Part shown: positions 1-64,000 of the stretch, in pieces
Numbering within the stretch: position 1 is the first letter of the stretch
Layout: each line of letters opens with the position of its first letter
From: Gemmatimonadota bacterium
GTDB taxonomy: Bacteria; Gemmatimonadota; Gemmatimonadetes; Gemmatimonadales; GWC2-71-9
DNA: 64,000 nucleotides
Assembly: GCA_029262195.1 (NCBI GenBank)
Contig: JAJCZX010000003.1
Location: 17,499-81,498, forward strand
Reading direction: 5' to 3'
Translations under genes and position numbers: made by a program
Notes under the pieces: generated by a model
Told to the model about the DNA's origin: nothing
What the model saw: only the letters and a program-made list of their open reading frames with translations
Database searches by the model: none

Positions 1-26
1 CTGAATCCGGTTCCCGCTGGCTATCA

Positions 27-62
27 AAATAAAAAACCGGCCGGTTTTTTATGCCGGCCGGT
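27..62 (-). terminator. Rho-independent terminator after the 95..736 gene
   Basis: Read on the minus strand: CCGGCCGG (61..54), a 9-nt loop, CCGGCCGG (44..37), then TTTTTTATTT. It lies 33 nt past the stop codon of the minus-strand ORF. Confidence 0.75.
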
Positions 63-94
63 CTTTGTCGCTTCTAACTTCTATCTTCTGACTC

Positions 95-736
95 TTATCG
101 TTCGACCTGAATCTCTTCATTGGCATGCGTCAGCGAGTACCGAATCCCGGCACTAATCTGATGCTGGTCCGATTGAATCAGGAAGGTATCTGTGGCCGGG
201 AACAGCTTGTATTCACCAAACAGCGCCGTCCTGCCCATACGCAATTGTGCGCCTGCGACGAACACAAGGAAGGCCTTGGTGTCCAGTTCTTCAATTCTGT
301 TTAGTGCACCGTTGAACTCAGCTGTCGAAAGGGTATTCAGCGGCTGAGCATCGGTGATCTGGCTAATGGCGATACCAGCCCCTCCGTAAACCTGGAGTTT
401 GTTGTCGTTGGGGATGCCATAAAGGATCAATTGCAAACGGCGCCCTTTAGAGTAGCCAACCGTGGAGGCCCCGGTCGCACTCTGCGCGTTCGTTACGATT
501 TCGCTCGATCCACCCTCGAAGAAGATCGCATCAAATCCCATTGAAAGAGCCGAACGTTTCCCGGTAATTAGCCAGTGCCCACCCACGGTACCGGCCGTGT
601 TGCCGCCTTGGAGTGCAACCCCACCCTGGGCTCCCCAGTACCAGCGACGTTGCCAGCTATCGTCCTGCGCCGACAGATTAGCCGAGGTGAAGAGGAATAC
701 TGCCACGAAAGTGGCTAGTTTTGTCGTTCTTCGCAT
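95..736 (-). CDS. Small outer-membrane beta-barrel protein (porin/OmpW-like)
   Basis: Signal peptide MRRTTKLATFVAVFLFTSANLSAQ. Gly- and aromatic-rich alternating strand pattern. A terminator follows the gene. Confidence 0.55.
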   Translation of the reverse strand: MRRTTKLATFVAVFLFTSANLSAQDDSWQRRWYWGAQGGVALQGGNTAGTVGGHWLITGKRSALSMGFDAIFFEGGSSEIVTNAQSATGASTVGYSKGRRLQLILYGIPNDNKLQVYGGAGIAISQITDAQPLNTLSTAEFNGALNRIEELDTKAFLVFVAGAQLRMGRTALFGEYKLFPATDTFLIQSDQHQISAGIRYSLTHANEEIQVER

Positions 737-768
737 TCTTGGTCTCCCAAAATAGGATCTTTTATCGT

Positions 769-3300
769 TCAGAGTAGTTCGCTCAACAAAATGCTATTGA
801 AAAGCAACTTGAACGTGCCCAACGTCTGCCCTCGATGCTGCGGCCGGAATCCAAAAAGGATTACGCGGCCATTCCCAACCGGAATATTCACCAACGCACC
901 GGCACCCGCGATGACGTTCACGTCGCTTGCGTAGCCGGATTGTAGCGGATCTTCAACGTATTTTGCTGTGACCTGCATTCCATTGCCTGTCGAGAATGCC
1001 GCCCCATCCCGAAAAAAAACGCTCAGCGAATCGCCGATTCCGGAAGAAATTGCCGTATTACCCTCTACAGACACCCCGAAAATAGAACCGAACGCCGAAA
1101 AACGCGAGCCTTTTCTTTGAAATTCGGTGGAAATAAGGTCTTCAGCAGGTAGCATGAACTGAGTAATTGCGAAACGGCTGGCGCCTCCCAGGGCGACAAT
1201 AACTCCGCCGTGTTCAAGGAATTCTCCTAGCCGGGCCACGCCGATCGCCCCTATTCCACCGCTGAATTGCTCCGGAACGGACCCGTTCGCAGGCCCGTCC
1301 AGTAACTTCACCGTGTCTGCCGATGGCAGGATAATGACATCGAATTCAGCCGAAAGGTCTCCTGCTCTGATCCTACCAACATCAACCGAACTAAACGGAA
1401 TGCCGTTTTCATCCAAAACCCAGCGCGTCCAGCCTTCGTCGATATTGGCAGTGTGATCCACGAAGACGCCGATTCTCGAGAGTCGAGAAATCACACGCTC
1501 AGGCCGAGACAGAACTTCTGTGCGGTAGGCAGTAAACGAAAACTCGGACGCCAGATTTTCGACGATGGAATCTGCCGCGCCACCGTGAAGGACCAGGCTG
1601 CCTTCCGGCAAAACCGCGTCTTCAACAACCAGAGGGTCGGCCAAAGTCCAAACCTCTGTCCCCGATTGAAGGGCCTCAGCGGTAGCGCGACTTTCCGCAT
1701 TCGAGGAATTGCGAAGTACGATGTAGGGTCCCACTCCTTCAACTCCGCCGCCATCGACCGCGGGCGTTTGCAGGTTTTCGGAGCGGACGTCGAAAGGCTC
1801 ATTGATTGCAGCAACGTTCAGCCCCATTTGGAGGGGTAGTGTCCAGGCTGCGGTATCAAATGGGCGCACCGGCGTTCCGTCGCTTTCGGATGGATAGTGT
1901 TGGATCTCCAGGAGGTCTTTTACGTGAGCTCGGAACGGTTGGTCCATACGGACGATGACCGTGCCGATAGAATAGGATTCTCCATTTGCTGAGAATGGCG
2001 CGGTGGTAACGTCTAGATCCACTCCGCTGTCGAGCAGAAGTTGCTGAAGACGGCGGTTGGCGTCGTTGTCGCGTTGAGCAGGCGGAATGACAAACGCACG
2101 GGGAGATTCGTTGGTGCCGTCCCTGATAGCCCGCTCGCCCAAGGTGATGAACCTGCGAACGAATCTCTCTCGTTGGTCGTACATCAGTTCAAGAAGTGCG
2201 TCCGCCGCGGTTAACTGATAGTGGACAATGTCTCCGATACCCCATTCTCCCCCGGGCCATCGAGATGGGCGGAGCAAAGATCGGGTCCTGGCCCGCTCTG
2301 CTTCCGGCGCTATGTATACAGGGGACGCGAGTCGTGCGCTGGCGGCCTCCGAGAGAATCCCAATCATGTTGTGCCGCGCCGGTACGGTTCTGAAACCGCC
2401 ATGCCACCAGAGGTCGAATGCCATTCCGTGGGCAATGCCGGTGAGTCCCGAATCTCGCATAGCGGCACCCATCGTTGCCCCCACCATGTTGGTTGCCGAG
2501 ACCAGCATAGGGTCGAGGTTCGGGTTGATCGGCCCTCCGTAGGGAGGAAGAAAAAATCTCGCCTGGTTTTGACCCATCTGGTGTACGTCCCACACTACCT
2601 CCGGGAACCATTGATGGTAAAGTACTCTCGTCACTGCCCGTGTCTCCGGCTGAGTGAGCATGAACCAATCGCGGTTGTTGTCGTGCCCTGCATAGGGATG
2701 GTAAAGCCATGGCAGAGGTCCCGATTCGAAATTGGTGCCTTTGTACTCTCGATACCATTGGACCACTTTGTCCAACCCATCGGGATTAGTGGACGGAATG
2801 ATCAACACTACAAGCGAGTCTAGCATGGTGCCATAGTCGTCTCTGTTTGCCAAACGGTGCGCAAGTTCAATTGCGAAGAGACTCGACCCGATCTCAGTAG
2901 AGTGAATATTGTTGTTGATCATCACCACCGCAGGTTGGCCAGCGATTGCTTGATCCCGTTCGGTCGGAGTGAGACGGCGGGGGTCCGCTATCTGCTTTTG
3001 TACGGCTAGGATGTCGTCAATGCGGCGGTGATTCTCGGCGCTGGTGATTTCCAGCATATACAGCGGTTTGTCCAGGGTGGTTCTACCGATAGTGTCCAGG
3101 CGCACACGTGTTGACGATTCGGCCAGTGCCTCGAGGTACCCCTCTATCTGAGACCAATCAGCGAGCAACGAATCCGTGCCCGGAACGAACCCGAGGATTT
3201 CTTCCGGGGAGGGGATGCTCTGGGAGTGAAGCGTAGTGACCGGCGCCGCAATCAAAGCCACGACCAGTGTTATCCGGATCGTGATTGTGTGAAGCTGCAT
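769..3300 (-). CDS. Secreted M14-family zinc metallocarboxypeptidase with a long C-terminal extension
   Basis: Signal peptide. HxxE zinc motif in NNNIHSTEIGS, plus NPDG and HDNNRDW motifs typical of M14 peptidases. 843 aa. Confidence 0.7.
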   Translation of the reverse strand: MQLHTITIRITLVVALIAAPVTTLHSQSIPSPEEILGFVPGTDSLLADWSQIEGYLEALAESSTRVRLDTIGRTTLDKPLYMLEITSAENHRRIDDILAVQKQIADPRRLTPTERDQAIAGQPAVVMINNNIHSTEIGSSLFAIELAHRLANRDDYGTMLDSLVVLIIPSTNPDGLDKVVQWYREYKGTNFESGPLPWLYHPYAGHDNNRDWFMLTQPETRAVTRVLYHQWFPEVVWDVHQMGQNQARFFLPPYGGPINPNLDPMLVSATNMVGATMGAAMRDSGLTGIAHGMAFDLWWHGGFRTVPARHNMIGILSEAASARLASPVYIAPEAERARTRSLLRPSRWPGGEWGIGDIVHYQLTAADALLELMYDQRERFVRRFITLGERAIRDGTNESPRAFVIPPAQRDNDANRRLQQLLLDSGVDLDVTTAPFSANGESYSIGTVIVRMDQPFRAHVKDLLEIQHYPSESDGTPVRPFDTAAWTLPLQMGLNVAAINEPFDVRSENLQTPAVDGGGVEGVGPYIVLRNSSNAESRATAEALQSGTEVWTLADPLVVEDAVLPEGSLVLHGGAADSIVENLASEFSFTAYRTEVLSRPERVISRLSRIGVFVDHTANIDEGWTRWVLDENGIPFSSVDVGRIRAGDLSAEFDVIILPSADTVKLLDGPANGSVPEQFSGGIGAIGVARLGEFLEHGGVIVALGGASRFAITQFMLPAEDLISTEFQRKGSRFSAFGSIFGVSVEGNTAISSGIGDSLSVFFRDGAAFSTGNGMQVTAKYVEDPLQSGYASDVNVIAGAGALVNIPVGNGRVILFGFRPQHRGQTLGTFKLLFNSILLSELL

Positions 3301-3307
3301 CTAGACG

Positions 3308-4501
3308 TTAGATAAGGCCGAGCTTCGACCCAACCTTTTTGAACGCCGTCATTGCTTCATCAAGATGGTCCCGCGTATGCGCCGCTGAGATTTGACACCT
3401 CACGCGCGCTTCCCCCTTTGGTACAACCGGGAAACCGAAGCCGGTGACAAAAACCCCTTCATCGAGAAGCATGCGGCTCATCTCAATAGCCTTCGCTGTT
3501 TCACCCAGGATGACCGGAATAATCGGCGTGTCCCCCTCCAGAGGTTTGAAGCCCGCCTCGATTAACTGCTCGCGAAAATAGCGGGCGTTTTCGTGCAGAC
3601 GGGTCACCATCTCAGGTTGAGCCCGAAGTTGGTTGATCGCCGCCATGGCGCTCCCCGCCACTGTACAGGGTAGCGCATTTGAAAACAACTGAGGACGAGC
3701 ACGTTGGGTCAGGTAATCACATGCCTCCTCGGAAGAGGCGACAAAGCCCCCGGCAGCGCCGCCGAGTGCCTTACCGAGGGTGGAGGTGATCATGTCTATC
3801 TCGCCGAGGACCCCGCAATGCTCTGCGGTCCCACGCCCGGTTGTGCCGAGCACCCCCGTTGCATGAGAATCGTCGACGACCACAAACGCGTCGTACCTCT
3901 GGGCGAGCTCCAGAATGTCCGCAAGTTTAGCGATGTCACCTTCCATCGAAAAGATGCCGTCGGTGAAAACCATTCGCGTGCGACACCCGCTGGAAGCTTT
4001 CAGTTTTTCTTCCAGGTCAGTCATGTCGGAATGCTTGTAGACGGCGGCTTGCGCCTTCGTGATCCCTTTTGCCAGTCGAATGGCGTCGATAATCGAGGCG
4101 TGGTTGAACTGGTCGGAAATGACGATGTCTTCAGGTCCCAGGAGAGTGGCACACACACTCTCGTTGGCGTTCCAGCAGGAGACGTAGCTTAACGCCGCTG
4201 GCGTGCCTACCAGCTCGGCGATTGCCTTTTCTAATTCCCTGTGGATGGTAAACGTGCCGCAGATAAAACGGACAGACGATGTACCGGCACCGAACCTCTC
4301 TAGTGCGTCCTTACCCGCCTGAACCACTCCCGGTGCATTTGAAAGGCCGAGATAGTTGTTACTGGACAGAATGATTACATCACCCCTGCCCTCCATCGTC
4401 ACCCTGGCGGCCTGAGGTGAATCGAGGTGGTTCAGCGTTTTGTAAACACCCTGTTTTTTGAATTCTTCTAACTCGGTGCGCAAACGTTCATTCATTGCCA
4501 T
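3308..4501 (-). CDS. kbl: Glycine C-acetyltransferase / 2-amino-3-ketobutyrate CoA ligase
   Basis: Full-length class-II aminotransferase look (NNYLGLS, DDSHATG, PLP-lysine context STLGKALGG). Lies 3 nt downstream of tdh. Confidence 0.9.
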   Translation of the reverse strand: MAMNERLRTELEEFKKQGVYKTLNHLDSPQAARVTMEGRGDVIILSSNNYLGLSNAPGVVQAGKDALERFGAGTSSVRFICGTFTIHRELEKAIAELVGTPAALSYVSCWNANESVCATLLGPEDIVISDQFNHASIIDAIRLAKGITKAQAAVYKHSDMTDLEEKLKASSGCRTRMVFTDGIFSMEGDIAKLADILELAQRYDAFVVVDDSHATGVLGTTGRGTAEHCGVLGEIDMITSTLGKALGGAAGGFVASSEEACDYLTQRARPQLFSNALPCTVAGSAMAAINQLRAQPEMVTRLHENARYFREQLIEAGFKPLEGDTPIIPVILGETAKAIEMSRMLLDEGVFVTGFGFPVVPKGEARVRCQISAAHTRDHLDEAMTAFKKVGSKLGLI

Positions 4502-4504
4502 TTG

Positions 4505-5536
4505 TTATGACTCTATTTCCAATATGACTTTTCCGGCTTCCCCGGAACGGATAGCCTCAAGAGCTTCGTCAATTTGATCGAGCTTGAATGTGTGTGTGAT
4601 GACCGGCGTGGGATCCAATAGGCCCGAGGAAAGGAAACTCTGCATTTTGTGCCAGGTTTCATACATGCGCCTTCCGATTACGCCGTAAAGCGTGAGGCCC
4701 TTGAAAATCACGTCATTGGAGAGGTTGATGGGCACTTCGCCGCTGGGCAGTCCGAGGAGCTGTACCTTGCCACCGAACCGAGCTGCCTTGAAGGCCTGAT
4801 TGATAGCTGTCGGGTGCCCGGACATTTCGCATACTACGTCCATCCCCTCTCCCTCTGTCAAATCTTTAATCGATTCGTTCAAGTCCACTTCCATCGGGTT
4901 GAGGGCAACGTCGGCGCCCATGGCTTTAGCCAACTTGAGGCGGCGACCCTGCACGTCAGAGGCAATTACCTGTTTGGCTCCGGCTGCCTTGGCGATTCCT
5001 ACCGCCCAGCACCCGATGGGTCCGCAACCTATAACGAGGACCGAGTTGCCTGAAATTTCGGTGGACAGAACTGTGTGAAATGCATTGCCAAGAGGGTCCA
5101 TGATCGCACCTACGGAGGTGGGAATTCCGTTTAGAGGCATGACATTGGTGGCGGGCATGGCGATCAGATCTGTGAACGCTCCATCCCTGTCGACGCCTAT
5201 AATGCTGGTGTTGCGGCAAATATGGCCGTCTCCCATCCGGCATTGGCGACAGTGGTCGCAGATGATGTGTCCTTCAGCGTTTACAAGCTCACCTGTTTTA
5301 AAGGCCGTGACGTGATCGCCCACCTCGACGATTTCTCCGGCGAACTCGTGCCCGAGCACCAGTGGAGGATGGATGCGTCCCCGGGCCCACGCGTCCCAGT
5401 CGGCGATATGCATGTCGGTGCCACACAGGCCTGCATGTTTGACCTTGATCAGTACATCAGCGGGGCCGCACACGGGGGCCGGAACGTCTGTTACAACAAG
5501 GCCCGGCTCGCGAGACAGCTTGGAGATGGCTTTCAT
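4505..5536 (-). CDS. tdh: L-threonine 3-dehydrogenase (Zn-dependent MDR)
   Basis: GLCGTDMHI, GHEFAGE, structural-Zn cysteine cluster CDHCRQCRMGDGHIC, and GCGPIG Rossmann motif. Paired with kbl. Confidence 0.9.
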   Translation of the reverse strand: MKAISKLSREPGLVVTDVPAPVCGPADVLIKVKHAGLCGTDMHIADWDAWARGRIHPPLVLGHEFAGEIVEVGDHVTAFKTGELVNAEGHIICDHCRQCRMGDGHICRNTSIIGVDRDGAFTDLIAMPATNVMPLNGIPTSVGAIMDPLGNAFHTVLSTEISGNSVLVIGCGPIGCWAVGIAKAAGAKQVIASDVQGRRLKLAKAMGADVALNPMEVDLNESIKDLTEGEGMDVVCEMSGHPTAINQAFKAARFGGKVQLLGLPSGEVPINLSNDVIFKGLTLYGVIGRRMYETWHKMQSFLSSGLLDPTPVITHTFKLDQIDEALEAIRSGEAGKVILEIES

Positions 5537-5583
5537 ATTCTCCGGATGATTGGGAGGTGGACTATATGATCTGAAAGATAATT

Positions 5584-8508
5584 CTAAACCGGCTCGATAC
5601 GCACCGCAGTGATTTTCAACTCCGGCATTTTGGCGTGCGATTCCAGGACCGGATTCGTCAGCAAATTGGCGGCTGCCTCGCGGAAGTGGAAAGGAACGAA
5701 GACCTGTTTGGGGGCCACCCGGAACGAAGTTCTGGTCGAAATGACGATTGAATTTCGTTTGCTGGTGACTTTGACGAGGTCGCCATCCTTTACGCCCAGC
5801 TCAGCCGCATCTTCAGGGTTGATTTCGATGGTCGGTGTCGGCTCGCGCTGGTCCAACCCGGCAGAACGTCGTGTCATCGTTCCGGTGTGCCAGTGATATA
5901 GCTGCCGACCCGTGCTCATGACGTACGGGAATTCGTCATCGGGCAACTCGTCAGGTGGGGCGTACTCAACCGGATGCAGGTTGGCCAGGCCGTCGTCGGT
6001 AGGGAAAGTCTCTGGAAAGAGAAACGATGTACCGGGGTGATCCATGGCAGGGACGGGATATTGCAACCCTGCACCTTTGAGCCGTTCGTAGCTTACCCCC
6101 GTCCATGAAGGCGCGAGGCTGTTTATTTCCTCCATTATCTCATCTGGAGACTCGAATGGTGATTCTAATCCGCAACGTTTTGATATTTCGGTAACAATTT
6201 CCCAATCTGCGAGAGCCTCCCCGGGCGGGTTGACCGCCTTCTCAGTGACCTGAATGCGACGCTCTGTGTTCACGTAGGTGCCTGACTTTTCGGAAAACGC
6301 GGCGCCCGGAAGCACCACGTCGGCGTATCGCGCGGTCTCGGTCAGGAAAAGATCCTGAACCGCAAGGAAATCGACTTTGCTAAACCACTCTTCGGCTCGG
6401 GCGATGTCGGGGTCGGAGATAATCGGATTCTCACCCATTATGTAGAGTGCGCGAACCGGCGAACCCTTCTTGGCAATCTCCGTGACCTTCATCCCGGGGG
6501 TGAGGGACATAGTTTCTGGATCCACACCCCAGGCCCGCGAAAATTTTTCACGGTTAGCTGGGTCGGCCACTGGCTGGTAGTCCGGATAAACAAATGGGAT
6601 GGCGCCCATGTCCGAGGCACCCTGTACGTTGTTTTGTCCCCGCACGGGCATCATAGCGGCCCCCCAGCGACCGATCATCCCGCAACAGAGGATAAGGTTC
6701 AGGAGGGAGATCACCATGTCGTGCCCCCGAAGGTGCTGGGTAAGACCCATTGCCCAGAGAGTGCTGGTGTTGGGTCCGCCCGCGTAAATTTCTGCCGCTT
6801 CCCGAATTAGTTCTGCGGGGATACCGGTAATCGCTGAGGCACGTTCGGGTGTGTAGGGTTCAACTGATTGGCGGATCGCGTCAATGTTCTTAACGCGTTT
6901 TGTGATGAAATCAGTGTCTTCTAACTGCATCGCAAAGACGTGATTGAGCATCCCGTTGAACAGAGCTACGTCAGTACCGGGGGTCATCTGGAGATGCACG
7001 TCAGCACGAGCAGCCAGTTCGACCTTGCGAGGGTCGGCGACGACCAATTTTGCCCCGCGTTCGTGGGCGCGCTTCAGGGCGGCGCCGAACACCGGGTGCG
7101 TTTCTGCTGTGTTGGCTCCGGCGATGAATATCACATCGCTGGCGTGCTCGACTTCCCGCATTGACCCTGACGCCGCCGCAGTTGCAAGTGTGTCACTCAT
7201 TGCGGACACCGAGGTGGCATGACACATCCTGGTGCAGTGGTCGATGTTATTAGTTCCGAAACGTGCCCTGAAAAGGCGTTGAAGAAGATAGTTCTCCTCA
7301 TTGGTGCATTTGGCGCTTGCGAACACAGCCAACCCATCCGGTCCGTCATCTTCATGAATGCGTGTTAGCTCCTGGGCGGTCAATTCGAACGCTTCCTCCC
7401 AGGTTGCTTCCCGAAACGGTTCGTACCAATCGATCGGAGTTGCCACGCGATTTGCCGAGACTTCCGCTGTCCGCTCAAGCAGCGGCAAATCCTTCAGCCG
7501 CTTGCCCTGTCTCCGGGGGGGAGCAGCAGGCTTCATCGTGGCGCCCTCTCCCTCAATCGTCTGCCATGGGCCTGTTCGTCGCAGTGAATCGGTGCCGCCC
7601 CTCCATTCCCAACGGTCGTTTTCTTTTTCCCACCCCTTTCGAATCAACGGTTTGTTGAGGCGGTCTTCGTGTGATGTGAAATCGTATCCAAACCGACCCT
7701 TCACACAGGTCGATCCATCGTTGGGTGTTATCTCAGTAGGGGCAGGGGAGGTTACTCGAACGATGGTGTCGTCTTTAGCGTGCAGGTCAATCTGGCATCC
7801 TACCCCACAAAACGGGCACACGGATCGAGCGACCTTGTCTGTAGCCTTTAGTTCCTCTCCAAACCGCTCGCGGGGGAGGAACTCAAAAATTGCGTTAGTC
7901 GGGCAAACGCGCACGCACTCGCCACACCATGTGCAGGATGCCTTGTCCGGGTCTCCGTCGGTCCCCACTATTATCTGGGTAACCCCGCCTCGTTCCGCGG
8001 TGTCCAGTACCCCTACTACCTGAGTTTCCTCACATGCCCGGACACATCTTGTGCAGAGAATGCAGGTCGACATGTCATGGCGTATCATTGGGTCGTCCGG
8101 CCTCTCGTCCCCGCTGCGGAGAGGCAACTCGCGTTGGTTCGCCGTCGTAGGTTTCACTCCATAATCGGCAAGGTAAGACTCGAAAATGTTCGCAGGTTCT
8201 GCACCGGCATCGAGGTTGGTCGTAGGGTACCGTTCAAGGAGGAGAGACAAAACTGACCGGCGATTGTCTACTGCCGCCGGTGATCGCGTTTCTATTTTCA
8301 TTCCGTCTTCGATCGGTGCGGCGCACGCGGGAATCAATTTTTCCGCACCATCCACGGACACAAGGCAGATTCGACAGTTACCGACGACGGAAAGTCCGGG
8401 GTACCAGCAAAGGGTCGGTATTTCAATTCCGCTCTCGGTAGCTGCGTCGAGAATGGTGTGTCCCTCTGGAGCGGTGATGGTTTTGCCATCAATGGTTGCG
8501 CGATTCAT
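5584..8508 (-). CDS. fdhA: Formate dehydrogenase alpha subunit, NuoG-like (N-terminal 2Fe-2S/4Fe-4S domains plus molybdopterin domain), Cys-type
   Basis: N-terminus MNRATIDGKTITAPEGHTILDAA..IPTLCW resembles NuoG/FdsA. Several Cys clusters (CILCTRCVRAC, CTWCGECVRVCP). Molybdopterin region has HCTRMCHATSV, with Cys where Sec-type enzymes have U. The maximal ORF runs to a TTG at 8541; the ATG at 8508 fits the family N-terminus better. Confidence 0.85.
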   Translation of the reverse strand: MNRATIDGKTITAPEGHTILDAATESGIEIPTLCWYPGLSVVGNCRICLVSVDGAEKLIPACAAPIEDGMKIETRSPAAVDNRRSVLSLLLERYPTTNLDAGAEPANIFESYLADYGVKPTTANQRELPLRSGDERPDDPMIRHDMSTCILCTRCVRACEETQVVGVLDTAERGGVTQIIVGTDGDPDKASCTWCGECVRVCPTNAIFEFLPRERFGEELKATDKVARSVCPFCGVGCQIDLHAKDDTIVRVTSPAPTEITPNDGSTCVKGRFGYDFTSHEDRLNKPLIRKGWEKENDRWEWRGGTDSLRRTGPWQTIEGEGATMKPAAPPRRQGKRLKDLPLLERTAEVSANRVATPIDWYEPFREATWEEAFELTAQELTRIHEDDGPDGLAVFASAKCTNEENYLLQRLFRARFGTNNIDHCTRMCHATSVSAMSDTLATAAASGSMREVEHASDVIFIAGANTAETHPVFGAALKRAHERGAKLVVADPRKVELAARADVHLQMTPGTDVALFNGMLNHVFAMQLEDTDFITKRVKNIDAIRQSVEPYTPERASAITGIPAELIREAAEIYAGGPNTSTLWAMGLTQHLRGHDMVISLLNLILCCGMIGRWGAAMMPVRGQNNVQGASDMGAIPFVYPDYQPVADPANREKFSRAWGVDPETMSLTPGMKVTEIAKKGSPVRALYIMGENPIISDPDIARAEEWFSKVDFLAVQDLFLTETARYADVVLPGAAFSEKSGTYVNTERRIQVTEKAVNPPGEALADWEIVTEISKRCGLESPFESPDEIMEEINSLAPSWTGVSYERLKGAGLQYPVPAMDHPGTSFLFPETFPTDDGLANLHPVEYAPPDELPDDEFPYVMSTGRQLYHWHTGTMTRRSAGLDQREPTPTIEINPEDAAELGVKDGDLVKVTSKRNSIVISTRTSFRVAPKQVFVPFHFREAAANLLTNPVLESHAKMPELKITAVRIEPV

Positions 8509-8673
8509 AGCGGTGAATATCACCCGGGGGTTGTTTGGCAAGCAAGGGTTTGAAGCTCAAAAAATGTTTTTCCCCTGGAGGTTGGAGCCGTGGTGGTGGC
8601 AAGAAAAAAAGTTTTTGTGTTGAAGTGATCTTGCGCGAAAAAAAAACTGACGTCGAAATGTGGAAAAAAAGTA

Positions 8674-8701
8674 TTGCGTGAAACCACATAGTTTATAATA
8701 T
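8674..8701 (+). promoter_or_regulatory. Sigma70-like promoter candidate (TTGCGT-N16-TAATAT, overlapping a perfect TATAAT)
   Basis: TTGCGT at 8674..8679 and TAATAT at 8696..8701 (TATAAT at 8694..8699), in an AT-rich 440-nt intergenic region. Confidence 0.4.
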
Positions 8702-8708
8702 TCGCAAC

Positions 8709-8897
8709 GACTTCAAGCACTGTTCGTAACGGTTTGATAACAACGAAAAGCCTCATCAAAAATTTGAGCACCAAGAATCCAATCGCTTTGATCGATGATT
8801 GGGCTTACTTGACCGACTCAGTAATTGAAGCTTCGAAGTCTTTGACAGAGAAAAAAATTACGCCGGACAAACGTGGTGTTTTGTCCGGCTCTTTTTT
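8709..8897 (+). ncRNA. Candidate small RNA or 5' leader (about 190 nt) bounded by a promoter and an intrinsic terminator
   Basis: Promoter-like hexamers upstream and a perfect 10-bp terminator hairpin with U-tract at the 3' end. Internal helices: GACTTCAAGC (8709..8718) pairs with GCTTCGAAGTC (8830..8840), TTTGAT/ATCAAA (8733..8760), CCAATC/GATTGG (8779..8802). No convincing ORF. Confidence 0.35.
8862..8897 (+). terminator. Rho-independent terminator
   Basis: GCCGGACAAA (8862..8871), loop CGTGGTG, TTTGTCCGGC (8879..8888), then TCTTTTTTT. Confidence 0.75.
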
Positions 8898-9031
8898 TGG
8901 TCCGTGCCACCTTCCGCGGGGGCGGGCCGGAGAGCCGACAGAAGTTGGCTGTGAGCGAAGCGGATAAAAACCTGGCATGAGTGCCAAAGTTCCGGGGCCG
9001 CGCCCCGATAACATCAACGTGGAGAGTCTCC

Positions 9032-9388
9032 ATGGCAGTTAAGAAGAAGGCGAAAAAGAAGGCGACCAAGAAAAAGGCCGCCAAGAAAAAGGCCGTGAAG
9101 AAAAAAGCGACCAAGAAAAAGGCGACCAAGAAAAAGGCGACCAAAAAGAAGGCCGCTAAGAAAAAGGCCGTGAAGAGAAAGGCGACCAAGAAGAAAGCAA
9201 CAAAGAAAAAAGCTACAAAGAAAAAGGCTGCCAAGAAGAAAAAGGCAGTAAAGAAAAAAGCAACAAAGAAGAAGGCAACAAAGAAAAAAGCTGCGAAGAA
9301 GAAAGCAACAAAGAAAAAGGCTACCAAGAAAAAAGCCACCAGGAAAAAGGCGACCAAAAGAAAGGCCGCTAAGAAAAGAAGACGCTAG
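9032..9388 (+). CDS. Lys/Ala-rich histone-H1-like / nucleoid-associated basic protein
   Basis: 118 aa built almost entirely from (A/T/V)KKKA pentapeptide repeats. GGAGAG Shine-Dalgarno upstream of the ATG at 9032; the ORF track starts at a GTG at 8981. Confidence 0.75.
   Translation: MAVKKKAKKKATKKKAAKKKAVKKKATKKKATKKKATKKKAAKKKAVKRKATKKKATKKKATKKKAAKKKKAVKKKATKKKATKKKAAKKKATKKKATKKKATRKKATKRKAAKKRRR
9038..9379. repeat. Degenerate tandem coding repeat with 15-nt period (KKKAx units)
   Basis: About 22 repeats of aag-aaa-aag-gcN-acN. The first block uses gcg-acc codons and the second block uses gca-aca codons. Confidence 0.8.
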
Positions 9389-9411
9389 TTAAATTTGCGT
9401 CGATGCTGCAA

Positions 9412-9434
9412 GGGGCCGGCCTGCTGCCGGCCCC
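9412..9434. terminator. GC-rich hairpin between convergent genes (possible bidirectional terminator; no clear U-tract)
   Basis: GGGGCCGGC, loop CTGCT, GCCGGCCCC. Lies between the stop at 9388 (+) and the stop at 9444 (-). Confidence 0.45.
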
Positions 9435-9443
9435 GCAACATCC

Positions 9444-10262
9444 TCAGTCCCGTTTCACCGACATGAATTCCCCGGCTCGTGTTCCCACGGGTCGAGCCCC
9501 CCAATTTGAGTACAGACCACGCAGGTGAGACATTTCGAGTTCCAGTTCGTGGAGCTGATCATCGGATGCTACGAACAGGTAGTGAGTGCCGCCGGGCACG
9601 GTGATCTCCTGCAGGTGAGAAATTGCCAACTCCCGAGCCCGTCGCTCCAGGGTAATCAGGTCGCGGCATTCAATTATGACGAGCGCCGGCGTCACTTCGG
9701 GAAACCAGCGTCCGGCCAGATCTACGGCAAAAGCCTCCAGCTTTGGTGACAGGCTTTCTGCGGCGGCCCGGTGTTCTGCGGCATCAACGGTTTTGACGTC
9801 CGAAGCGATGAAGGTCACCCTGCTGTCATGGGCCGCGACGAAATACGCGTGTTCGGCGCAATCGCGGCCAATCAGCAAAGCCTGGTCCTCTGACTCAAGA
9901 TAGAGCACGAGTTCGGCGACGGGACATTCGGGCTGGATGGACTTCCAATGGGTAATCTGACGCTGGGCCAGTCTACGCTTTACATAGCCATTCTTCCATT
10001 TGGTAAACCGCGGAAGGTTCAGGCTGCTGGCTATCAAGTCGTCTACTTCGTCGCTGACCAGCACCTCTGTCAATGCAAGCTGTCCACCCTTCCCGGGGTC
10101 CATAGACCGGACCGCCTGGTCGCCGAGTGCCATAAGGCGCTCCCGGCTTAGCTGGTTCTTGTGGTCTTCGATCCTTTGCTGGATGTATTCTCCGTACTCC
10201 TGGCGTAACGGCCTTGAGGGCCGCACCTGGCTGCGCCTGGAGTAGTCCGGCTTAGCTAACAT
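9444..10262 (-). CDS. Hypothetical protein (no recognisable motifs)
   Basis: 272-aa ORF. Its ATG overlaps the stop of the upstream CDF transporter gene by 7 nt. Confidence 0.55.
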   Translation of the reverse strand: MLAKPDYSRRSQVRPSRPLRQEYGEYIQQRIEDHKNQLSRERLMALGDQAVRSMDPGKGGQLALTEVLVSDEVDDLIASSLNLPRFTKWKNGYVKRRLAQRQITHWKSIQPECPVAELVLYLESEDQALLIGRDCAEHAYFVAAHDSRVTFIASDVKTVDAAEHRAAAESLSPKLEAFAVDLAGRWFPEVTPALVIIECRDLITLERRARELAISHLQEITVPGGTHYLFVASDDQLHELELEMSHLRGLYSNWGARPVGTRAGEFMSVKRD

Positions 10263-11134
10263 GGTTCAACGTGTACAACGATCTGGTTAATCCCTAGGTC
10301 CTGACGAAGTCTATCCTCAACAAGGTCGGCAATTCCATGCGCTTGTTCAACCGTTGCTTGCCCTTCGACTGAAATTGTCAGCTCTGCGAACCTGAGGTTC
10401 GGTGCGCCCCGACTCTTGATGTCATATGCCTCTTCAACCCCATCGATCGATTCTGAAATCTTTTTTATCTCCCTGTAATCGACGACCTGTTCATCGACCA
10501 GAACGGGAATGGCTCGCACGATGATGTCGCGGGCGATGACAACGATCGCTGCGGCTACAACCAGAGCCACGAGCGGGTCCGCAAACGGAAAGCCGGATCG
10601 AGAAAGAAAAACGCCTGCGATAACTCCTATAGTTATGAAAACGTCCGCTTTGGTATGCGCGGCGTCGGCCAGGAGGATCTGGCTATTCAGTTCTTTTCCG
10701 CGACGGGTTTCGTATGCAGCTACTGCAGCGTTGATGGCCAACGTTGCAATAAGGATTGCTAATTCGCCATTGGAAATGTCCAGAGGCTGGGCCCCTGCTT
10801 TGAGGCGGGTCAGGGCGCCTTTGACAATTTCGAATCCGGTGATCGATAGAAATACAACGATCAGAAGGGCGCCGAGTGTCTCAAATTTGCGGTGGCCGTA
10901 AGGGTGGTCTTCATCGGGTGCCAGGGCTGCGACCGAAATGATTGCGAGCCCCAGGACATTATTCATTGCATCGACTGCTGAATGCACGGCATCACCGGCT
11001 ACTGCGAGAGAGCCGGTTGCAACGCCGATAAATAGTTTTGCGGCAACGACGACGACGTTGGCGAAAAGAAGGCCGATGAGAACCCGCTTGACCTCCTGTT
11101 GTCGGTCGTGCTGCTTATTGGGGGCAGACGCCAT
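10256..11134 (-). CDS. Cation diffusion facilitator (CDF) family metal efflux transporter
   Basis: Six predicted TM segments with HSAVDAMNN and HTKADVFITIG metal-site motifs, plus a C-terminal cytoplasmic domain. Confidence 0.85.
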   Translation of the reverse strand: MASAPNKQHDRQQEVKRVLIGLLFANVVVVAAKLFIGVATGSLAVAGDAVHSAVDAMNNVLGLAIISVAALAPDEDHPYGHRKFETLGALLIVVFLSITGFEIVKGALTRLKAGAQPLDISNGELAILIATLAINAAVAAYETRRGKELNSQILLADAAHTKADVFITIGVIAGVFLSRSGFPFADPLVALVVAAAIVVIARDIIVRAIPVLVDEQVVDYREIKKISESIDGVEEAYDIKSRGAPNLRFAELTISVEGQATVEQAHGIADLVEDRLRQDLGINQIVVHVEPC

Positions 11135-11227
11135 CGCTCACAACCTTGCATGGCCGAGTTTGGCTGTCAAGCTAAAGAAGTCCGTTATTTTCAGTGCTTT
11201 AGTCCGCCATGGGGAAGGAAAAGATTT

Positions 11228-11863
11228 GTGACTGCCGAATTGGATTTGCGCCTGGTGGCAATCGCCGACGAACGTGTCCTGGCAGACAGGGACATAGTGG
11301 CCGCTTGCCTCGCCGCGGAAGCCGGAGGAGCCACCTGTATTCAATTGAGGATGAAGACCGCTCCGTCTTCCGTGTTCCTGGACACAGTGCTCCGTGTTGT
11401 CGGGCGGGTCAAAGTACCCGTTTTCGTCAACGATCGTATTGACGTGGCGGTTCTCGGCAAGGCATCAGGAGTGCACCTGGGCTGGGACGATCTTTCAGTT
11501 GGCGATGCCAGGTCTGTGAAAGGGACGGATGGGCTGTTCTTCGGGATCTCAGTGGGTACGCCAGAGGAAGCTGTTCGCTCAAAGGGGGTAGCGGCCGACT
11601 ACTGGGGTTCTGGCCCGGTGTTTTCGACGAAAAACAAAAGCGATGCCGGAAATGCGATAGGGATCAGTGGGTTAGCGAAACTGGTGGAGGCAGCCGGTCA
11701 TGTGCCTGTTGTTGCCATCGGAGGAATAACTGCTGGCAGTTGCGAAGCAGCAATGCACACGGGCGCGGCAGGTGTAGCGGTGATCGGTGCTGTTTTCGGT
11801 TCCGGTGATGTGGAAGGCGAAACCAAAAAGCTTAGGCGAGCGATCGATTCAGCGACGAGCTGA
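11228..11863 (+). CDS. thiE: Thiamine-phosphate synthase
   Basis: ThiE-like LVAIAD..., IQLRMK, VNDRIDVA, GVHLG, AIGGI motifs. I prefer the GTG at 11228 with an upstream GGAAGGA; the maximal ORF from 11099 would overlap the divergent CDF gene. Confidence 0.8.
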   Translation: MTAELDLRLVAIADERVLADRDIVAACLAAEAGGATCIQLRMKTAPSSVFLDTVLRVVGRVKVPVFVNDRIDVAVLGKASGVHLGWDDLSVGDARSVKGTDGLFFGISVGTPEEAVRSKGVAADYWGSGPVFSTKNKSDAGNAIGISGLAKLVEAAGHVPVVAIGGITAGSCEAAMHTGAAGVAVIGAVFGSGDVEGETKKLRRAIDSATS

Positions 11864-12832
11864 AGACCTGCGTTGTCTCGCCCAGATCTCCCGCAATTCG
11901 GCCACATGAGTATTGTGTTCCCGCAATGTCCTCGAAAAAATGTGTTTGCCGGTCGTGTCGGCTACCATGAACAGAAAATCCGTCTCACGCGGGTTCAACG
12001 TGGCGTCTATGCTCGCTGCAGATGGTTGGCCAATTGGCCCGGGAGGCAGTCCGTCAATGAGGTAAGTATTATAAGGAGACTGATACTGATAATCCCGCTC
12101 AAACAAGGTTCTGCGTACGCCCATGGCGAAAATTACTGTCGGATCCGCCTGTAACCTCATTCCTCGGTTTAAACGATTGTGGTACAAAGAAGAGACCACC
12201 GGGCCGTCCGGTCGGTACATAACCTCTCCCTCAACTATCGATGCGAACGTTACTACTTCGTAGCGGGTGAAGCCCAAATCGGCGGCCCTGGTCGTCCACT
12301 CTTCCCGCCACTGGTTCTGAAATTCGCGAGTCATTTGACGCACAAGGTCGTCGGCAGATGCTCCAACCGGGACATCATATGTAGACGGATATAGGTAACC
12401 CTCGAGGTTGGGGCCGGGAATTTCCAGGTCTGCTCTCAATGCGGAGTCTTCGATAGCAGTCATGAAATCGGCGGGTGCGATTCCTATGTGAGCCACCAAC
12501 GCCGAAATCTCTCGTGCCATCAACCCTTCGGGGATCACAAGTCGGTTCGTCGCTACCGCGCCCGAGGTAAGCATTCGAAGTATTGTGCCACTCGAAGAGT
12601 TTAGCGGGAGGTCGTAAACGCCCATCTGTATGGCGCGTTGCCTTCCGGTCATGCGCGCATAGGCCTTGAAACGCGTAGCTGACCCGATGACGTTGAGCTC
12701 CTCCAACTGGTTGGCCACAACACCTAACGGTGTGCCAGCTCCGATCGTGTAGCGCACGACCTCGTTGTTTGATTGGTCTCCCGAGCATCCTCCAAAAATC
12801 ACCAACAGAAACAGGGGTACGAATCGTTTCAT
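11849..12832 (-). CDS. mltG: Endolytic murein transglycosylase MltG (YceG family)
   Basis: Lipoprotein-like signal (LVIFGGCSG). YceG motifs LVIPEG, ASIVEGE and YNTYLIDGLPPGPI. Confidence 0.85.
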   Translation of the reverse strand: MKRFVPLFLLVIFGGCSGDQSNNEVVRYTIGAGTPLGVVANQLEELNVIGSATRFKAYARMTGRQRAIQMGVYDLPLNSSSGTILRMLTSGAVATNRLVIPEGLMAREISALVAHIGIAPADFMTAIEDSALRADLEIPGPNLEGYLYPSTYDVPVGASADDLVRQMTREFQNQWREEWTTRAADLGFTRYEVVTFASIVEGEVMYRPDGPVVSSLYHNRLNRGMRLQADPTVIFAMGVRRTLFERDYQYQSPYNTYLIDGLPPGPIGQPSAASIDATLNPRETDFLFMVADTTGKHIFSRTLREHNTHVAELREIWARQRRSSARR

Positions 12833-13305
12833 CCGGCCCGCCGATCAAGGAAAGCCTGTAAGAGAAGCGCCGCCGAAAGTTGATCCACGTCTCCTTTTCT
12901 TCCTCGCGTGGACCCCTCCATTTCCTTAATAGCGGCCAATGCCCGGGCAGTTGTGAATCGCTCGTCTTGAAATTCGAGGGGAAGATCAGTTTGCTTTTTG
13001 ATCAGGGCAGCAACTTCGCGTGCCGCCAGGGATGCCGGAGATTCCTGACCATCCTGATCGAGAGGGAGGCCCACGACTATGCCCACCACGGAGTTGGAGT
13101 CCAGGTGTTCACGGAACGCTTTCATCGGGAACCGTCTTCCGCTGCGCCTCGTGAGGGTAATCAACGGGTGCCCAATCATTTGAGTGGGGTCTGACAATGC
13201 CAGTCCAATGCGTTTCTCGCCCCAGTCAACGCCGACAATTCTTCCTTCACCAGGAATTCTACAGGCGCTGCTGTCTGGCTGTCGTGCTCCTGAGGTTGCA
13301 GCCAC
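12829..13305 (-). CDS. ruvX: Holliday-junction resolvase-like nuclease RuvX/YqgF
   Basis: GVDWGEKRIGLALSD N-terminal motif. ATGA overlap with mltG. Confidence 0.85.
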   Translation of the reverse strand: MAATSGARQPDSSACRIPGEGRIVGVDWGEKRIGLALSDPTQMIGHPLITLTRRSGRRFPMKAFREHLDSNSVVGIVVGLPLDQDGQESPASLAAREVAALIKKQTDLPLEFQDERFTTARALAAIKEMEGSTRGRKGDVDQLSAALLLQAFLDRRAG

Positions 13306-13313
13306 CGGGATAG

Positions 13314-14579
13314 TCAGCTCTGTTGCATCTGGGCGAAAAATTCCTTGTTGGTGTCCGTGCGCTTCATTCTTTCCAACAGGAATTCTATCGCCTCCACGGT
13401 TGGCATGTCAGCCAGGAAATTCCTTAGCAAATAGACCTTATTGAGGTCGTCGTCGCTCAGGAGCAGTTCCTCTTTCCGGGTAGAGGAACGCTGCACGTCA
13501 ATGGCCGGGTAAACTCTACGGTCAGCGATGCGTCGGTCGAGGACCAATTCCATGTTACCGGTTCCCTTGAACTCCTCGAAAATTACCTCATCCATGCGAC
13601 TCCCGGTCTCGATGAGGGCCGTGGCTATGATGGTGAGCGAGCCGCCGTCTTCGATGTTCCGAGCAGCTCCGAAAAACCTCTTCGGTTTTTGAAGTGCGTT
13701 GGCATCAACCCCGCCGGAAAGGATTTTGCCGGAGTGAGGGATTACCGTGTTGTGTGCCCGGGCCAGGCGGGTAATAGAGTCCAGCAGGATGACAACGTCT
13801 TTACCGTGCTCAACCAGGCGTCTGGCCTTCTCGATAACCATGTCGGCAACCTGAACATGTCGGTCGGCCGGTTCGTCGAACGTCGACGCGATAACCTCGG
13901 CGTCCACGTTTTCTTCCATGTCGGTAACCTCCTCCGGACGTTCATCAATAAGCAGGACGATAAGCGTCATGTCGGGGTGGTTCTGGCTGATCGAGTTGGC
14001 CAGCCGTTGGAGGAGGATGGTCTTTCCAGCCTTCGGGGGGGCGACAATTAGTCCACGTTGTCCGTAGCCGATCGGGGAGAGAATGTCGATCACTCTGGTC
14101 GAAATGTCCCCGGCTTCTTGCTCCAGGGCGATCTTACGGTCTGGGTAGCGAGGGCGCAGGTTGTCGAAGGCGACCCGCTGTTTCGCTTTGTCGGGTTCGT
14201 CGAAATTGACCTTTTCAACCTTCAGTAGCGCAAGGTATCGTTCGCCTTCTTTCGGGGGACGTACCTGCCCATTAATGGTATCACCGGTACGGAGGTCAAA
14301 GCGTTTGATCTGGCTCGGAGAGACATAGATGTCGTCCGGGCCGTAGAGGTAATTCCAGTCGGGGCTGCGCAGGAAGCCATAACCTTCCGATAAAATCTCC
14401 AGGACCCCTTCGGCTCGCAGGACGGTATCACCGTCGAGCAGACTCTGTTCAATCTTGAAAATTAGATCCTGCTTGCGCAGCCCAGAGTAGTTTGTGATGT
14501 TCAACTCCTCGGCCAGCGCGTTTAGATCCACGACAGATTTTTTCTTTAGTTCAGAGATGTCCACTGGGAAGGGCTCCAT
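13314..14579 (-). CDS. rho: Transcription termination factor Rho
   Basis: Full-length Rho. N-terminal [21 protein letters not shown]-binding domain GFLR, Walker A PPKAGKT, and [10 protein letters not shown]. Confidence 0.95.
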
Positions 14580-14709
14580 GCCCCGGTGGGGGCTTTGTTC
14601 GTGTGGGTGGGTAAGGACTTTATTGAAGGATTTGGTACGATTCTGTTCGAGAAAATGACCTGCAGCATCTGTACATTATGGTTTTGCCAAGTAACAGTCA
14701 AGAGGTGTT

Positions 14710-15822
14710 GTGAAGCAGTTTGAACCTTTTTTGAGGTGGTGGCGAGCTACCTCGGTCAGCAATCGTGAAATCGTTGAAGCGGTGGTTCGTCCCGAACACG
14801 TAGGACCATCCGAAGGCCTTCAGGACGCGCTGAAGAATTGGCCCGGGACGCACTACTGGGTGCGAGACGCCGGTCATGATAGAATCGTATTGATCCGCAC
14901 CATCGGGGAGCCGGCTCCAGAGCGCTGGGGTGTCCACCTGTTTCTTTTTGCGCTGACCTTCGTAACTGTGATGATGGCTGGTGCCGTTTTGGCGGGACGA
15001 CCGGTCAGTTTTGATGTATTTAAGGCAGGGTTTTCCTCTGAACAGTTCTTGGCGATGATTACCTGGGTCAAAGACCTTATGCCGGGCCTGGTCTTCGCCT
15101 TGGCTTTCATGTCCATGCTCCTTGTACACGAACTCGGCCACTACTTTGCGGCTCGTCGATATGTTATTGACGCTTCGCCTCCATACTTTCTTCCGGCTCC
15201 TCCGATGCTCATAATCGGAACTCTGGGAGCTTTTATCCGGATACGAAGTCCTATTGCCGACAGACGGCAGTTAATGGATGTGGGCGCTTCGGGGCCCTGG
15301 GCCGGATTCGTGGTTGCTCTGGCCTGTCTTATTGTCGGCATCACCAATTCCACGGTTATCCAACTCGGAGAACCAGCGCAGGTCGTGCAACTTGGGAGTG
15401 TCCAAATCCCGATTGGCGATTCGCTCCTGTTGGTGTGGGTACGACATTTTCTCAAACCCGAAGGACTCATCGCTCTTGATCCGCTGGCCGTGGCGGGTTG
15501 GTTCGGGGTGTTCGTGACCGCCCTGAACCTTCTGCCGATGGGACAACTCGACGGGGGCCATGTCCTTTATTCGTTAATAAAGGACAAGCAAAAATACGTC
15601 GGGTGGATCATGTGGTACGCGCTCTTATTTCTGGGCTTTCGTTTCACCGGTTGGTGGATCTGGGCTGGTTTGACCCTGTTGTTGGGGCGCGGGGGGCTTT
15701 CACACCCTTCTGTGTTAGACCGGTATCGACCGTTACCTCGGAGCCGGATTCCGGTGGGCTGGGCGACTGTTTTCCTTTTCATAATAACCTTTACTCCGAT
15801 TCCGTTTCACCTCCCGTTGTAG
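14710..15822 (+). CDS. Site-2 protease family (M50) membrane metalloprotease
   Basis: HELGHY zinc motif inside a polytopic membrane protein, plus a later NLLPMGQLDGG motif. Confidence 0.8.
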   Translation: MKQFEPFLRWWRATSVSNREIVEAVVRPEHVGPSEGLQDALKNWPGTHYWVRDAGHDRIVLIRTIGEPAPERWGVHLFLFALTFVTVMMAGAVLAGRPVSFDVFKAGFSSEQFLAMITWVKDLMPGLVFALAFMSMLLVHELGHYFAARRYVIDASPPYFLPAPPMLIIGTLGAFIRIRSPIADRRQLMDVGASGPWAGFVVALACLIVGITNSTVIQLGEPAQVVQLGSVQIPIGDSLLLVWVRHFLKPEGLIALDPLAVAGWFGVFVTALNLLPMGQLDGGHVLYSLIKDKQKYVGWIMWYALLFLGFRFTGWWIWAGLTLLLGRGGLSHPSVLDRYRPLPRSRIPVGWATVFLFIITFTPIPFHLPL

Positions 15823-15867
15823 CCTTCGGTTACCCACAATTCAGGGCTAGTGACTGACCGCTCACTA

Positions 15868-15902
15868 TTGCGCAAGTGGTTTTGCTGTTTATATTTGCGC
15901 AA
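15868..15902 (+). promoter_or_regulatory. Two copies of the perfect palindrome TTGCGCAA, 27 nt apart, upstream of the 15920 operon
   Basis: TTGCGCAA at 15868..15875 and 15895..15902. The first can also serve as a -35 (TTGCGC-N17-ATATTT). Confidence 0.3.
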
Positions 15903-15919
15903 ACTATCAACATGATGAT

Positions 15920-16207
15920 ATGAGCGCTGAACCGGTCAGATACGGGGCTGCAAAACTCGGGGAGCCAGTCGAGCACGAACTTCCACCTTTTGTCTACAAA
16001 GGTGAGCAGGTCGAAATTTGCGTCGTCGTTCGCCGACTTGAAGATGGATCCTGGAGGGGGTATATAGTCTTTGACGGGCCTCCAGATGGGAACGGAGTCA
16101 CCACCGCCGATATCTTTTATGCTGAAAATGAAGATGATTTTTGGCTTTCAGTCCGAAGTTTGAGGGAACACCACCTCCGCGACCTTTACCGTGCAGTGTC
16201 GGAATGA
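15920..16207 (+). CDS. Hypothetical 95-aa protein
   Basis: ORF whose stop overlaps the next start (ATGA at 16204..16207). Confidence 0.5.
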   Translation: MSAEPVRYGAAKLGEPVEHELPPFVYKGEQVEICVVVRRLEDGSWRGYIVFDGPPDGNGVTTADIFYAENEDDFWLSVRSLREHHLRDLYRAVSE

Positions 16208-16389
16208 CAGACGATATACGCAAATTGAAACATGACTTGGCTAATCCTCTTTCTGCGATTCTGGCCGAGACGCAGTTGATGCTGCTTGACGCTGACACGC
16301 TTCCCGCCGATATGGTTGGTTCATTGAAGGAAATCGAGAATCTCTCAAGACGAATGCGTGACATCCTTCAGGGCGTCAACCAACCCTAG
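16204..16389 (+). CDS. Stand-alone HisKA/DHp-domain mini-protein (61 aa)
   Basis: H-box HDLANPLSAIL followed by a second helix (SLKEIENLSRRMRDIL). No sensor or ATPase domain. Translationally coupled to the 15920 ORF. Confidence 0.55.
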   Translation: MTDDIRKLKHDLANPLSAILAETQLMLLDADTLPADMVGSLKEIENLSRRMRDILQGVNQP

Positions 16390-16550
16390 AAAACACTGGG
16401 AAAGCCGGTGATATAGCGCACTGCAAAAACGGTGACAGTAGCGAATAATGGTGTTCAGCTTAGAATTTACTTGACGTTTACCTTTTCGCGGGGCACCTTT
16501 TCGACTCTGGGGTTTCCCGGGTCACAACTAACCGTTTCGCTGGTTTTGCT

Positions 16551-17885
16551 ATGAAGAATTCTTCGGTCAGCAACTCGTTTCTTTCTTTGAAGCTGCTTGT
16601 TCCTTCGCTGTCTATCGCGATTGCAGCCTGTGGTGGTGCCACGGCGAGCCAGGTTTCTCCAAATGAGATTCCGGGTCTTGAGGCGAGGCTTGAATCGGAA
16701 CCCTCCAACGGCAAGGTCCTACTCAGGTATGCCGCTGCACTTTTTTCGGCGGACAGGTGCACGGATGCCGTGCCGGTGGCCCGGCGAGGTATGGCGGTTC
16801 GCCCCGGGGATGCGCTCGGGCCCCTCGTGGTTGGACAATGTCTCGAAAGGGACGGGGATTACTCGGGGGCTGTAGATCTGTACGGTTCCTTTGCTACTCG
16901 CAATCCGGATGCCCGCGGAGTCTCTGCGGTGCGTTCACGGCAAATGCTGGCGAGACGAGCCGGTGCTACGCAACAGGCTCGGGCCGCTCTGGCGAGCGAG
17001 CAGCAGCTTCAAGGAGAACCGACCGATCCGAGATCAGTGGCCGTTCTACCTCTTACCATTGTCGGCGACAGCATTTACCAGCCTCTTTCCAGAGGTCTGG
17101 CTCAGATGATTACGTCGGACCTTGGCCTTCTTCAACAATTTCGGCTTTTGGAACGGCTGCAGCTCGGAGCGATCCTTAACGAGTTGGAGTTCTCCCAGGG
17201 GGACCGCGTTGACCCGGGGACTGCCGCAAGGGTTGGCCGTTTGATGCGGGCGGGACGAATGGTCTCGGGTTTGACGGTTATTCCGCCCGATGGTGATGTC
17301 AGGCTTGAAACCACTGTGGTCCAGTCGACCGGCGAGGTGACTTCGCCTTCCTCCTCCACCGGTCGGTTACGGGATCTTCTGCGGTTGGAGAAAGAAATTG
17401 TCGTGGAAATTGCCGGCCAGCTTGGCTACGTGTTGTCTCCTGCTGAGCGTCAGGCAATTCTCGAAAACGGAACTCAAGACCTTGCGGCGTTTCTGGCCTA
17501 CTCCAACGGCCTGGTTGCCGAAGATCTGGGAGACTATGGGTCAGCAGCACGATTCTACCAACAGGCCGTGCAGGCTGATCCCGGTTTCCAGGGAGCGCGC
17601 GAAGGCTATGAGGCTTCGACCGCAGCTCCTGGAGTTGCAAGTTCGTCGGCCAGCGACGTAACGACCGTGGCAGCGGCGCCGCCGTCCCGGGCTCCGGGTG
17701 CGAGCGGCGCGGTTGCGAACGAATTCCTCGCGTCTCAGTTCGATTTGGTTCCTCACGCGACTGATGCCCCGACCGATGATAACGGAACGAATACTTCGAT
17801 CAGCGTACCGCCTGAGACTGTCACCAGTGAGGGCACGCCGACCAATTCCACCGGTACGGTGAGAATCGTGTTCAAACTACCATGA
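16551..17885 (+). CDS. TPR-containing lipoprotein with an LpoB/CsgG-like VAVLPL module
   Basis: Lipobox SIAIAAC. TPR-like helices at both ends. A central VAVLPLTIVGD...LAQMITSDL segment. Ser/Thr/Ala-rich tail. Confidence 0.55.
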   Translation: MKNSSVSNSFLSLKLLVPSLSIAIAACGGATASQVSPNEIPGLEARLESEPSNGKVLLRYAAALFSADRCTDAVPVARRGMAVRPGDALGPLVVGQCLERDGDYSGAVDLYGSFATRNPDARGVSAVRSRQMLARRAGATQQARAALASEQQLQGEPTDPRSVAVLPLTIVGDSIYQPLSRGLAQMITSDLGLLQQFRLLERLQLGAILNELEFSQGDRVDPGTAARVGRLMRAGRMVSGLTVIPPDGDVRLETTVVQSTGEVTSPSSSTGRLRDLLRLEKEIVVEIAGQLGYVLSPAERQAILENGTQDLAAFLAYSNGLVAEDLGDYGSAARFYQQAVQADPGFQGAREGYEASTAAPGVASSSASDVTTVAAAPPSRAPGASGAVANEFLASQFDLVPHATDAPTDDNGTNTSISVPPETVTSEGTPTNSTGTVRIVFKLP

Positions 17886-18994
17886 AAATTCAAAGAATCT
17901 TCTTCGGAATAGTGTTGGTTCTGCTGGCGACTTCGTCTGTTGCCCGGGCCCAGGTTGGAGTACGTGCGAAGATCGTGACTGAGAGTTATTCCTTTGATCC
18001 CGGTCTCGCTATAGCCGATGTGAAGGAAACTACGATTCCGATTGGCGTTAACGTTGGCCTCGGGAGTTTTGGGAATCTTGCGATCTCGACGGGCTATGTG
18101 ACGGTAGACGTATCTGGCACGGGAATCAACGACCAGAGCGTTTCAAGCTTGTTGGACACCCAGTTTCGTCTGACGTACAACGTGATTCCTGGCAAACTGA
18201 TGCTTTTGTTCAACGGCGCCTTGCCGACCGGGACCAAGACAGTAGCGCTGGAAGAACTTTCGGTGCTCGGCGCGATCTCGAGTGACGTCATCGGCTTTTC
18301 CTCCCCGACTGTCGGGAGCGGTGGCAGTTTTGGTGGTGGATTCGCTGGCGCGTTTCCCCTCGGGACTAATTTTGCAGCCGGTGTCGGGGCGTCCGTTAAG
18401 AAAGCTCTGTCATATCAACCAGTGGAAAACCGGCCCGGAGATCTACTTCCCGGCGCCGAGGTTCGACTTCGACTTGGACTACAGGGATCGCTTGCACGAC
18501 GCACTTACCTGCGCGTGGCGGCCATCTTCGCCAGTCGGGGCCAGGATGATTTCGACAACCTCACCAGAAGTGGTGTGGGAAATCGGCTCATCGGCTACTC
18601 GTCTTTGAACCAGGCTTTCGGGAGTGGTTCGGTAACGTTATACGGCTTCTTTGTAAACCGTGGTGACCCCAAACTCACGGCAGATCCCACCATTCCATCA
18701 CTACCGCACGGTCGCTTGACGGCGTTCGGGAGTCGGGTTGACTTGAGGGTGGGTAGTTCTATTGTTGTTTCGCCCCGCGTGGAACTCCGCAGTTCCAAAG
18801 AAGAGATCAATTCTTCGTTAGAAAAAATCGGTTCTTCCACGAGGTTCGGATCTGACGTTACGCTGCCGGTGGGACGTTCGGCAGATCTGGTGTTCCAGGG
18901 TTCGTTTGTGACGGGTGAAGTTGTGCAGTCCGGGGCCGACATTGGATTCGACGGGTATCGTTTCGGAGTGTACCTGGACTGGCACCCCCGTTAA
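17882..18994 (+). CDS. Outer-membrane beta-barrel protein (uncharacterised)
   Basis: Signal peptide ending VARAQ. Alternating strand pattern. ATGA overlap with the upstream lipoprotein gene. Confidence 0.5.
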   Translation: MKIQRIFFGIVLVLLATSSVARAQVGVRAKIVTESYSFDPGLAIADVKETTIPIGVNVGLGSFGNLAISTGYVTVDVSGTGINDQSVSSLLDTQFRLTYNVIPGKLMLLFNGALPTGTKTVALEELSVLGAISSDVIGFSSPTVGSGGSFGGGFAGAFPLGTNFAAGVGASVKKALSYQPVENRPGDLLPGAEVRLRLGLQGSLARRTYLRVAAIFASRGQDDFDNLTRSGVGNRLIGYSSLNQAFGSGSVTLYGFFVNRGDPKLTADPTIPSLPHGRLTAFGSRVDLRVGSSIVVSPRVELRSSKEEINSSLEKIGSSTRFGSDVTLPVGRSADLVFQGSFVTGEVVQSGADIGFDGYRFGVYLDWHPR

Positions 18995-18998
18995 TGAA

Positions 18999-19322
18999 CT
19001 AAAGGGCGCTGCTCAGCCAGAGCAATTGCAAAACAACGACCAGGACAACCGCGGCGAAAATCGCAATCCTGGTCGTTTTTTCTATTAACGCCGATTTTCT
19101 CGTAGGCTTTTCTATTTCCTCCGGGTGGTCGGAGTAGCGGTTAGCCCATGAATTCAAGTTGTGACCAGCCGCCTTTCCGCGAAACACCGTGCTCGCGTCC
19201 GGTCCCGTTAGCTCCTCGACTGATTCCTGCATCGCCCTTGCGACGGGAAATCCGCACCCGGGGCATGAAGTCGCGTGAGATGAAACTTCTCGAGTACATT
19301 CAGGACAGTCGATTAGCGACAC
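18999..19322 (-). CDS. Zinc-ribbon protein with a C-terminal TM anchor
   Basis: CPEC...CPGCG zinc ribbon at the N-terminus and a hydrophobic C-terminal helix. Confidence 0.55.
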   Translation of the reverse strand: MSLIDCPECTREVSSHATSCPGCGFPVARAMQESVEELTGPDASTVFRGKAAGHNLNSWANRYSDHPEEIEKPTRKSALIEKTTRIAIFAAVVLVVVLQLLWLSSAL

Positions 19323-19325
19323 TGC

Positions 19326-20021
19326 CTAATCCTCTCTTCCGGCAATCTGTTTCAACACTTTTTGACTCATATGGTGTCCCCCGTCAAACTTTGTGAGCCT
19401 GTATGGTATCGCGTAGTGAGCGAGACGGGCTTCCTGTTCAACGAGTGCGGGCGGCCGGATCAATTCGTCGTGTTCTCCTACGACTATATGAAACTCCGGT
19501 TCAAGGAATTTTATCCGTGTCTTCTCCAGATCCATATCCGGCGGAAGACCTCCAGCCCATAAAATGAGGTTGTCCAGGGAATGAGACGTTTGCGCAGCCC
19601 ATCTCGACACTGTGGCAGCGCCCTGGGAAAACCCCATCGCTGTTAACCTGACCTTGCTGCGATCCACCTGTTCGAAAACATGATCACAGAGTGTTTCCAG
19701 ATAATTGACATAATCACCTATTTCGCCTTCGCGGTTTTCTCGGGTCATCCAGGTTGCGCCGACCTTTCTGCCTTCGCCCTTTTCCGCCGCGAATCTGTTT
19801 AGATAAAACAGAGAAAGAGCCTCGGGGGCGACAACCAGCGTTTTGCCATCATTCAGAGCTTCAAAGTATTTGATAAAACGCTCTGCCAGCTGGGAGTACC
19901 CATGGCATACGAACCAAACTTCTTCAATCTCAGCTTCCATGTCACCGAAGGTGTAATAGCGAGCCGTTTTGGTGACACTCATGGTGTGAGCGGCGAAATT
20001 GTCCGGCGTGCGCAGCATCAA
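19326..20021 (-). CDS. Alpha/beta hydrolase (carboxylesterase/phospholipase-like)
   Basis: Nucleophile elbow GFSQGA, with downstream Asp (GEHDE) and His (GGHHM). Confidence 0.65.
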   Translation of the reverse strand: MMLRTPDNFAAHTMSVTKTARYYTFGDMEAEIEEVWFVCHGYSQLAERFIKYFEALNDGKTLVVAPEALSLFYLNRFAAEKGEGRKVGATWMTRENREGEIGDYVNYLETLCDHVFEQVDRSKVRLTAMGFSQGAATVSRWAAQTSHSLDNLILWAGGLPPDMDLEKTRIKFLEPEFHIVVGEHDELIRPPALVEQEARLAHYAIPYRLTKFDGGHHMSQKVLKQIAGRED

Positions 20022-20941
20022 ATATTACCCGGAGGCTCGGCCCGCGCGTCCACTTTGCCCTCCATTGCGTTGTTGTAAAGGCGATGGGTCGGGTATGCGA
20101 AGTCAATGTCGGAACACTTCCCAAACTCGTCCAGAATCGCCTCCCACATCTCTTGCGAGGAAGACCTTCTTTGCTTTGGTCCACACAGGTAACGCAGAGT
20201 AAGGAGCACTCCACTATCCTTGACACTCGTATAGACGATCGGCGTTAGCTTGTCGTATTTGATGAGGAATCGCTGGGCGGCGTCTCTCACTCTGGATGCG
20301 GTGTTGGGGCTAAGATGGTCGGCGTGGCGCGCGGCGACCCCCTGCAAGATAGATTTCGCCTTGCGCCAATCGCTTTCGAAGGTCACAAGTACCTCCAACT
20401 CGTTCCAGATGTACTTGAAACCCTTAGTGTAGTTGGCTATTCCATCGGTGAGTACGTTGCTGTTGGGCAGATGGATGATTCGACCTGTGCTCTGATCGGC
20501 CGCCACCCAGTTACCGATTTCCATCAGTGTAAATTTGAAAAGTCTGATGTCGATGACGTCTCCGCTGTAGGGACCGATTTCAACTCGGTCTCCCATTTCG
20601 AACGGACGGCGCCAGATAATGAAAACCCACCCTGCAAAACTGGCGACGATGTCTTTTAGCGCGATCGCCAGTCCGGCGCTGAGCAGCCCCAGGAAGGTTG
20701 TGATATCTCCGAGCGCCTCGAACCATTGTCCTCCCACCAGCAGAGCGCCCGCAACAGCTGTCAGGTAGGCCGAGTATTTGGACCAATGGTATAGCGCGGT
20801 GTTGTTCTTGACGTTCCGACTGACAACGAACAGAACGATTTTTCTGGCGATCCACAATCCGAGGATTGTGGTGGCTGAGAAGATCGCTCTTGCCTCAATT
20901 TCAGTGAGGGAAACGGGATCTTCTAGTAGTTGGTTGAGCAC
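20018..20941 (-). CDS. Mechanosensitive ion channel (MscS family)
   Basis: Three N-terminal TM helices followed by the MscS beta-domain motif (GDRVEIGPYSGDVIDIRLFKFTL). Confidence 0.8.
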   Translation of the reverse strand: MLNQLLEDPVSLTEIEARAIFSATTILGLWIARKIVLFVVSRNVKNNTALYHWSKYSAYLTAVAGALLVGGQWFEALGDITTFLGLLSAGLAIALKDIVASFAGWVFIIWRRPFEMGDRVEIGPYSGDVIDIRLFKFTLMEIGNWVAADQSTGRIIHLPNSNVLTDGIANYTKGFKYIWNELEVLVTFESDWRKAKSILQGVAARHADHLSPNTASRVRDAAQRFLIKYDKLTPIVYTSVKDSGVLLTLRYLCGPKQRRSSSQEMWEAILDEFGKCSDIDFAYPTHRLYNNAMEGKVDARAEPPGNI

Positions 20942-20984
20942 GGCCTTCCTTTAACGAATCCGACTTTAAATGAATCTTGTGCGC

Positions 20985-21857
20985 TCACGGCAAGGCTGCA
21001 AGGAACTCGCGGGCGACTTCTCTGGGGTTTTTTCTCTCCACGTCAACCTGAAAGTTCATTTGAGCCATGGAAGCTTCGGTGATTGTACCCTCCAAATCCG
21101 CCAGCGTCACCCCGATTTGGGGGAACCGTTCCAGGACTTCGGCCCGGACCAACGGGGCCGCGTGGTAGGGTGGAAAATAGCTCCGGTCGTCCTTCAGGTG
21201 AAAGAGATCCAGTGCCTGAATCTGTCCGTCGGTAGAATTACCTGCCGTTATATCGATCTGGCCTTCCGAGACGGCGCGGTAGATCAGCCCGAGATCCATT
21301 GAAACCGGGTTTCCAACAAACTCCAGCCCGTAATGCGCCGTCAGGCCTTCGAATCCGTCTGCTCTGTTCAGAAACTCGTGTCCGAAACCGGCCTTCCAGT
21401 CCCGCGCATATTCCACTGCGTCCGAAAGTGAGGACAACCCGAGTGAACGAGCCTGCTCGCCCCGGATCAACATCGCGAAGGTGTTGTTGAATCCAAGCTG
21501 AGGGGTCCAAATCAGATCCCAGTTCTCGGCGTAGGCGCTGTCCACGGCGGCTGTGATTGCCGCGGCGTCGCTAATAACGGGAAGTTGTAAGACGGCTGAA
21601 TAGGCTGTGCCGGTGTATTCCACGTAAACATCAAGTTGGCCCGAGACCATCGCCTCATGGTTTATGAACGTTCCGCCCAGATTCAACTTCCGTTCGACTT
21701 CGATTCCCAGGCCTTCAATCTTCTGGGCTACGATCTCGCCGAGGATAATGGACTCGGTAAAGTTTTTCGAGCCCACAACAATCACTTCATCTGAACGAAC
21801 GCAGGCGGCAACGGTAAGCAGGAGGATAGAAAAGAATCGTTTCACTTGTTTTTCCAA
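20985..21857 (-). CDS. Glycine betaine/osmoprotectant ABC transporter substrate-binding lipoprotein
   Basis: Lipobox LLTVAAC. OpuC/OsmX-like layout. Last gene of the ATPase-permease-SBP operon. Confidence 0.75.
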   Translation of the reverse strand: MEKQVKRFFSILLLTVAACVRSDEVIVVGSKNFTESIILGEIVAQKIEGLGIEVERKLNLGGTFINHEAMVSGQLDVYVEYTGTAYSAVLQLPVISDAAAITAAVDSAYAENWDLIWTPQLGFNNTFAMLIRGEQARSLGLSSLSDAVEYARDWKAGFGHEFLNRADGFEGLTAHYGLEFVGNPVSMDLGLIYRAVSEGQIDITAGNSTDGQIQALDLFHLKDDRSYFPPYHAAPLVRAEVLERFPQIGVTLADLEGTITEASMAQMNFQVDVERKNPREVAREFLAALP

Positions 21858-22483
21858 TCGAGTCTTTTTTCGACGAGGTGGAGGCCCCCGTCAATTAACA
21901 AAGCCATTATTGCTGCGGGCAGCGCCCCTGCCAGAATCACCGTGCTGTCGACCGTGGACACGCCTCTGAAGATAAAGTCGCCCAGACCTCCGGCGCCAAT
22001 AAGGGACGCGATGGTTGCAACCCCGACACCTGTCACGGCCGCGACCCTGATTCCCGCCAACAGGATTGGCAACGCGAGGGGAAGTTCGACGAACCAGAGA
22101 AGCTGTTTCGAGGTCATCCCCATGCCGAGTGCCGCCTCCCGAAGTCCGTCGGAAATGGCTTCTATGCCAGCGTAGGTGTTACGGACGATCGGAAGCAGTG
22201 CATAGAGCACGAGCGCGATGATCGCGGTCCGCGGTCCGATCCCCCCGATGAAAGGCATTGGGATTAAGAAACCGAAAAGCGCAAGGCTGGGGATTGTCTG
22301 TACGACGTTGGCGGTGCCGATCACAGGCGTCCGCAATTTGCTCCATTTTGCGGCGGCAACTCCGAGCGGAACGGCGATTGCGGTGGCGATAACAATGGAA
22401 AGAAGTACCAGTCCCAGGTGCTCCCGTATCTTCAGGAGGACCTCAGAGGAATTTTCAGCAAAGAAAGAAAGAAGGTCGCTCAT
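21842..22483 (-). CDS. Osmoprotectant ABC transporter permease
   Basis: BPD-type permease with EAA-loop-like LREAALGMGM. The ATG at 22483 forms an ATGA overlap with the ATPase stop; the maximal ORF starts at 22507. Confidence 0.8.
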   Translation of the reverse strand: MSDLLSFFAENSSEVLLKIREHLGLVLLSIVIATAIAVPLGVAAAKWSKLRTPVIGTANVVQTIPSLALFGFLIPMPFIGGIGPRTAIIALVLYALLPIVRNTYAGIEAISDGLREAALGMGMTSKQLLWFVELPLALPILLAGIRVAAVTGVGVATIASLIGAGGLGDFIFRGVSTVDSTVILAGALPAAIMALLIDGGLHLVEKRLDWKNK

Positions 22484-23259
22484 GGGTTTCTCAACCGTGT
22501 TACGCACGACTTATCGCTCTTTTCAAACTCCGCCCGGGTACCAATGAAACCGATGGTGCCTTCGTCGAAGACGGCGATTCGGTCGCCCAGCAACGTGGCC
22601 TCCGAAACATCGTGAGTCACAAAAATCACCGTTTTTCTTAACTCGCGAGTGAGTTCCAAAAATTCAATTTGCAGAGCGCCTCTGGTCGCAGCATCGACCG
22701 CCCCGAAAGGCTCATCGCATAGCAGAATTGCCGGATCTGCCGCAAGTGCTCTTGCTACTCCGACGCGTTGACGCTGGCCACCCGAAAGCTGGTGGGGTAG
22801 CCGGTTTCCAAGTTCGTCGGCATCCAGGTGCACCATTTGCAACAATTCTCCGGTGCGCCGGGCCATTTCCTCGGAACCCCGACCGAGCAAACGCAGAACC
22901 AGCCCGGTATTCTGAGCAACGGTCATATGGGGAAGCAGTCCGACTTCCTGGATGACGTACCCGATACTTCGTCGCAACTCCACGAGGTTCACCACATCGG
23001 TTCTTACGCCAGACACCTCTACTTTCCCGGAGGTCGGCAATATCAGGCCGTTTACCAGTCGGAGAGTGGTGGTTTTCCCGGAACCACTGGCGCCCAGAAA
23101 GACCACTGTCTCGCCGGTTTCGATTTCGACATTCAGTGGTCCGACGAGGCGTTTGCCTTCGAGGGAGTATCCGGTGTTCTTGAATTTGATCTCACTCACG
23201 ACAGGGACGGTAGTGGTATGAGGGGAGGAGGGGAAGAGGGCAGGCGACCCGACATCCAA
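22480..23259 (-). CDS. Osmoprotectant ABC transporter ATP-binding protein
   Basis: Walker A GASGSGKTT, signature LSGGQRQRV, Walker B ILLCDEP. The exact start is uncertain. Confidence 0.85.
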   Translation of the reverse strand: MDVGSPALFPSSPHTTTVPVVSEIKFKNTGYSLEGKRLVGPLNVEIETGETVVFLGASGSGKTTTLRLVNGLILPTSGKVEVSGVRTDVVNLVELRRSIGYVIQEVGLLPHMTVAQNTGLVLRLLGRGSEEMARRTGELLQMVHLDADELGNRLPHQLSGGQRQRVGVARALAADPAILLCDEPFGAVDAATRGALQIEFLELTRELRKTVIFVTHDVSEATLLGDRIAVFDEGTIGFIGTRAEFEKSDKSCVTRLRNP

Positions 23260-23287
23260 AAAGTGGGGGTTTGATTAATTTCAAGGT

Positions 23288-24274
23288 ATGAAAAAATTTA
23301 CAGCTCCATTCATCGCTCTGCTGGTAATCGCCTGTGACGAACCAGGGTTCGACTTCGCTGTCATTGGGGATTTACCCTACGGCGCAGAAGGTGTGGCCAA
23401 ACTGCCGAGCGTTATCGCCGACATGAATGCGGCGCAGTTGGAATGGGTGCTCCACATCGGAGATATTAAAAGCGGCGGTGCTCTTTGCGCCGATAGTTTA
23501 CTAGAAAGTCGATATCTGGCTTTTCAGGAAATTGACCATCCCTTTGTTTTCGTGCCGGGCGACAATGAGTGGACCGATTGTCACCGTGCGTCTAATGGAT
23601 CGTACGACCCTAATGAGCGCCTCACTTTCCTGCGCGATCTATTCTACCCGATGCCAGGCGTGACCGGTGGACGGGTTCCCATGGAGGTGGAAGCTCAGTC
23701 CGACCAACCTGAGTTCTCCAGGTTTGTGGAGCACCAGCGGTGGGTGCGGGACGGAGTGGTTTTCATCACCCTTCACCTGGTGGGAAGCCGGAACGGGTCA
23801 CTGGGTTTCGAAGCCCGAACTGATTCTCATGATGCAGAAGTCGTCGAACGTGAGCAAGCGATGCTGTCGTGGTTGAGGGAGGGATTCGAGTTTGCGCGAC
23901 GCATTAATAGTCCCGGTGTCATGGTGGCGGTCCACGCCAATCCGTATTTTGAGAATCCGTTCCCGCCGACAGGCGTCCCAACGCCGGATTCTTTGCGGAT
24001 CGGTTTCGAACCTTTCCTTGAGGCAATCGAAAATGAAACGAGGGCGTTTCAAAGACCTGTGTTAATGATTCACGGAGATACACATTACTTCCGAGTCGAT
24101 AAACCTCTATACAATTCCGACACGAGAAGACGTCTGGAAAATTTCACCAGGCTTGAAACGTTCGGAGCTCCTGATTTTCATTGGATTAATGTTCACGTGG
24201 ATGCATCGGATCCGCAGGTTTTCGGGATCAGCGAGAAGTTAATCAGAGAGAATGTCGAGGGTTATCGGGACTAA
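23288..24274 (+). CDS. Calcineurin-like metallophosphoesterase lipoprotein
   Basis: Lipobox LLVIAC. GDLPYG, HIGDIK and GDNEW motifs. Confidence 0.7.
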   Translation: MKKFTAPFIALLVIACDEPGFDFAVIGDLPYGAEGVAKLPSVIADMNAAQLEWVLHIGDIKSGGALCADSLLESRYLAFQEIDHPFVFVPGDNEWTDCHRASNGSYDPNERLTFLRDLFYPMPGVTGGRVPMEVEAQSDQPEFSRFVEHQRWVRDGVVFITLHLVGSRNGSLGFEARTDSHDAEVVEREQAMLSWLREGFEFARRINSPGVMVAVHANPYFENPFPPTGVPTPDSLRIGFEPFLEAIENETRAFQRPVLMIHGDTHYFRVDKPLYNSDTRRRLENFTRLETFGAPDFHWINVHVDASDPQVFGISEKLIRENVEGYRD

Positions 24275-24646
24275 CTAGTGCTGGACCAACAGGTCGTCGA
24301 CAGCTTCCAGGAGTTCTGACATCTGGAACGGTTTGGCCAACACCCGCTGCGCTCCAAGGTTTTTCGCTTCGTCGAGTGCGTCCTCCAGGACGTATTCGCC
24401 TCCACCTGACATCGCGAGCACTTTCACGTCGCTATGTCTTTGCCGCAATTCTACCAGAGCGTCAAAACCGTTGAGCACGGGCATAAACATGTCCAGTACT
24501 ACCAGATCTGTCTCCTCCGGCACATAATCGTCCAGGGCCTCCTGTCCGTTGCACGCCAACCGGACCGTGTGGCCGCTCTTCTCAAGTACCTGTTTCAAGG
24601 TATCTCTAACAACCTTTCGGTCGTCTACCACCAAAATTTTGGCCAA
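24275..24646 (-). CDS. Single-domain response regulator (CheY-like receiver)
   Basis: ILVVDD, phospho-acceptor context LVVLDMFMP, and ...LAKPF. Confidence 0.85.
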   Translation of the reverse strand: MAKILVVDDRKVVRDTLKQVLEKSGHTVRLACNGQEALDDYVPEETDLVVLDMFMPVLNGFDALVELRQRHSDVKVLAMSGGGEYVLEDALDEAKNLGAQRVLAKPFQMSELLEAVDDLLVQH

Positions 24647-24699
24647 ATCTAGATTTTCCTTGCTCTGTTCCAGGTATCCGTAATATAGCTAGTCGAAAT

Positions 24700-25371
24700 T
24701 CAACCGGCCTGGTGTGGCCTCCGGGGTCTTACGGGCGGAACTTCAGATTGGGGGTATTTCGCCAGCCATTTTCGCTGAAAACCGTCAATAATCGCAGGGT
24801 AAATATATTTCTGGCGAAACGGGTCAATCAGGGTCATGTAGGCCGCTGATTTTCTCTTGAGGTAGATAGCCCAATAGATCGTGTACCCTTCGGGGAGTGG
24901 CTCCATTGTCATTACCGATATGGCATGTACGACTTTGTTGGATATCTCGTTGGCAGCCTCATTTTTGAATACATAGAGCGTTTTAAAACCGCCGAGGAGA
25001 GTACCCGGCTCCTCCAGCGTTTTCTCCCGGTCTTCCACAGTGAGTTTTTCTAAATACGATGGATCGAGAGCTTTGGGGAAGCTGTCCAGGCCAAAAAATT
25101 TCCCGCCCAGGCGGCGAAGAAAGAAAAGAAATCGGACTTTACGGTTTGCTCGTGTGGGTGCTGATTCACGAAGGACCTCGCGGAGGTCAAGGAGCGTGTG
25201 GCCTCGCCCGGTTGGCAACTCGAAAGCCCAGACGTCATGAAGTTCTGCGTCCGCAAATAGTTCGTTCGCTCTGTATTTTTTTTTCTCAAATCGAGAATTC
25301 GAAATCTTCAGGTGGCTCAATTGATTCTCCTGTTTGCTCGAGAGCAGCAGCCACATCATCCCGGGACACAA
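24700..25371 (-). CDS. DUF2867-like hypothetical protein (start uncertain)
   Basis: C-terminal ...YMTLIDPFRQKYIYPAII pattern. The maximal ORF overlaps the fprA 3' end by 86 nt, and there is no ATG after the fprA stop. TTG at 25320 and CTG at 25311 are alternative starts. Confidence 0.45.
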   Translation of the reverse strand: MCPGMMWLLLSSKQENQLSHLKISNSRFEKKKYRANELFADAELHDVWAFELPTGRGHTLLDLREVLRESAPTRANRKVRFLFFLRRLGGKFFGLDSFPKALDPSYLEKLTVEDREKTLEEPGTLLGGFKTLYVFKNEAANEISNKVVHAISVMTMEPLPEGYTIYWAIYLKRKSAAYMTLIDPFRQKYIYPAIIDGFQRKWLAKYPQSEVPPVRPRRPHQAG

Positions 25372-26701
25372 CTTTTATACGAGGGCGACCCGCAGCTTCA
25401 CCGCTGGCCAACTCGATCGCATCCAGGCGCCGCCAGTCGGAGTATGAAACGACAGCCGGTTGGCGCGTACGCACAAGGTCGTCAATGACCTCAGGCGAAT
25501 CGTTTTTTGGTTCGAGGTGTTTACCTGCTCGGGCGTCCTCCAGCATCACCCTCGCGGTAGCGTAGCCATCAGGTTTGTTGGTGCCAATTACCCCGCTGGG
25601 GCCCCGTTTTATCCATCCACTAACGTACGCCCCTTTGATCGCAGTGCCAGAATCTGGATCAATAACTCTCCCTTCTAGATTGTTAATGACTCCAGACTGT
25701 TCATCCAGGGGTAAACCGGGCACGGCGACCCCCCTGTAGCCCACGGAGCGAAAAACGAGCCCTACGTTATGTTCTTCGAACTCTGAGGTAGCCACTGCCT
25801 TGAGGCGGTCTCCAGACGCTTCCAGTCGATTTTTCACGATGCGAATGGCCTCTACCTTTTCATTCCCGAGGAGGTCGGTTGGCGAAACCAAAAACCTGAT
25901 TACGAGACGTTTTTCTCTCGAAGTATCTGCGGTGGAGGCAATGCTCTGGGTGATCTCGACCTTGCGCGCGAGTTTCTTGTCGCCTGATTGGTCGAGGAAT
26001 TCCTGGCTTAGCGGGTCCAGTTCAACTTCTGCAGGGATCGTTTGGACGGCGGCCCCCTGCAATTCTCCCAATTCTTGTATTTCCGGGTTCGTGTAGGCGG
26101 CCTGAGCAGGCCCCCTGCGGCCCAGCATCATCACTTCCTTAACATTGCTGTTGCTGAGGGCCTCAAGGGCATGTTCGGCTATATCGCTTTTTTTCAATTC
26201 TTCTGGCGTCAAACAGAGGATCCTGGCTACGTCGACAGCCACGTTCCCGATACCAACAACGGCCACGCGTTTGGCGGTAAGGTCGAATTTGAAATCCCGG
26301 TAATCCGGGTGTCCGTTGTACCAGGCGACGAAATCGGTGGCAGGGTGACTGCCTTCAAGGTCCTCACCCGGTATCCCCATTTTCCGATCTGTCTGGGCGC
26401 CGGTGGCGAAGCACATCAGGTGGTAGTGGTCACGCAACTCGTCGACCGAAACGTGCTTGCCAATGTCGACGTTGCCAAAAAAGCGAAAACGTGGGTGCTG
26501 CGCAATTTTCTCGAACGTCCTGGTCACGTTCTTGATTTTCAGGTGGTCCGGTGCAACTCCGAATCGGACCAATCCGAAAGGGGTAGGCAGCCGATCGAAC
26601 ATATCGACGCCTACCTCAAATTTATCGCTCTTTAGTAAGGCGTCGGCCGAGTAAAAACCGGCCGGGCCTGAGCCGATTACTGCAACTCGAAGTCTTTGCA
26701 A
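25286..26701 (-). CDS. fprA: NADPH:ferredoxin/adrenodoxin reductase (FprA type)
   Basis: Collinear by eye with mycobacterial FprA: VAVIGSGPAGFY, LPTPFGLVRFGVAPDH, VGIGNVAVDVARIL, GRRGPAQAA, SGWIKRGPSGVIGTNK. Confidence 0.85.
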   Translation of the reverse strand: MQRLRVAVIGSGPAGFYSADALLKSDKFEVGVDMFDRLPTPFGLVRFGVAPDHLKIKNVTRTFEKIAQHPRFRFFGNVDIGKHVSVDELRDHYHLMCFATGAQTDRKMGIPGEDLEGSHPATDFVAWYNGHPDYRDFKFDLTAKRVAVVGIGNVAVDVARILCLTPEELKKSDIAEHALEALSNSNVKEVMMLGRRGPAQAAYTNPEIQELGELQGAAVQTIPAEVELDPLSQEFLDQSGDKKLARKVEITQSIASTADTSREKRLVIRFLVSPTDLLGNEKVEAIRIVKNRLEASGDRLKAVATSEFEEHNVGLVFRSVGYRGVAVPGLPLDEQSGVINNLEGRVIDPDSGTAIKGAYVSGWIKRGPSGVIGTNKPDGYATARVMLEDARAGKHLEPKNDSPEVIDDLVRTRQPAVVSYSDWRRLDAIELASGEAAGRPRIKVVSRDDVAAALEQTGESIEPPEDFEFSI

Positions 26702-26768
26702 CAGTTCTTTGCCCGTGATGATGGTTGAAGCAAGTCAGTTCGCCGCCCTGACTAAATAGCCGTTCCGG

Positions 26769-27200
26769 CTAAATTCGTTCCAGGTCGGGGCGCCAGGTCT
26801 TGATCAGCTTCTTGATTTCACCTCGATCCGTGATCCCTTCGTCCAAAACCTTCCGGGCCAATTCCGGGAGTTCTCCATCGCTGGCAAAGCGCATACCCAC
26901 CAGTTGGTTGGCGGAAAGTTCTAGTGCTCTGGGCTTGAGGTCGTCGGGCAAAAGTTCCGAAAGCCGCAACCGCTCTTCAAGCCGGATGAGTCGGTCCTGC
27001 ACACCGAGGGGGAAAACCCGAGTGTAAAAGAACAACAGCAACAACGCAAATGCGGTGGCGCTGGCGATCAGGGCGCTGATCGAGAAATCGCGTATAGTCG
27101 AATAGACCGTCCAAATGAAGTTGACGGCGAGAATCCCGAATGCAAGAAAGTGATATAGAGGAACCAGTTTCGAATGGCTCTCATAGCTCTGTGTTTCCAT
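26769..27200 (-). CDS. Small membrane protein, function unknown
   Basis: Two predicted TM helices followed by a charged C-terminal domain. Confidence 0.5.
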   Translation of the reverse strand: METQSYESHSKLVPLYHFLAFGILAVNFIWTVYSTIRDFSISALIASATAFALLLLFFYTRVFPLGVQDRLIRLEERLRLSELLPDDLKPRALELSANQLVGMRFASDGELPELARKVLDEGITDRGEIKKLIKTWRPDLERI

Positions 27201-27347
27201 AACCGACTCCGATTCCGCAGTAGGGTTGACCTGCGAAACGTATCAGGGAGCACCCCGGAGTCAATCGTACCAAAAAAATGATCGCCAAATCCGACCTGGA
27301 GCGATGCATATGTTTGGCCGCGGATGGGGAAACACCGGCAACAAGTG

Positions 27348-28292
27348 CTAATCAGCTAATATCTGCCGAATGGTCGGGCCGTCGATATTGCCTCCGCTCA
27401 AAACTACTCCCACTCTGCCGTAGTCCCGGGTAGCTCCCGACATCAAGGCAGCAACTCCAAGCGCGCCCGAAGGCTCCACAACTAATTTCATACGGTAGAA
27501 AAGAAATTTTATGGCATCGACGATCGCAGTCTCGCTAACCGTCCACATGTCGTCTACGTTTTTCATGACCAGCGGAAAAGTAAGTTCGCCGAGAGATGGT
27601 GTTCGGGCACCATCGGCAATCGTCGGGGGATTGTACACCGTTTGGAGCTCGCCCGTTTTGAATGATCGGGTGGCATCGTCGGCCAATTCGGGTTCCACAC
27701 CAATCACTCGACAACGCGGGTACAAACTTTTTGTGGCTACTGCAGTGCCGCTCAACAGACCGCCTCCTCCGCATGGGGCGAGTATCGCATCGAGGTCCCG
27801 AATCTGGTCATGGAACTCAAGAGCCGCCGTGCCCTGACCCGCGATCACATCCTGATTGTCGTAAGGCTTGATCAGGGTGAGATCGTGTTCGAGCTGGATT
27901 TGTTTGGCAACTTCCTCGCGAGTGGTCTCTTCAGGGTTATGCTCGACTACCGTGGCGCCGTAACCCTCGGTAGCAGCCCTCTTTGTGGCGGGAGCGTTGT
28001 TGGGCATGACGATGGTGGCGTGGGTGCCCAGGAGCCGGGCCACCAGAGCCACGGCCTGGGCATGGTTGCCTGACGAATAGGTAATCACTCCACGACTCAA
28101 CCGTTCCGCCGTTAGTCGGGAAACAGCATTGTAGGCTCCTCGGAATTTGAATGCGCCGGTCCGCTGGAAGTTTTCACATTTCAGAAAGACCTCTGCACCC
28201 GCTGTTTCGTCAAGCGTGCGCGAGGCCATCACTGGCGTGATGTGCGCGATTCCGGAAAGCCGTTTGGAGGCTTCGAGTATTCTCGAGAACAT
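27348..28292 (-). CDS. PLP-dependent threonine/serine dehydratase (serine racemase / threo-3-hydroxyaspartate ammonia-lyase-like)
   Basis: PLP-lysine motif GAFKFRGA, SSGNHAQA, and glycine loop GGGGLLSG. Confidence 0.85.
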   Translation of the reverse strand: MFSRILEASKRLSGIAHITPVMASRTLDETAGAEVFLKCENFQRTGAFKFRGAYNAVSRLTAERLSRGVITYSSGNHAQAVALVARLLGTHATIVMPNNAPATKRAATEGYGATVVEHNPEETTREEVAKQIQLEHDLTLIKPYDNQDVIAGQGTAALEFHDQIRDLDAILAPCGGGGLLSGTAVATKSLYPRCRVIGVEPELADDATRSFKTGELQTVYNPPTIADGARTPSLGELTFPLVMKNVDDMWTVSETAIVDAIKFLFYRMKLVVEPSGALGVAALMSGATRDYGRVGVVLSGGNIDGPTIRQILAD

Positions 28293-28348
28293 TAATGACT
28301 GTGGGTAAGTGGGTAAGGAGAAAGGGGACTCCTTACCCTAACCCAATC

Positions 28349-28984
28349 TTACCGTCCAGGTTGATCTGTAACCCGTAGATATGGTTTCAGTTCTTCCCAA
28401 CCGTTCGGGAACTTCTTCTTCGCTTCATCGTCCGTGAGTTGTGGAGAGATTATGACCTTCCCTCCCTGGGTCCAATTGACAGGCGTGGCGACGGAGTAGT
28501 TCGCGGTGAGCTGAAGGGAGTCAATAACTCGGAGGATCTCGGAGAAGTTGCGCCCTGTACTGGCGGGGTAAGTGATCTGGAGCTTGAGGGTCTTATCTGG
28601 CCCGATAATGAACACCGACCGGACTGTGAAGGTTGAGTCTGCATTGGGGTGGATCATGTCGTAAGCGGTTGCGATGCTTCGGTCTGCGTCCCCGATGAGG
28701 GGGAAGTTGAGCGCTTGTCCCTGTGTCTCTTCGATATCGGTCGCCCATTTGTTGTGGTCTTCAACCGTGTCCACGCTAAGCCCGATAACTTTGGTGTTAC
28801 GTTTTTCGAACGCTGGTTTCAAGTGCGCAACCTCGCCCAGTTCTGTAGTGCAGACCGGTGTGAAGTCAGCGGGGTGTGAGAACAGTACAGCCCAACCGTC
28901 TTCCATCCACTCAAAAAAGTTGATTTTTCCTTCTGTTGTGTCGGCCGAAAAATCCGGCACTCGATCGCCGAGTCTGAGAGTCAT
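28349..28984 (-). CDS. 1-Cys peroxiredoxin (Prx6 type)
   Basis: FSHPADFTPVCTTE peroxidatic-Cys motif. I prefer the ATG at 28984 (MTLRLGDRVPDF). Confidence 0.9.
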   Translation of the reverse strand: MTLRLGDRVPDFSADTTEGKINFFEWMEDGWAVLFSHPADFTPVCTTELGEVAHLKPAFEKRNTKVIGLSVDTVEDHNKWATDIEETQGQALNFPLIGDADRSIATAYDMIHPNADSTFTVRSVFIIGPDKTLKLQITYPASTGRNFSEILRVIDSLQLTANYSVATPVNWTQGGKVIISPQLTDDEAKKKFPNGWEELKPYLRVTDQPGR

Positions 28985-29060
28985 CGTAGTGTCCTCGTCC
29001 TTGTGCATTGTCGATTATTCTGACCGCGCTGCGTAATCGCCAGTCGCGGCTCGTTGAAAT

Positions 29061-30416
29061 TTAACCTGTTTGGCGAGCAGCCATCGACGATGTGATTTCC
29101 AGGTGTCTGGATCGTGAGATCGGGTAACCCATAACGATAGCCGCAGCGGCAAAATTGCAAACACACGGAATCGCCACGTAAAGCACACGTAATGTCAGTA
29201 TAGCCGATTCAGATTGAGTTGTTCCCCCCGCCACATAGCCTGTTAACCCAAGCGTAGGCAAGGCGATACCGGCCCCAAGCGCCATAGCCAGTTTTTTTGC
29301 CAATGCCCAGGTCCCCACGTATTGGCCTTCCTGGCGAATCCCGGTCAACGACTCATCGTAGTCAATTGTGTCGGCTTGCATCGAAGGGGGAATCGCAAAG
29401 ATGCCACCCAACCCGATACCGGTGAGCACGACCAGTGCACCGAAAAGGAACTCGTCTCCGCGTCCCAGGAAGCCGGTTCCTGCGAATGCTGTGCCGCTAA
29501 CAGCGAGAGCAGCAATCCATGCGGTCTTTTTTTCCGCCCTGCCCGCAATCCAAATCCACACCGGGAGAAACAACACTCCGGTTCCCAGGTACAGGACCAG
29601 AAAGAATGGACCCTTATCGGACCCCAGCACTTGTTCGGCGAAAAAGAGGAATACGGTTGTGCTGAGAGAACCCCCGAACGCGTAGACGCTGTAGGCAATG
29701 AGAAGAATGGCGAAGGGGCGGTTGGAAAGAACCGCGGCCATCGTTTTCCAGGGCGACGCCGTTGTCGTCGGTAACCGGGCGAGGGGGCGTTCTTTGACAA
29801 GCGTAACGCAAAAAATCGTTCCGGCGATGAGCACCACTCCGAAAACCAATCCGACAGCCCCGTAGCCGGTTAAACCGAGGCTGCCGGGCGGCAGCACTGC
29901 CGGCAGGGCCGCTGCTACGATGGTACCCAGGATAACCATCGTCTCGCGAACCCCGAAGAGTCTGTTTCGCTCGTCGTATTCCGAAGAAATTTCTGGTCCC
30001 AGTGACTCGTACGGGATTGTTACGGATGTCCAGGTAAGGAAAAAAAAGAATGTCAGTACGCCCAGAGCGAGTTCGGTGGCGCCGAGGGTGGTAGGATTGC
30101 TGATAAGGAAAAACGAGATTGCCAACGGCACGGCTGCCCCGAGAATCCAGGGTCGGCGGCGTCCCCAACGAGTGCGGGTGCGATCGGAAAGCCAACCCAC
30201 TGCGGGATCGGTCACGGCGTCCCACAGTCGAGAGGCGAGGATCACCACGCCAAGTGCGCCGAGGCGAAAGCCGAGTTGGTCGACGTAGTATTTGGGTAGG
30301 TAGATGTAGAAGGTGATGCTCATGGCAGCCAGCATGAGCGCGGGTGCTCCGTAACCGAGTAGAACTCGGGTGGGGAGGCGGTTCTTTTTCCCGCTCATCG
30401 CTGTAGGTTTGCGCAT
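29061..30416 (-). CDS. MFS transporter, glycoside-pentoside-hexuronide (GPH/MelB-like) family
   Basis: About 12 TM segments. The loop motif DRTRTRWGRRRPW is typical of GPH symporters. Confidence 0.75.
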   Translation of the reverse strand: MRKPTAMSGKKNRLPTRVLLGYGAPALMLAAMSITFYIYLPKYYVDQLGFRLGALGVVILASRLWDAVTDPAVGWLSDRTRTRWGRRRPWILGAAVPLAISFFLISNPTTLGATELALGVLTFFFFLTWTSVTIPYESLGPEISSEYDERNRLFGVRETMVILGTIVAAALPAVLPPGSLGLTGYGAVGLVFGVVLIAGTIFCVTLVKERPLARLPTTTASPWKTMAAVLSNRPFAILLIAYSVYAFGGSLSTTVFLFFAEQVLGSDKGPFFLVLYLGTGVLFLPVWIWIAGRAEKKTAWIAALAVSGTAFAGTGFLGRGDEFLFGALVVLTGIGLGGIFAIPPSMQADTIDYDESLTGIRQEGQYVGTWALAKKLAMALGAGIALPTLGLTGYVAGGTTQSESAILTLRVLYVAIPCVCNFAAAAIVMGYPISRSRHLEITSSMAARQTG

Positions 30417-30521
30417 TCGTGTTGAAGGTGGTGATTTTTCACAGATGCAACTTCCGAAGTCGCGACGTTTGTGTCAACGGAGGGCGAGAACGCTAGAGAA
30501 ATGCGAGTGTATGACCTTTCT

Positions 30522-31637
30522 ATGATAAAAACCGCGACACTTACGCTGTTGGCGCTTGCAGTACCAGTTTTCGCCTGCAACGGCCAGGAGGGTGCAGACC
30601 CTCGACACGCAGAATTTGCCCGTCTTGTCGGAGAGTTTTCGGAACCCGGCGGCTTCTTTGATACAGACAACCTGATCTCGAACGAAACCTCCTATCTACA
30701 CGTCATCGACGAACTGGAAACAAGAGGTTTGAAGGGGGGTGCCTATGTTGGGGTGGGACCGGGCCAAAATTTTTCCTACATTGCCCAGATCGACCCTGAA
30801 ATCGCCTATATCATCGATATCAGGGCCGACAATCTGCTTCAGCATCTCATCTACAAGGCGTTGTTTCACCAGTCTGATAATCGGGCCGAGTTCGTGTCTC
30901 TACTGCTTGGCCTGCCGTTGGATGGGATTCCGGAAGGGACGGAAAACTGGTCGGTGGACCAGTTAGTTGACTTCATAGATGGTCGGTTTGCGACAAGGGC
31001 CTCGATTGCCGAAGCGAGAGATAAGGTTGATTCCTTTATTGATCGATTGGGGATACCGCTGGTCGACACCCAACGCGAAACTATTGATCGCTTCCACCGC
31101 ACGTTTATTCGAGCCGGTCTTTCCCTCCGGTTCACGACGTTCGGCAGGGCTCCTCAGCCGTACTATCCGACTTTGCGGCAACTTTTCGAAGCGACCGATC
31201 TGCAAGGGGATCGGGAGAGTTATCTCGCGAGCGAGGAATCATTCCGAGTGGTCAAAACTCTTCAGGAAGCCGGTCGCCTAATCCCGGTGGTAGGAAACTT
31301 TGCCGGTGATCACGCTCTTGGCGCGGTCGCTGCAGACATACGGAGTCGAGGATTGCAATTGTCCGCATTCTATACGTCCAACGTTGAGTTCTATTTGATG
31401 GAGGATGGCAGCTTCGGACGGTTCGCCTCCAATTTGGAGGTGTTTCCAGTAGACTCATCGAGTGTGTTCATTCGTAGCGTCTTCGGATCCACGTCCCGGT
31501 TTAGACACCCGGGGCGCCAGCCAGGGTTTGCCAGCACCCAACTTGTGCAGTCGATTTCTGACTTTCAGGAAGCCTGGGGCGCACGCCGTTTGAGAGACTA
31601 CATTGATCTGGTGCTACTGGGCTTTGGATTGGAATGA
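30522..31637 (+). CDS. Secreted hypothetical protein
   Basis: Signal peptide MIKTATLTLLALAVPVFA from the internal ATG. I recognised no catalytic motif. Confidence 0.5.
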   Translation: MIKTATLTLLALAVPVFACNGQEGADPRHAEFARLVGEFSEPGGFFDTDNLISNETSYLHVIDELETRGLKGGAYVGVGPGQNFSYIAQIDPEIAYIIDIRADNLLQHLIYKALFHQSDNRAEFVSLLLGLPLDGIPEGTENWSVDQLVDFIDGRFATRASIAEARDKVDSFIDRLGIPLVDTQRETIDRFHRTFIRAGLSLRFTTFGRAPQPYYPTLRQLFEATDLQGDRESYLASEESFRVVKTLQEAGRLIPVVGNFAGDHALGAVAADIRSRGLQLSAFYTSNVEFYLMEDGSFGRFASNLEVFPVDSSSVFIRSVFGSTSRFRHPGRQPGFASTQLVQSISDFQEAWGARRLRDYIDLVLLGFGLE

Positions 31638-31830
31638 TGAGCAAAGGCAGTTATCTCGAACTAGCTCAAAAGGTGTGCGCGTAACGGTTTTCTGTGACAG
31701 TAGTTTCGTGGCCATCTTCTGCCGTCAGAACATGAGTCCGTCGGGGTTCGTCCTCAGGGCGGTCTTTTTTCATTAGCTTCCTTCGTATCCTCCCGTTAAT
31801 GTCGTAACTAAAATTGGCTGGTCGACCCGA

Positions 31831-34158
31831 ATGGAGAAAAAGTTGAGATCTTTTTTCGCTGTGTTGTTGCTTTCGACTGGAGTCCCGGCGTGCTCCGCGC
31901 AAACCGACACTCCGCTGGACCTGGTGCCGATACCCGCCGAAGTCAATCTGGGATCGGGCGTTTTTCGGATCGATGCTGAGACCCGAATTGTTGTGTCAGC
32001 TCCGGCAAACGGATCTCTGGAAAACATTGGGCATCTCCTCGCAGGTTTTTTGGAGCCGGTACTAGGATTCGAGTTGCCTGTCGTGACTGGAGGGGGGGAG
32101 AACGGCAATTCCATCCTTTTGGTTGTGAATGAAGGATCGGATCTGGGTGAGGAGGCGTACCACCTCCGGTCCCAACCGGCCAGTGTCACGATTTCGGGAA
32201 GTGCAGAGGCGGGTATTTTTTACGGTGTACAAACCCTTCGCCAGATGGTACGTGCGGTGCCCGGAGAATCTTTTTCCGGGACGATACGTGCAGCAGAAAT
32301 CTCGGACCACCCACGGTTCGGGTATCGCGGAATGCACCTCGACGTCGGACGCCACATGTTTCCGGTGGCATTCATCAAGAAGTACATCGACTTGATTTCG
32401 ACTTACAAGTTCAATCGTTTCCACTGGCATCTTACCGAAGATCAGGGTTGGCGGATTGAGATTCTCAAATATCCGAGGTTGACCGAAGTAGGTGCCTATC
32501 GTCGCGAAACAGCAGTTGAGAAAAATTTTGAGCCTCTGGCTCCGTATGTCGGTGATGGTCAACGGTACGGAGGTTTCTACACTCAGAATGAAGTCCGCGA
32601 GGTGGTGGCCTACGCCAGTGCTCGGCAAATCACGATTGTCCCCGAGATTGAGATGCCAGGCCATTCCAGCGCCGCGTTGGCTGCCTACCCGGAACTCGCT
32701 TGCACGGAGGGTCCGTTTGAGGTAAGCACTTTCTGGGGGGTGCGCGATGACATCTACTGTCCCAGTGAACGCACCTTTGGCTTTCTCGAAGACGTCCTGA
32801 CCGAAGTAATGGAACTCTTCCCCGGCGAGTACATCCATATCGGAGGAGACGAAGCTCCCAAAGTGCGCTGGAGAAACAGTCGCCTCGCTCAGGACGTGAT
32901 AAGGCGCGAGGGTCTGGCCGACGAGCACGAACTCCAGAGTTATTTCATCAGACTAATCGAAGCCTTTCTTACGTCGCATGAACGCCGTCTGATTGGATGG
33001 GACGAAATCCTGGAAGGCGGGTTGGCGCCGGACGCGACTGTGATGTCCTGGAGAGGAATGACGGGCGGGATCGAAGCTGCGCGACAGGGACACGACGTAG
33101 TCATGACGCCCGGGAGCCATGTTTACTTCGATCATTATCAGGGCCCACGCGATCTTGAGCCATTGGCCATAGGCGGGTTTTCACCGCTTGAAAAAGTATA
33201 TGATTTCGAGCCTGTGCCTGCCGAGCTCTCGCCCGAGGAACAACGACACATAATAGGCGCCCAGGCCAATGTTTGGACCGAGTATATGAAAACAAGCGAT
33301 TATGTGGAGTACATGGTTGCTCCTCGCCTTTTGGCTCTTTCAGAGGTGGTGTGGTCGCCTGCGGTCGCTCGGGATTGGGAAAGCTTTGCCTCTCGCTTGC
33401 CGCGCCAGCTTCAGTTTTTAGATGGAATGGATATCAATTACCGGGTACCCTCAGTTACCGGCTTGCAAAATGATAGGCTTACGCTGGACGAAGAGATCAC
33501 TCTTGAACTATCGACTCTGGCGGGCGAAGGTGCGAGGATCCGCTACACCACGGACGGTACAGAGCCTGACGAGAACTCGCCGCTTTATGACGGACCATTG
33601 GAGTTGTCAATTCCGGCGGAGGGTCTGGTTGTTTCGGGGAAGACCTACATGTCCAACGGGCGATCCAGTACGATGGCGTCAGCTCGTTTCGAAAGGACCA
33701 CGTTGCATGCCGCCGCGGACGTGAAAATAGCTGGTCTGCAATCGGGTTTACAGTTCGCCTATTACGAAAGCGACCGCATCAGGTCGATATCGATGATGGA
33801 GGCTATGGAACCGGTGCGGCGCGGAATTGCAGAACGTATCGAACTTGAGGACACGGGGCGCCTTGAAGAGTTTGGCTATGTCTTCAACGGTTTTTTGCGG
33901 ATTTCTGAAGATGCGGTCTATCGCTTTGATCTGGTTTCGGATGACGGGAGCAAACTGTGGATTGGTGACGACCTGGTAGTTGACCACGGTGGCCTCCACG
34001 GAGCGCGAACAAAATCAGGGGCCATCGGGTTAGCTGCCGGTTACCACCCGATTCGAGTGGCGTTTTTTCAGGCCGGAGGGGGTAAGGCACTTTCGTTGGA
34101 AATGTTTGACGATGTTACCGGAACGCAGGTCGAAATCGCGACCGCGCTGGCGCACTAA
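31831..34158 (+). CDS. Beta-N-acetylhexosaminidase (GH20) with a C-terminal PA14 domain
   Basis: Signal peptide. GH20 motifs HWHLTEDQGWR and HIGGDE. C-terminal GFLRISEDAVYRFDLVSDDGSKLWIGD resembles PA14. Confidence 0.85.
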   Translation: MEKKLRSFFAVLLLSTGVPACSAQTDTPLDLVPIPAEVNLGSGVFRIDAETRIVVSAPANGSLENIGHLLAGFLEPVLGFELPVVTGGGENGNSILLVVNEGSDLGEEAYHLRSQPASVTISGSAEAGIFYGVQTLRQMVRAVPGESFSGTIRAAEISDHPRFGYRGMHLDVGRHMFPVAFIKKYIDLISTYKFNRFHWHLTEDQGWRIEILKYPRLTEVGAYRRETAVEKNFEPLAPYVGDGQRYGGFYTQNEVREVVAYASARQITIVPEIEMPGHSSAALAAYPELACTEGPFEVSTFWGVRDDIYCPSERTFGFLEDVLTEVMELFPGEYIHIGGDEAPKVRWRNSRLAQDVIRREGLADEHELQSYFIRLIEAFLTSHERRLIGWDEILEGGLAPDATVMSWRGMTGGIEAARQGHDVVMTPGSHVYFDHYQGPRDLEPLAIGGFSPLEKVYDFEPVPAELSPEEQRHIIGAQANVWTEYMKTSDYVEYMVAPRLLALSEVVWSPAVARDWESFASRLPRQLQFLDGMDINYRVPSVTGLQNDRLTLDEEITLELSTLAGEGARIRYTTDGTEPDENSPLYDGPLELSIPAEGLVVSGKTYMSNGRSSTMASARFERTTLHAAADVKIAGLQSGLQFAYYESDRIRSISMMEAMEPVRRGIAERIELEDTGRLEEFGYVFNGFLRISEDAVYRFDLVSDDGSKLWIGDDLVVDHGGLHGARTKSGAIGLAAGYHPIRVAFFQAGGGKALSLEMFDDVTGTQVEIATALAH

Positions 34159-34161
34159 CTG

Positions 34162-35994
34162 TCAGGTCGGTTCCGTCAGGCCCGCGGCGTTCATGACATG
34201 AATCGCATTTCCGCTTTGTAGGACACCGGGCCTGAGTTTGTAGTCGCATGCAAGGTTGGGAGACTCGGAGTCTGTGTCGACCGACTCCTGGAAGTGGACG
34301 TGAGTGCAGGTTTGTTCGACGTCCGCTTCGTCGCGAAACGACAGGTCGTGAGTTGCAAAAACCGTTAGTGCATTGAGCCTGAGCAGGCGTCGTAAGGTTC
34401 GCAGTACTCCTACTTTTCTCTCGTCAGCATTGGTGCCCTGGAGTAGTTCATCGAGCAGGCAAAGTGTGATTGTTCCTTCTTTTCCGGTCTGGTCGATTTT
34501 CTCCAGAATGGACACGAGGCGTTGGACTTCCGCCATAAAAAACGAGACTCCGGCATTCAATGAATCGTGTATACGTCCGCTCGCGACGACGTCCAACTTG
34601 CGTGGCAATACGAGTTCGGCTGCGCATACCGGACTGCCGAGCCGGGCCAGAACGACGTTTGCGCCCAGTGCACGCAGAAGTGTGCTTTTGCCAGACATGT
34701 TTGAGCCGGACAATATTGTAAGAGTCCCCGGCGGCCCGATGGAGAGATCGTTTGTTACGCATACGTTCGGGGCCAATAGAGGATGGCCCACTCCGGTCGC
34801 CTTGATCTCCCTGGCATTCTCGACGAACCTGGGAAACGTCCAGGACAGGTGCCCGTGTCCAACGGCTGCTATAGCGGACAAAGCTTCAAATTCTTTCAGG
34901 TTGGCGAACCAACCCTCTACCTTGTGTCCGTTACGAGCGCGCCATTTTTCCAGTCGCAAGAAAATATGTATATCCCACAGGGTAACGGTCTGAATGATGA
35001 TATGCACGAAATGGGAGTTTCGCACGTCGGCGAGGTTGATCAAACGTTCCAGTTTTTCCAAAGATTCGCGGGCCGTTGAATCATTATTCGAGAGAGCGTC
35101 CTGCCGTCTGCGCAACGATTCGTCATGGAATTTCTGCTCGGAGATGAGTCCGAAAAGCGAAGAAAAACGAAGTCCGCTGTCACTTTGCGGGGAAGCCTTT
35201 TCTATCGCCTCCGCGGTGCGTTTGGAGGTGAACCCCGTAACGACCCAGGCAGCGATTGAGGGGAACAACACCCATGTCGGATCAACGTCGAGGTACAGGG
35301 CTGCGGCTGATGTTAGCACGAAACTCCCGGGGATCAGCCAGGCGAGCGCCCACAGAAGGTTGGTGTGTTTCGCAGTCATCGGACTTGAGGCCCATGAAGA
35401 AAATCTCTGGGTCTGTCGACGACCGACCCGTCCGGCGAGTCTCCCGTAAGCAACAAACCGGTCCCGGAATTCGATTGCTTCGGACAACTCTGCGACTGCG
35501 CCCTGTCTCTCCTCAACAGTGGAACTGTCGGGGGGATCGAGTAGCCAGGAACGGAGCAGTTCAGATCCAAGGGCGGTGGGTGTGGGGTTCAGGAGGTGGA
35601 ATAGAGAAGCGGGCCCCACCACATCAAGGTCTTCGGCAAAAAGGTGCTCGAATGGTGCTTGGGCTGGGAGTGGCAGGGGCAGATCTTCCCAGCGCCGGTG
35701 GATCCGATCCACTGCTTCGTGGTTTACGATTACCAACTGCTCCAGAATCTGAACCTCGCGGAGGGCGGTCGGGTGAATTGCCACTAAACGTGCGAATCCA
35801 ATGAAAAACAGCGCCGCCGCCGCCCACAGAACTATGTCTGGGATTGACGTGAGCGGGCTGAGAAAGAAGCAAAGTACTATGCCGAAAAACGTCAACATTC
35901 GCCAAGTGACAATCTTCGATTCGCGCCGAACAGCCACGGCGAGTTCGGCCTGAAACCGAGCTTCTCGACTCTTATATGTCTCGATAGGGTTCAC
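34162..35994 (-). CDS. Membrane-anchored MutS-related ATPase (MutS domain III/V only)
   Basis: N-terminal TM helices. Walker A GSNMSGKST and Walker B LCLLDELLQGTN. No mismatch-binding domain. GTG start 37 nt downstream of the B12-rSAM gene. Confidence 0.7.
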   Translation of the reverse strand: MNPIETYKSREARFQAELAVAVRRESKIVTWRMLTFFGIVLCFFLSPLTSIPDIVLWAAAALFFIGFARLVAIHPTALREVQILEQLVIVNHEAVDRIHRRWEDLPLPLPAQAPFEHLFAEDLDVVGPASLFHLLNPTPTALGSELLRSWLLDPPDSSTVEERQGAVAELSEAIEFRDRFVAYGRLAGRVGRRQTQRFSSWASSPMTAKHTNLLWALAWLIPGSFVLTSAAALYLDVDPTWVLFPSIAAWVVTGFTSKRTAEAIEKASPQSDSGLRFSSLFGLISEQKFHDESLRRRQDALSNNDSTARESLEKLERLINLADVRNSHFVHIIIQTVTLWDIHIFLRLEKWRARNGHKVEGWFANLKEFEALSAIAAVGHGHLSWTFPRFVENAREIKATGVGHPLLAPNVCVTNDLSIGPPGTLTILSGSNMSGKSTLLRALGANVVLARLGSPVCAAELVLPRKLDVVASGRIHDSLNAGVSFFMAEVQRLVSILEKIDQTGKEGTITLCLLDELLQGTNADERKVGVLRTLRRLLRLNALTVFATHDLSFRDEADVEQTCTHVHFQESVDTDSESPNLACDYKLRPGVLQSGNAIHVMNAAGLTEPT

Positions 35995-36031
35995 AGGGAA
36001 AATATAATCGCTCGAGAAAGGGGGCCCTCAA

Positions 36032-37381
36032 TCAGGCCAGGGCGGCTTCCAACGCCTGGTAACGCTCAGGGAGCTTCCGAAGGACTTTGCGGTAAAACCC
36101 ACGACGTTCGGCGATGACTGCCGGGTCAAAGAGTCTGCGGTGCAACTCTGCTATGCAGCGTTCGACGGTGTCACCGGACATAAGTGCGGGGTCGTAGACA
36201 GAGTCGTAGTAGGTGCAGCGGTCCCAATAGCTCTCCGACGGAAGCCGGCCCTGTGACAGCAGACGCTCCGTCATCGCGGTCTTTGGCAACGGAGTGGCTA
36301 TGGTTAGTTGAGGCGTGACGTTGGTCTCAAGCACGAATTGCTCAATGCGACTGAACACCGACTCATCGTCGTGGTCCAATCCCACGATGAACGCGCCGAG
36401 GACAATCATGCCGTTTTGTTGAATCCTACCGACGTACTCCCCGTAACTGTCCAGCATTCGGGCTTTGAAGTTGTCCACGCCGCGGAGGTTGTCGGCAGAT
36501 AGACTTTCCAGTCCGACCAGCACCATGACGCAACCCGCCTGGTACATCAGTTCTAGAAGCTCTTCATCTGCGCCAATACCGATATCGGACTGCGCCATGA
36601 AACGAATCCTCATTGGAATGAGAGCACGCAGGAGTTCCTTCGAAAATTTGCGGTTGATGAACATGTTGTCGTCGGCGAACAGGAATAGCTGGTTGGGCGC
36701 TGCAGCCCGGGCCGTTTCAACTTCCGCCACTATTTGCGCAACCGTTTTCTTTCTGAAGGTCTTTCCGTACACCTGAGGCACAGAACAAAAATCGCAGTCG
36801 CGTGGGCAGCCCCTCGTTGTTTGGACGGGGAGCATTCGGTAGCCCTTACCGCGAGAGAAATAATCGTCACCCAGCAGGTCATATCGGGGAACCGGGGATT
36901 CGCTGAGCTGGATGTCTGCCAGAGATGTATTGCGATAGAGGTCCCGGGGTCGTCCGTTACGAAAGTCGCTGAGAAATTGCTGCCACGTTCCTTCGGCTTC
37001 TCCCACGAATACTGTGTCTACGTGTTGAGCAACCTCATCCTCCATAACTGTAGCGTGCGGACCACCCATGACCACGTAAACGCCGCGGTGCCGAAATTCT
37101 GTGGCGATGGAGTATGCACGGGTCGCGTGTTGAGTCATTCCGGAAATGGCGACGATATCGTATGGTCGATCGTAGTCGATATCGGTGACCTGTTCGTCGA
37201 CGTACTCGCATGCAACATCGTCCGGGCACAATGCCGCTACTGTCAGAAGTCCGCAGCTCGGTATCATCCACGGCCGAAACGCCTCCGGGAAATCGCGAAG
37301 GAATGCGGCCATGTGTTCGTTCCGCACCGCGAACTCCCCGTGCGGAAGAATGAGCCCTACTCGAAGTTGGGTCTCAGGCAA
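36032..37381 (-). CDS. B12-binding-domain radical SAM protein (class B rSAM)
   Basis: N-terminal cobalamin-binding-type Rossmann strand (RVGLILP...GLLTVAALCPDD). rSAM cluster TTRGCPRDCDFC. The TTG at 37381 is preceded by GGAGGG. The maximal ORF reaches 37435, also a TTG, which would overlap the ligase gene by 62 nt. Confidence 0.8.
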   Translation of the reverse strand: MPETQLRVGLILPHGEFAVRNEHMAAFLRDFPEAFRPWMIPSCGLLTVAALCPDDVACEYVDEQVTDIDYDRPYDIVAISGMTQHATRAYSIATEFRHRGVYVVMGGPHATVMEDEVAQHVDTVFVGEAEGTWQQFLSDFRNGRPRDLYRNTSLADIQLSESPVPRYDLLGDDYFSRGKGYRMLPVQTTRGCPRDCDFCSVPQVYGKTFRKKTVAQIVAEVETARAAAPNQLFLFADDNMFINRKFSKELLRALIPMRIRFMAQSDIGIGADEELLELMYQAGCVMVLVGLESLSADNLRGVDNFKARMLDSYGEYVGRIQQNGMIVLGAFIVGLDHDDESVFSRIEQFVLETNVTPQLTIATPLPKTAMTERLLSQGRLPSESYWDRCTYYDSVYDPALMSGDTVERCIAELHRRLFDPAVIAERRGFYRKVLRKLPERYQALEAALA

Positions 37382-38474
37382 AACACCCTCCGGGAACCGC
37401 GTCCCTCGTTTCGCGGGCCGATGTTGTGGCTGCAACCACCGCGGACATCAACGCCTCGGCAGGAACTCCGGGCAGACTCCGCCCCTCCTGGGTGTACATG
37501 GCGTCAACGGCTTCGGCTATACTCTTCGTGCTGATGTGAGTGCTCTTCAGTCCTCTCTCAATGGCAGACACAGTGGCGTCATCGGCGAAGAAATCGCCCG
37601 TGATATAGGCTGCTTTGATTGAATCCCCCGTAAGGGTCAGATGAACTTCGAGCAGACCTCCGTCAGTCTTTACCTTGCTCTGGCCGAAAGTCTCAGCCGG
37701 GAAGCTTCTGTTGTCGATCCAGTCCGGGCTCTTGTAGCGGGTTTCTTCGAGGGCATTGATTCCTTCACGCTCCGCCTCGCTGAAACCACTGTCGAGAAAC
37801 TTGATGTCGAAAGCGGTCTGGTACGCTCGTTTGATAAGCTGCCGAACTTCGGGAATGGAGATGGAAGTTCCCGTTTCTTTTCGGAGTGTCGTCACTCTTT
37901 TCGAAACGGTCTTGATGTGTTTGTCGGAAATCTTCTCCCACGGAGTTCGCAGCGTGTTCAGCATCAACTCAACGTCGAGATCGACGAGCAAGCTGGTGTG
38001 AAAAAGTAGCCCACCTTTTCGATCGAAGTAAAAACCCATGCCGGCTATTTTCCGCCCGTCTACTTCGATGTCATTCTTGCGGTGGAACGATCCGGATATT
38101 CCGACCCCAGTCAGCGCGTCGACGACCCCTCGGGCGTAGTGATGGAAAAGTTCTCGCACACCGAGGTTTCTCTTTTTATTCTGTTCGCGCGGCACCGTGA
38201 TGGCGAGGCCGAGTTGGTCGGCGCCCATGAGAATAGCACCGCCGCCGGTCGGTCTCCTGTTAATCTCGATATTGTTCGCTTTGCAGTAGTCCTGGCGAAT
38301 CTCTGAATCGAGGTGCTGGAATCGCCCGATCAGAGCGCAGTGGGATTTATACGTATAGAGTCTGAGAAGCGGAGCTCCGTCCGAACGGGTAGTCATGTAT
38401 TCGTCCGCTGCAAGCCCAAAGCTCGCCGATACCTGTTCGTCCGCGATGTATCGCCACTCCTGTCGCTTACTCAT
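37374..38474 (-). CDS. Lipoate-protein ligase family protein, paralog 2 (LplA-like catalytic and C-terminal domains)
   Basis: RRPTGGGAILMG and GRKIAGMG (catalytic Lys context). ATGA overlap with the upstream paralog. Confidence 0.75.
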   Translation of the reverse strand: MSKRQEWRYIADEQVSASFGLAADEYMTTRSDGAPLLRLYTYKSHCALIGRFQHLDSEIRQDYCKANNIEINRRPTGGGAILMGADQLGLAITVPREQNKKRNLGVRELFHHYARGVVDALTGVGISGSFHRKNDIEVDGRKIAGMGFYFDRKGGLLFHTSLLVDLDVELMLNTLRTPWEKISDKHIKTVSKRVTTLRKETGTSISIPEVRQLIKRAYQTAFDIKFLDSGFSEAEREGINALEETRYKSPDWIDNRSFPAETFGQSKVKTDGGLLEVHLTLTGDSIKAAYITGDFFADDATVSAIERGLKSTHISTKSIAEAVDAMYTQEGRSLPGVPAEALMSAVVAATTSARETRDAVPGGCFA

Positions 38475-39505
38475 GGCAGGGGTGCGGCGCTCCACTCGCG
38501 GAGTCGGTTTAGCATCTCGTGTTCAGCGTGCAGGTGTGGGTTAGACGCGAGTATTTGGTCGATAGGCCCGTCGGGATGCCAACCACGAAAGGCAGCCTGC
38601 AAGTCCTCAAGAGGCGGGTCAAGTACAATGTCGTCGATCGCGCCGTCGAGCATACGAACGGTGAACCGGTGGCGCGATCCGTTCAGCTGCACTTCATCCT
38701 CCCGCACAGAAACCCGGGCGGAGACCTTTAACGTGTCGTTCGCGACGCTCCCTTTTTTGTGAACCCACTCTGGCGAACCCAGCTGGGCTCCGATGGAAGC
38801 TAAACGGTGGCTCTCTCTCTCTGTGAGTTCCCCCTGCACTATCTCCCGGTTTAAAGCTGCGGAGTAAGCGTCCACCAGGAGGGCAGTGACTACTCCCATC
38901 GAGGGCGGCCGTGGGAGTTCTTCCTTCAACGTGGTGAGGCAATTTTTCAATCCAGTCTCTACCAGAGAGCGAAAAGACTCGGAAGGAGCCTGCCACAGAC
39001 GGATCATCTTCTCGCGGGGAAAATCGAAAAGAATGTTCCCTACGACTACAGTTGCGTCTCGTATCTGTCCCGCGCCCGTGCCGGCGATGCGCTTTCCTCT
39101 CACCTCGATTTCGTTGGGCGGTTTGAGCTCGGCGGAAATGCCGAGTTGCTGGAGAACGGAGACGGGTGCTGAAAGGAAACGGTCGTACATCGCATCCACT
39201 CTGGCGGGCGTGCGAGTCCGGTTGAAGATGCATTGGTAAAACAACTGGTCGTTGTCCAGATAGACCGCGCCACCTCCCAGCTTGCGACGGAGAATAGGTA
39301 CTCCTTTATAGCGACATGCGCCGAGGTCGAGACGAGTGTCTACCTGCTGATGATAGCCCACGCAGAGGTACGGCTCCCGAGGAGCAAGGAGCACGATCGT
39401 GTCCGGCGTTTGGTCGTCCATCGTCTCGGCGATGCAGTGGTAAATCGATTGCGACTGGAGAAAGGGTACCGTCCCCAGGTTCAGCAGCCGGATCGCGTCC
39501 ATCAC
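38471..39505 (-). CDS. Lipoate-protein ligase family protein, paralog 1
   Basis: RRKLGGGAVYLD and GKRIAGTGAG motifs. Its start overlaps the stop of the upstream rSAM gene (GTGATG). Confidence 0.75.
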   Translation of the reverse strand: MMDAIRLLNLGTVPFLQSQSIYHCIAETMDDQTPDTIVLLAPREPYLCVGYHQQVDTRLDLGACRYKGVPILRRKLGGGAVYLDNDQLFYQCIFNRTRTPARVDAMYDRFLSAPVSVLQQLGISAELKPPNEIEVRGKRIAGTGAGQIRDATVVVGNILFDFPREKMIRLWQAPSESFRSLVETGLKNCLTTLKEELPRPPSMGVVTALLVDAYSAALNREIVQGELTERESHRLASIGAQLGSPEWVHKKGSVANDTLKVSARVSVREDEVQLNGSRHRFTVRMLDGAIDDIVLDPPLEDLQAAFRGWHPDGPIDQILASNPHLHAEHEMLNRLREWSAAPLP

Positions 39506-40584
39506 GCCATGATCTCGTGCAACCGAAGCTGGTCTGCGATGATTTGTTGGTCGCTTAGAATCGGAAGGAATGGATAGTCCCGAAACTCTTCGCCCGGTTT
39601 GTAGCTGCCAAAGGGTCGATTGCAGGCAACCTCTCCTTCTTCATCGGGGCACCCTTCAGTCATGAACGGACGACCGCTTGAAATCAACTGGTCGACTAAA
39701 GATCTCTCGGCCGCCAGATGGTTGATGAAGCCGTCGTTGTCAAAACGGATTCGGCTCCGAGCCAACTGGGAATCCTCGATGAGGTGTTTCACCAATTGGA
39801 TTCGTCGCCAGCGGTGCAGGGGGGCACGCGGAACGTTTGCCATTGCTGTTCCGGGCTCCGGGTTAAAGGAAAAGAGGTAGCCTGCTACATCGATGTCCTT
39901 CAACCGGTAAAACAGTTCTACCAACTCTTCGTCAGTTTCGCCAAGCCCTACAACGACGTGGCAGTTCACGTTCATGGGGCCATACATCTCGCGGGCGGCT
40001 TCGACGATATACCAATGGTGGTCCCACGTGTGCGGCCCTTTCGCGGTGCGACCCCTCGTTTTTTCAAACACATCTTCGCTGGCCGCATCCAGTCCCAGGC
40101 CCACGATATCGGCTCCGGCGTCTTTGAAGTCCCGAAGTGAATCAACGTCGAGGAGGTTAGCACTAACGAGCGCGGAGATGAGGACATCTGATTTTGCACG
40201 AACTCGTCTTGTCATGTCGATCAGATCGGCGTTGGCCCGTTTGTCATGAACCTGAGCTATACAAACGCGACCGATCTTCTCCCTGTGCTCGGCGATACGG
40301 TCAGCGACAAGGTCCGTTTCGAAAAGCGGCCATCCCACCCGAATGAACGAGTTGTCTTCGGCAGCCCCCGGGCGCTCCCGGGCCAGGCCACAATACGTGC
40401 AGTTGGCCCAACACCCCTCGGGGTAGTTCTGCAGCAAGTTGATACAGCGTGTAACGCCGTCTCTGTAGAAGCGTCCCTTCTCGAGCCCCAGCACCATCGC
40501 AGCAGCGACGCTTATGCGCACATGCTCCGGGCTGATCTTCAGGTGCTCCGCCTGTTCGGCGACGGGGAGTAGTGTTTTGGTCAT
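39502..40584 (-). CDS. Radical SAM protein, LipS1/LipS2-type lipoyl synthase component
   Basis: CxxxCxxC motif CWANCTYC. Lies in a lipoate-ligase/LbpA operon. Confidence 0.65.
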   Translation of the reverse strand: MTKTLLPVAEQAEHLKISPEHVRISVAAAMVLGLEKGRFYRDGVTRCINLLQNYPEGCWANCTYCGLARERPGAAEDNSFIRVGWPLFETDLVADRIAEHREKIGRVCIAQVHDKRANADLIDMTRRVRAKSDVLISALVSANLLDVDSLRDFKDAGADIVGLGLDAASEDVFEKTRGRTAKGPHTWDHHWYIVEAAREMYGPMNVNCHVVVGLGETDEELVELFYRLKDIDVAGYLFSFNPEPGTAMANVPRAPLHRWRRIQLVKHLIEDSQLARSRIRFDNDGFINHLAAERSLVDQLISSGRPFMTEGCPDEEGEVACNRPFGSYKPGEEFRDYPFLPILSDQQIIADQLRLHEIMA

Positions 40585-40644
40585 AGGAGATATCGGATGG
40601 ACGGAGCGGACAGAACTGACCGTACCGTAGTCACACTGCTCAAA

Positions 40645-40679
40645 CCCACCCGCTCCCCCCTTCCCGCCCCCAACTCCCC
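40645..40679 (-). other. G-quadruplex-forming motif in the intercistronic mRNA
   Basis: The minus strand reads GGGGAGTTGGGGGCGGGAAGGGGGGAGCGGGTGGG, with six runs of at least three G. Confidence 0.5.
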
Positions 40680-40684
40680 GTTAA

Positions 40685-41632
40685 TCACCAGTTCACCCCG
40701 CAGCACGCGTCGTGGAAATGGGGAGTCAACCCCTGTTGGGTTGCGTATTCGACCATTCCCTCGGCGGGGTATGCGATTCCGTTCAATCCAGCATCGATCG
40801 CGAATCGGTCGATTCTTTTTTTCGATTCGCCGTAGGGCCGGGCGCAACCCAGCATTATCGGAGTATCTGGAAGCGTGCGGCGTGCTTTGTTGAAGAACGC
40901 TCCGACCTCCTCCGGGGCCGGGGGGGCGACATTTGCCATCGGTGTGCCGTACAGAGGCATGAAAACCACTATTACCAGGACCTTCGGCGGGTAGGATGCG
41001 ATAAGTTCGAGCGCCCGTTTCTCACCGAGCATCCTTCCGAAATGAAGTCCTAGAATGATATGGGGAATGGTGGGGACGCCGTGACGTTGGAGGCGCTCCA
41101 GTGTTCTTTCATACTCATCAACACCGTAGTCGAGGTGGTAAACCTCTTTGATGGTTTCTTCGGCGCCAATGATGTCGACCATAGCTCCGTCGATTCCAAC
41201 TTCTGCGAGTCCCTCGGCAACCTCCTCGCTAACCAGGCCGGGGTGGACTCTAATTGTCAGGCCCAATTCCCGTCGTACGCGCTTGAGGTCTTCCATGTGT
41301 TGGAGTAGCGGGACACGCCCCTGGCGGTCGCTGCCGCCCGATACCAATACTCCACGCGCTCCCTTCGCCGCTATTTCCTGGCAGGTTTCGAAGAGGCTCT
41401 TGTTTTGCGGCACGTCGTCCATGCGCAGGAGGACCTTGGTGTTGCAGTGTTCGCACTTCAAGGCGCACGCGTCGCCGGTAACGCTAACCGACACGAAAGC
41501 CCGTTCGTCCTGGGACGCGTATTCGGTGGTTTTGAATTTCTTGAGCCCGGGAGCGTAGAAGTGGATGTCCTTTATGTTAACCGGATCCCTGCTCGTTTGT
41601 GACCCGGAGTAACTAATATGCGGCGCGGCCAC
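40685..41632 (-). CDS. Radical SAM protein, LipS1/LipS2-type lipoyl synthase component
   Basis: CxxxCxxC motif CALKCEHC. The GTG start directly abuts the lbpA stop (TAGGTG). Confidence 0.65.
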   Translation of the reverse strand: MAAPHISYSGSQTSRDPVNIKDIHFYAPGLKKFKTTEYASQDERAFVSVSVTGDACALKCEHCNTKVLLRMDDVPQNKSLFETCQEIAAKGARGVLVSGGSDRQGRVPLLQHMEDLKRVRRELGLTIRVHPGLVSEEVAEGLAEVGIDGAMVDIIGAEETIKEVYHLDYGVDEYERTLERLQRHGVPTIPHIILGLHFGRMLGEKRALELIASYPPKVLVIVVFMPLYGTPMANVAPPAPEEVGAFFNKARRTLPDTPIMLGCARPYGESKKRIDRFAIDAGLNGIAYPAEGMVEYATQQGLTPHFHDACCGVNW

Positions 41633-42070
41633 CTACACCCATCCGTTGTCTACGTAACGTGCCACTTCTGTCTCTGCCCAGTCCTGAATGGCATCGGTCC
41701 CTTCGACGAGGTCACCTTCGCCATCCGGGTCGTCAGGCTCGATACTGAACAACCAGCCGTCTCCGTATGGGTCATCAACGATTATTCCCGGGGAGGCGAC
41801 TGTTTCTTCGTTTATTTCGACTACCACGCCCGAAATCGGGGCGACGATTGAACTGACCATCTTTTCGGCCTCGAGCGACCCGACGTCGTCGCCCAGCGCC
41901 ACCGGGGTACCAACGTCGGCGATTTCGAGATGCACAACGTTACCGAGTGCTTCGACGGAAAGGGAATCGAGCCCGACCACGAGTTTGTCGCCGTCGGCGC
42001 GAAGCCAGAGGTGTTCCCTCATGTCGTATTTCAGATCGTCAGGGAACTCGAAATTATCAACCGTTACCAT
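41633..42070 (-). CDS. lbpA: GcvH-like lipoate-binding protein (LbpA)
   Basis: GcvH fold signature with the lipoyl-lysine context SLEAEKMVSSIVAPISGVVVEIN. The ATG at 42070 has GGAGAA upstream; the maximal ORF starts at 42091. Confidence 0.8.
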   Translation of the reverse strand: MVTVDNFEFPDDLKYDMREHLWLRADGDKLVVGLDSLSVEALGNVVHLEIADVGTPVALGDDVGSLEAEKMVSSIVAPISGVVVEINEETVASPGIIVDDPYGDGWLFSIEPDDPDGEGDLVEGTDAIQDWAETEVARYVDNGWV

Positions 42071-42130
42071 TTGTGATTTCTCCAAATGCATAGTTCGTCG
42101 GGCCGATCGAAAGGTGCCGCAACCTCAAAA

Positions 42131-42159
42131 ATTGTGTCGCTAATGCACCCAGGTTGCAA
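42131..42159 (-). promoter_or_regulatory. Candidate promoter of the lbpA/lipoylation operon (TTGCAA-N17-CACAAT)
   Basis: The palindromic hexamer TTGCAA at 42154..42159 read on the minus strand, a 17-nt spacer, and CACAAT (plus-strand attgtg at 42131..42136). Confidence 0.35.
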
Positions 42160-42182
42160 TCCCACGGCAATAATGCAATATT
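42154..42182 (+). promoter_or_regulatory. Candidate promoter of the ArsR-type regulator (TTGCAA-N17-AATATT), sharing its -35 with the divergent promoter
   Basis: The same TTGCAA hexamer read on the plus strand. The -10 region overlaps motif copy 1. Confidence 0.35.
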
Positions 42183-42188
42183 TCTATG
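42174..42188. promoter_or_regulatory. Putative operator, copy 1 (TGCAATATTTCTATG)
   Basis: 14 of 15 positions identical to 42655..42669. Overlaps the predicted -10 of the regulator promoter. Confidence 0.4.
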
Positions 42189-42270
42189 TGGTTCGCAAGA
42201 AAGACCGGGCTTGATGCTGACAGATACCCTTGGGTGTCCGGTTTTGCTCCTACAACTAGAAGAAAATTTT

Positions 42271-42573
42271 ATGGCCTCAATCGAGTTGTTGGAAAAAGAA
42301 GTTCTTGATCGCGCGGCTAATGTCATCAAATGTCTGGGGCATCCGCTGCGTCTCCGTCTCCTGGCAGTTCTTGAAGAAGGAGAAAAGACGGTTACGGAGC
42401 TTCAGGAACGAAGTGATGCGACACAGGCAACCGTCTCCCAGCAGCTTGCAACACTCCGCGGGCGGGGAATCGTTGATTGCCGGCGTGAAGGAGCCAACGT
42501 CTTTTATTGGACAATTGAGCCGAAGGTATCAAAGATCCTGGACTGTATCAGTCAGTGTGATCGCGGCTTTTGA
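42271..42573 (+). CDS. shdrR: ArsR/SmtB-family transcriptional regulator (sHdrR/SqrR-like, Cys-containing)
   Basis: Winged-HTH signature LGHPLRLRLLAVLEEGEKTVTEL...ATVSQQLATLR. Four Cys residues. Divergent from the lbpA operon and upstream of tusA-shdr. Confidence 0.75.
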   Translation: MASIELLEKEVLDRAANVIKCLGHPLRLRLLAVLEEGEKTVTELQERSDATQATVSQQLATLRGRGIVDCRREGANVFYWTIEPKVSKILDCISQCDRGF

Positions 42574-42615
42574 TTTATACGTAACTCTTCCCATTACCGG
42601 ATAAGTTGCCGCTGT

Positions 42616-42644
42616 TTGACGGCCCCTGTAATGCGGGATATGAT
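42616..42644 (+). promoter_or_regulatory. Sigma70-type promoter of the tusA-shdr operon (TTGACG-N17-TATGAT)
   Basis: Near-consensus hexamers with a 17-nt spacer, about 108 nt upstream of the tusA ATG. Confidence 0.55.
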
Positions 42645-42654
42645 ATGCAAAGAT

Positions 42655-42669
42655 TGCAATATTTCCATG
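42655..42669. promoter_or_regulatory. Putative operator, copy 2 (TGCAATATTTCCATG)
   Basis: Lies just downstream of the predicted transcription start of the tusA-shdr promoter. Embedded in the imperfect inverted repeat ATATGCAA-AGA-TTGCAATAT. Confidence 0.4.
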
Positions 42670-42751
42670 CAGTTTTAGAAGTGTTGAATGTTGTGACCCT
42701 GGGGACTCGGGGTTGTAGAGTTGATAAATCAGAATTCAGGAGTGTTGTACC

Positions 42752-42991
42752 ATGTCGGACGTTCAAGTTGACGAAACTCTCGATTGCAAGGGCATGCTCT
42801 GTCCCCTTCCCATTGTGAAACTCTCCAAGACCTTCAAGGCGCTCGACTCGGGCAAGGTCGTCCTGCTGCTGGCTACCGACCCCGGTTCCGAACCTGACAT
42901 CGCGGCGTGGGAGAAACGCACCAAGAACCAGGTCTTACAAAAAGACAAAGAGGGCGATGTCTTCAAGTTCTGGATCAAGAAAACGGCCTGA
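42752..42991 (+). CDS. tusA: TusA-family sulfur carrier protein
   Basis: LDCKGMLCPLPIVK (CPxP active-site motif). 79 aa. AGGAG Shine-Dalgarno. Confidence 0.9.
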   Translation: MSDVQVDETLDCKGMLCPLPIVKLSKTFKALDSGKVVLLLATDPGSEPDIAAWEKRTKNQVLQKDKEGDVFKFWIKKTA

Positions 42992-43008
42992 ACAGGGCGG
43001 GAGAAACA

Positions 43009-43380
43009 ATGTCTTCGATTGTCTATGTGCATACTGGCGGCGTAAACACACCAGAGCGTTCGGCCACTCCTATTTACCTCGCCTCCACGGCTGCGGCCAT
43101 GGATGTCGAGGTCGGTATCTACTTCACGGTTAACGGCCCCCAGTTGCTGGAAAAAGGGGTGGCGGAAAAACTGATCGTACCGAAGCATGATGGTGAGGGT
43201 GCACCGCTTATCAAGTTCATCACCCAGGCACAGGAACTCGGTGTAGAGTTTTACGTTTGCCAACCGAGTCTGGACCTTCACGGCCTTAAGGCCGACGACC
43301 TGATCGACGGAGTGAACATGATAGGGGGAGCTGCGTTTAACGACATGGCTCTCGACGCTGACCAAGTCATTTGCTTCTAA
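43009..43380 (+). CDS. dsrE: DsrE-family sulfurtransferase (DsrE3-type)
   Basis: DsrE/DsrF-like fold pattern (IVYVHTGG...IYFTVNG) with a conserved Cys in EFYVCQPS. I prefer the ATG at 43009 over the maximal ORF, which would overlap tusA. Confidence 0.7.
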   Translation: MSSIVYVHTGGVNTPERSATPIYLASTAAAMDVEVGIYFTVNGPQLLEKGVAEKLIVPKHDGEGAPLIKFITQAQELGVEFYVCQPSLDLHGLKADDLIDGVNMIGGAAFNDMALDADQVICF

Positions 43381-43391
43381 CGAGGTAATCC

Positions 43392-44081
43392 GTGACCCTG
43401 GCGCCAAACACCTACACCGACATCCCATACGAGGAAAAAGCCAAACTCATCGAAGAGGTGATGGCGGACCATCGTTATGGAGAACACCTTTACGGCTGTT
43501 ATGAGTGTGGTATCTGCGTTGCCGCCTGCCCTTCGGCTCGGTTTTACGATTTTTCCCCACGCAAAATAGCCCAGGCTGCTGCGAGGCAGGACGTCGAATT
43601 GATGTACGAGCAGATGAACGACGACGTCTGGAACTGTTCACAGTGTTTTTCCTGCACCAGGTGTCCGCGCGGTAATAACCCCGGGGGGATCATCACTGTG
43701 TTGCGTGAAGTTGCAGTTCGCAACGGCCTGGCTTCGGCGCGCGACGCACTTGAGGGTTATGGAAGAGTGGTCTACAAGATCATGTCGACCGGAACCCAGG
43801 TGTCGCCCGATATGCTCCAACCAAACGCGTTTCCCGACTGGGGCCCGCATGTGAAAGCTATCTCCGACAACGTTGAGACATGGCGAAAGGCGTTGCCGCC
43901 CGAGACGCTCCACACCACGAGCACGGCGTGGAACGTTGATGAGAAAACCATCATCGAACTCTACCTCATCTGGCAGGCCACCGGCGTGATGGACATGATC
44001 GGCGAAGTTGACGAAGGACTGCACATGATTCTCGAGGACGTCATGGAAGATGTTCTCGACGAAGCGGGCTACGAAACGTGA
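43392..44081 (+). CDS. shdrC1: Heterodisulfide reductase-like subunit C1 (two [4Fe-4S] motifs)
   Basis: CYECGICVAACP and CSQCFSCTRCP. Confidence 0.8.
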   Translation: MTLAPNTYTDIPYEEKAKLIEEVMADHRYGEHLYGCYECGICVAACPSARFYDFSPRKIAQAAARQDVELMYEQMNDDVWNCSQCFSCTRCPRGNNPGGIITVLREVAVRNGLASARDALEGYGRVVYKIMSTGTQVSPDMLQPNAFPDWGPHVKAISDNVETWRKALPPETLHTTSTAWNVDEKTIIELYLIWQATGVMDMIGEVDEGLHMILEDVMEDVLDEAGYET

Positions 44082-44121
44082 TGGTGGAAATCCGACTGGT
44101 TAAATTTGAAAGGGATCCTGC

Positions 44122-45306
44122 ATGAGTCTTGAATTACCGGTCCTGAAGGAGAGACGCGCCGAACGGAAAAACGCGCCCCCTCCCACAGAAGATGTCAGAG
44201 AGAAGGTTTTCGAGATCGAAGCGCAAGGCGATTGGATTGTACATCGCGTTCCCGACGATCACGTTGAGGTTTTTACCAAATATGGACGGGTCAAGAAGAT
44301 TCCCCGGCAGAACCTCTGGCACCACAAGTCCTGTGGCCAATGCGGTCATATTCCCGGATACTCTACCGCCATTTTTTGGCTAATGCGAAAACTTGGTCTC
44401 GCGTATGAAGATCCCACCGACCAAACCTCCTGTACGGCCTGGAACTACTATGCCTCTGCGACTTCCAATGCGGCAGCCCAGGCGGGGGTAGCAATGAGGA
44501 ATTTTGGGGCGGCGTATGAAGCGGGGAACTACCCGTTGATCCATTGTGGTACGTCTTATGGTCACTATAAAGAAGTCCGCGAGGAGTTGATCCACGATCC
44601 TGAGCTTCGCAAGCAGGTGAAGGGAATAATGGAAAAGCTGGGCAAGCCCTTTGTCATGCCGGAAGAAATTGTTCACTACAGCGAGTGGGTGTACGCAATG
44701 CGTAGGGAGCTTGCCAACCTCAAAGTTCTCGACTTTTCGGACATCACCGCCACAGTTCACCCGGCCTGTCACTACCACAAGCTGGTGGTAGAAGATGCGA
44801 TATATGACCGGGACATCTACGATGGTCAGCGCACCGCCGTGGTAACCGCGGTGGTCGAAGCGCTGGGTGCCAATATCGGTGAGTATTCCACCTGGTACGA
44901 CTGCTGTGGTTTCGGGTTTCGACACATTCTGGTTGAACGCGATTTTACTCGCTCCTTTGCAATTGAACGCAAAATTGAAGTCATGAAAAAGGAAGCCAAT
45001 CCGGATGTGGTCCTGACACACGATACCGGTTGCGTGACAACCCTTGACCAGAGCCAGTTTGCCGGACGGGCGCATGACAGGGACGTGGGCATTCCCGTGC
45101 TCTCCGATGCGCAGTTCGCCGCTCTGGCAATGGGGGCCCACCCTTACAAAGTCTGCCAGTTACACTGGCACAATACCGACAACAAACCCTTGCTGGAAAA
45201 AATGGGAATAGACCACGAATCAAAATGGGCGGAGTTCGAAGAGGAACTCCGGATGATAGAAGCTGGTGAAAAGGAGTTTCTGACCTGGGAGGACGCCGAT
45301 GGCTAA
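44122..45306 (+). CDS. shdrB1: Heterodisulfide reductase-like subunit B1 (CCG domains)
   Basis: Cys-rich CCG-domain motifs (CGQCGH..., HPACHYH, WYDCCGFGF, TGCVTT). Confidence 0.8.
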   Translation: MSLELPVLKERRAERKNAPPPTEDVREKVFEIEAQGDWIVHRVPDDHVEVFTKYGRVKKIPRQNLWHHKSCGQCGHIPGYSTAIFWLMRKLGLAYEDPTDQTSCTAWNYYASATSNAAAQAGVAMRNFGAAYEAGNYPLIHCGTSYGHYKEVREELIHDPELRKQVKGIMEKLGKPFVMPEEIVHYSEWVYAMRRELANLKVLDFSDITATVHPACHYHKLVVEDAIYDRDIYDGQRTAVVTAVVEALGANIGEYSTWYDCCGFGFRHILVERDFTRSFAIERKIEVMKKEANPDVVLTHDTGCVTTLDQSQFAGRAHDRDVGIPVLSDAQFAALAMGAHPYKVCQLHWHNTDNKPLLEKMGIDHESKWAEFEEELRMIEAGEKEFLTWEDADG

Positions 45307-46348
45307 GGACGTATTGATCGTCGGCGGCGGGCCCGCCGGATTGCATGCCGCTCGCAACATCGCGGACATCGGAGGCAATGCGATTCTCGTTGAACAGCGT
45401 GATGTTCTGGGAGGGACACCCGACGAAGCCCGGTATGCTGCTCTGACTCCGCACCTCGAGTCGGCACAGGACGCGTTGGATGAGATGAGAGCTGCGGTTA
45501 TCGACCGGCCAGAAATCGATTTGCGATTGGGTTCCACCGTGCTCGAAAGCTCAGGTAAGGCTGGCGACTTCAAAGTTTCGGTCGCCAAAAATGGCGGAGA
45601 GGCTGAACAGCTCGATGTCGGGTCGGTGATCCTGACTACCGGGTTCCAACATTTTGATCCGGGTCGTGAGACTCAGATGTACGGTTATTACGAAAACCCT
45701 GACGTTATCACACTGGTCGACGCCGAGAAGATGTTGAGTAAGCACGAATTTGTGAGGCCGTCAAACGGGGAAAAGCCTGAACGGGTTGCGTTTATTCAGT
45801 GTGTTGGCTCGCGGGACCGTCGTCTTGGTAACGAGTACTGCTCCAAGGTTTGCTGCGGTATCGCATCGAAAGAGGCAATTGAAATACGGAAGCTGTTGCC
45901 CGACACCAAGGTTTACATCTTCTACATCGACATGAGGATGTATGGCTACTGGGAGAATCAGCTGTACTGGCCGGCGCAGGAGGAACACAATGTCATATAT
46001 GTGCGTGGGATCGTAACCGAAATTCTCAAACGGGGCGACCGTCTCCTTATGAAGGGCGAAGACACAACGATGGGTCGCCCTATGGAGGTGGAGATGGACG
46101 TCATTGTTCTGTCGGTTGGGATGGAGCCCAGCGCTGGCACCCGTGAGATGGCTCGTGTCTTTGATATAGAGAAGAACAAATACGGATTCATCCATACTCC
46201 GGGCGAACCGATGGATCCGGTAAGTACCTCCGTGCCGGGGGTTTATGTGGCTGGGGCTGCGGCTGGTCCCAAGGACATCGAGGACAGTATCGGGATGGCG
46301 AGTGCGGCTGCGATGAAAGCGCTGGCTATGGTTCGGTCGGCCGGGTGA
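45299..46348 (+). CDS. shdrA: Heterodisulfide reductase-like subunit A (FAD plus [4Fe-4S] flavoprotein)
   Basis: VLIVGGGPAGLHAA dinucleotide fold. HdrA cluster motif CVGSRD...YCSKVCC. 8-nt overlap with shdrB1. Confidence 0.85.
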   Translation: MAKDVLIVGGGPAGLHAARNIADIGGNAILVEQRDVLGGTPDEARYAALTPHLESAQDALDEMRAAVIDRPEIDLRLGSTVLESSGKAGDFKVSVAKNGGEAEQLDVGSVILTTGFQHFDPGRETQMYGYYENPDVITLVDAEKMLSKHEFVRPSNGEKPERVAFIQCVGSRDRRLGNEYCSKVCCGIASKEAIEIRKLLPDTKVYIFYIDMRMYGYWENQLYWPAQEEHNVIYVRGIVTEILKRGDRLLMKGEDTTMGRPMEVEMDVIVLSVGMEPSAGTREMARVFDIEKNKYGFIHTPGEPMDPVSTSVPGVYVAGAAAGPKDIEDSIGMASAAAMKALAMVRSAG

Positions 46349-47103
46349 CACAGGTGACTGATTCTGGCACCCGGGTTCTCGACGCGCCCAGCGCAGTCGA
46401 GTTCATGCGTGAGGCGCTTGTCAAAATTTCCGAATCGGAAATTGCCGAGGTTGCATCCCAACTAGAGCAACGTAGAGATCTGTTGTTTCCCATGCTCGAG
46501 CGGGTCATCGATGGGCGTGGAAGCGTCGGAGATCTATCGACGTTGTGGCGTGGCGTCTTTGTTACGCGGAGAACAGCCACCGACCTATCAGCTTCCCGCA
46601 CGATGGAGAGTTGGGCGGAAAGTTTGCGCGAGCTGGTAAAGGGCCAGGATGATTTGCCGGTTCGGTTCAGTCGTTTCGATGCCGCATTACACCAACATGA
46701 AGAGTCCTTTCGACGCGACCTGGCCGGCGAGATGCTCAGGCTTTTTGACCCCGATGAATACTGGCTGTGGTCACGTTGGATGTGGAATGAAAAAACCGAT
46801 ACCGGGTCTCTTCCGCTTGTACTGGCGGAGGGGTTTGATCTCTCAGGGGACACTGCGGGAGAGATTTACCTGAAAGTCGGTGACGCTACGAAAGTTGTGA
46901 TAGATACCGCAAGCGAGATTGGTTTTGCCGGCATGAAGGCCAACTGCTACGCGGTCGACGTTTATCTCTGCGCCATTTATGGCATTTACCTCTACACCGT
47001 AACCCGTATGCGAATGACACAGGAGTTCAATCGGGTGATTCCCAAACTACCGGAGTTGGTTCGCCGTATGCTGGGTGTCCATCGCCTTGAGGTGGGATCG
47101 TGA
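46345..47103 (+). CDS. shdrH: sHdrH-position protein, function unknown
   Basis: 252 aa with no cofactor motifs. GTGA overlaps on both sides (with shdrA and with the HdrC/B fusion). Confidence 0.6.
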   Translation: MTQVTDSGTRVLDAPSAVEFMREALVKISESEIAEVASQLEQRRDLLFPMLERVIDGRGSVGDLSTLWRGVFVTRRTATDLSASRTMESWAESLRELVKGQDDLPVRFSRFDAALHQHEESFRRDLAGEMLRLFDPDEYWLWSRWMWNEKTDTGSLPLVLAEGFDLSGDTAGEIYLKVGDATKVVIDTASEIGFAGMKANCYAVDVYLCAIYGIYLYTVTRMRMTQEFNRVIPKLPELVRRMLGVHRLEVGS

Positions 47104-48380
47104 GTCGCGTCGATAAAACCGAGGGCTCAATTGAAAAAGCCGAAGCCGTAGTTGACGGAGTTGATATTTCCGGACACTGGAACCGGATGTTGGAGCCCCG
47201 CTGGATCACTGATTACCCAACGGAGGCGATGGACTGGGTGACGAGCCTGGATGGGGGCGAATCCCTCAGAGCCTGCTACCAGTGTGCCAAGTGCGTGCCC
47301 GTTTGCCCTGTCGAACATGTTGGCTCTTACGGGCCACGGAAGCTCATGCGGAAGGTGCAACTCGGGAACAACCTCATGGAGGACCCTGACCTATGGTTGT
47401 GTACTTCGTGTGCGGCGTGTTTGCGGGTGTGTCCCAAAGAAGTGGACATGCTTCAGATAATGCCTGCGATCAGAGAGCAAGCGGTCCTCGAAGGTCATGT
47501 TCCCCCGGAATTGGCTAAGGCGTTTGAAAACATGGGGAGGCACGGTAACCCTCTGGGCCAACCGTCGCGCAAGCGTATTGCCTGGACCAAAGGTTTTGAT
47601 GTCGAAGTTCCAATCATGTCCAAGATCAAACGCAAGGTTGACGTGCTCTGGTATGTCTCGGACTACACGTCTTACCATCCCCGCGGCCACGATGCAGCCA
47701 GAGCTATGGCCCGTGTGCTCACGCGACTGGGAATTGATTTTGCCATACTTGGCCAGGAAGAAAAATGCGACGGAGATTCCCCACGCGTCGCCGGAGAGAA
47801 GGGGTTGTTCGAAATGCTGGCGGAAGAGAATATCGCCACCTTCGACAAGTATGAGTTTGACAGGCTAGTCGTCATGGACCCGCATGCGTACAACGCTTTT
47901 AAGAACCATTATCCTGCACTGGGTGGGGATTACAACGTTTTGCACTACACTCAACTTCTGGTCGACTATATCGACAGGATGGAGTTCAGCGAAACTTTGG
48001 ACATGGAAGTCACTTTCCACGATCCATGCTATCTGGGTCGTCACAACGGAGAGTACGAGGCGCCACGGAAACTTCTTGAGGCTATACCGGGAGTGAAACT
48101 CACGGAGATGCCGCACTACAAGGCCACCGGTTTTTGTTGCGGTGGTGGCGGCGGAGGAATGTGGTTGGACGGGTTTGCTGCCGATCACCAGAGTGAGCGA
48201 CTGAGCGAGCGAAGGGTGAAGGAAGCTGTCGAAGTAGGTGCTCAGACGCTCGCCGTGACCTGTCCTTACGAGCCCTCCCGTTTCGAAGACGCAGTCAAAA
48301 GCACAGGCAACGACGGAAGCCTTGAAGTTGCGGATATCATCGAACTATTAGACAGAGCCATGGGGCTCTCGGAGTCGTAG
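47100..48380 (+). CDS. shdrB3: HdrC-HdrB fusion protein (sHdrB3-type; two [4Fe-4S] motifs plus two CCG domains)
   Basis: CYQCAKCVPVCP and CTSCAACLRVCP, then FHDPCYLGR and GFCCGGGGG. Collinear with the soluble part of the Emo-like protein. Confidence 0.75.
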   Translation: MSRVDKTEGSIEKAEAVVDGVDISGHWNRMLEPRWITDYPTEAMDWVTSLDGGESLRACYQCAKCVPVCPVEHVGSYGPRKLMRKVQLGNNLMEDPDLWLCTSCAACLRVCPKEVDMLQIMPAIREQAVLEGHVPPELAKAFENMGRHGNPLGQPSRKRIAWTKGFDVEVPIMSKIKRKVDVLWYVSDYTSYHPRGHDAARAMARVLTRLGIDFAILGQEEKCDGDSPRVAGEKGLFEMLAEENIATFDKYEFDRLVVMDPHAYNAFKNHYPALGGDYNVLHYTQLLVDYIDRMEFSETLDMEVTFHDPCYLGRHNGEYEAPRKLLEAIPGVKLTEMPHYKATGFCCGGGGGGMWLDGFAADHQSERLSERRVKEAVEVGAQTLAVTCPYEPSRFEDAVKSTGNDGSLEVADIIELLDRAMGLSES

Positions 48381-48383
48381 CAG

Positions 48384-49154
48384 ATGAACATAGTGGTTTT
48401 AGTAAAACAGGTGCCCGACCTGGCGGAGGAGTTTGAGGTCAACTCTGACGGAACCGAGTTGGACGAAGATTGTCTTTCCTGGGTTCTTAACGAATTTGAC
48501 GATCACGCTCTTGAGGAGGCCCTCCACCTGAAGGAAGAGACCGGCGGTTCGGTCACGGTTCTGGCGCCGGGTTTTGAAGGAGTTGAAGACGTTCTGTTCA
48601 CGTGCCTGGCCAAGGGCGCCTCGAAAGTTGTGAAGGTCGGCGACTTCGACGTCAGTCCTGACTCCCATTCAATTGCCGCCGTGATGGCGAAGGCTCTTGG
48701 CGAGATTGCTCACGATGTCGTGTTAACCGGTGTCCAATCGGTGGCTGATCTCGATGGTCAGGTTGGCCCTCTTCTGGGGGCTAATCTTGGGATTCCTCAC
48801 GTGAGTGTCGTTACACACGTTTCAATAAACTCCGCTGCCAAAACTGCCACGATCAATCAAGAGTATGCCGGTGGAGTCCTTGGCGAGTTTGAGGTGAGTC
48901 TTCCGGCTGTGCTGGGAATCCAGGCGGCCCGAGAACTGCCGCGCTATGCCCCGGTGAGTCGGGTACGACAGCTGATGAAGACCGAGACTATCGATGAGGT
49001 CGCGTGTGATGTCGGGATGGGTGGTGGGCTGGTGGTCAAGAAAATGTCACCACCCGAAGTGGTAGGGCATGCGGAGATGATTGAAGGGGACGAGGACGAA
49101 GTGAGCGAAAAAATTGTCGCGATTCTTGGCGACGCCGGCCTGATAAATAAGTGA
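48384..49154 (+). CDS. etfB: Electron transfer flavoprotein beta subunit
   Basis: MNIVVLVKQVPD... EtfB N-terminus and a C-terminal PRYAP...IR arm. Confidence 0.9.
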   Translation: MNIVVLVKQVPDLAEEFEVNSDGTELDEDCLSWVLNEFDDHALEEALHLKEETGGSVTVLAPGFEGVEDVLFTCLAKGASKVVKVGDFDVSPDSHSIAAVMAKALGEIAHDVVLTGVQSVADLDGQVGPLLGANLGIPHVSVVTHVSINSAAKTATINQEYAGGVLGEFEVSLPAVLGIQAARELPRYAPVSRVRQLMKTETIDEVACDVGMGGGLVVKKMSPPEVVGHAEMIEGDEDEVSEKIVAILGDAGLINK

Positions 49155-50131
49155 GCCCTGAGATGAGCAACGATATTTTTGTTCTGATTGAACACAGAGA
49201 TGGCAAGGTTAGTGAGAACGCGTACGAGCTTTTAGGTAAGGCTCGTTCCCTGGCTGCCGCCGCCGGGGGGTCCGTCACGGCTCTCGTACTGGGCCAGGGC
49301 GTTGGAAACATGGCATCCAGTTTGGGCGCGGCGAACAAAGTACTGGCCGTCGAAGGCGATTCGGTTGCGCAGTTTACGCCAACGGGTTATGTGAATGCCC
49401 TTACACCGATAGTCGAAACCGGTAATCCTTTACTTACGCTGGTGCCAAACACCGCGGTGGGAATCGACGTTGCAGCGGGGTTGTCTGCTGCATTGAAACT
49501 TCCGCTGGCGTCATACGCAATCGGGATTGAGATCGCAGACGGTTTGCCCTCGATTGTGTGTCAGACACTGGGCGGAAAGATCAATACCGAAGTTGGGTTT
49601 ACCGTTGGCCGAGGAATTGTTGCGGTAAATGGTGGCGCGTTTGCGGCTGACGACGGGCGCATCGAAGGTCAACCGTTAGTGGAGACTCTGTCTGCATCCG
49701 GTGATGCTGCAGGCGTCGTGTTCAAGAGATTCATCGAGCCGGAATCAGGCGATGTCGATATTACGAAGGAAGACATCCTGATTTCTGTTGGGCGTGGCAT
49801 CGAAGAGAAGGACAACATCGAACTCGCCGAAGAGCTTGCCGAAGCGATGGGTGGAGCGGTGTGTGCTTCCCGCCCGGTAGTCGACGCAGGTTGGTTGCCC
49901 AAGAGCAGGCAGGTAGGAAAATCCGGTCAAACCGTCAAGCCGAAACTGTATGTGGCTGTAGGAATAAGCGGGGCTCCTGAACACCTCGAAGGAATGAGAG
50001 ATGCTGAATTGGTCATCGCCATTAACTCCGATGCGTCGGCTCCGATATTCGGTGCAGCGCATTACGGGGTGGTTGGGGATCTATTCGATATCCTCCCGGC
50101 GCTGACCGAGAAAATCGGGGAGGCTGGCTAA
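49151..50131 (+). CDS. etfA: Electron transfer flavoprotein alpha subunit
   Basis: IFVLIEH N-terminus. FAD-binding C-terminal motifs (SRPVVDAGW, QVGKSGQTVKP.LYVAVGISGA.EH). GTGA overlap with etfB; an alternative ATG lies at 49163. Confidence 0.9.
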   Translation: MSPEMSNDIFVLIEHRDGKVSENAYELLGKARSLAAAAGGSVTALVLGQGVGNMASSLGAANKVLAVEGDSVAQFTPTGYVNALTPIVETGNPLLTLVPNTAVGIDVAAGLSAALKLPLASYAIGIEIADGLPSIVCQTLGGKINTEVGFTVGRGIVAVNGGAFAADDGRIEGQPLVETLSASGDAAGVVFKRFIEPESGDVDITKEDILISVGRGIEEKDNIELAEELAEAMGGAVCASRPVVDAGWLPKSRQVGKSGQTVKPKLYVAVGISGAPEHLEGMRDAELVIAINSDASAPIFGAAHYGVVGDLFDILPALTEKIGEAG

Positions 50132-50132
50132 G

Positions 50133-52274
50133 GTGATAACGGCGGTGCAGCAGGAAGTTACTCGCGAAGTTTTTCTTAACTTCTCGACCACCGCCAAGGT
50201 CGTTTTCTACGTTGTCGCGAACGCGGCCATTATCGTTTTTTTCTGGGGCTCCTGGCTCAAGGTCCGAAAGTACAGGCGCGGGTTACCGGATAATCGGTTT
50301 CAGTTCCTGTTCAGGAGACTGGCTACTGCGGGATCCCAGTACGTTGCCAACAGGACCGTAGCCAGGCGCAACCCGATTGTGGGGTTGTCCCACAGCCTGA
50401 TTGTCTGGGGTTTCCTGGCGTTATTTATTGGCACCGTAATCCTCACTATTGACGAAGACATCCTGGGAATAATCCTACCTCAGTACCAGTTCTTCCACGG
50501 CGCTTTCTATCGCTGGTACTCGGTAGTCCTGGACGTACTCGGTGTGGGCTTCCTGATCGGGCTTGTCGCGATGGGCGTGAGACGGGGGTTCGCCAGGCCG
50601 AAAGCTCTGGATTATTCGAGAGTTGACCGTTCCCAAAATGAAACCAGTCGAGGTGGCTTCAAACGCGGCGATTGGCTCTTCCTGGGGCTCCTCTTCTTCA
50701 TTGGCGTCACCGGATATCTACTTGAAGGGTTCCGCATTGCTGGAACCGGGTTCCCAGAGTTTGAAAGATGGTCTCCGGTGGGTTGGTGGCTTGCCGGGGT
50801 TTTTCAGGGATTCGGATGGGTGGGCGATGCAGGGCTGGATGCTCACAAGGTCACCTGGTGGGTCCACGGTGCCGCAGCGCTTGGTTTCGTAGGGTACATA
50901 CCCTACTCCAAGGCGATTCACGTCGTCGTCGATTCGCTTAATATCGCCTTCAAAGATCCGCTGGCTGGAAAACGGTTGCCCGCGGCTGCTGAGGGGGCCG
51001 ACCACCTTGGCCAGAGGGACCTCGGCGACTTCACGTGGAAACAACTACTGGACTTCGACGCCTGCACCAAGTGCGGTAGATGTCATGTGGTGTGTCCGGC
51101 CCGGCTTGCCGGGGCTCCACTGTCGCCTCGCGATCTGATTCTCGATATGCGCCAGCACGCGGATGCGTCACTCGCGTTCCTGGCTCCCGGACATGAAAAA
51201 CTTGCCAACCCCGGATTCGGGGATGCGACTGCAATGATTCCAGGTTCAGTGATTGGAGCCGACACACTCTGGGCCTGCACCACATGTTTGGCCTGTGTGG
51301 AGGCCTGTCCGGTCGGTATTGAGCACGTGCCAACCATAGTTGGTATGCGCCGCAACCTTGTCGACCAGGGTGAAATTGAGTCGATGCTTCAGTCGACGCT
51401 TGAAAACTTCGGAAAAAAGGGCAACTCGTTCGGCAAATCAGGTCGGATGAGGGCCAGGTGGGCGAAAAGTCTTCCTTTCAAGATCAAAGACGCGCGCAAG
51501 GAACCTGTCGACGTTTTGTGGTTTGTGGGTGACTATGCGGCGTTCGATGAAACGGTTCAAGAAACAACACTAAAAGTTGCGCGGGTCTTTGACGCGGCCG
51601 GTTTGAATTTTGGAATTTTGTATGAAGGAGAGCAGAACGCGGGTAATGATGTAAGGCGCGCCGGAGAAGAGGGTCTTTTTGAGATGCTCGCAGAACACAA
51701 TATCGCTGAGTTGGAAAAGGCTGATTTCAAGGAAATCGTCACGACGGACCCCCATTCTCTCAACGCTCTGCGGAACGAATACCCCGAACTCGGAGCGTCT
51801 TATCCGACCGTTCACTACACCGAACTCCTTGTTCGCCTGATCGAAAACGGATCCATCAAGATTGCGAACCCAATGGGTCGCAGAGTAACCTACCACGACC
51901 CGTGCTACCTTGGTCGTTATAACGACGTTACCGAAGCTCCACGCACCTTGATGGCGCTGTGCGGATCGACTGTCGTCGAAATGCCACGGCATGGGAAGAA
52001 TTCATTTTGCTGCGGTGCGGGTGGTGGGCGGATCTGGATGGATGACAGTGCTCTGGAAGAACGCCCCAGCGAAAACAGGATTAAGGAGGCAGCGGAGCTT
52101 ACAGGAATAACGGATTTCGTGGTCGCCTGCCCAAAGGACATGTCCATGTTTAGAGCGGCGGCCAGCACAACCGGTCTGGATTCAAAACTTCAGGTCACCG
52201 ATGTAATCGATCTCGTCGTGGAAGCGATGGGGTTGGACCTCTCGGACTCCGATGACAAAGAGCAAGAAGGGTAG
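50133..52274 (+). CDS. emo: Membrane-bound Etf:quinone oxidoreductase-like FeS protein (Emo/DUF224 type: NarI/DsrM-like TM domain, 2x[4Fe-4S], CCG domains)
   Basis: About five N-terminal TM helices with conserved His residues. CTKCGRCHVVCP and CTTCLACVEACP. YHDPCYLGR and FCCGAGGG. Confidence 0.75.
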   Translation: MITAVQQEVTREVFLNFSTTAKVVFYVVANAAIIVFFWGSWLKVRKYRRGLPDNRFQFLFRRLATAGSQYVANRTVARRNPIVGLSHSLIVWGFLALFIGTVILTIDEDILGIILPQYQFFHGAFYRWYSVVLDVLGVGFLIGLVAMGVRRGFARPKALDYSRVDRSQNETSRGGFKRGDWLFLGLLFFIGVTGYLLEGFRIAGTGFPEFERWSPVGWWLAGVFQGFGWVGDAGLDAHKVTWWVHGAAALGFVGYIPYSKAIHVVVDSLNIAFKDPLAGKRLPAAAEGADHLGQRDLGDFTWKQLLDFDACTKCGRCHVVCPARLAGAPLSPRDLILDMRQHADASLAFLAPGHEKLANPGFGDATAMIPGSVIGADTLWACTTCLACVEACPVGIEHVPTIVGMRRNLVDQGEIESMLQSTLENFGKKGNSFGKSGRMRARWAKSLPFKIKDARKEPVDVLWFVGDYAAFDETVQETTLKVARVFDAAGLNFGILYEGEQNAGNDVRRAGEEGLFEMLAEHNIAELEKADFKEIVTTDPHSLNALRNEYPELGASYPTVHYTELLVRLIENGSIKIANPMGRRVTYHDPCYLGRYNDVTEAPRTLMALCGSTVVEMPRHGKNSFCCGAGGGRIWMDDSALEERPSENRIKEAAELTGITDFVVACPKDMSMFRAAASTTGLDSKLQVTDVIDLVVEAMGLDLSDSDDKEQEG

Positions 52275-52280
52275 GCAAAG

Positions 52281-52718
52281 ATGGGCGATGCACGCGGCTG
52301 TAATATTCCCGAAGATCGTTATTACTGGGTAGAGAAGCACGTTTGGGTGAAAGAAGACCAAGGCGGCGTGTTTCTAGTTGGCATGACTGATGTCGCCCAG
52401 AACATGGCGAGTGCACTCGTTGCGGTGACTCCCAAACGGGCAGGCCGGTCGATAACCAAAGGGAAGAGTGTTGCGACGGTCGAAAGTGGTAAGTGGGTGG
52501 GCCCAATTCCCGCCCCGGTAAGCGGTGAAATCGTTGAGATCAATGAGGCCTTGAAAGCCGATCCCGGTATCGCTAATCGCGATCCCTACGGGGAAGGTTG
52601 GGTGGTGAAATTCAAACCTGATGATTGGGCCGGTGAGGGTGTTGGATTACCGACTGGTGCAGAGGCCGTTACCGCATACGATGCGTTCCTTGAGCAAGAG
52701 GGAATAAGCTGCGAGTAG
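52281..52718 (+). CDS. lbpA: GcvH-like lipoate-binding protein (LbpA)
   Basis: Lipoyl-lysine context ATVESGKWVGPIPAPVSGEIVEIN. Confidence 0.8.
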   Translation: MGDARGCNIPEDRYYWVEKHVWVKEDQGGVFLVGMTDVAQNMASALVAVTPKRAGRSITKGKSVATVESGKWVGPIPAPVSGEIVEINEALKADPGIANRDPYGEGWVVKFKPDDWAGEGVGLPTGAEAVTAYDAFLEQEGISCE

Positions 52719-52728
52719 GACGCTTTTA

Positions 52729-53181
52729 GTGTCGGTGTGGCGCGGGTGCGATATCCCGGAAGATCTTTGGTACGACATTGATCGTGACGTTTGGATCCGT
52801 GTGGAAGGCGATGGGACGGTTACTGTGGGAATGACGGACCCGGCGCAAACGCGGTGCGGAATGCTGGTGCACCTGCAGATCAAGCGACCGGGTCGAAAAG
52901 TGGTGAGAGGGCGGAGCATTGCGACTGCGGAGAGTGCCAAGTGGGTTGGGCCGTTTCCGGCACCGGTGTCCGGAGAGATTGTTGGGACGAATCAGACCGC
53001 GTTTGACGACGATGTTCGGATAGCGAATAAGGACCCCTACGGGGGCGGCTGGATAGCCCGGCTTCTCCCGGACGACTGGGCAGGTGAAGTTGAGCAGCTG
53101 TCGACGGGAAAAGATGCTGTGGAGAAGTACAAGCAACGAATCGAAGCGATCGGCGTTAACTGCATGAGGTGCGCCGAGTAG
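52729..53181 (+). CDS. lbpA: GcvH-like lipoate-binding protein (LbpA), tandem paralog
   Basis: Lipoyl-lysine context ATAESAKWVGPFPAPVSGEIVGTN. Confidence 0.8.
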   Translation: MSVWRGCDIPEDLWYDIDRDVWIRVEGDGTVTVGMTDPAQTRCGMLVHLQIKRPGRKVVRGRSIATAESAKWVGPFPAPVSGEIVGTNQTAFDDDVRIANKDPYGGGWIARLLPDDWAGEVEQLSTGKDAVEKYKQRIEAIGVNCMRCAE

Positions 53182-53206
53182 GATTCGAGATTGAAAGGAG
53201 CAGGTT

Positions 53207-53782
53207 ATGGGCAGCACGATTGATGGCCGAGGTGCTATTACTGCCGAGATGGAAGAGTTGATCGCACAGAAGGTGGCTGAGGCGATTGCCGCGAAGGAAG
53301 CGGAAAAGGCTGACGCACCGAAAAAGATGACGATCATTGCGACAAAGGGTACGCTGGACTGGGCCTACCCTCCTCTAATTTTGGCCTCTACCACGGCTGC
53401 TCTGGGCTGGGAGGTCGGGATCTTCTTTACCTTCTACGGTTTGAACATCATTCACAAAAAGAAGATCAAGAAACTGGCAGTAGCCCCTCTGGGAAATCCA
53501 GCCATGCCAATGCCTGTGCCAAACATCATAGGGGCGATCCCTGGGATGACTGCGGTGGGCACGGCAGTGATGAAGAAAATGTTCAAGAGCCACGGAGTTG
53601 CGTCTATTGAAGAACTCCTGGAAATGTGCATCGACCTTGACGTGAAGTTGTTCCCATGTGGCATGACCATCGAAGTGTTTGGATATGACCCCAAGGATTT
53701 CGTTGACGGAATCGAGCCTCTCTGCGGGGCGGCGCATTTCGTCGAATATGCGGCTGACGCGGATGTTTCGCTGTTTATCTGA
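53207..53782 (+). CDS. dsrE: DsrE/DsrF-like family protein (DsrE3-type) with an N-terminal charged extension
   Basis: MTIIATKGTLDWAYPPLILAS...IFFTFYG core. Conserved Cys in KLFPCGMT. Confidence 0.7.
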   Translation: MGSTIDGRGAITAEMEELIAQKVAEAIAAKEAEKADAPKKMTIIATKGTLDWAYPPLILASTTAALGWEVGIFFTFYGLNIIHKKKIKKLAVAPLGNPAMPMPVPNIIGAIPGMTAVGTAVMKKMFKSHGVASIEELLEMCIDLDVKLFPCGMTIEVFGYDPKDFVDGIEPLCGAAHFVEYAADADVSLFI

Positions 53783-53821
53783 TAAAAGTTAGAAGTCAGA
53801 AAGTTCACCGACCTAAAGGGC

Positions 53822-55363
53822 GTGTTGATGGCTGCACCATCAGTTGCAGAAGCAAATCATGAGTTGAAGTGGGCCAAGACGATTGATCACACGAAGTGCA
53901 TTGGTTGCCATGCGTGTACGACGGCCTGCAAGTCCGAAAACGAAGTTCCGTTGGGTGTAACTCGTACCTACGTGAAGTACGTTGACGTGGGTGTTTTCCC
54001 GCAGGCGCACCGCGCGTTTCAGGTTACTCGTTGCAACCAGTGCGAGGATGCGCCGTGTGCCAAAGCCTGTCCGACGGCCGCGATGCACAAACGCCCTGAC
54101 GGGATAGTCGACTTCGACAAATCGATTTGCATCGGCTGCAAAGCTTGTATCGCTGCGTGTCCGTACGATGCAATTTTCATTAACCCCGAGGACCACTCTG
54201 CGGAGAAGTGCAACTTTTGCGCGCATCGAATTGATGTTGGGCTGGAACCAGCATGCGTCGTCGTCTGCCCGACCGAAGCGATCATGGTTGGCGATCTAAA
54301 CGACCCGACCTCCGGTGTGGCGCGAATGGTAGATAGGGAACCCGTCACGGTGCGCCGTCCGGAGAAAGGCACCCTCCCGAAACTGTTCTACAAAGGTGCT
54401 CGCCAGGTGACGTTGGACCCGATCGCGGCAAAGCGGCCCGGTGGCGGACTTTTCATGTGGAGTGAGCAGCTTACCGGAACCCAAAGAGTTGTTTCTGGTC
54501 ATCCGGGCGAAAACAATAGTTCGGCTGCGGCGGTGCTGTCGTACGATGTTCCGCATAAAGCTCCCTGGGATTGGCGAGTGAGCCTCTATACCTGGACGAA
54601 GGGCGTTGCGGCAGGGGCTTATCTTGTGCCGCTACTGATTTTGATGATGGGTGGAATAGGACCGGACGACCCTCTCTGGGTGTGGGTCGCGCCGATCATG
54701 GCCGGAATAGGGCTCGCTCTGACCGGCGTTCTGTTGATATGGGACCTGGAACATCCCGAACGCTTTTACATGCTGTTCACACACGCCCAGTGGAGTAGCT
54801 GGTTGGTCCGCGGCGGGTTCATTATCGGCGCCTACTCTGCAGTTCTGGGTTTGCATTTTCTCGGTTCTGTGCTGGACGTGCCGGACATCCGGCGGCTTTT
54901 GATTCTACCAGGGTTCTTTTTGGCTGTGATGACTTCCGTTTACACCGCATATCTGTTCGCACAGTCCAAGGGACGGGATATGTGGCAGAACCCGCTCCTG
55001 GTACCGCACCTGCTGATACAGAGTCTAATGTTGGGTGCAGCTCTCCTGTTGGTTTTTGCCCCGCGCGGTATGTCATCAGTGACAGGGCACCTCCACTGGA
55101 TGCTTCAGATTACCATCCTGATCCACCTCGCTCTGGTAATGGGCGAGGTTTCGATGCCCCATCCCACTGCACATGCCAAACTCGCCACGCAGGAAATGAT
55201 TGCGGGTCGCTTTGGCGGGTTTTTCTGGGTCGGGATACTGATGGTTATGGTGGGACTCGCTGCTCCGTGGTTGGGAGTGGCGGTGGTGCCGTTTGTCGCT
55301 GTCGGACTTTTTGCTCACGAGCATGCCTGGGTGCAGGCCGGCCAATCTGTGCCGCTGGCCTGA
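53822..55363 (+). CDS. Fused 4x[4Fe-4S] subunit (PsrB/NrfC/SoeB-like) and NrfD-type 8-TM quinone-interacting subunit (PsrC/SoeC-like)
   Basis: Residues about 1-200 carry CIGCHACTTAC, CNQCEDAPCAKACP, CIGCKACIAACP and CNFCAHR...CVVVCP. Residues about 245-513 form eight hydrophobic helices. The reading frame is uninterrupted. Confidence 0.75.
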   Translation: MLMAAPSVAEANHELKWAKTIDHTKCIGCHACTTACKSENEVPLGVTRTYVKYVDVGVFPQAHRAFQVTRCNQCEDAPCAKACPTAAMHKRPDGIVDFDKSICIGCKACIAACPYDAIFINPEDHSAEKCNFCAHRIDVGLEPACVVVCPTEAIMVGDLNDPTSGVARMVDREPVTVRRPEKGTLPKLFYKGARQVTLDPIAAKRPGGGLFMWSEQLTGTQRVVSGHPGENNSSAAAVLSYDVPHKAPWDWRVSLYTWTKGVAAGAYLVPLLILMMGGIGPDDPLWVWVAPIMAGIGLALTGVLLIWDLEHPERFYMLFTHAQWSSWLVRGGFIIGAYSAVLGLHFLGSVLDVPDIRRLLILPGFFLAVMTSVYTAYLFAQSKGRDMWQNPLLVPHLLIQSLMLGAALLLVFAPRGMSSVTGHLHWMLQITILIHLALVMGEVSMPHPTAHAKLATQEMIAGRFGGFFWVGILMVMVGLAAPWLGVAVVPFVAVGLFAHEHAWVQAGQSVPLA

Positions 55364-55372
55364 GGGAATAAA

Positions 55373-58264
55373 ATGACTGCTAAGAAGACTGTTGGAGTAA
55401 CGAAGGAAGAAACTCAAGATCGGGGGGAGACCCACTACCCTGGTTCAAGTCGCACTTCTCTGGCCGCATACCCTCCGAAGGAACGGTGGGATGATTGGGT
55501 GGAGCTGGATTCAAAGTCGTGGCCAGAAAAAGTTGAAAAGCGATACCGGCTCGTTCCCACAACGTGTTTCAATTGTGAATCCGCCTGTGGACTCCTGGCG
55601 TACGTTGATCGGGAGACCGGGGAGATTCGCAAACTGGAAGGCAACCCCGAACACCCGGGGTCCCGCGGGCGCAATTGTGCCAAAGGGCCAGCGACCGCAA
55701 ATCAGATTCAGGACCCTGATCGAATTCTCTATCCCATGAAAAGAGCAGGTGAGCGGGGTGAAGGGAAATGGGAACGAGTCGATTGGGAAGAGGTGTTGGA
55801 CGTTGTTTCCGAAAAAATTCGCAGGGCGATTGATGAGGATCGGCACAACGAGGTCATGTATCATGTTGGTCGACCGGGCGAAGATGGATTTACCGAGAAA
55901 ATCCTTGCCGCCTGGGGAGTAGACGGCCATAATTCGCACACCAACGTTTGCTCATCTAATGCCCGGGCCGGTTATCAGTTCTGGATGGGTATGGATCGCC
56001 CGAGCCCCGACTACGGCAATGCGAAAGTCATTCTGCTGATCTCGGCTCATCTTGAGACCGGGCATTATTTCAATCCGCACGCGCAGCGGATAATGGAAGC
56101 AAAGAATAATGGCGCAAAACTGATTGTATTTGACACGCGGCTCTCGAACACAGCTACTCACGCCGACCATTGGATTTCTCCGTTCCCCGGATCTGAAGCG
56201 GCGATCTTGCTCGCGATCGCTAACTATTTGATCCAGAACAAACTCTACAATCGGACATACGTGGAACGGTGGTTCAACTGGCGGGAATTTATGGCCGCTG
56301 AACGATCGAATGTTGAGGCGACGTTCGAGAATTTTGAAAATGAACTCGTCGAGCTATATGCCGAATACACGTTTGAATTCGCGGCGGGAGAATCGGGCGT
56401 GGATGCTGATACACTCAAAGCGGTAGCTGAAGTCGTGGCTACAAGCGGTACACGGCTGGCGTCACACAACTGGCGCAGTGCCGGGGCGGGGAATGAAGGA
56501 GGCTGGCAGGTTGCTCGCACGTTGTTCTTTTTGAACGCCCTGCAGGGGGCGGTGGCAACGGAGGGTGGGACGTGTGGGAACGCGTGGAATAAATTCGTTC
56601 CCAAACCGATGATTGTGCCGCCGCATCCCGATAACTGGAATGAGCTTACCTGGCCGGTCGAGTACCCTCTTGCGATGAACGAGCTGTCGTTTCTCCTGCC
56701 ACATTTTTTGAAGTCCGGGCGGGGCAAGATCGATACGTATTTCAGTAGAGTCTACAATCCAGTGTGGACCAACCCTGATGGATTCACCTGGATCGAGATA
56801 CTGAAAGATCCAGACCTGGTAGGGCTTCACATTGCTATGACTCCCACGTGGAACGAGACGGCCTACTTTGCGGACTACGTAATACCCATGGGCCACAGTC
56901 CAGAACGACACGACCTTACGTCTTACGAAACTCAGCATGGCCAGTGGATCGGATTCCGTCAGCCCGTGTTGCGAACGCTGGCTGAAAAGGACGGTCGCAC
57001 AATAACCGATACGCGAGAGGTAAACCCGGGCGAGGTGTGGGAGGAAAACGAGTTCTGGCTTGAGTTAACCTGGCGCATTGATCCTGACGGTAGCCGGGGA
57101 ATCCGCAAACACGTTGAGTCGCGCAAGAAACCGGGCGAGCGTGTCTCCGTCGACGAGTATTATTCCTATTCGTTCGAAAACTCTGTTCCCGGACTTCCGG
57201 AGATAGCGGCCGAAGAAGGCCTTTCGGCTCTGGAGTACATGCGCAAGTACGGAGTGTTTGAAGTAAAAAAGAAGCAGGGCGAGTTGAATGAATCGGAGGT
57301 CCCCGCTTCTGAGTTAGACGACGTCGCCGAAAACGAATTCGGCAGAGTGTACACGAGAACACCGAAACCAGCCTCGCCCAACATTGCGCCGACAGGTGCT
57401 CCGGACGACGATTCGGAAGGTCGCCGAGCCGTTGGTGTCCGAGTAGATGGCAAAGTTCTAAAAGGTTTCCCAACTCCAAGCGGATTATTGGAATTCTATT
57501 CTCCAACGCTCGCTCGCTGGGGTTGGGGTGAAGCAGCTATTCCGACATACATGAAGAGTCATGTTCATCCAGACAACCTTGGTGATGGTCAATTCGCTCT
57601 TATATCTACCTTCCGCCTACCGGTACAGATTCATACTCGAAGTGCCAACGCTAAGTGGTTGGACGAGATAGCACACACCAACCCTCTGTGGATCAACACG
57701 GTTGATGCGGCTCGCCTCGGCTTGCGGACTGGCGACCTTGCCCGGGTGAGTACGGAGATCGGTTATTTCGTGTTGAAGACATGGGTTACAGAGGGAATTC
57801 GCCCGGGCGTTGTCGCCTGCAGCCACCACATGGGGCGCTGGAAGGTGGGAGAAGAGGGCCAGAGGCAGAACATGGCTACTGTTGATCTCCAGAACGACGG
57901 CACCAGTTGGAAGATCACTCGGAAAAAGGGTGTTGCACCGTATGAATCTTCTGATACTGATACGTCCAGGATCTGGTGGAGTGATGCCGGGGTCCATCAG
58001 AACATTACGTTTCCTGTGCATCCCGACCCGGTTTCTGGCCAGCATTGCTGGCATCAAGCTGTGCAAGTGGAAAAGGCTCATCAAGACGACGCAGCCGGCG
58101 ACATTAGTGTCGACACAGCGAAATCAATGGCGGCTTATGAAACCTGGATGGCCAAGGCTCGGACGGCTCATGACCATTCCCCGGACGGTACGCGTCGGCC
58201 CCACTGGATAATGCGGCCTCTAAAACCGGGGAAAGAACACTTCAAACTCCCACCAAAACGTTGA
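55373..58264 (+). CDS. Molybdopterin (bis-MGD) oxidoreductase catalytic subunit of the Psr/Phs/Ttr/Soe clade, without a Tat signal (SoeA-like)
   Basis: FS0 motif CFNCESAC...RNCAKG. Cys Mo-ligand region HTNVCSSNARAG. 963 aa. The N-terminus has no RRxF(L/K) twin-arginine motif and no hydrophobic h-region. Confidence 0.75.
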   Translation: MTAKKTVGVTKEETQDRGETHYPGSSRTSLAAYPPKERWDDWVELDSKSWPEKVEKRYRLVPTTCFNCESACGLLAYVDRETGEIRKLEGNPEHPGSRGRNCAKGPATANQIQDPDRILYPMKRAGERGEGKWERVDWEEVLDVVSEKIRRAIDEDRHNEVMYHVGRPGEDGFTEKILAAWGVDGHNSHTNVCSSNARAGYQFWMGMDRPSPDYGNAKVILLISAHLETGHYFNPHAQRIMEAKNNGAKLIVFDTRLSNTATHADHWISPFPGSEAAILLAIANYLIQNKLYNRTYVERWFNWREFMAAERSNVEATFENFENELVELYAEYTFEFAAGESGVDADTLKAVAEVVATSGTRLASHNWRSAGAGNEGGWQVARTLFFLNALQGAVATEGGTCGNAWNKFVPKPMIVPPHPDNWNELTWPVEYPLAMNELSFLLPHFLKSGRGKIDTYFSRVYNPVWTNPDGFTWIEILKDPDLVGLHIAMTPTWNETAYFADYVIPMGHSPERHDLTSYETQHGQWIGFRQPVLRTLAEKDGRTITDTREVNPGEVWEENEFWLELTWRIDPDGSRGIRKHVESRKKPGERVSVDEYYSYSFENSVPGLPEIAAEEGLSALEYMRKYGVFEVKKKQGELNESEVPASELDDVAENEFGRVYTRTPKPASPNIAPTGAPDDDSEGRRAVGVRVDGKVLKGFPTPSGLLEFYSPTLARWGWGEAAIPTYMKSHVHPDNLGDGQFALISTFRLPVQIHTRSANAKWLDEIAHTNPLWINTVDAARLGLRTGDLARVSTEIGYFVLKTWVTEGIRPGVVACSHHMGRWKVGEEGQRQNMATVDLQNDGTSWKITRKKGVAPYESSDTDTSRIWWSDAGVHQNITFPVHPDPVSGQHCWHQAVQVEKAHQDDAAGDISVDTAKSMAAYETWMAKARTAHDHSPDGTRRPHWIMRPLKPGKEHFKLPPKR

Positions 58265-58462
58265 CCGGTCGTCGTTGATTTGCGCGTTGGGCTCCAGCGA
58301 CCGTATTCTAGTTTGAACCGATAGCTCCGGGGCTCGGGGACGTAGGTTGGTTGGGTTTGGGCGTGAGCAGAAACTGGTGTCGGAAGGCCGACAACGATGA
58401 CGCGCGCGAATCGTTAGCCTCAGACGATACTTGAGCACCTTTTCCGTAAGTGAAACAAAGAA

Positions 58463-61015
58463 ATGACTAATCGCTCTCGATTCCTGTTTGTGACAATAGC
58501 AGCGGCTGTGTCCCTTGGCGCCGTCCGCGCAGACTCGTTGAAAGCCCAGGACTCCGTCACCGTTGTAGCCGGACCCGACTATGAATCGGGTCGGCTTAAC
58601 CGATGGCTTTTCGGAAGCTCTTACCGAGATCTGTGGACAACACCGATTACCGTGCCTTACCTGGATGTCACCGGTTATGCCGGAGGACTGACCCCGGTGC
58701 GGACGGGGGGGTTCGGACAAACTACGTCCTTGCACTTTAACGGCGCCGACGGTGTCCGGTATGTTTTCCGTTCGATCGACAAAGATCTTTCTCGGCGTCT
58801 CGCAGATGAGCTCAAAGGCACGTTTGCGGAAGACATTATCCAGGATCAAACCAGCGCGTACAATCCGGTTGCAGCACTGATTACGTCCCCTCTTGTTGAG
58901 GCTGCGGGTGTTCTCGCGGCGAAGCCAGAGATATACGTTATGCCCGACGACCCGGCGCTTGGCGAGTATCGTGAGGCCTATGCGGGAATGTTGGGGTTGA
59001 TGATGGAAAACCCCGACGAGGGCGAAGACAACACCGAAGGCTTCGCCGGTTCTCGGAGGGTTTCCGGGTCCGATGCCATGTTGAGGTCAGTTGAAAACAG
59101 AATCGACACGCGGGTGGATGCGGTTGGTTTCCTTAAGGCGAGACTCCTCGATATCTATCTCGGGGATCGCGATCGACATAAAGGGCAGTGGAAATGGGCG
59201 CGGTTTGATACTCCCGAGGGTGGACGTATATGGGAGGTTGTTGCTGAGGATCGTGACCAGCCGTTCGTCAAGCAGGACGGCCTCATCCTTGGTATTGTCC
59301 GCTCATTCTTCGTGCGGAAGTTGACGAACTTCTCCGCCGATTACACCAATATGCCTGGCCTTACCTGGAACGGTTGGGACCTGGACAGGCGTTTCCTGGC
59401 GGGTCTTGAGAGAAGTGTGTGGGATTCGGTTGCGGTGGATCTCCAACGTCGCTTGACCGACGAGGTTATAGAGGATGCGTTAAGTCGTTTCCCGCCCCCG
59501 TACATGGAATTACGTGGAGACGAACTGCGACATGAGTTGAGGACAAGACGGGATAACCTGCATCTTGCCGCGACGGAGTACTACGAATTTCTGGCCGGTT
59601 GGGTCGATGTACACGGGACGGATGAAGCTGAAGTAGCCGAAATCGATAGGAACGACGACGGATCTATGGATGTTATTCTCCGGCGAGTGGGAGACGCCGC
59701 GGCCGAACCGCATTTTCGTCGTCACTTCATAAGCTCGGAAACTGGAGAGGTAAGAATACACCTCCACGGTGGCGCCGACTCCGCTGTTGTACGGGGCGAC
59801 AACGGTGCCATGAATGTGCGGGTCGTGGGTGGGGGTGGAGCAGACGTGCTAATAGATCAATCGCACGCGCGGACCAATTTTTATGATGGCGGCGGGCGTA
59901 CCACGGTGGTCCGTGGGCGGCGAACCTCGTATGACGGCCGTGATTACACCGCACCACCGTCACCCGATTTCGCCCACGAAGCGCCACCAGATTTTGAGCG
60001 TTGGTTGCGAGTTATTCCTGGTTTCAGCTTCGCGCCCGACATTGGTCTTTATGTCGGAGCAACGGTAGATCAACTCAGATATGGGTTCCGCAGATTTCCG
60101 TTCAGTTCGCGGATTGGAGTGGTGGCGGGTTTCTCTTTCGGGACCAACCAGCCCACAGTAGGCGTTTCCTATCAGAAAAGACAGGCGCTCAGAAATATTC
60201 ACATCGGGTTTGATGCTATCGTCTCTTCGTTGCATCTGGTACGGTTTCATGGCTTTGGCAACGAGACCACGATCTCGGGCCCATCGGACTTTTACGAAAC
60301 CAGGCTTACGCAATCGTCCTTTGCCGTTCCCTGGCTATTCGACCTCGCCGAAGGTGTGGAATTCGGACTCAGCCCCGTTGGCAAGATCACTGTTTCTGAC
60401 GCGGACGATATCACGCGGCTTGCTGCAGACGCTCCGTATGGGATTGGCACCTTCGGACAGGCCGGGTTGAACGCCCACCTTTCCATTGACCGTCGTGATC
60501 GACCGGTGGCAGCGTCAAAAGGCTTTTATCTTCGCGGCGAAGGCGCTTATTACCCTTCTATATTTGACGTTGTCGAATCCTTCGGGAGGATTGAAGGTGA
60601 AGCTTCGACGTATCTTAGTGCCGGGCCAGCCACGCTCGCCCTGAGAGGTGGTGGGGCAAAGGTTTGGGGGATGTTCCCGTTCCACGAAGCCGCTTATTTA
60701 GGTGGGGCTACTACTCTGCGCGGGTTTTCAGAAAACCGGTTCGCAGGAGATGCTGCCGTATACGGAAACGCCGAACTGCGCGTTCGCCTGACGACCGTGC
60801 GCATCATTTTCCCGCTCGGCTTTGGCGTGCACGGACTTGGTGATGTGGGCCGCGTGTGGTCGGATCTCGACCCGTCGGGAACGGATGATCTCCACACGGC
60901 CGTTGGTGGAGGGATCTGGTTCTCCCTCATGGGGCCAGCCAATACCTTGAGTTTCTCGGTGGCAAACAGTGACGAGAACACCTCGCTGTACATCAACGCC
61001 GGGTTCATGTTCTAA
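58463..61015 (+). CDS. Omp85 (BamA/TamA-like) family outer-membrane protein with a large uncharacterised N-terminal region
   Basis: Signal peptide. C-terminal barrel motifs (LGGATTLRGFSENRFAGDAAVYGNAELR) and a terminal aromatic ...NAGFMF. Confidence 0.65.
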   Translation: MTNRSRFLFVTIAAAVSLGAVRADSLKAQDSVTVVAGPDYESGRLNRWLFGSSYRDLWTTPITVPYLDVTGYAGGLTPVRTGGFGQTTSLHFNGADGVRYVFRSIDKDLSRRLADELKGTFAEDIIQDQTSAYNPVAALITSPLVEAAGVLAAKPEIYVMPDDPALGEYREAYAGMLGLMMENPDEGEDNTEGFAGSRRVSGSDAMLRSVENRIDTRVDAVGFLKARLLDIYLGDRDRHKGQWKWARFDTPEGGRIWEVVAEDRDQPFVKQDGLILGIVRSFFVRKLTNFSADYTNMPGLTWNGWDLDRRFLAGLERSVWDSVAVDLQRRLTDEVIEDALSRFPPPYMELRGDELRHELRTRRDNLHLAATEYYEFLAGWVDVHGTDEAEVAEIDRNDDGSMDVILRRVGDAAAEPHFRRHFISSETGEVRIHLHGGADSAVVRGDNGAMNVRVVGGGGADVLIDQSHARTNFYDGGGRTTVVRGRRTSYDGRDYTAPPSPDFAHEAPPDFERWLRVIPGFSFAPDIGLYVGATVDQLRYGFRRFPFSSRIGVVAGFSFGTNQPTVGVSYQKRQALRNIHIGFDAIVSSLHLVRFHGFGNETTISGPSDFYETRLTQSSFAVPWLFDLAEGVEFGLSPVGKITVSDADDITRLAADAPYGIGTFGQAGLNAHLSIDRRDRPVAASKGFYLRGEGAYYPSIFDVVESFGRIEGEASTYLSAGPATLALRGGGAKVWGMFPFHEAAYLGGATTLRGFSENRFAGDAAVYGNAELRVRLTTVRIIFPLGFGVHGLGDVGRVWSDLDPSGTDDLHTAVGGGIWFSLMGPANTLSFSVANSDENTSLYINAGFMF

Positions 61016-61040
61016 GGATTGACGATGGTAGGGTGTTAGG

Positions 61041-61083
61041 AAAAAAGCGCCGCTCCCGTACTGGCAGGGGCGGCGCTTTTTTT
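61041..61083. terminator. Bidirectional Rho-independent terminator
   Basis: AAAAAA, GCGCCGC (61047..61053), a 16-nt loop, GCGGCGC (61070..61076), TTTTTTT. Lies between convergent genes. Confidence 0.8.
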
Positions 61084-61116
61084 AACCCTGTGCTCAACAA
61101 GAAATCTGAGGGAGGT

Positions 61117-61968
61117 CTAGAGCATCACCTCGCCGAGCATGAACGCACCAACTATCACGAACAATACACCGAGAGTCTTCTCCAGTGTGTGTTGGGGAAT
61201 TCTTGAGCCGAGCCTGGCGCCGAGTTGGCCCCCGATAATTACTCCAGGTACGGTAAAAGTGGCGATGGAAATTGCCGTTGCGATTTCATCGCCTCCGGCG
61301 TTTGCGAAACGCACGACGTGGCCCGTCGCCGCAACTACAGCGGTTAGTGCCACAACAAATACGCTTGTGGCCACCGCGACTCGGCTGGGAACGCGGCAAC
61401 GCTGTAGAAGAAAATAGCCGTTCAGTTCTCCCAGGCCTGTTGAAATCATTCCCATAAACAGTGCTCCGATGCCTGCGATGAACCGACCCTCTCCTTTTTT
61501 TACTACCGTGTAGCAAATTTTTTCTCCATCCGCTGCAGTGAGGCATTTGGTCGGACGTTGGTTCTCCTCAGCGATAGCGTTGTCGGCTGACGCTACCTCC
61601 TGTGGACTGGGCGACCGCAGAAAACTCATAGCTACTGCGAGTAGTCCCATTCCGAGCACCACCTTTAAGATGTCCGGGTCAATGCGGCCTCCTAACCAGG
61701 TACCAACTATTGCGAGAGGGATCGTCACTACTAACAGGGCTGTGCCGAGCTTGTAGTCGATGACCTTCATTCTGATGTAGGCGGTCAAACCGCTCGCGAA
61801 GCCGAATACCTCGGTCAACAAGCCCGTGCCGATAGCCACCTCTGGCGAGACCTTCAGGCCCAGAATAAAAATTGGAGCGAAAAACGTCGCTCCTTCCACT
61901 CCACTGGCCATCGCAACGCTGGCAACAAGGATTGCGACAGGGAGCATATACCAAAATTCGAAGTTCAT
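61117..61968 (-). CDS. TauE/SafE (TSUP, DUF81) family sulfite/anion exporter
   Basis: Two-repeat polytopic membrane protein with Gly-rich helices (ASGVEGATFFAPIF..., GTGLLTEVFG). Confidence 0.7.
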   Translation of the reverse strand: MNFEFWYMLPVAILVASVAMASGVEGATFFAPIFILGLKVSPEVAIGTGLLTEVFGFASGLTAYIRMKVIDYKLGTALLVVTIPLAIVGTWLGGRIDPDILKVVLGMGLLAVAMSFLRSPSPQEVASADNAIAEENQRPTKCLTAADGEKICYTVVKKGEGRFIAGIGALFMGMISTGLGELNGYFLLQRCRVPSRVAVATSVFVVALTAVVAATGHVVRFANAGGDEIATAISIATFTVPGVIIGGQLGARLGSRIPQHTLEKTLGVLFVIVGAFMLGEVML

Positions 61969-61989
61969 TTGATTATTCCTGGGTTGAGG

Positions 61990-62406
61990 CTACGAAACCG
62001 ATTTCTTGTGGTGATCTTCAAAATCCTTGAGAACACTCCTGGCGGCACGTCGCACTGTCGACGCGACATTGTCCCCACCTTCAATCGCAAACCGTTTCTT
62101 ACCCCGGGCGCAAATCATTTCAACCGTAGTTAACCCAGGGTTCTTTCCTGTGGAAAACACGACGTTCGCGGTATAGGCGGGCAGGTGTCGCATGCGTTCT
62201 TTGTGGGAATCCAGACCGCTGACCGAGGGGCCGTGGAACACCGAGAGGAGTGTGACAGGCGCTATGTCTTCGTCCCAACCACTCTTCAACGCTGATTTTA
62301 GGTCGCATTGTCCGATTACGTGGAATTGATTGGCGGACAAAAATCGCCGGGCGAGTTCGAGTGCTTCTTCGAGGGTTTGGGTAACCTCTATCGAAGATTT
62401 ACGCAC
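61990..62406 (-). CDS. Hypothetical protein, possibly DUF302-like
   Basis: 138 aa. The pattern (S..TLEEALELARRFL...FHVIG..DL...LK, later LP...NVVF) loosely resembles DUF302. Lies 22 nt upstream of the TauE gene. Confidence 0.35.
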   Translation of the reverse strand: MRKSSIEVTQTLEEALELARRFLSANQFHVIGQCDLKSALKSGWDEDIAPVTLLSVFHGPSVSGLDSHKERMRHLPAYTANVVFSTGKNPGLTTVEMICARGKKRFAIEGGDNVASTVRRAARSVLKDFEDHHKKSVS

Positions 62407-62451
62407 GATATGGCGACACTACGGTTGATCCCCAGCGTTTCTCAGATATGG

Positions 62452-62910
62452 TCAACAGCCAGGCCTTCGGTAGCCGGGCCAATGCTCTCGGCAGCTGCTC
62501 CCTTTTTCTTTTTCTTGCTCGCCCCCGCCGACCCCGAGTTCTCCGATCCCAGCGGCCAACCCCACTCCGATGGCGACGAAAATATAGAGGGCATCGGCTG
62601 TGTCGCTCAGGGAACTACGGAATCGTACGCCTGCCACGGCTCCTGCGAGGCTGAAAGCCAGGGCAACGCTGTTTTTTACCATTACTACGATCCCGGCCAC
62701 GGCGGTTGGGTGCAGATAAGCAGAACTCCAGCGAGCATGTTTTGCCTCGGTTACATACGAAAACGCTGAGCGACTTCCCATTTTACCTGTGACCAGACCC
62801 GATGTCTGTCGTAATTGGGACAAGGTTAGGGTGGAGAACCAGGCCGTTGTTGGAATGCCGACAGCGCCCCAACCTCGCCCGGATACATTGCACTGATCGG
62901 ACTCGCACAC
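62452..62910 (-). CDS. DUF4956-like membrane protein fragment (possibly truncated or decayed)
   Basis: The core ALAFSLAGAVAGVRFRSSLSDTADALYIFVAIGVGLAAG resembles the DUF4956 signature. The N- and C-terminal parts look non-membrane or low-complexity. Confidence 0.3.
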   Translation of the reverse strand: MCESDQCNVSGRGWGAVGIPTTAWFSTLTLSQLRQTSGLVTGKMGSRSAFSYVTEAKHARWSSAYLHPTAVAGIVVMVKNSVALAFSLAGAVAGVRFRSSLSDTADALYIFVAIGVGLAAGIGELGVGGGEQEKEKGSSCREHWPGYRRPGC

Positions 62911-63014
62911 GATCCAGATTTCTTGACGGGTCTGTAGCTGAGCGTCAATTTCATTGAGAGTTGAGCCTCAGTGTTTTTGTGACTCTATTACTAAATCAGG
63001 CAACTTTAACAAGA

Positions 63015-63737
63015 ATGGCTGGCGACCTTTTAGTGGTGGACAAATCCGAATTAGCCGAGGCCCAGAAACTGGCCCTCTTCGACAACGTTCCAGAAGACAT
63101 CGCCATCGATTTTTTGGCGACCCATAAACCCCGTAACTACAAAGCCGACCAGACAATCTTTACGGCGTACGACGGCCACGAGTCTCTCTATCTTCTACTT
63201 CGGGGAGTTGTGAAAACGTACGTGGTTTCGTCGCAGGGCATGGAACAGATCACTCATTTGTTCTATCCGGGGGAGGCATTCGGCGGACTCTTTTTCGGAG
63301 TTGACCAGGACCCTGCTCCGTGGGCTACAGCGCTCGACGAAGTGAGGCTGATTGCGTTGAATCGGGTCGGTTTCAGGCGCATGATGGTGACGTTCCCCGA
63401 TGTCTGCATGAATGTTTTTCGGTATCTGGTAGAACATCACAATCAGGACATGCGTCGTCTCCAAACCCTCATTCATACCAAGGCCGGTGATCGTTTGGTG
63501 ATGACATTGCTGCACCTGAGTGCGCGTCAGGGCGATGAGGATTGTGAGACCTTTACTATCAGGCCCCGCCTGACTCACGAGACATTGGCCAACATGATCG
63601 GCGTGGTCAGAAGCACTCTGTCAGAACTCATGACGTCTCTGCGACGCCGTGGGATTCTGATTTCGCGCGGTCGGGAGATCACCGTAGACCGACGGGCGGC
63701 GGAGAAGTTCCTCCGCGATTCTGCAAGCGGCGAATGA
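63015..63737 (+). CDS. Crp/Fnr family transcriptional regulator
   Basis: cNMP-binding-like beta-roll (LFYPGEAFGG) and a C-terminal HTH (ETLANMIGVVRSTLSELMTSLRRRGIL). I prefer the ATG at 63015. Confidence 0.8.
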   Translation: MAGDLLVVDKSELAEAQKLALFDNVPEDIAIDFLATHKPRNYKADQTIFTAYDGHESLYLLLRGVVKTYVVSSQGMEQITHLFYPGEAFGGLFFGVDQDPAPWATALDEVRLIALNRVGFRRMMVTFPDVCMNVFRYLVEHHNQDMRRLQTLIHTKAGDRLVMTLLHLSARQGDEDCETFTIRPRLTHETLANMIGVVRSTLSELMTSLRRRGILISRGREITVDRRAAEKFLRDSASGE

Positions 63738-63822
63738 ACTCAAACGGGGCCGCAATTGTTTCCCTTGAGCACGGATTGGCCCGGGCAAAAAATATTGCTG
63801 GTTCACGAGATTGGGGAGTTGT

Positions 63823-64000
63823 ATGACTAAGGATTTGGATTGGTACAAAGTGTTGGAACATGACGAACTGGCCGAGGGTCGCGTCAAGACCGTGACCGCC
63901 GGGCATGATCAGATTTGCATGACCCGTTTTGAGGGCGCCTATTCAGCCCTTTGCAACGCATGTCCCCACCAGGGCGGTCCTCTTGGTGAGGGATCGATAG
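63823..64000 (+). CDS. Rieske [2Fe-2S] domain protein (NirD-like), 5' part only, truncated by the window end
   Basis: My own translation: MTKDLDWYKVLEHDELAEGRVKTVTAGHDQICMTRFEGAYSALCNACPHQGGPLGEGSI, which contains Rieske box 1 (CPHQGGPL). GGGGAG Shine-Dalgarno upstream. Absent from the ORF track because no stop codon falls within the window. Confidence 0.7.
   Translation, partial: MTKDLDWYKVLEHDELAEGRVKTVTAGHDQICMTRFEGAYSALCNACPHQGGPLGEGSI

Follow-up and report, generated by a model that had tools for sequence, protein, structure and literature searches.

The window analysed here, 64,000 nucleotides from a Gemmatimonadota bacterium, contains a type II shdr operon, the end of which is formed by two genes that follow dsrE2 after 39 nt on the same strand. 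They encode an iron-sulfur protein fused to an NrfD-type membrane anchor (BC) and a molybdenum-containing catalytic subunit (A). The EtfB-EtfA-EMO arrangement agrees with the type II shdr cluster as defined in PMC11094781, and sHdr produces sulfite in the cytoplasm (PMC11094781). The third LbpA gene and the two radical-SAM genes, which diverge from the operon, are probably LipS-type lipoate-maturation genes by comparison with those described in PMC11094781. A NarJ-like chaperone and a SulP exporter are absent from the window.

Table 1. Features of the shdr operon and of the BC and A genes, in window coordinates
Feature	Position	Strand	Evidence or description
Two radical-SAM proteins	40685..41632, 39502..40584	-	Radical_SAM; divergent from shdr operon
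Third LbpA	41633..42091	-	GCV_H; divergent from shdr operon
ArsR-type regulator	42154..42573	+	HTH_5 (Pfam)
TusA	~42764..42982	+	tblastn, 41% identity to R. jostii TusA
DsrE-type protein	42907..43380	+	DsrE (Pfam)
sHdrC1	43392..44081	+	HdrC/HdrB/HdrA NCBIfam matches, CCG and Fer4 domains over 43392..48380
sHdrB1	44122..45306	+	as sHdrC1
sHdrA	45299..46348	+	as sHdrC1
Hypothetical protein	46345..47103	+	between sHdrA and sHdrB3
Fused sHdrB3	47100..48380	+	as sHdrC1
EtfB	48384..49154	+	ETF, ETF_alpha, CCG and Fer4 domains across EtfB-EtfA-EMO
EtfA	49151..50131	+	as EtfB
EMO, membrane HdrD-like	50133..52274	+	as EtfB
Two lipoate-binding GcvH-like proteins (LbpA)	52281..52718, 52729..53181	+	GCV_H
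DsrE2 sulfur carrier	53207..53782	+	SulfCarrDsrE2, 207 bits versus cut-off 210 (NCBIfam); DrsE_2, E 5e-50 (Pfam)
Fused FeS-NrfD subunit (BC)	53822..55363	+	513 aa from GTG; Fer4_11 and NrfD in a single ORF and chain
B domain, aa 1-200	53822..54421	+	four cysteine motifs of [4Fe-4S] type; signal peptide absent
B-C linker, aa ~201-245	54422..54556	+	continues PKLFY..TLDP motif of B-domain end
C domain, aa 246-513	54557..55363	+	eight-helix NrfD/PsrC-type quinone-interacting anchor, no cysteines, predicted N-terminus cytoplasmic
Catalytic Mo-bisPGD subunit A, Tat-less	55373..58264	+	963 aa; Pfam domains
Hydrophilic N-terminal extension of A, aa 1-58	55373..55546	+	YPPKERWDDW motif; conserved across family
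FS0 [4Fe-4S] motif of A	55565..55678	+	C65-x2-C68-x3-C72-x29-C102; invariant in family
Cys193 of A, predicted molybdenum ligand	55949..55951	+	HTNVCSS; phmmer alignment; conserved in family

The BC fusion and its distribution

An earlier note on this DNA had placed both ORFs correctly and had described BC as a four-cluster ferredoxin joined to an eight-helix NrfD protein, and Pfam, the cysteine motifs and an AlphaFold model all confirm this description. Fer4_11 (residues 66-158, E 6e-24) and NrfD (residues 246-482, E 5e-13) lie on the same polypeptide, and its 16 cysteines (C26/29/32/36, C71/74/79/83, C103/106/109/113 and C130/133/145/149) are exactly those of the four motifs originally quoted. 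The true start is probably ATG 53828 rather than GTG 53822, giving 511 residues; a database protein identical to BC (P0121) begins at this ATG, which is preceded by a Shine-Dalgarno-like AAAGGG sequence. Among solved structures, the B domain comes closest to Thermus PsrB (2vpw_B; E 7e-49), with 49% of residues identical in the fold alignment. The top NCBIfam matches of this domain, TtrB, NrfC and DsrO, each score under their own cut-offs. The FeS domain was modelled poorly by AlphaFold, whereas the membrane domain has a pLDDT of 86-97, with helices at residues 249-273, 282-306, 325-348, 352-381, 391-410, 417-442 and 463-507. Its top Foldseek match is Thermus PsrC (2vpw_C; target-normalised TM-score 0.75, rmsd 3.6 Å). 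The linker between the two domains is strongly conserved among 121 homologs, and in Sulfurovum mangrovi, where B is a subunit of its own, B ends in a motif similar to PKLFY..TLDP.

An assembly artefact as the origin of the fusion, a check that the earlier note had called for, was rejected. The fusion region is 100% identical in an independent Logan assembly (L001), the 120 best homologs are all fused chains of ~500-560 residues, and the same fusion is present on finished replicons of the isolates Thermomicrobium roseum, Rhodococcus jostii RHA1 and Natrinema. It is common to thousands of homologs and occurs in 594 or more GTDB species genomes of Bacteria and Archaea, including Acidobacteriota, Gemmatimonadota, Actinomycetota, Chloroflexota, Binatia and haloarchaea, with 67-73% identity across phyla. 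B and C are normally separate, as had been pointed out, but their fusion is by no means peculiar to this operon: it defines a very large family and is ancient.

Catalytic subunit and membrane orientation

The gene for A starts 9 nt past the BC stop codon and its product contains Molybdop_Fe4S4, Molybdopterin and Molydop_binding domains (Pfam), the closest solved relatives being ArrA (6cz7) and PsrA (2vpw, E 1e-34). Among about 120 homologs, 345 positions are invariant. The FS0 motif that had been noted in A was located at C65/C68/C72/C102 and the predicted molybdenum-ligand cysteine at Cys193, and phmmer aligns the segment around Cys193 with cysteine-containing segments of Thermus PsrA and Shewanella ArrA, the aligned cysteines of which we take to be molybdenum ligands. 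The N-terminal extension is possibly a chaperone- or subunit-binding tail. Its YPPKERWDDW motif is also found in three Tat-bearing relatives (P0265, P0290 and P0322), where it follows the Tat signal.

A itself has a hydrophilic N-terminus and no Tat signal, and a hydrophobic h-region is absent from the first 60 residues in all 120 homologs. A longer N-terminus from an alternative upstream start is impossible because the TGA stop codon of BC (55361-55363) is in frame with A, three codons 5′ of its ATG. In BC, lysine and arginine residues average 8.8 on the side of the FeS domain versus 1.1 on the opposite side, a bias seen in 121 of 121 homologs that predicts the FeS domain to be in the cytoplasm. 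In a Tat-bearing Azoarcus enzyme, where NrfD is a subunit of its own, this subunit shows the reverse bias (3 versus 10). The cytoplasmic active site proposed in the earlier note is thus borne out, as a prediction, by the missing Tat signal and the positive-inside bias. The termini of PsrC are on the PsrAB side (PMC8076601), and since the PsrC N-terminus shares a side with PsrB, B can be joined to C without an extra helix. Compared with periplasmic PsrBC, the whole BC module would have the inverse membrane orientation, and in such a Tat-independent, N-in enzyme the fusion would fix both stoichiometry and topology.

Relationship to characterised molybdoenzymes

The family is a tight clade without Tat signals that nests within the Tat-bearing Psr/Phs-like enzymes, its nearest full-length relatives outside the clade. 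The nearest outgroups are labelled thiosulfate/polysulfide reductase in IMG. In an exhaustive search all full-length Tat-less matches above 278 bits fell in this unnamed clade, and the next-best matches below it were Tat-bearing Psr-like proteins. The family reaches no curated-model cut-off. The profile-nearest characterised relatives of A are reductases, with PhsA at the top (191 bits versus a cut-off of 694); the PhsA, TtrA and ArrA models all score far under their cut-offs, and formate dehydrogenase models score below PhsA. The Soe name is given to the family by no curated model or source annotation, and IMG assigns it COG names only while giving KO names to the Psr-like relatives.

SoeABC, the one Mo-bisPGD enzyme so far characterised that oxidises sulfite on the cytoplasmic side, was compared by description only, using Allochromatium vinosum Alvin_2491-2489, Aquifex aeolicus aq_1234-1231 and Sulfobacillus TPY_0113-0115. 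The BC-A enzyme and SoeABC are both membrane-bound Mo-bisPGD enzymes that combine FS0 with an FeS module of four clusters and an NrfD-type anchor of eight helices without haem. Neither carries a Tat signal, in both the catalytic side and the quinone site are predicted to lie on the cytoplasmic (N) side, and both co-occur with sulfur oxidation that produces sulfite in the cytoplasm. Since the predicted orientation, the cofactors and the Cys ligand agree, the enzyme might be a canonical SoeABC ortholog from the bSreA/SoeA lineage with soeB and soeC merely fused, that is, a known enzyme with a trivial difference in gene structure. A is also about as large as A. vinosum SoeA (~109 kDa). The bSreA/SoeA lineage is itself a large radiation of 1,354 hits, five of them archaeal, and all but collapses at 50% identity (Wells et al.), resembling the cross-phylum identity of the present family. 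We nevertheless consider orthology improbable. Soe consists of three polypeptides in the order A-B-C (PMC5114278), whereas here one BC polypeptide precedes A, often with a NarJ-like chaperone gene after it. Soe is found in Proteobacteria, Aquificae and Sulfobacillus, unlike the taxa listed above, and a KEGG species census restricts SoeC to Proteobacteria, three Clostridia and Aquificae (PMC8076601). Annotation pipelines, including the IMG naming, do not recognise the family as Soe, a Bohai Sea study with the MAGs L010, L021 and L067 reported SoeABC as not detected, and the exhaustive search returned Psr-like proteins directly below the clade. On these descriptive grounds, the family is probably not a SoeABC ortholog. 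Of the earlier term SoeABC-like, the predicted function and orientation stand; membership of the Soe family, in view of gene order, subunits, annotation and nearest relatives, probably does not.

For each of the three modules, the closest solved structure comes from Thermus thermophilus PsrABC (PDB 2VPW-2VPZ), which shares the Cys ligand context, and a more distant Psr/Phs-like relative in Azoarcus KH32C has the same gene order, B-C-A-TorD. However, Psr/Phs catalytic subunits are Tat-bearing and periplasm-facing, their B and C subunits are two chains, the charge bias of the anchor is reversed and the enzymes work as reductases. The resemblance to ttrBCA suggested previously holds for gene order and nothing further: TtrA is Tat-exported, TtrB and TtrC are unfused, and the TtrA model gives A 118 bits versus a cut-off of 1750. 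TtrC has nine predicted helices (PMC8076601). PSRLC3 or ‘FqoABC’ (Chlorobaculum tepidum CT0494-CT0496), compared by description only, is likewise an uncharacterised NrfD-anchored molybdoenzyme but has separate subunits, and Chlorobi sequences are absent from the close matches of the family. Its catalytic subunit is not known to carry a signal peptide, and it was once proposed as a sulfite oxidiser in green sulfur bacteria. A census of NrfD proteins lists PSRLC3 in Actinobacteria too, and its authors regard the A and B subunits as FdnGH-like (PMC8076601).

Genomic neighbourhood and proposed function

An enzyme of the same kind is present in five of the seven sHdrB3-type type II shdr loci that have about 10 kb on both sides, so the link to sulfite-producing sHdr drawn for this contig is not confined to it. 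Fused-BC relatives lie downstream of type II shdr clusters in L106, L124, L125 and L142 and divergently upstream in L097, L140 and L147; L091, in which the visible part is a B-domain fragment alone, is a probable further case. In 80 species genomes, the neighbours include an MBL-fold protein plus rhodanese of the persulfide-dioxygenase type (30), a small rhodanese (18), DsrE (9), TusA (7) and SulP (7), with any sulfur-related neighbour in 44 and none within 10 kb at ~45% of the family loci. Among isolates, R. jostii RHA1 has the gene order DsrE-TusA-BC-A on pRHL3, with MBL-fold genes and ArsR regulators on the flanks, and in T. roseum a CsoR/CstR-type regulator lies directly 5′ of the enzyme genes. 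A NarJ/TorD-family chaperone is encoded 3′ of A at 40 of 80 loci, as expected for a cofactor-loaded, non-exported molybdoenzyme.

On balance, we favour the view that BC and A form a two-polypeptide membrane-bound complex iron-sulfur molybdoenzyme with its catalytic side in the cytoplasm, a sulfite:quinone oxidoreductase doing the job of SoeABC from a separate clade, for which substrate, reaction direction and quinone type are what we infer. A would most likely oxidise sulfite to sulfate, the sulfite coming in this organism from the type II sHdr-LbpA system, whose genes lie immediately upstream, and in many relatives from persulfide dioxygenase. The two electrons would pass through FS0 and then the B domain with its four [4Fe-4S] clusters. 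Many microbes of soils and sediments would most likely use this large unnamed family to turn toxic sulfite into sulfate.

Given the DsrE/TusA genes directly upstream, the substrate could instead be carrier-bound sulfur and not free sulfite. There is a lesser but appreciable chance that the cytoplasm-facing enzyme acts on other sulfur species, either in the quinol-dependent reduction or cleavage of thiosulfate, polysulfide, persulfide or tetrathionate (compare the first report on the Aquifex ‘sulfur reductase’), or as a dehydrogenase of DsrE2- or TusA-bound persulfide or thiosulfonate. PhsA as top curated model, PsrA and ArrA as closest structures and the IMG labels of the outgroups are consistent with this, as are DsrE2 directly upstream in the window and DsrE-TusA in the R. 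jostii operon. In addition, Metallosphaera DsrE3A carries thiosulfonate to TusA (PMC11094781), and the bacterial cytoplasmic SreA clusters with SoeA (Wells et al.). However, the PhsA, TtrA and ArrA scores argue against such an assignment, and the recurrent partners, sHdr and persulfide dioxygenase, both yield sulfite. Many hosts (Pyrinomonadaceae, Rhodococcus, Thermomicrobium and haloarchaea) are aerobic heterotrophs, and persulfide dioxygenase requires O2. Making cytoplasmic sulfide beside sulfide-removing enzymes would have little physiological sense.

A non-sulfur substrate, such as formate (as tentatively proposed for the uncharacterised ‘FqoABC’/CT0494 type), arsenite or a selenium oxyanion, with the sulfur neighbourhood being incidental, is very improbable. 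Some database entries name homologs formate dehydrogenase, many loci have no sulfur neighbour, and ArsR-family regulators are adjacent at several. Against this, the Cys at the molybdenum-ligand position has a Psr/Arr-type context, formate dehydrogenase models rank below PhsA, and the association with sulfur genes holds in several phyla, whether one starts from the enzyme or from sHdr. Persulfide sensors, moreover, are among the members of the ArsR/SmtB and CsoR families.

A fused iron–sulfur and membrane subunit in a type II sHdr operon

The fused FeS–NrfD protein (BC) and the catalytic molybdopterin subunit (A) close a complete type II sHdr operon encoded on the same strand (Table), the gene arrangement of which agrees with the published definition of type II clusters (PMC11094781). 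The two ORFs, and the presence of a four-cluster ferredoxin and an NrfD module in one reading frame, had been described in the earlier note and were confirmed by ORF listing, Pfam and a cysteine map: BC contains exactly sixteen cysteines, each of which lies inside one of four cluster motifs. The identical database protein (P0121) starts at an ATG at 53828, two codons after the GTG, with a ribosome-binding-like sequence (AAAGGG) ahead of it. Subunit A starts nine nucleotides past the BC stop codon and contains the expected FS0 motif (C65/C68/C72/C102). The segment around its Cys193 aligns with the corresponding cysteine-containing segments in PsrA of Thermus and ArrA of Shewanella, where these cysteines are the Mo ligands. 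The pair has the components of a complex iron–sulfur molybdoenzyme (CISM) with an NrfD-type anchor, namely Mo-bisPGD and FS0, a four-cluster ferredoxin and an NrfD membrane module.

Features of the type II sHdr operon and its surroundings in the window
Feature	Position	Strand	Description
Larger ORFs	36032..39505	-	Located further upstream; possibly the rest of the lipoate maturation genes
Third LbpA and two radical-SAM genes	39502-42091	-	Divergent from the shdr operon; the radical-SAM genes are probably the lipoate-assembly genes LipS1/LipS2
ArsR-type regulator		+	Precedes TusA
TusA	42764-42982	+	Flanked by the genes for the ArsR-type regulator and the DsrE-type protein; shares 41% identity with TusA of R. 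jostii
DsrE-type protein		+	
sHdrC1, sHdrB1, sHdrA, hypothetical protein, fused sHdrB3		+	In this order
EtfB, EtfA, EMO		+	EMO is a membrane protein
Two LbpA proteins, DsrE2		+	Followed by BC and A
BC, fused FeS–NrfD	53822..55363	+	513 aa from GTG; Fer4_11 (E 6e-24) and NrfD (E 5e-13) in a single chain (Pfam)
A, molybdopterin subunit	55373..58264	+	963 aa; Fe4S4, Molybdopterin and Molydop_binding domains (Pfam); last gene of the operon
N-terminal extension of A	55373-55546	+	58 hydrophilic residues with a YPPKERWDDW motif
Omp85-type gene	58463..61015		Unrelated; directly downstream of A

The TusA gene is shorter than the length thresholds of the ORF listing and is overlapped by a spurious 221-aa ORF on the minus strand (42763..43428). 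BC and A share one reading frame (TGA GGG AAT AAA, then ATG, at 55361-55375), which looks coincidental since in relatives the two genes may overlap, lie up to about 25 nt apart or be separated by kilobase inserts. Inserts of 0.5–3.8 kb are found at many Pyrinomonadaceae loci (L004, L005, L007, L022, L025, L076 and others), while in most other lineages BC and A are adjacent. The 64-kb window contains no tRNA genes.

The fusion that the earlier note had singled out is real, but it is an ancient trait of the family rather than a local peculiarity of the window. All of the best 120 BC homologs are fused proteins of about 500–560 aa, mostly with ∼66–71% identity and a few closer. Relatives of subunit A were confirmed at no fewer than 594 of the 600 matched stretches listed (one genome per GTDB species). 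The best 80 of these at least 594 loci show 67–73% identity and belong to Acidobacteriota, Gemmatimonadota, Actinomycetota, Chloroflexota, Binatia and one gammaproteobacterial MAG. BC is located upstream of A at 65 of the 80 and, as 12 of the other 15 extend too little upstream of A to be judged, at 65 of 68 informative loci. An assembly artefact, which the earlier note had considered, is ruled out as the cause of the fusion by an identical operon in an independent Logan assembly (L001) and by thousands of fused homologs. These include proteins encoded on finished isolate replicons, namely the Thermomicrobium roseum megaplasmid (A 59% identical), pRHL3 of Rhodococcus jostii RHA1 (56%) and a replicon of Natrinema halophilum (51%).

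The separate state is seen in Sulfurovum mangrovi (37% identity), where the B and C genes abut in a shared B-C-A-chaperone order and the B subunit ends in a motif that corresponds to the linker start of the window protein. This arrangement suggests that the BC fusion arose through the simple loss of one stop codon. On the S. mangrovi plasmid (L086) the A homolog consists of two overlapping ORFs (6010-9178) with no entry in the PLSDB gene table; it may represent a frameshift, a pseudogene or a sequencing error, and appears to leave no room for a Tat signal.

Orientation in the membrane

The earlier note had described subunit A as lacking a twin-arginine signal and expected its active site to face the cytoplasm, and both points stand up well. 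The BC stop codon is in frame and only three codons ahead of the A start codon, so that A cannot have a longer N-terminus, and the first 60 residues are free of hydrophobic stretches in all 120 homologs. An RRYxL sequence, present in 76 of the 120, directly adjoins the FS0 motif, lacks a hydrophobic region behind it and does not constitute a Tat signal. A hidden Tat signal or an upstream start of A is thereby ruled out.

The distribution of charged residues in the BC membrane domain was analysed in 121 aligned BC proteins. On the side of the FeS domain the loops contain a mean of 8.8 Lys+Arg, versus 1.1 on the opposite side, with the same bias in all 121 proteins. The fusions of T. roseum and R. 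jostii gave values of 12 versus 3 and 11 versus 0, and a control, the unfused NrfD subunit from a Tat-dependent enzyme of Azoarcus, was biased the other way (3 versus 10). AlphaFold modelled the membrane domain with high confidence; the low-confidence model of the FeS domain (pLDDT about 25–45) was left unused. A phmmer search of the membrane domain against solved NrfD-type chains gave no match, and folds were compared instead, with Thermus PsrC as the best Foldseek match (TM-score 0.75). The termini of PsrC are on the PsrAB side (PMC8076601), hence fusion to the FeS subunit requires no extra helix. Taken together, the charge bias, the absence of a Tat signal and the PsrC-like predicted fold indicate that BC is a PsrBC-like unit that would be inserted upside-down in the membrane, the same orientation that has been hypothesised for SoeBC. 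The fused family would then be a clear natural case of a respiratory FeS–anchor module that was both flipped in the membrane and fused.

Family placement and relation to SoeABC

No curated NCBIfam model reaches its cut-off with the window proteins. The best score is that of A with the PhsA model (NF012032; 191 bits versus a cut-off of 694), and the absence of a Tat signal and of a periplasmic active site likewise places the pair outside the Psr/Phs enzymes. Membership of ArrAB is ruled out by the ArrA (115 versus 1,600 bits) and ArrB (151 versus 450 bits) scores. The resemblance to ttrBCA pointed out in the earlier note holds for gene order alone: TtrA (118 versus 1,750 bits), TtrB (180 versus 416 bits) and the lack of a Tat signal rule out TtrBCA membership.

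Placement was based on a tree that was built after 1.84 billion representatives had been searched exhaustively with HMMER. Window A groups with its T. roseum and R. jostii counterparts in a tight Tat-less clade. Among the lineages that come next, some are Tat-less (P0262, P0266, P0269) and others Tat-bearing (P0265, P0290, P0322), with the YPPxExW motif of the family directly behind the Tat signal in the latter. Classic Tat-bearing Psr/Phs-like enzymes, which are 30–35% identical and score ∼340–350 bits with the PhsA model, form the other main branch. A possible origin of the fused family, considerably more likely than the carrier-bound substrate discussed below, is from periplasmic Psr-like ancestors by Tat loss and anchor inversion, independently of SoeABC.

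The N-terminal extension of A is highly conserved and, as it comes directly after the signal peptide in the three Tat-bearing relatives, is part of the mature protein; by analogy with NarG, it is perhaps a tail that binds a chaperone or the B domain. The distant relatives in Azoarcus KH32C (L087, 10081-11187) and on the S. mangrovi plasmid (L086, 10001-11140) have in common an additional 4Fe-4S dicluster protein of about 370 aa, encoded after a TorD-like chaperone, that is absent from the fused family.

Like SoeABC, the window enzyme comprises a Mo-bisPGD subunit with an N-terminal FS0 and no Tat signal, hence cytoplasmic, a four-cluster FeS module and a haem-free eight-helix NrfD-type anchor predicted to be inverted relative to PsrC, the last two being domains of one protein in the window. 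However, canonical Soe is composed of three polypeptides in A-B-C order (PMC5114278), whereas in the window a single BC ORF precedes A. SoeC was confined to Proteobacteria, three Clostridia and Aquificae when KEGG species were surveyed (PMC8076601), IMG names the fused family at COG level only, and the Bohai Sea study reported SoeABC as 'not detected' although its own MAGs carry the fused family. This evidence, drawn from gene order, names and surveys, is indirect and argues against A being an ortholog of canonical SoeA (Alvin_2491/aq_1234; KEGG K21307). No Soe-named protein was present among the strong homolog matches, in the homolog cluster look-ups or in the NCBIfam search of the window proteins, and the PDB contained no matching Soe structure. 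When the Tat-less sister P0262 served as the query of a large homolog search, the matches were unnamed proteins only, followed once more by the main family. Plasmid-encoded SoeA candidates from Ralstonia, Thioclava, Phaeobacter and Variovorax proved to be unrelated molybdoenzymes of 700–1,100 aa with no NrfD partner. The large, highly conserved cytoplasmic 'bSreA/SoeA' radiation of Wells et al. could include the fused clade. The interpretation in the earlier note is partly supported: its orientation and functional guess hold up well, but the term SoeABC-like denotes a presumed job and not a demonstrated membership. PSRLC3/'FqoABC' of the CT0494-0496 type is a further complex described previously (PMC8076601).

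Gene neighbourhoods and proposed function

The genomic support for orientation and function is far broader than could be seen from the window. From the sHdr side, the fused enzyme was found at eight metagenome loci that encode sHdrB3 relatives, downstream on the same strand in four (L106, L124, L125, L142), divergent and upstream in three (L097, L140, L147) and probably so in L091, in which no more than a piece of the B domain can be seen. Seven of the sHdrB3-relative loci extend about 10 kb to either side, and five of these carry BC/A. The copies in L124, L125, L142, L097, L140 and L147 are more divergent (A 56–62% identical, C domain only 32–37%) and likewise fused; type II sHdr is hence associated with two or more subfamilies of the fused enzyme. 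From the enzyme side, the neighbours at the best 80 genome loci include MBL-fold and double-rhodanese proteins of the persulfide dioxygenase type (30 of 80), small rhodaneses (18), DsrE (9), TusA (7) and SulP permeases (7).

Sulfite is the product in the cytoplasm both of sHdr (PMC11094781) and of persulfide dioxygenase (Bohai Sea study). Since both recurrent partners make cytoplasmic sulfite, the most economical reading is that the fused enzyme functions as a cytoplasm-facing sulfite:quinone oxidoreductase, which we regard as somewhat better than an even prospect. In such an enzyme, electrons taken up at Mo would travel by way of FS0 and the four clusters and reach a quinone site close to the cytoplasmic side of the membrane. 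The main rival, that the enzyme acts on a different sulfur substrate, including sulfur bound to DsrE2 or TusA, is unlikely by comparison but deserves attention because of the tight DsrE/TusA linkage, as in the R. jostii operon (DsrE-TusA-BC-A-Mrp/NBP35, with MBL-fold genes and ArsR regulators on its flanks). A specific form of it, less probable still, is that the true substrate is a persulfide or thiosulfonate carried by DsrE2/TusA and not free sulfite, the enzyme then being a cytoplasmic, quinone-linked counterpart of SoxCD, the periplasmic sulfane dehydrogenase.

The literature searched contained no account of a SoeBC fusion, nor of type II shdr clusters with an attached molybdoenzyme; to that extent the family lacks a name and a characterised member, and its association with type II sHdr is undescribed. 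Sulfite is a toxic product of the sHdr pathway and persulfide dioxygenase alike, and surveys with soeABC/sorAB/aprAB markers, such as the Bohai Sea study, call sulfite-oxidising enzymes rare or absent in soils and sediments. If the fused enzyme does oxidise sulfite, it would fill this gap for abundant soil and sediment Acidobacteriota, Gemmatimonadota, Actinomycetota and Chloroflexota and for haloarchaea, and would extend the type II sHdr pathway as far as sulfate, so that the quinone pool would receive all of the electrons. Annotations of these genes as formate dehydrogenase or polysulfide/thiosulfate reductase would then also have to be corrected. On a more speculative view, the family could represent the main, so far unrecognised, cytoplasmic route of oxidised-sulfur disposal in non-proteobacterial sulfur oxidisers. 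The sulfite:quinone oxidoreductase hypothesis is directly testable as cultured hosts exist, among them the genetically tractable R. jostii RHA1.

The usual partners of the family (NarJ-like chaperone, PDO–rhodanese and SulP) and an Mrp/NBP35 ATPase are all absent from the 64-kb window. A NarJ/TorD-family chaperone gene follows A at 40 of the best 80 loci, and a CsoR/CstR-type regulator lies ahead of BC-A in T. roseum. In Rhodococcus and Natrinema the place of the chaperone after A is held by an Mrp/NBP35 ATPase.
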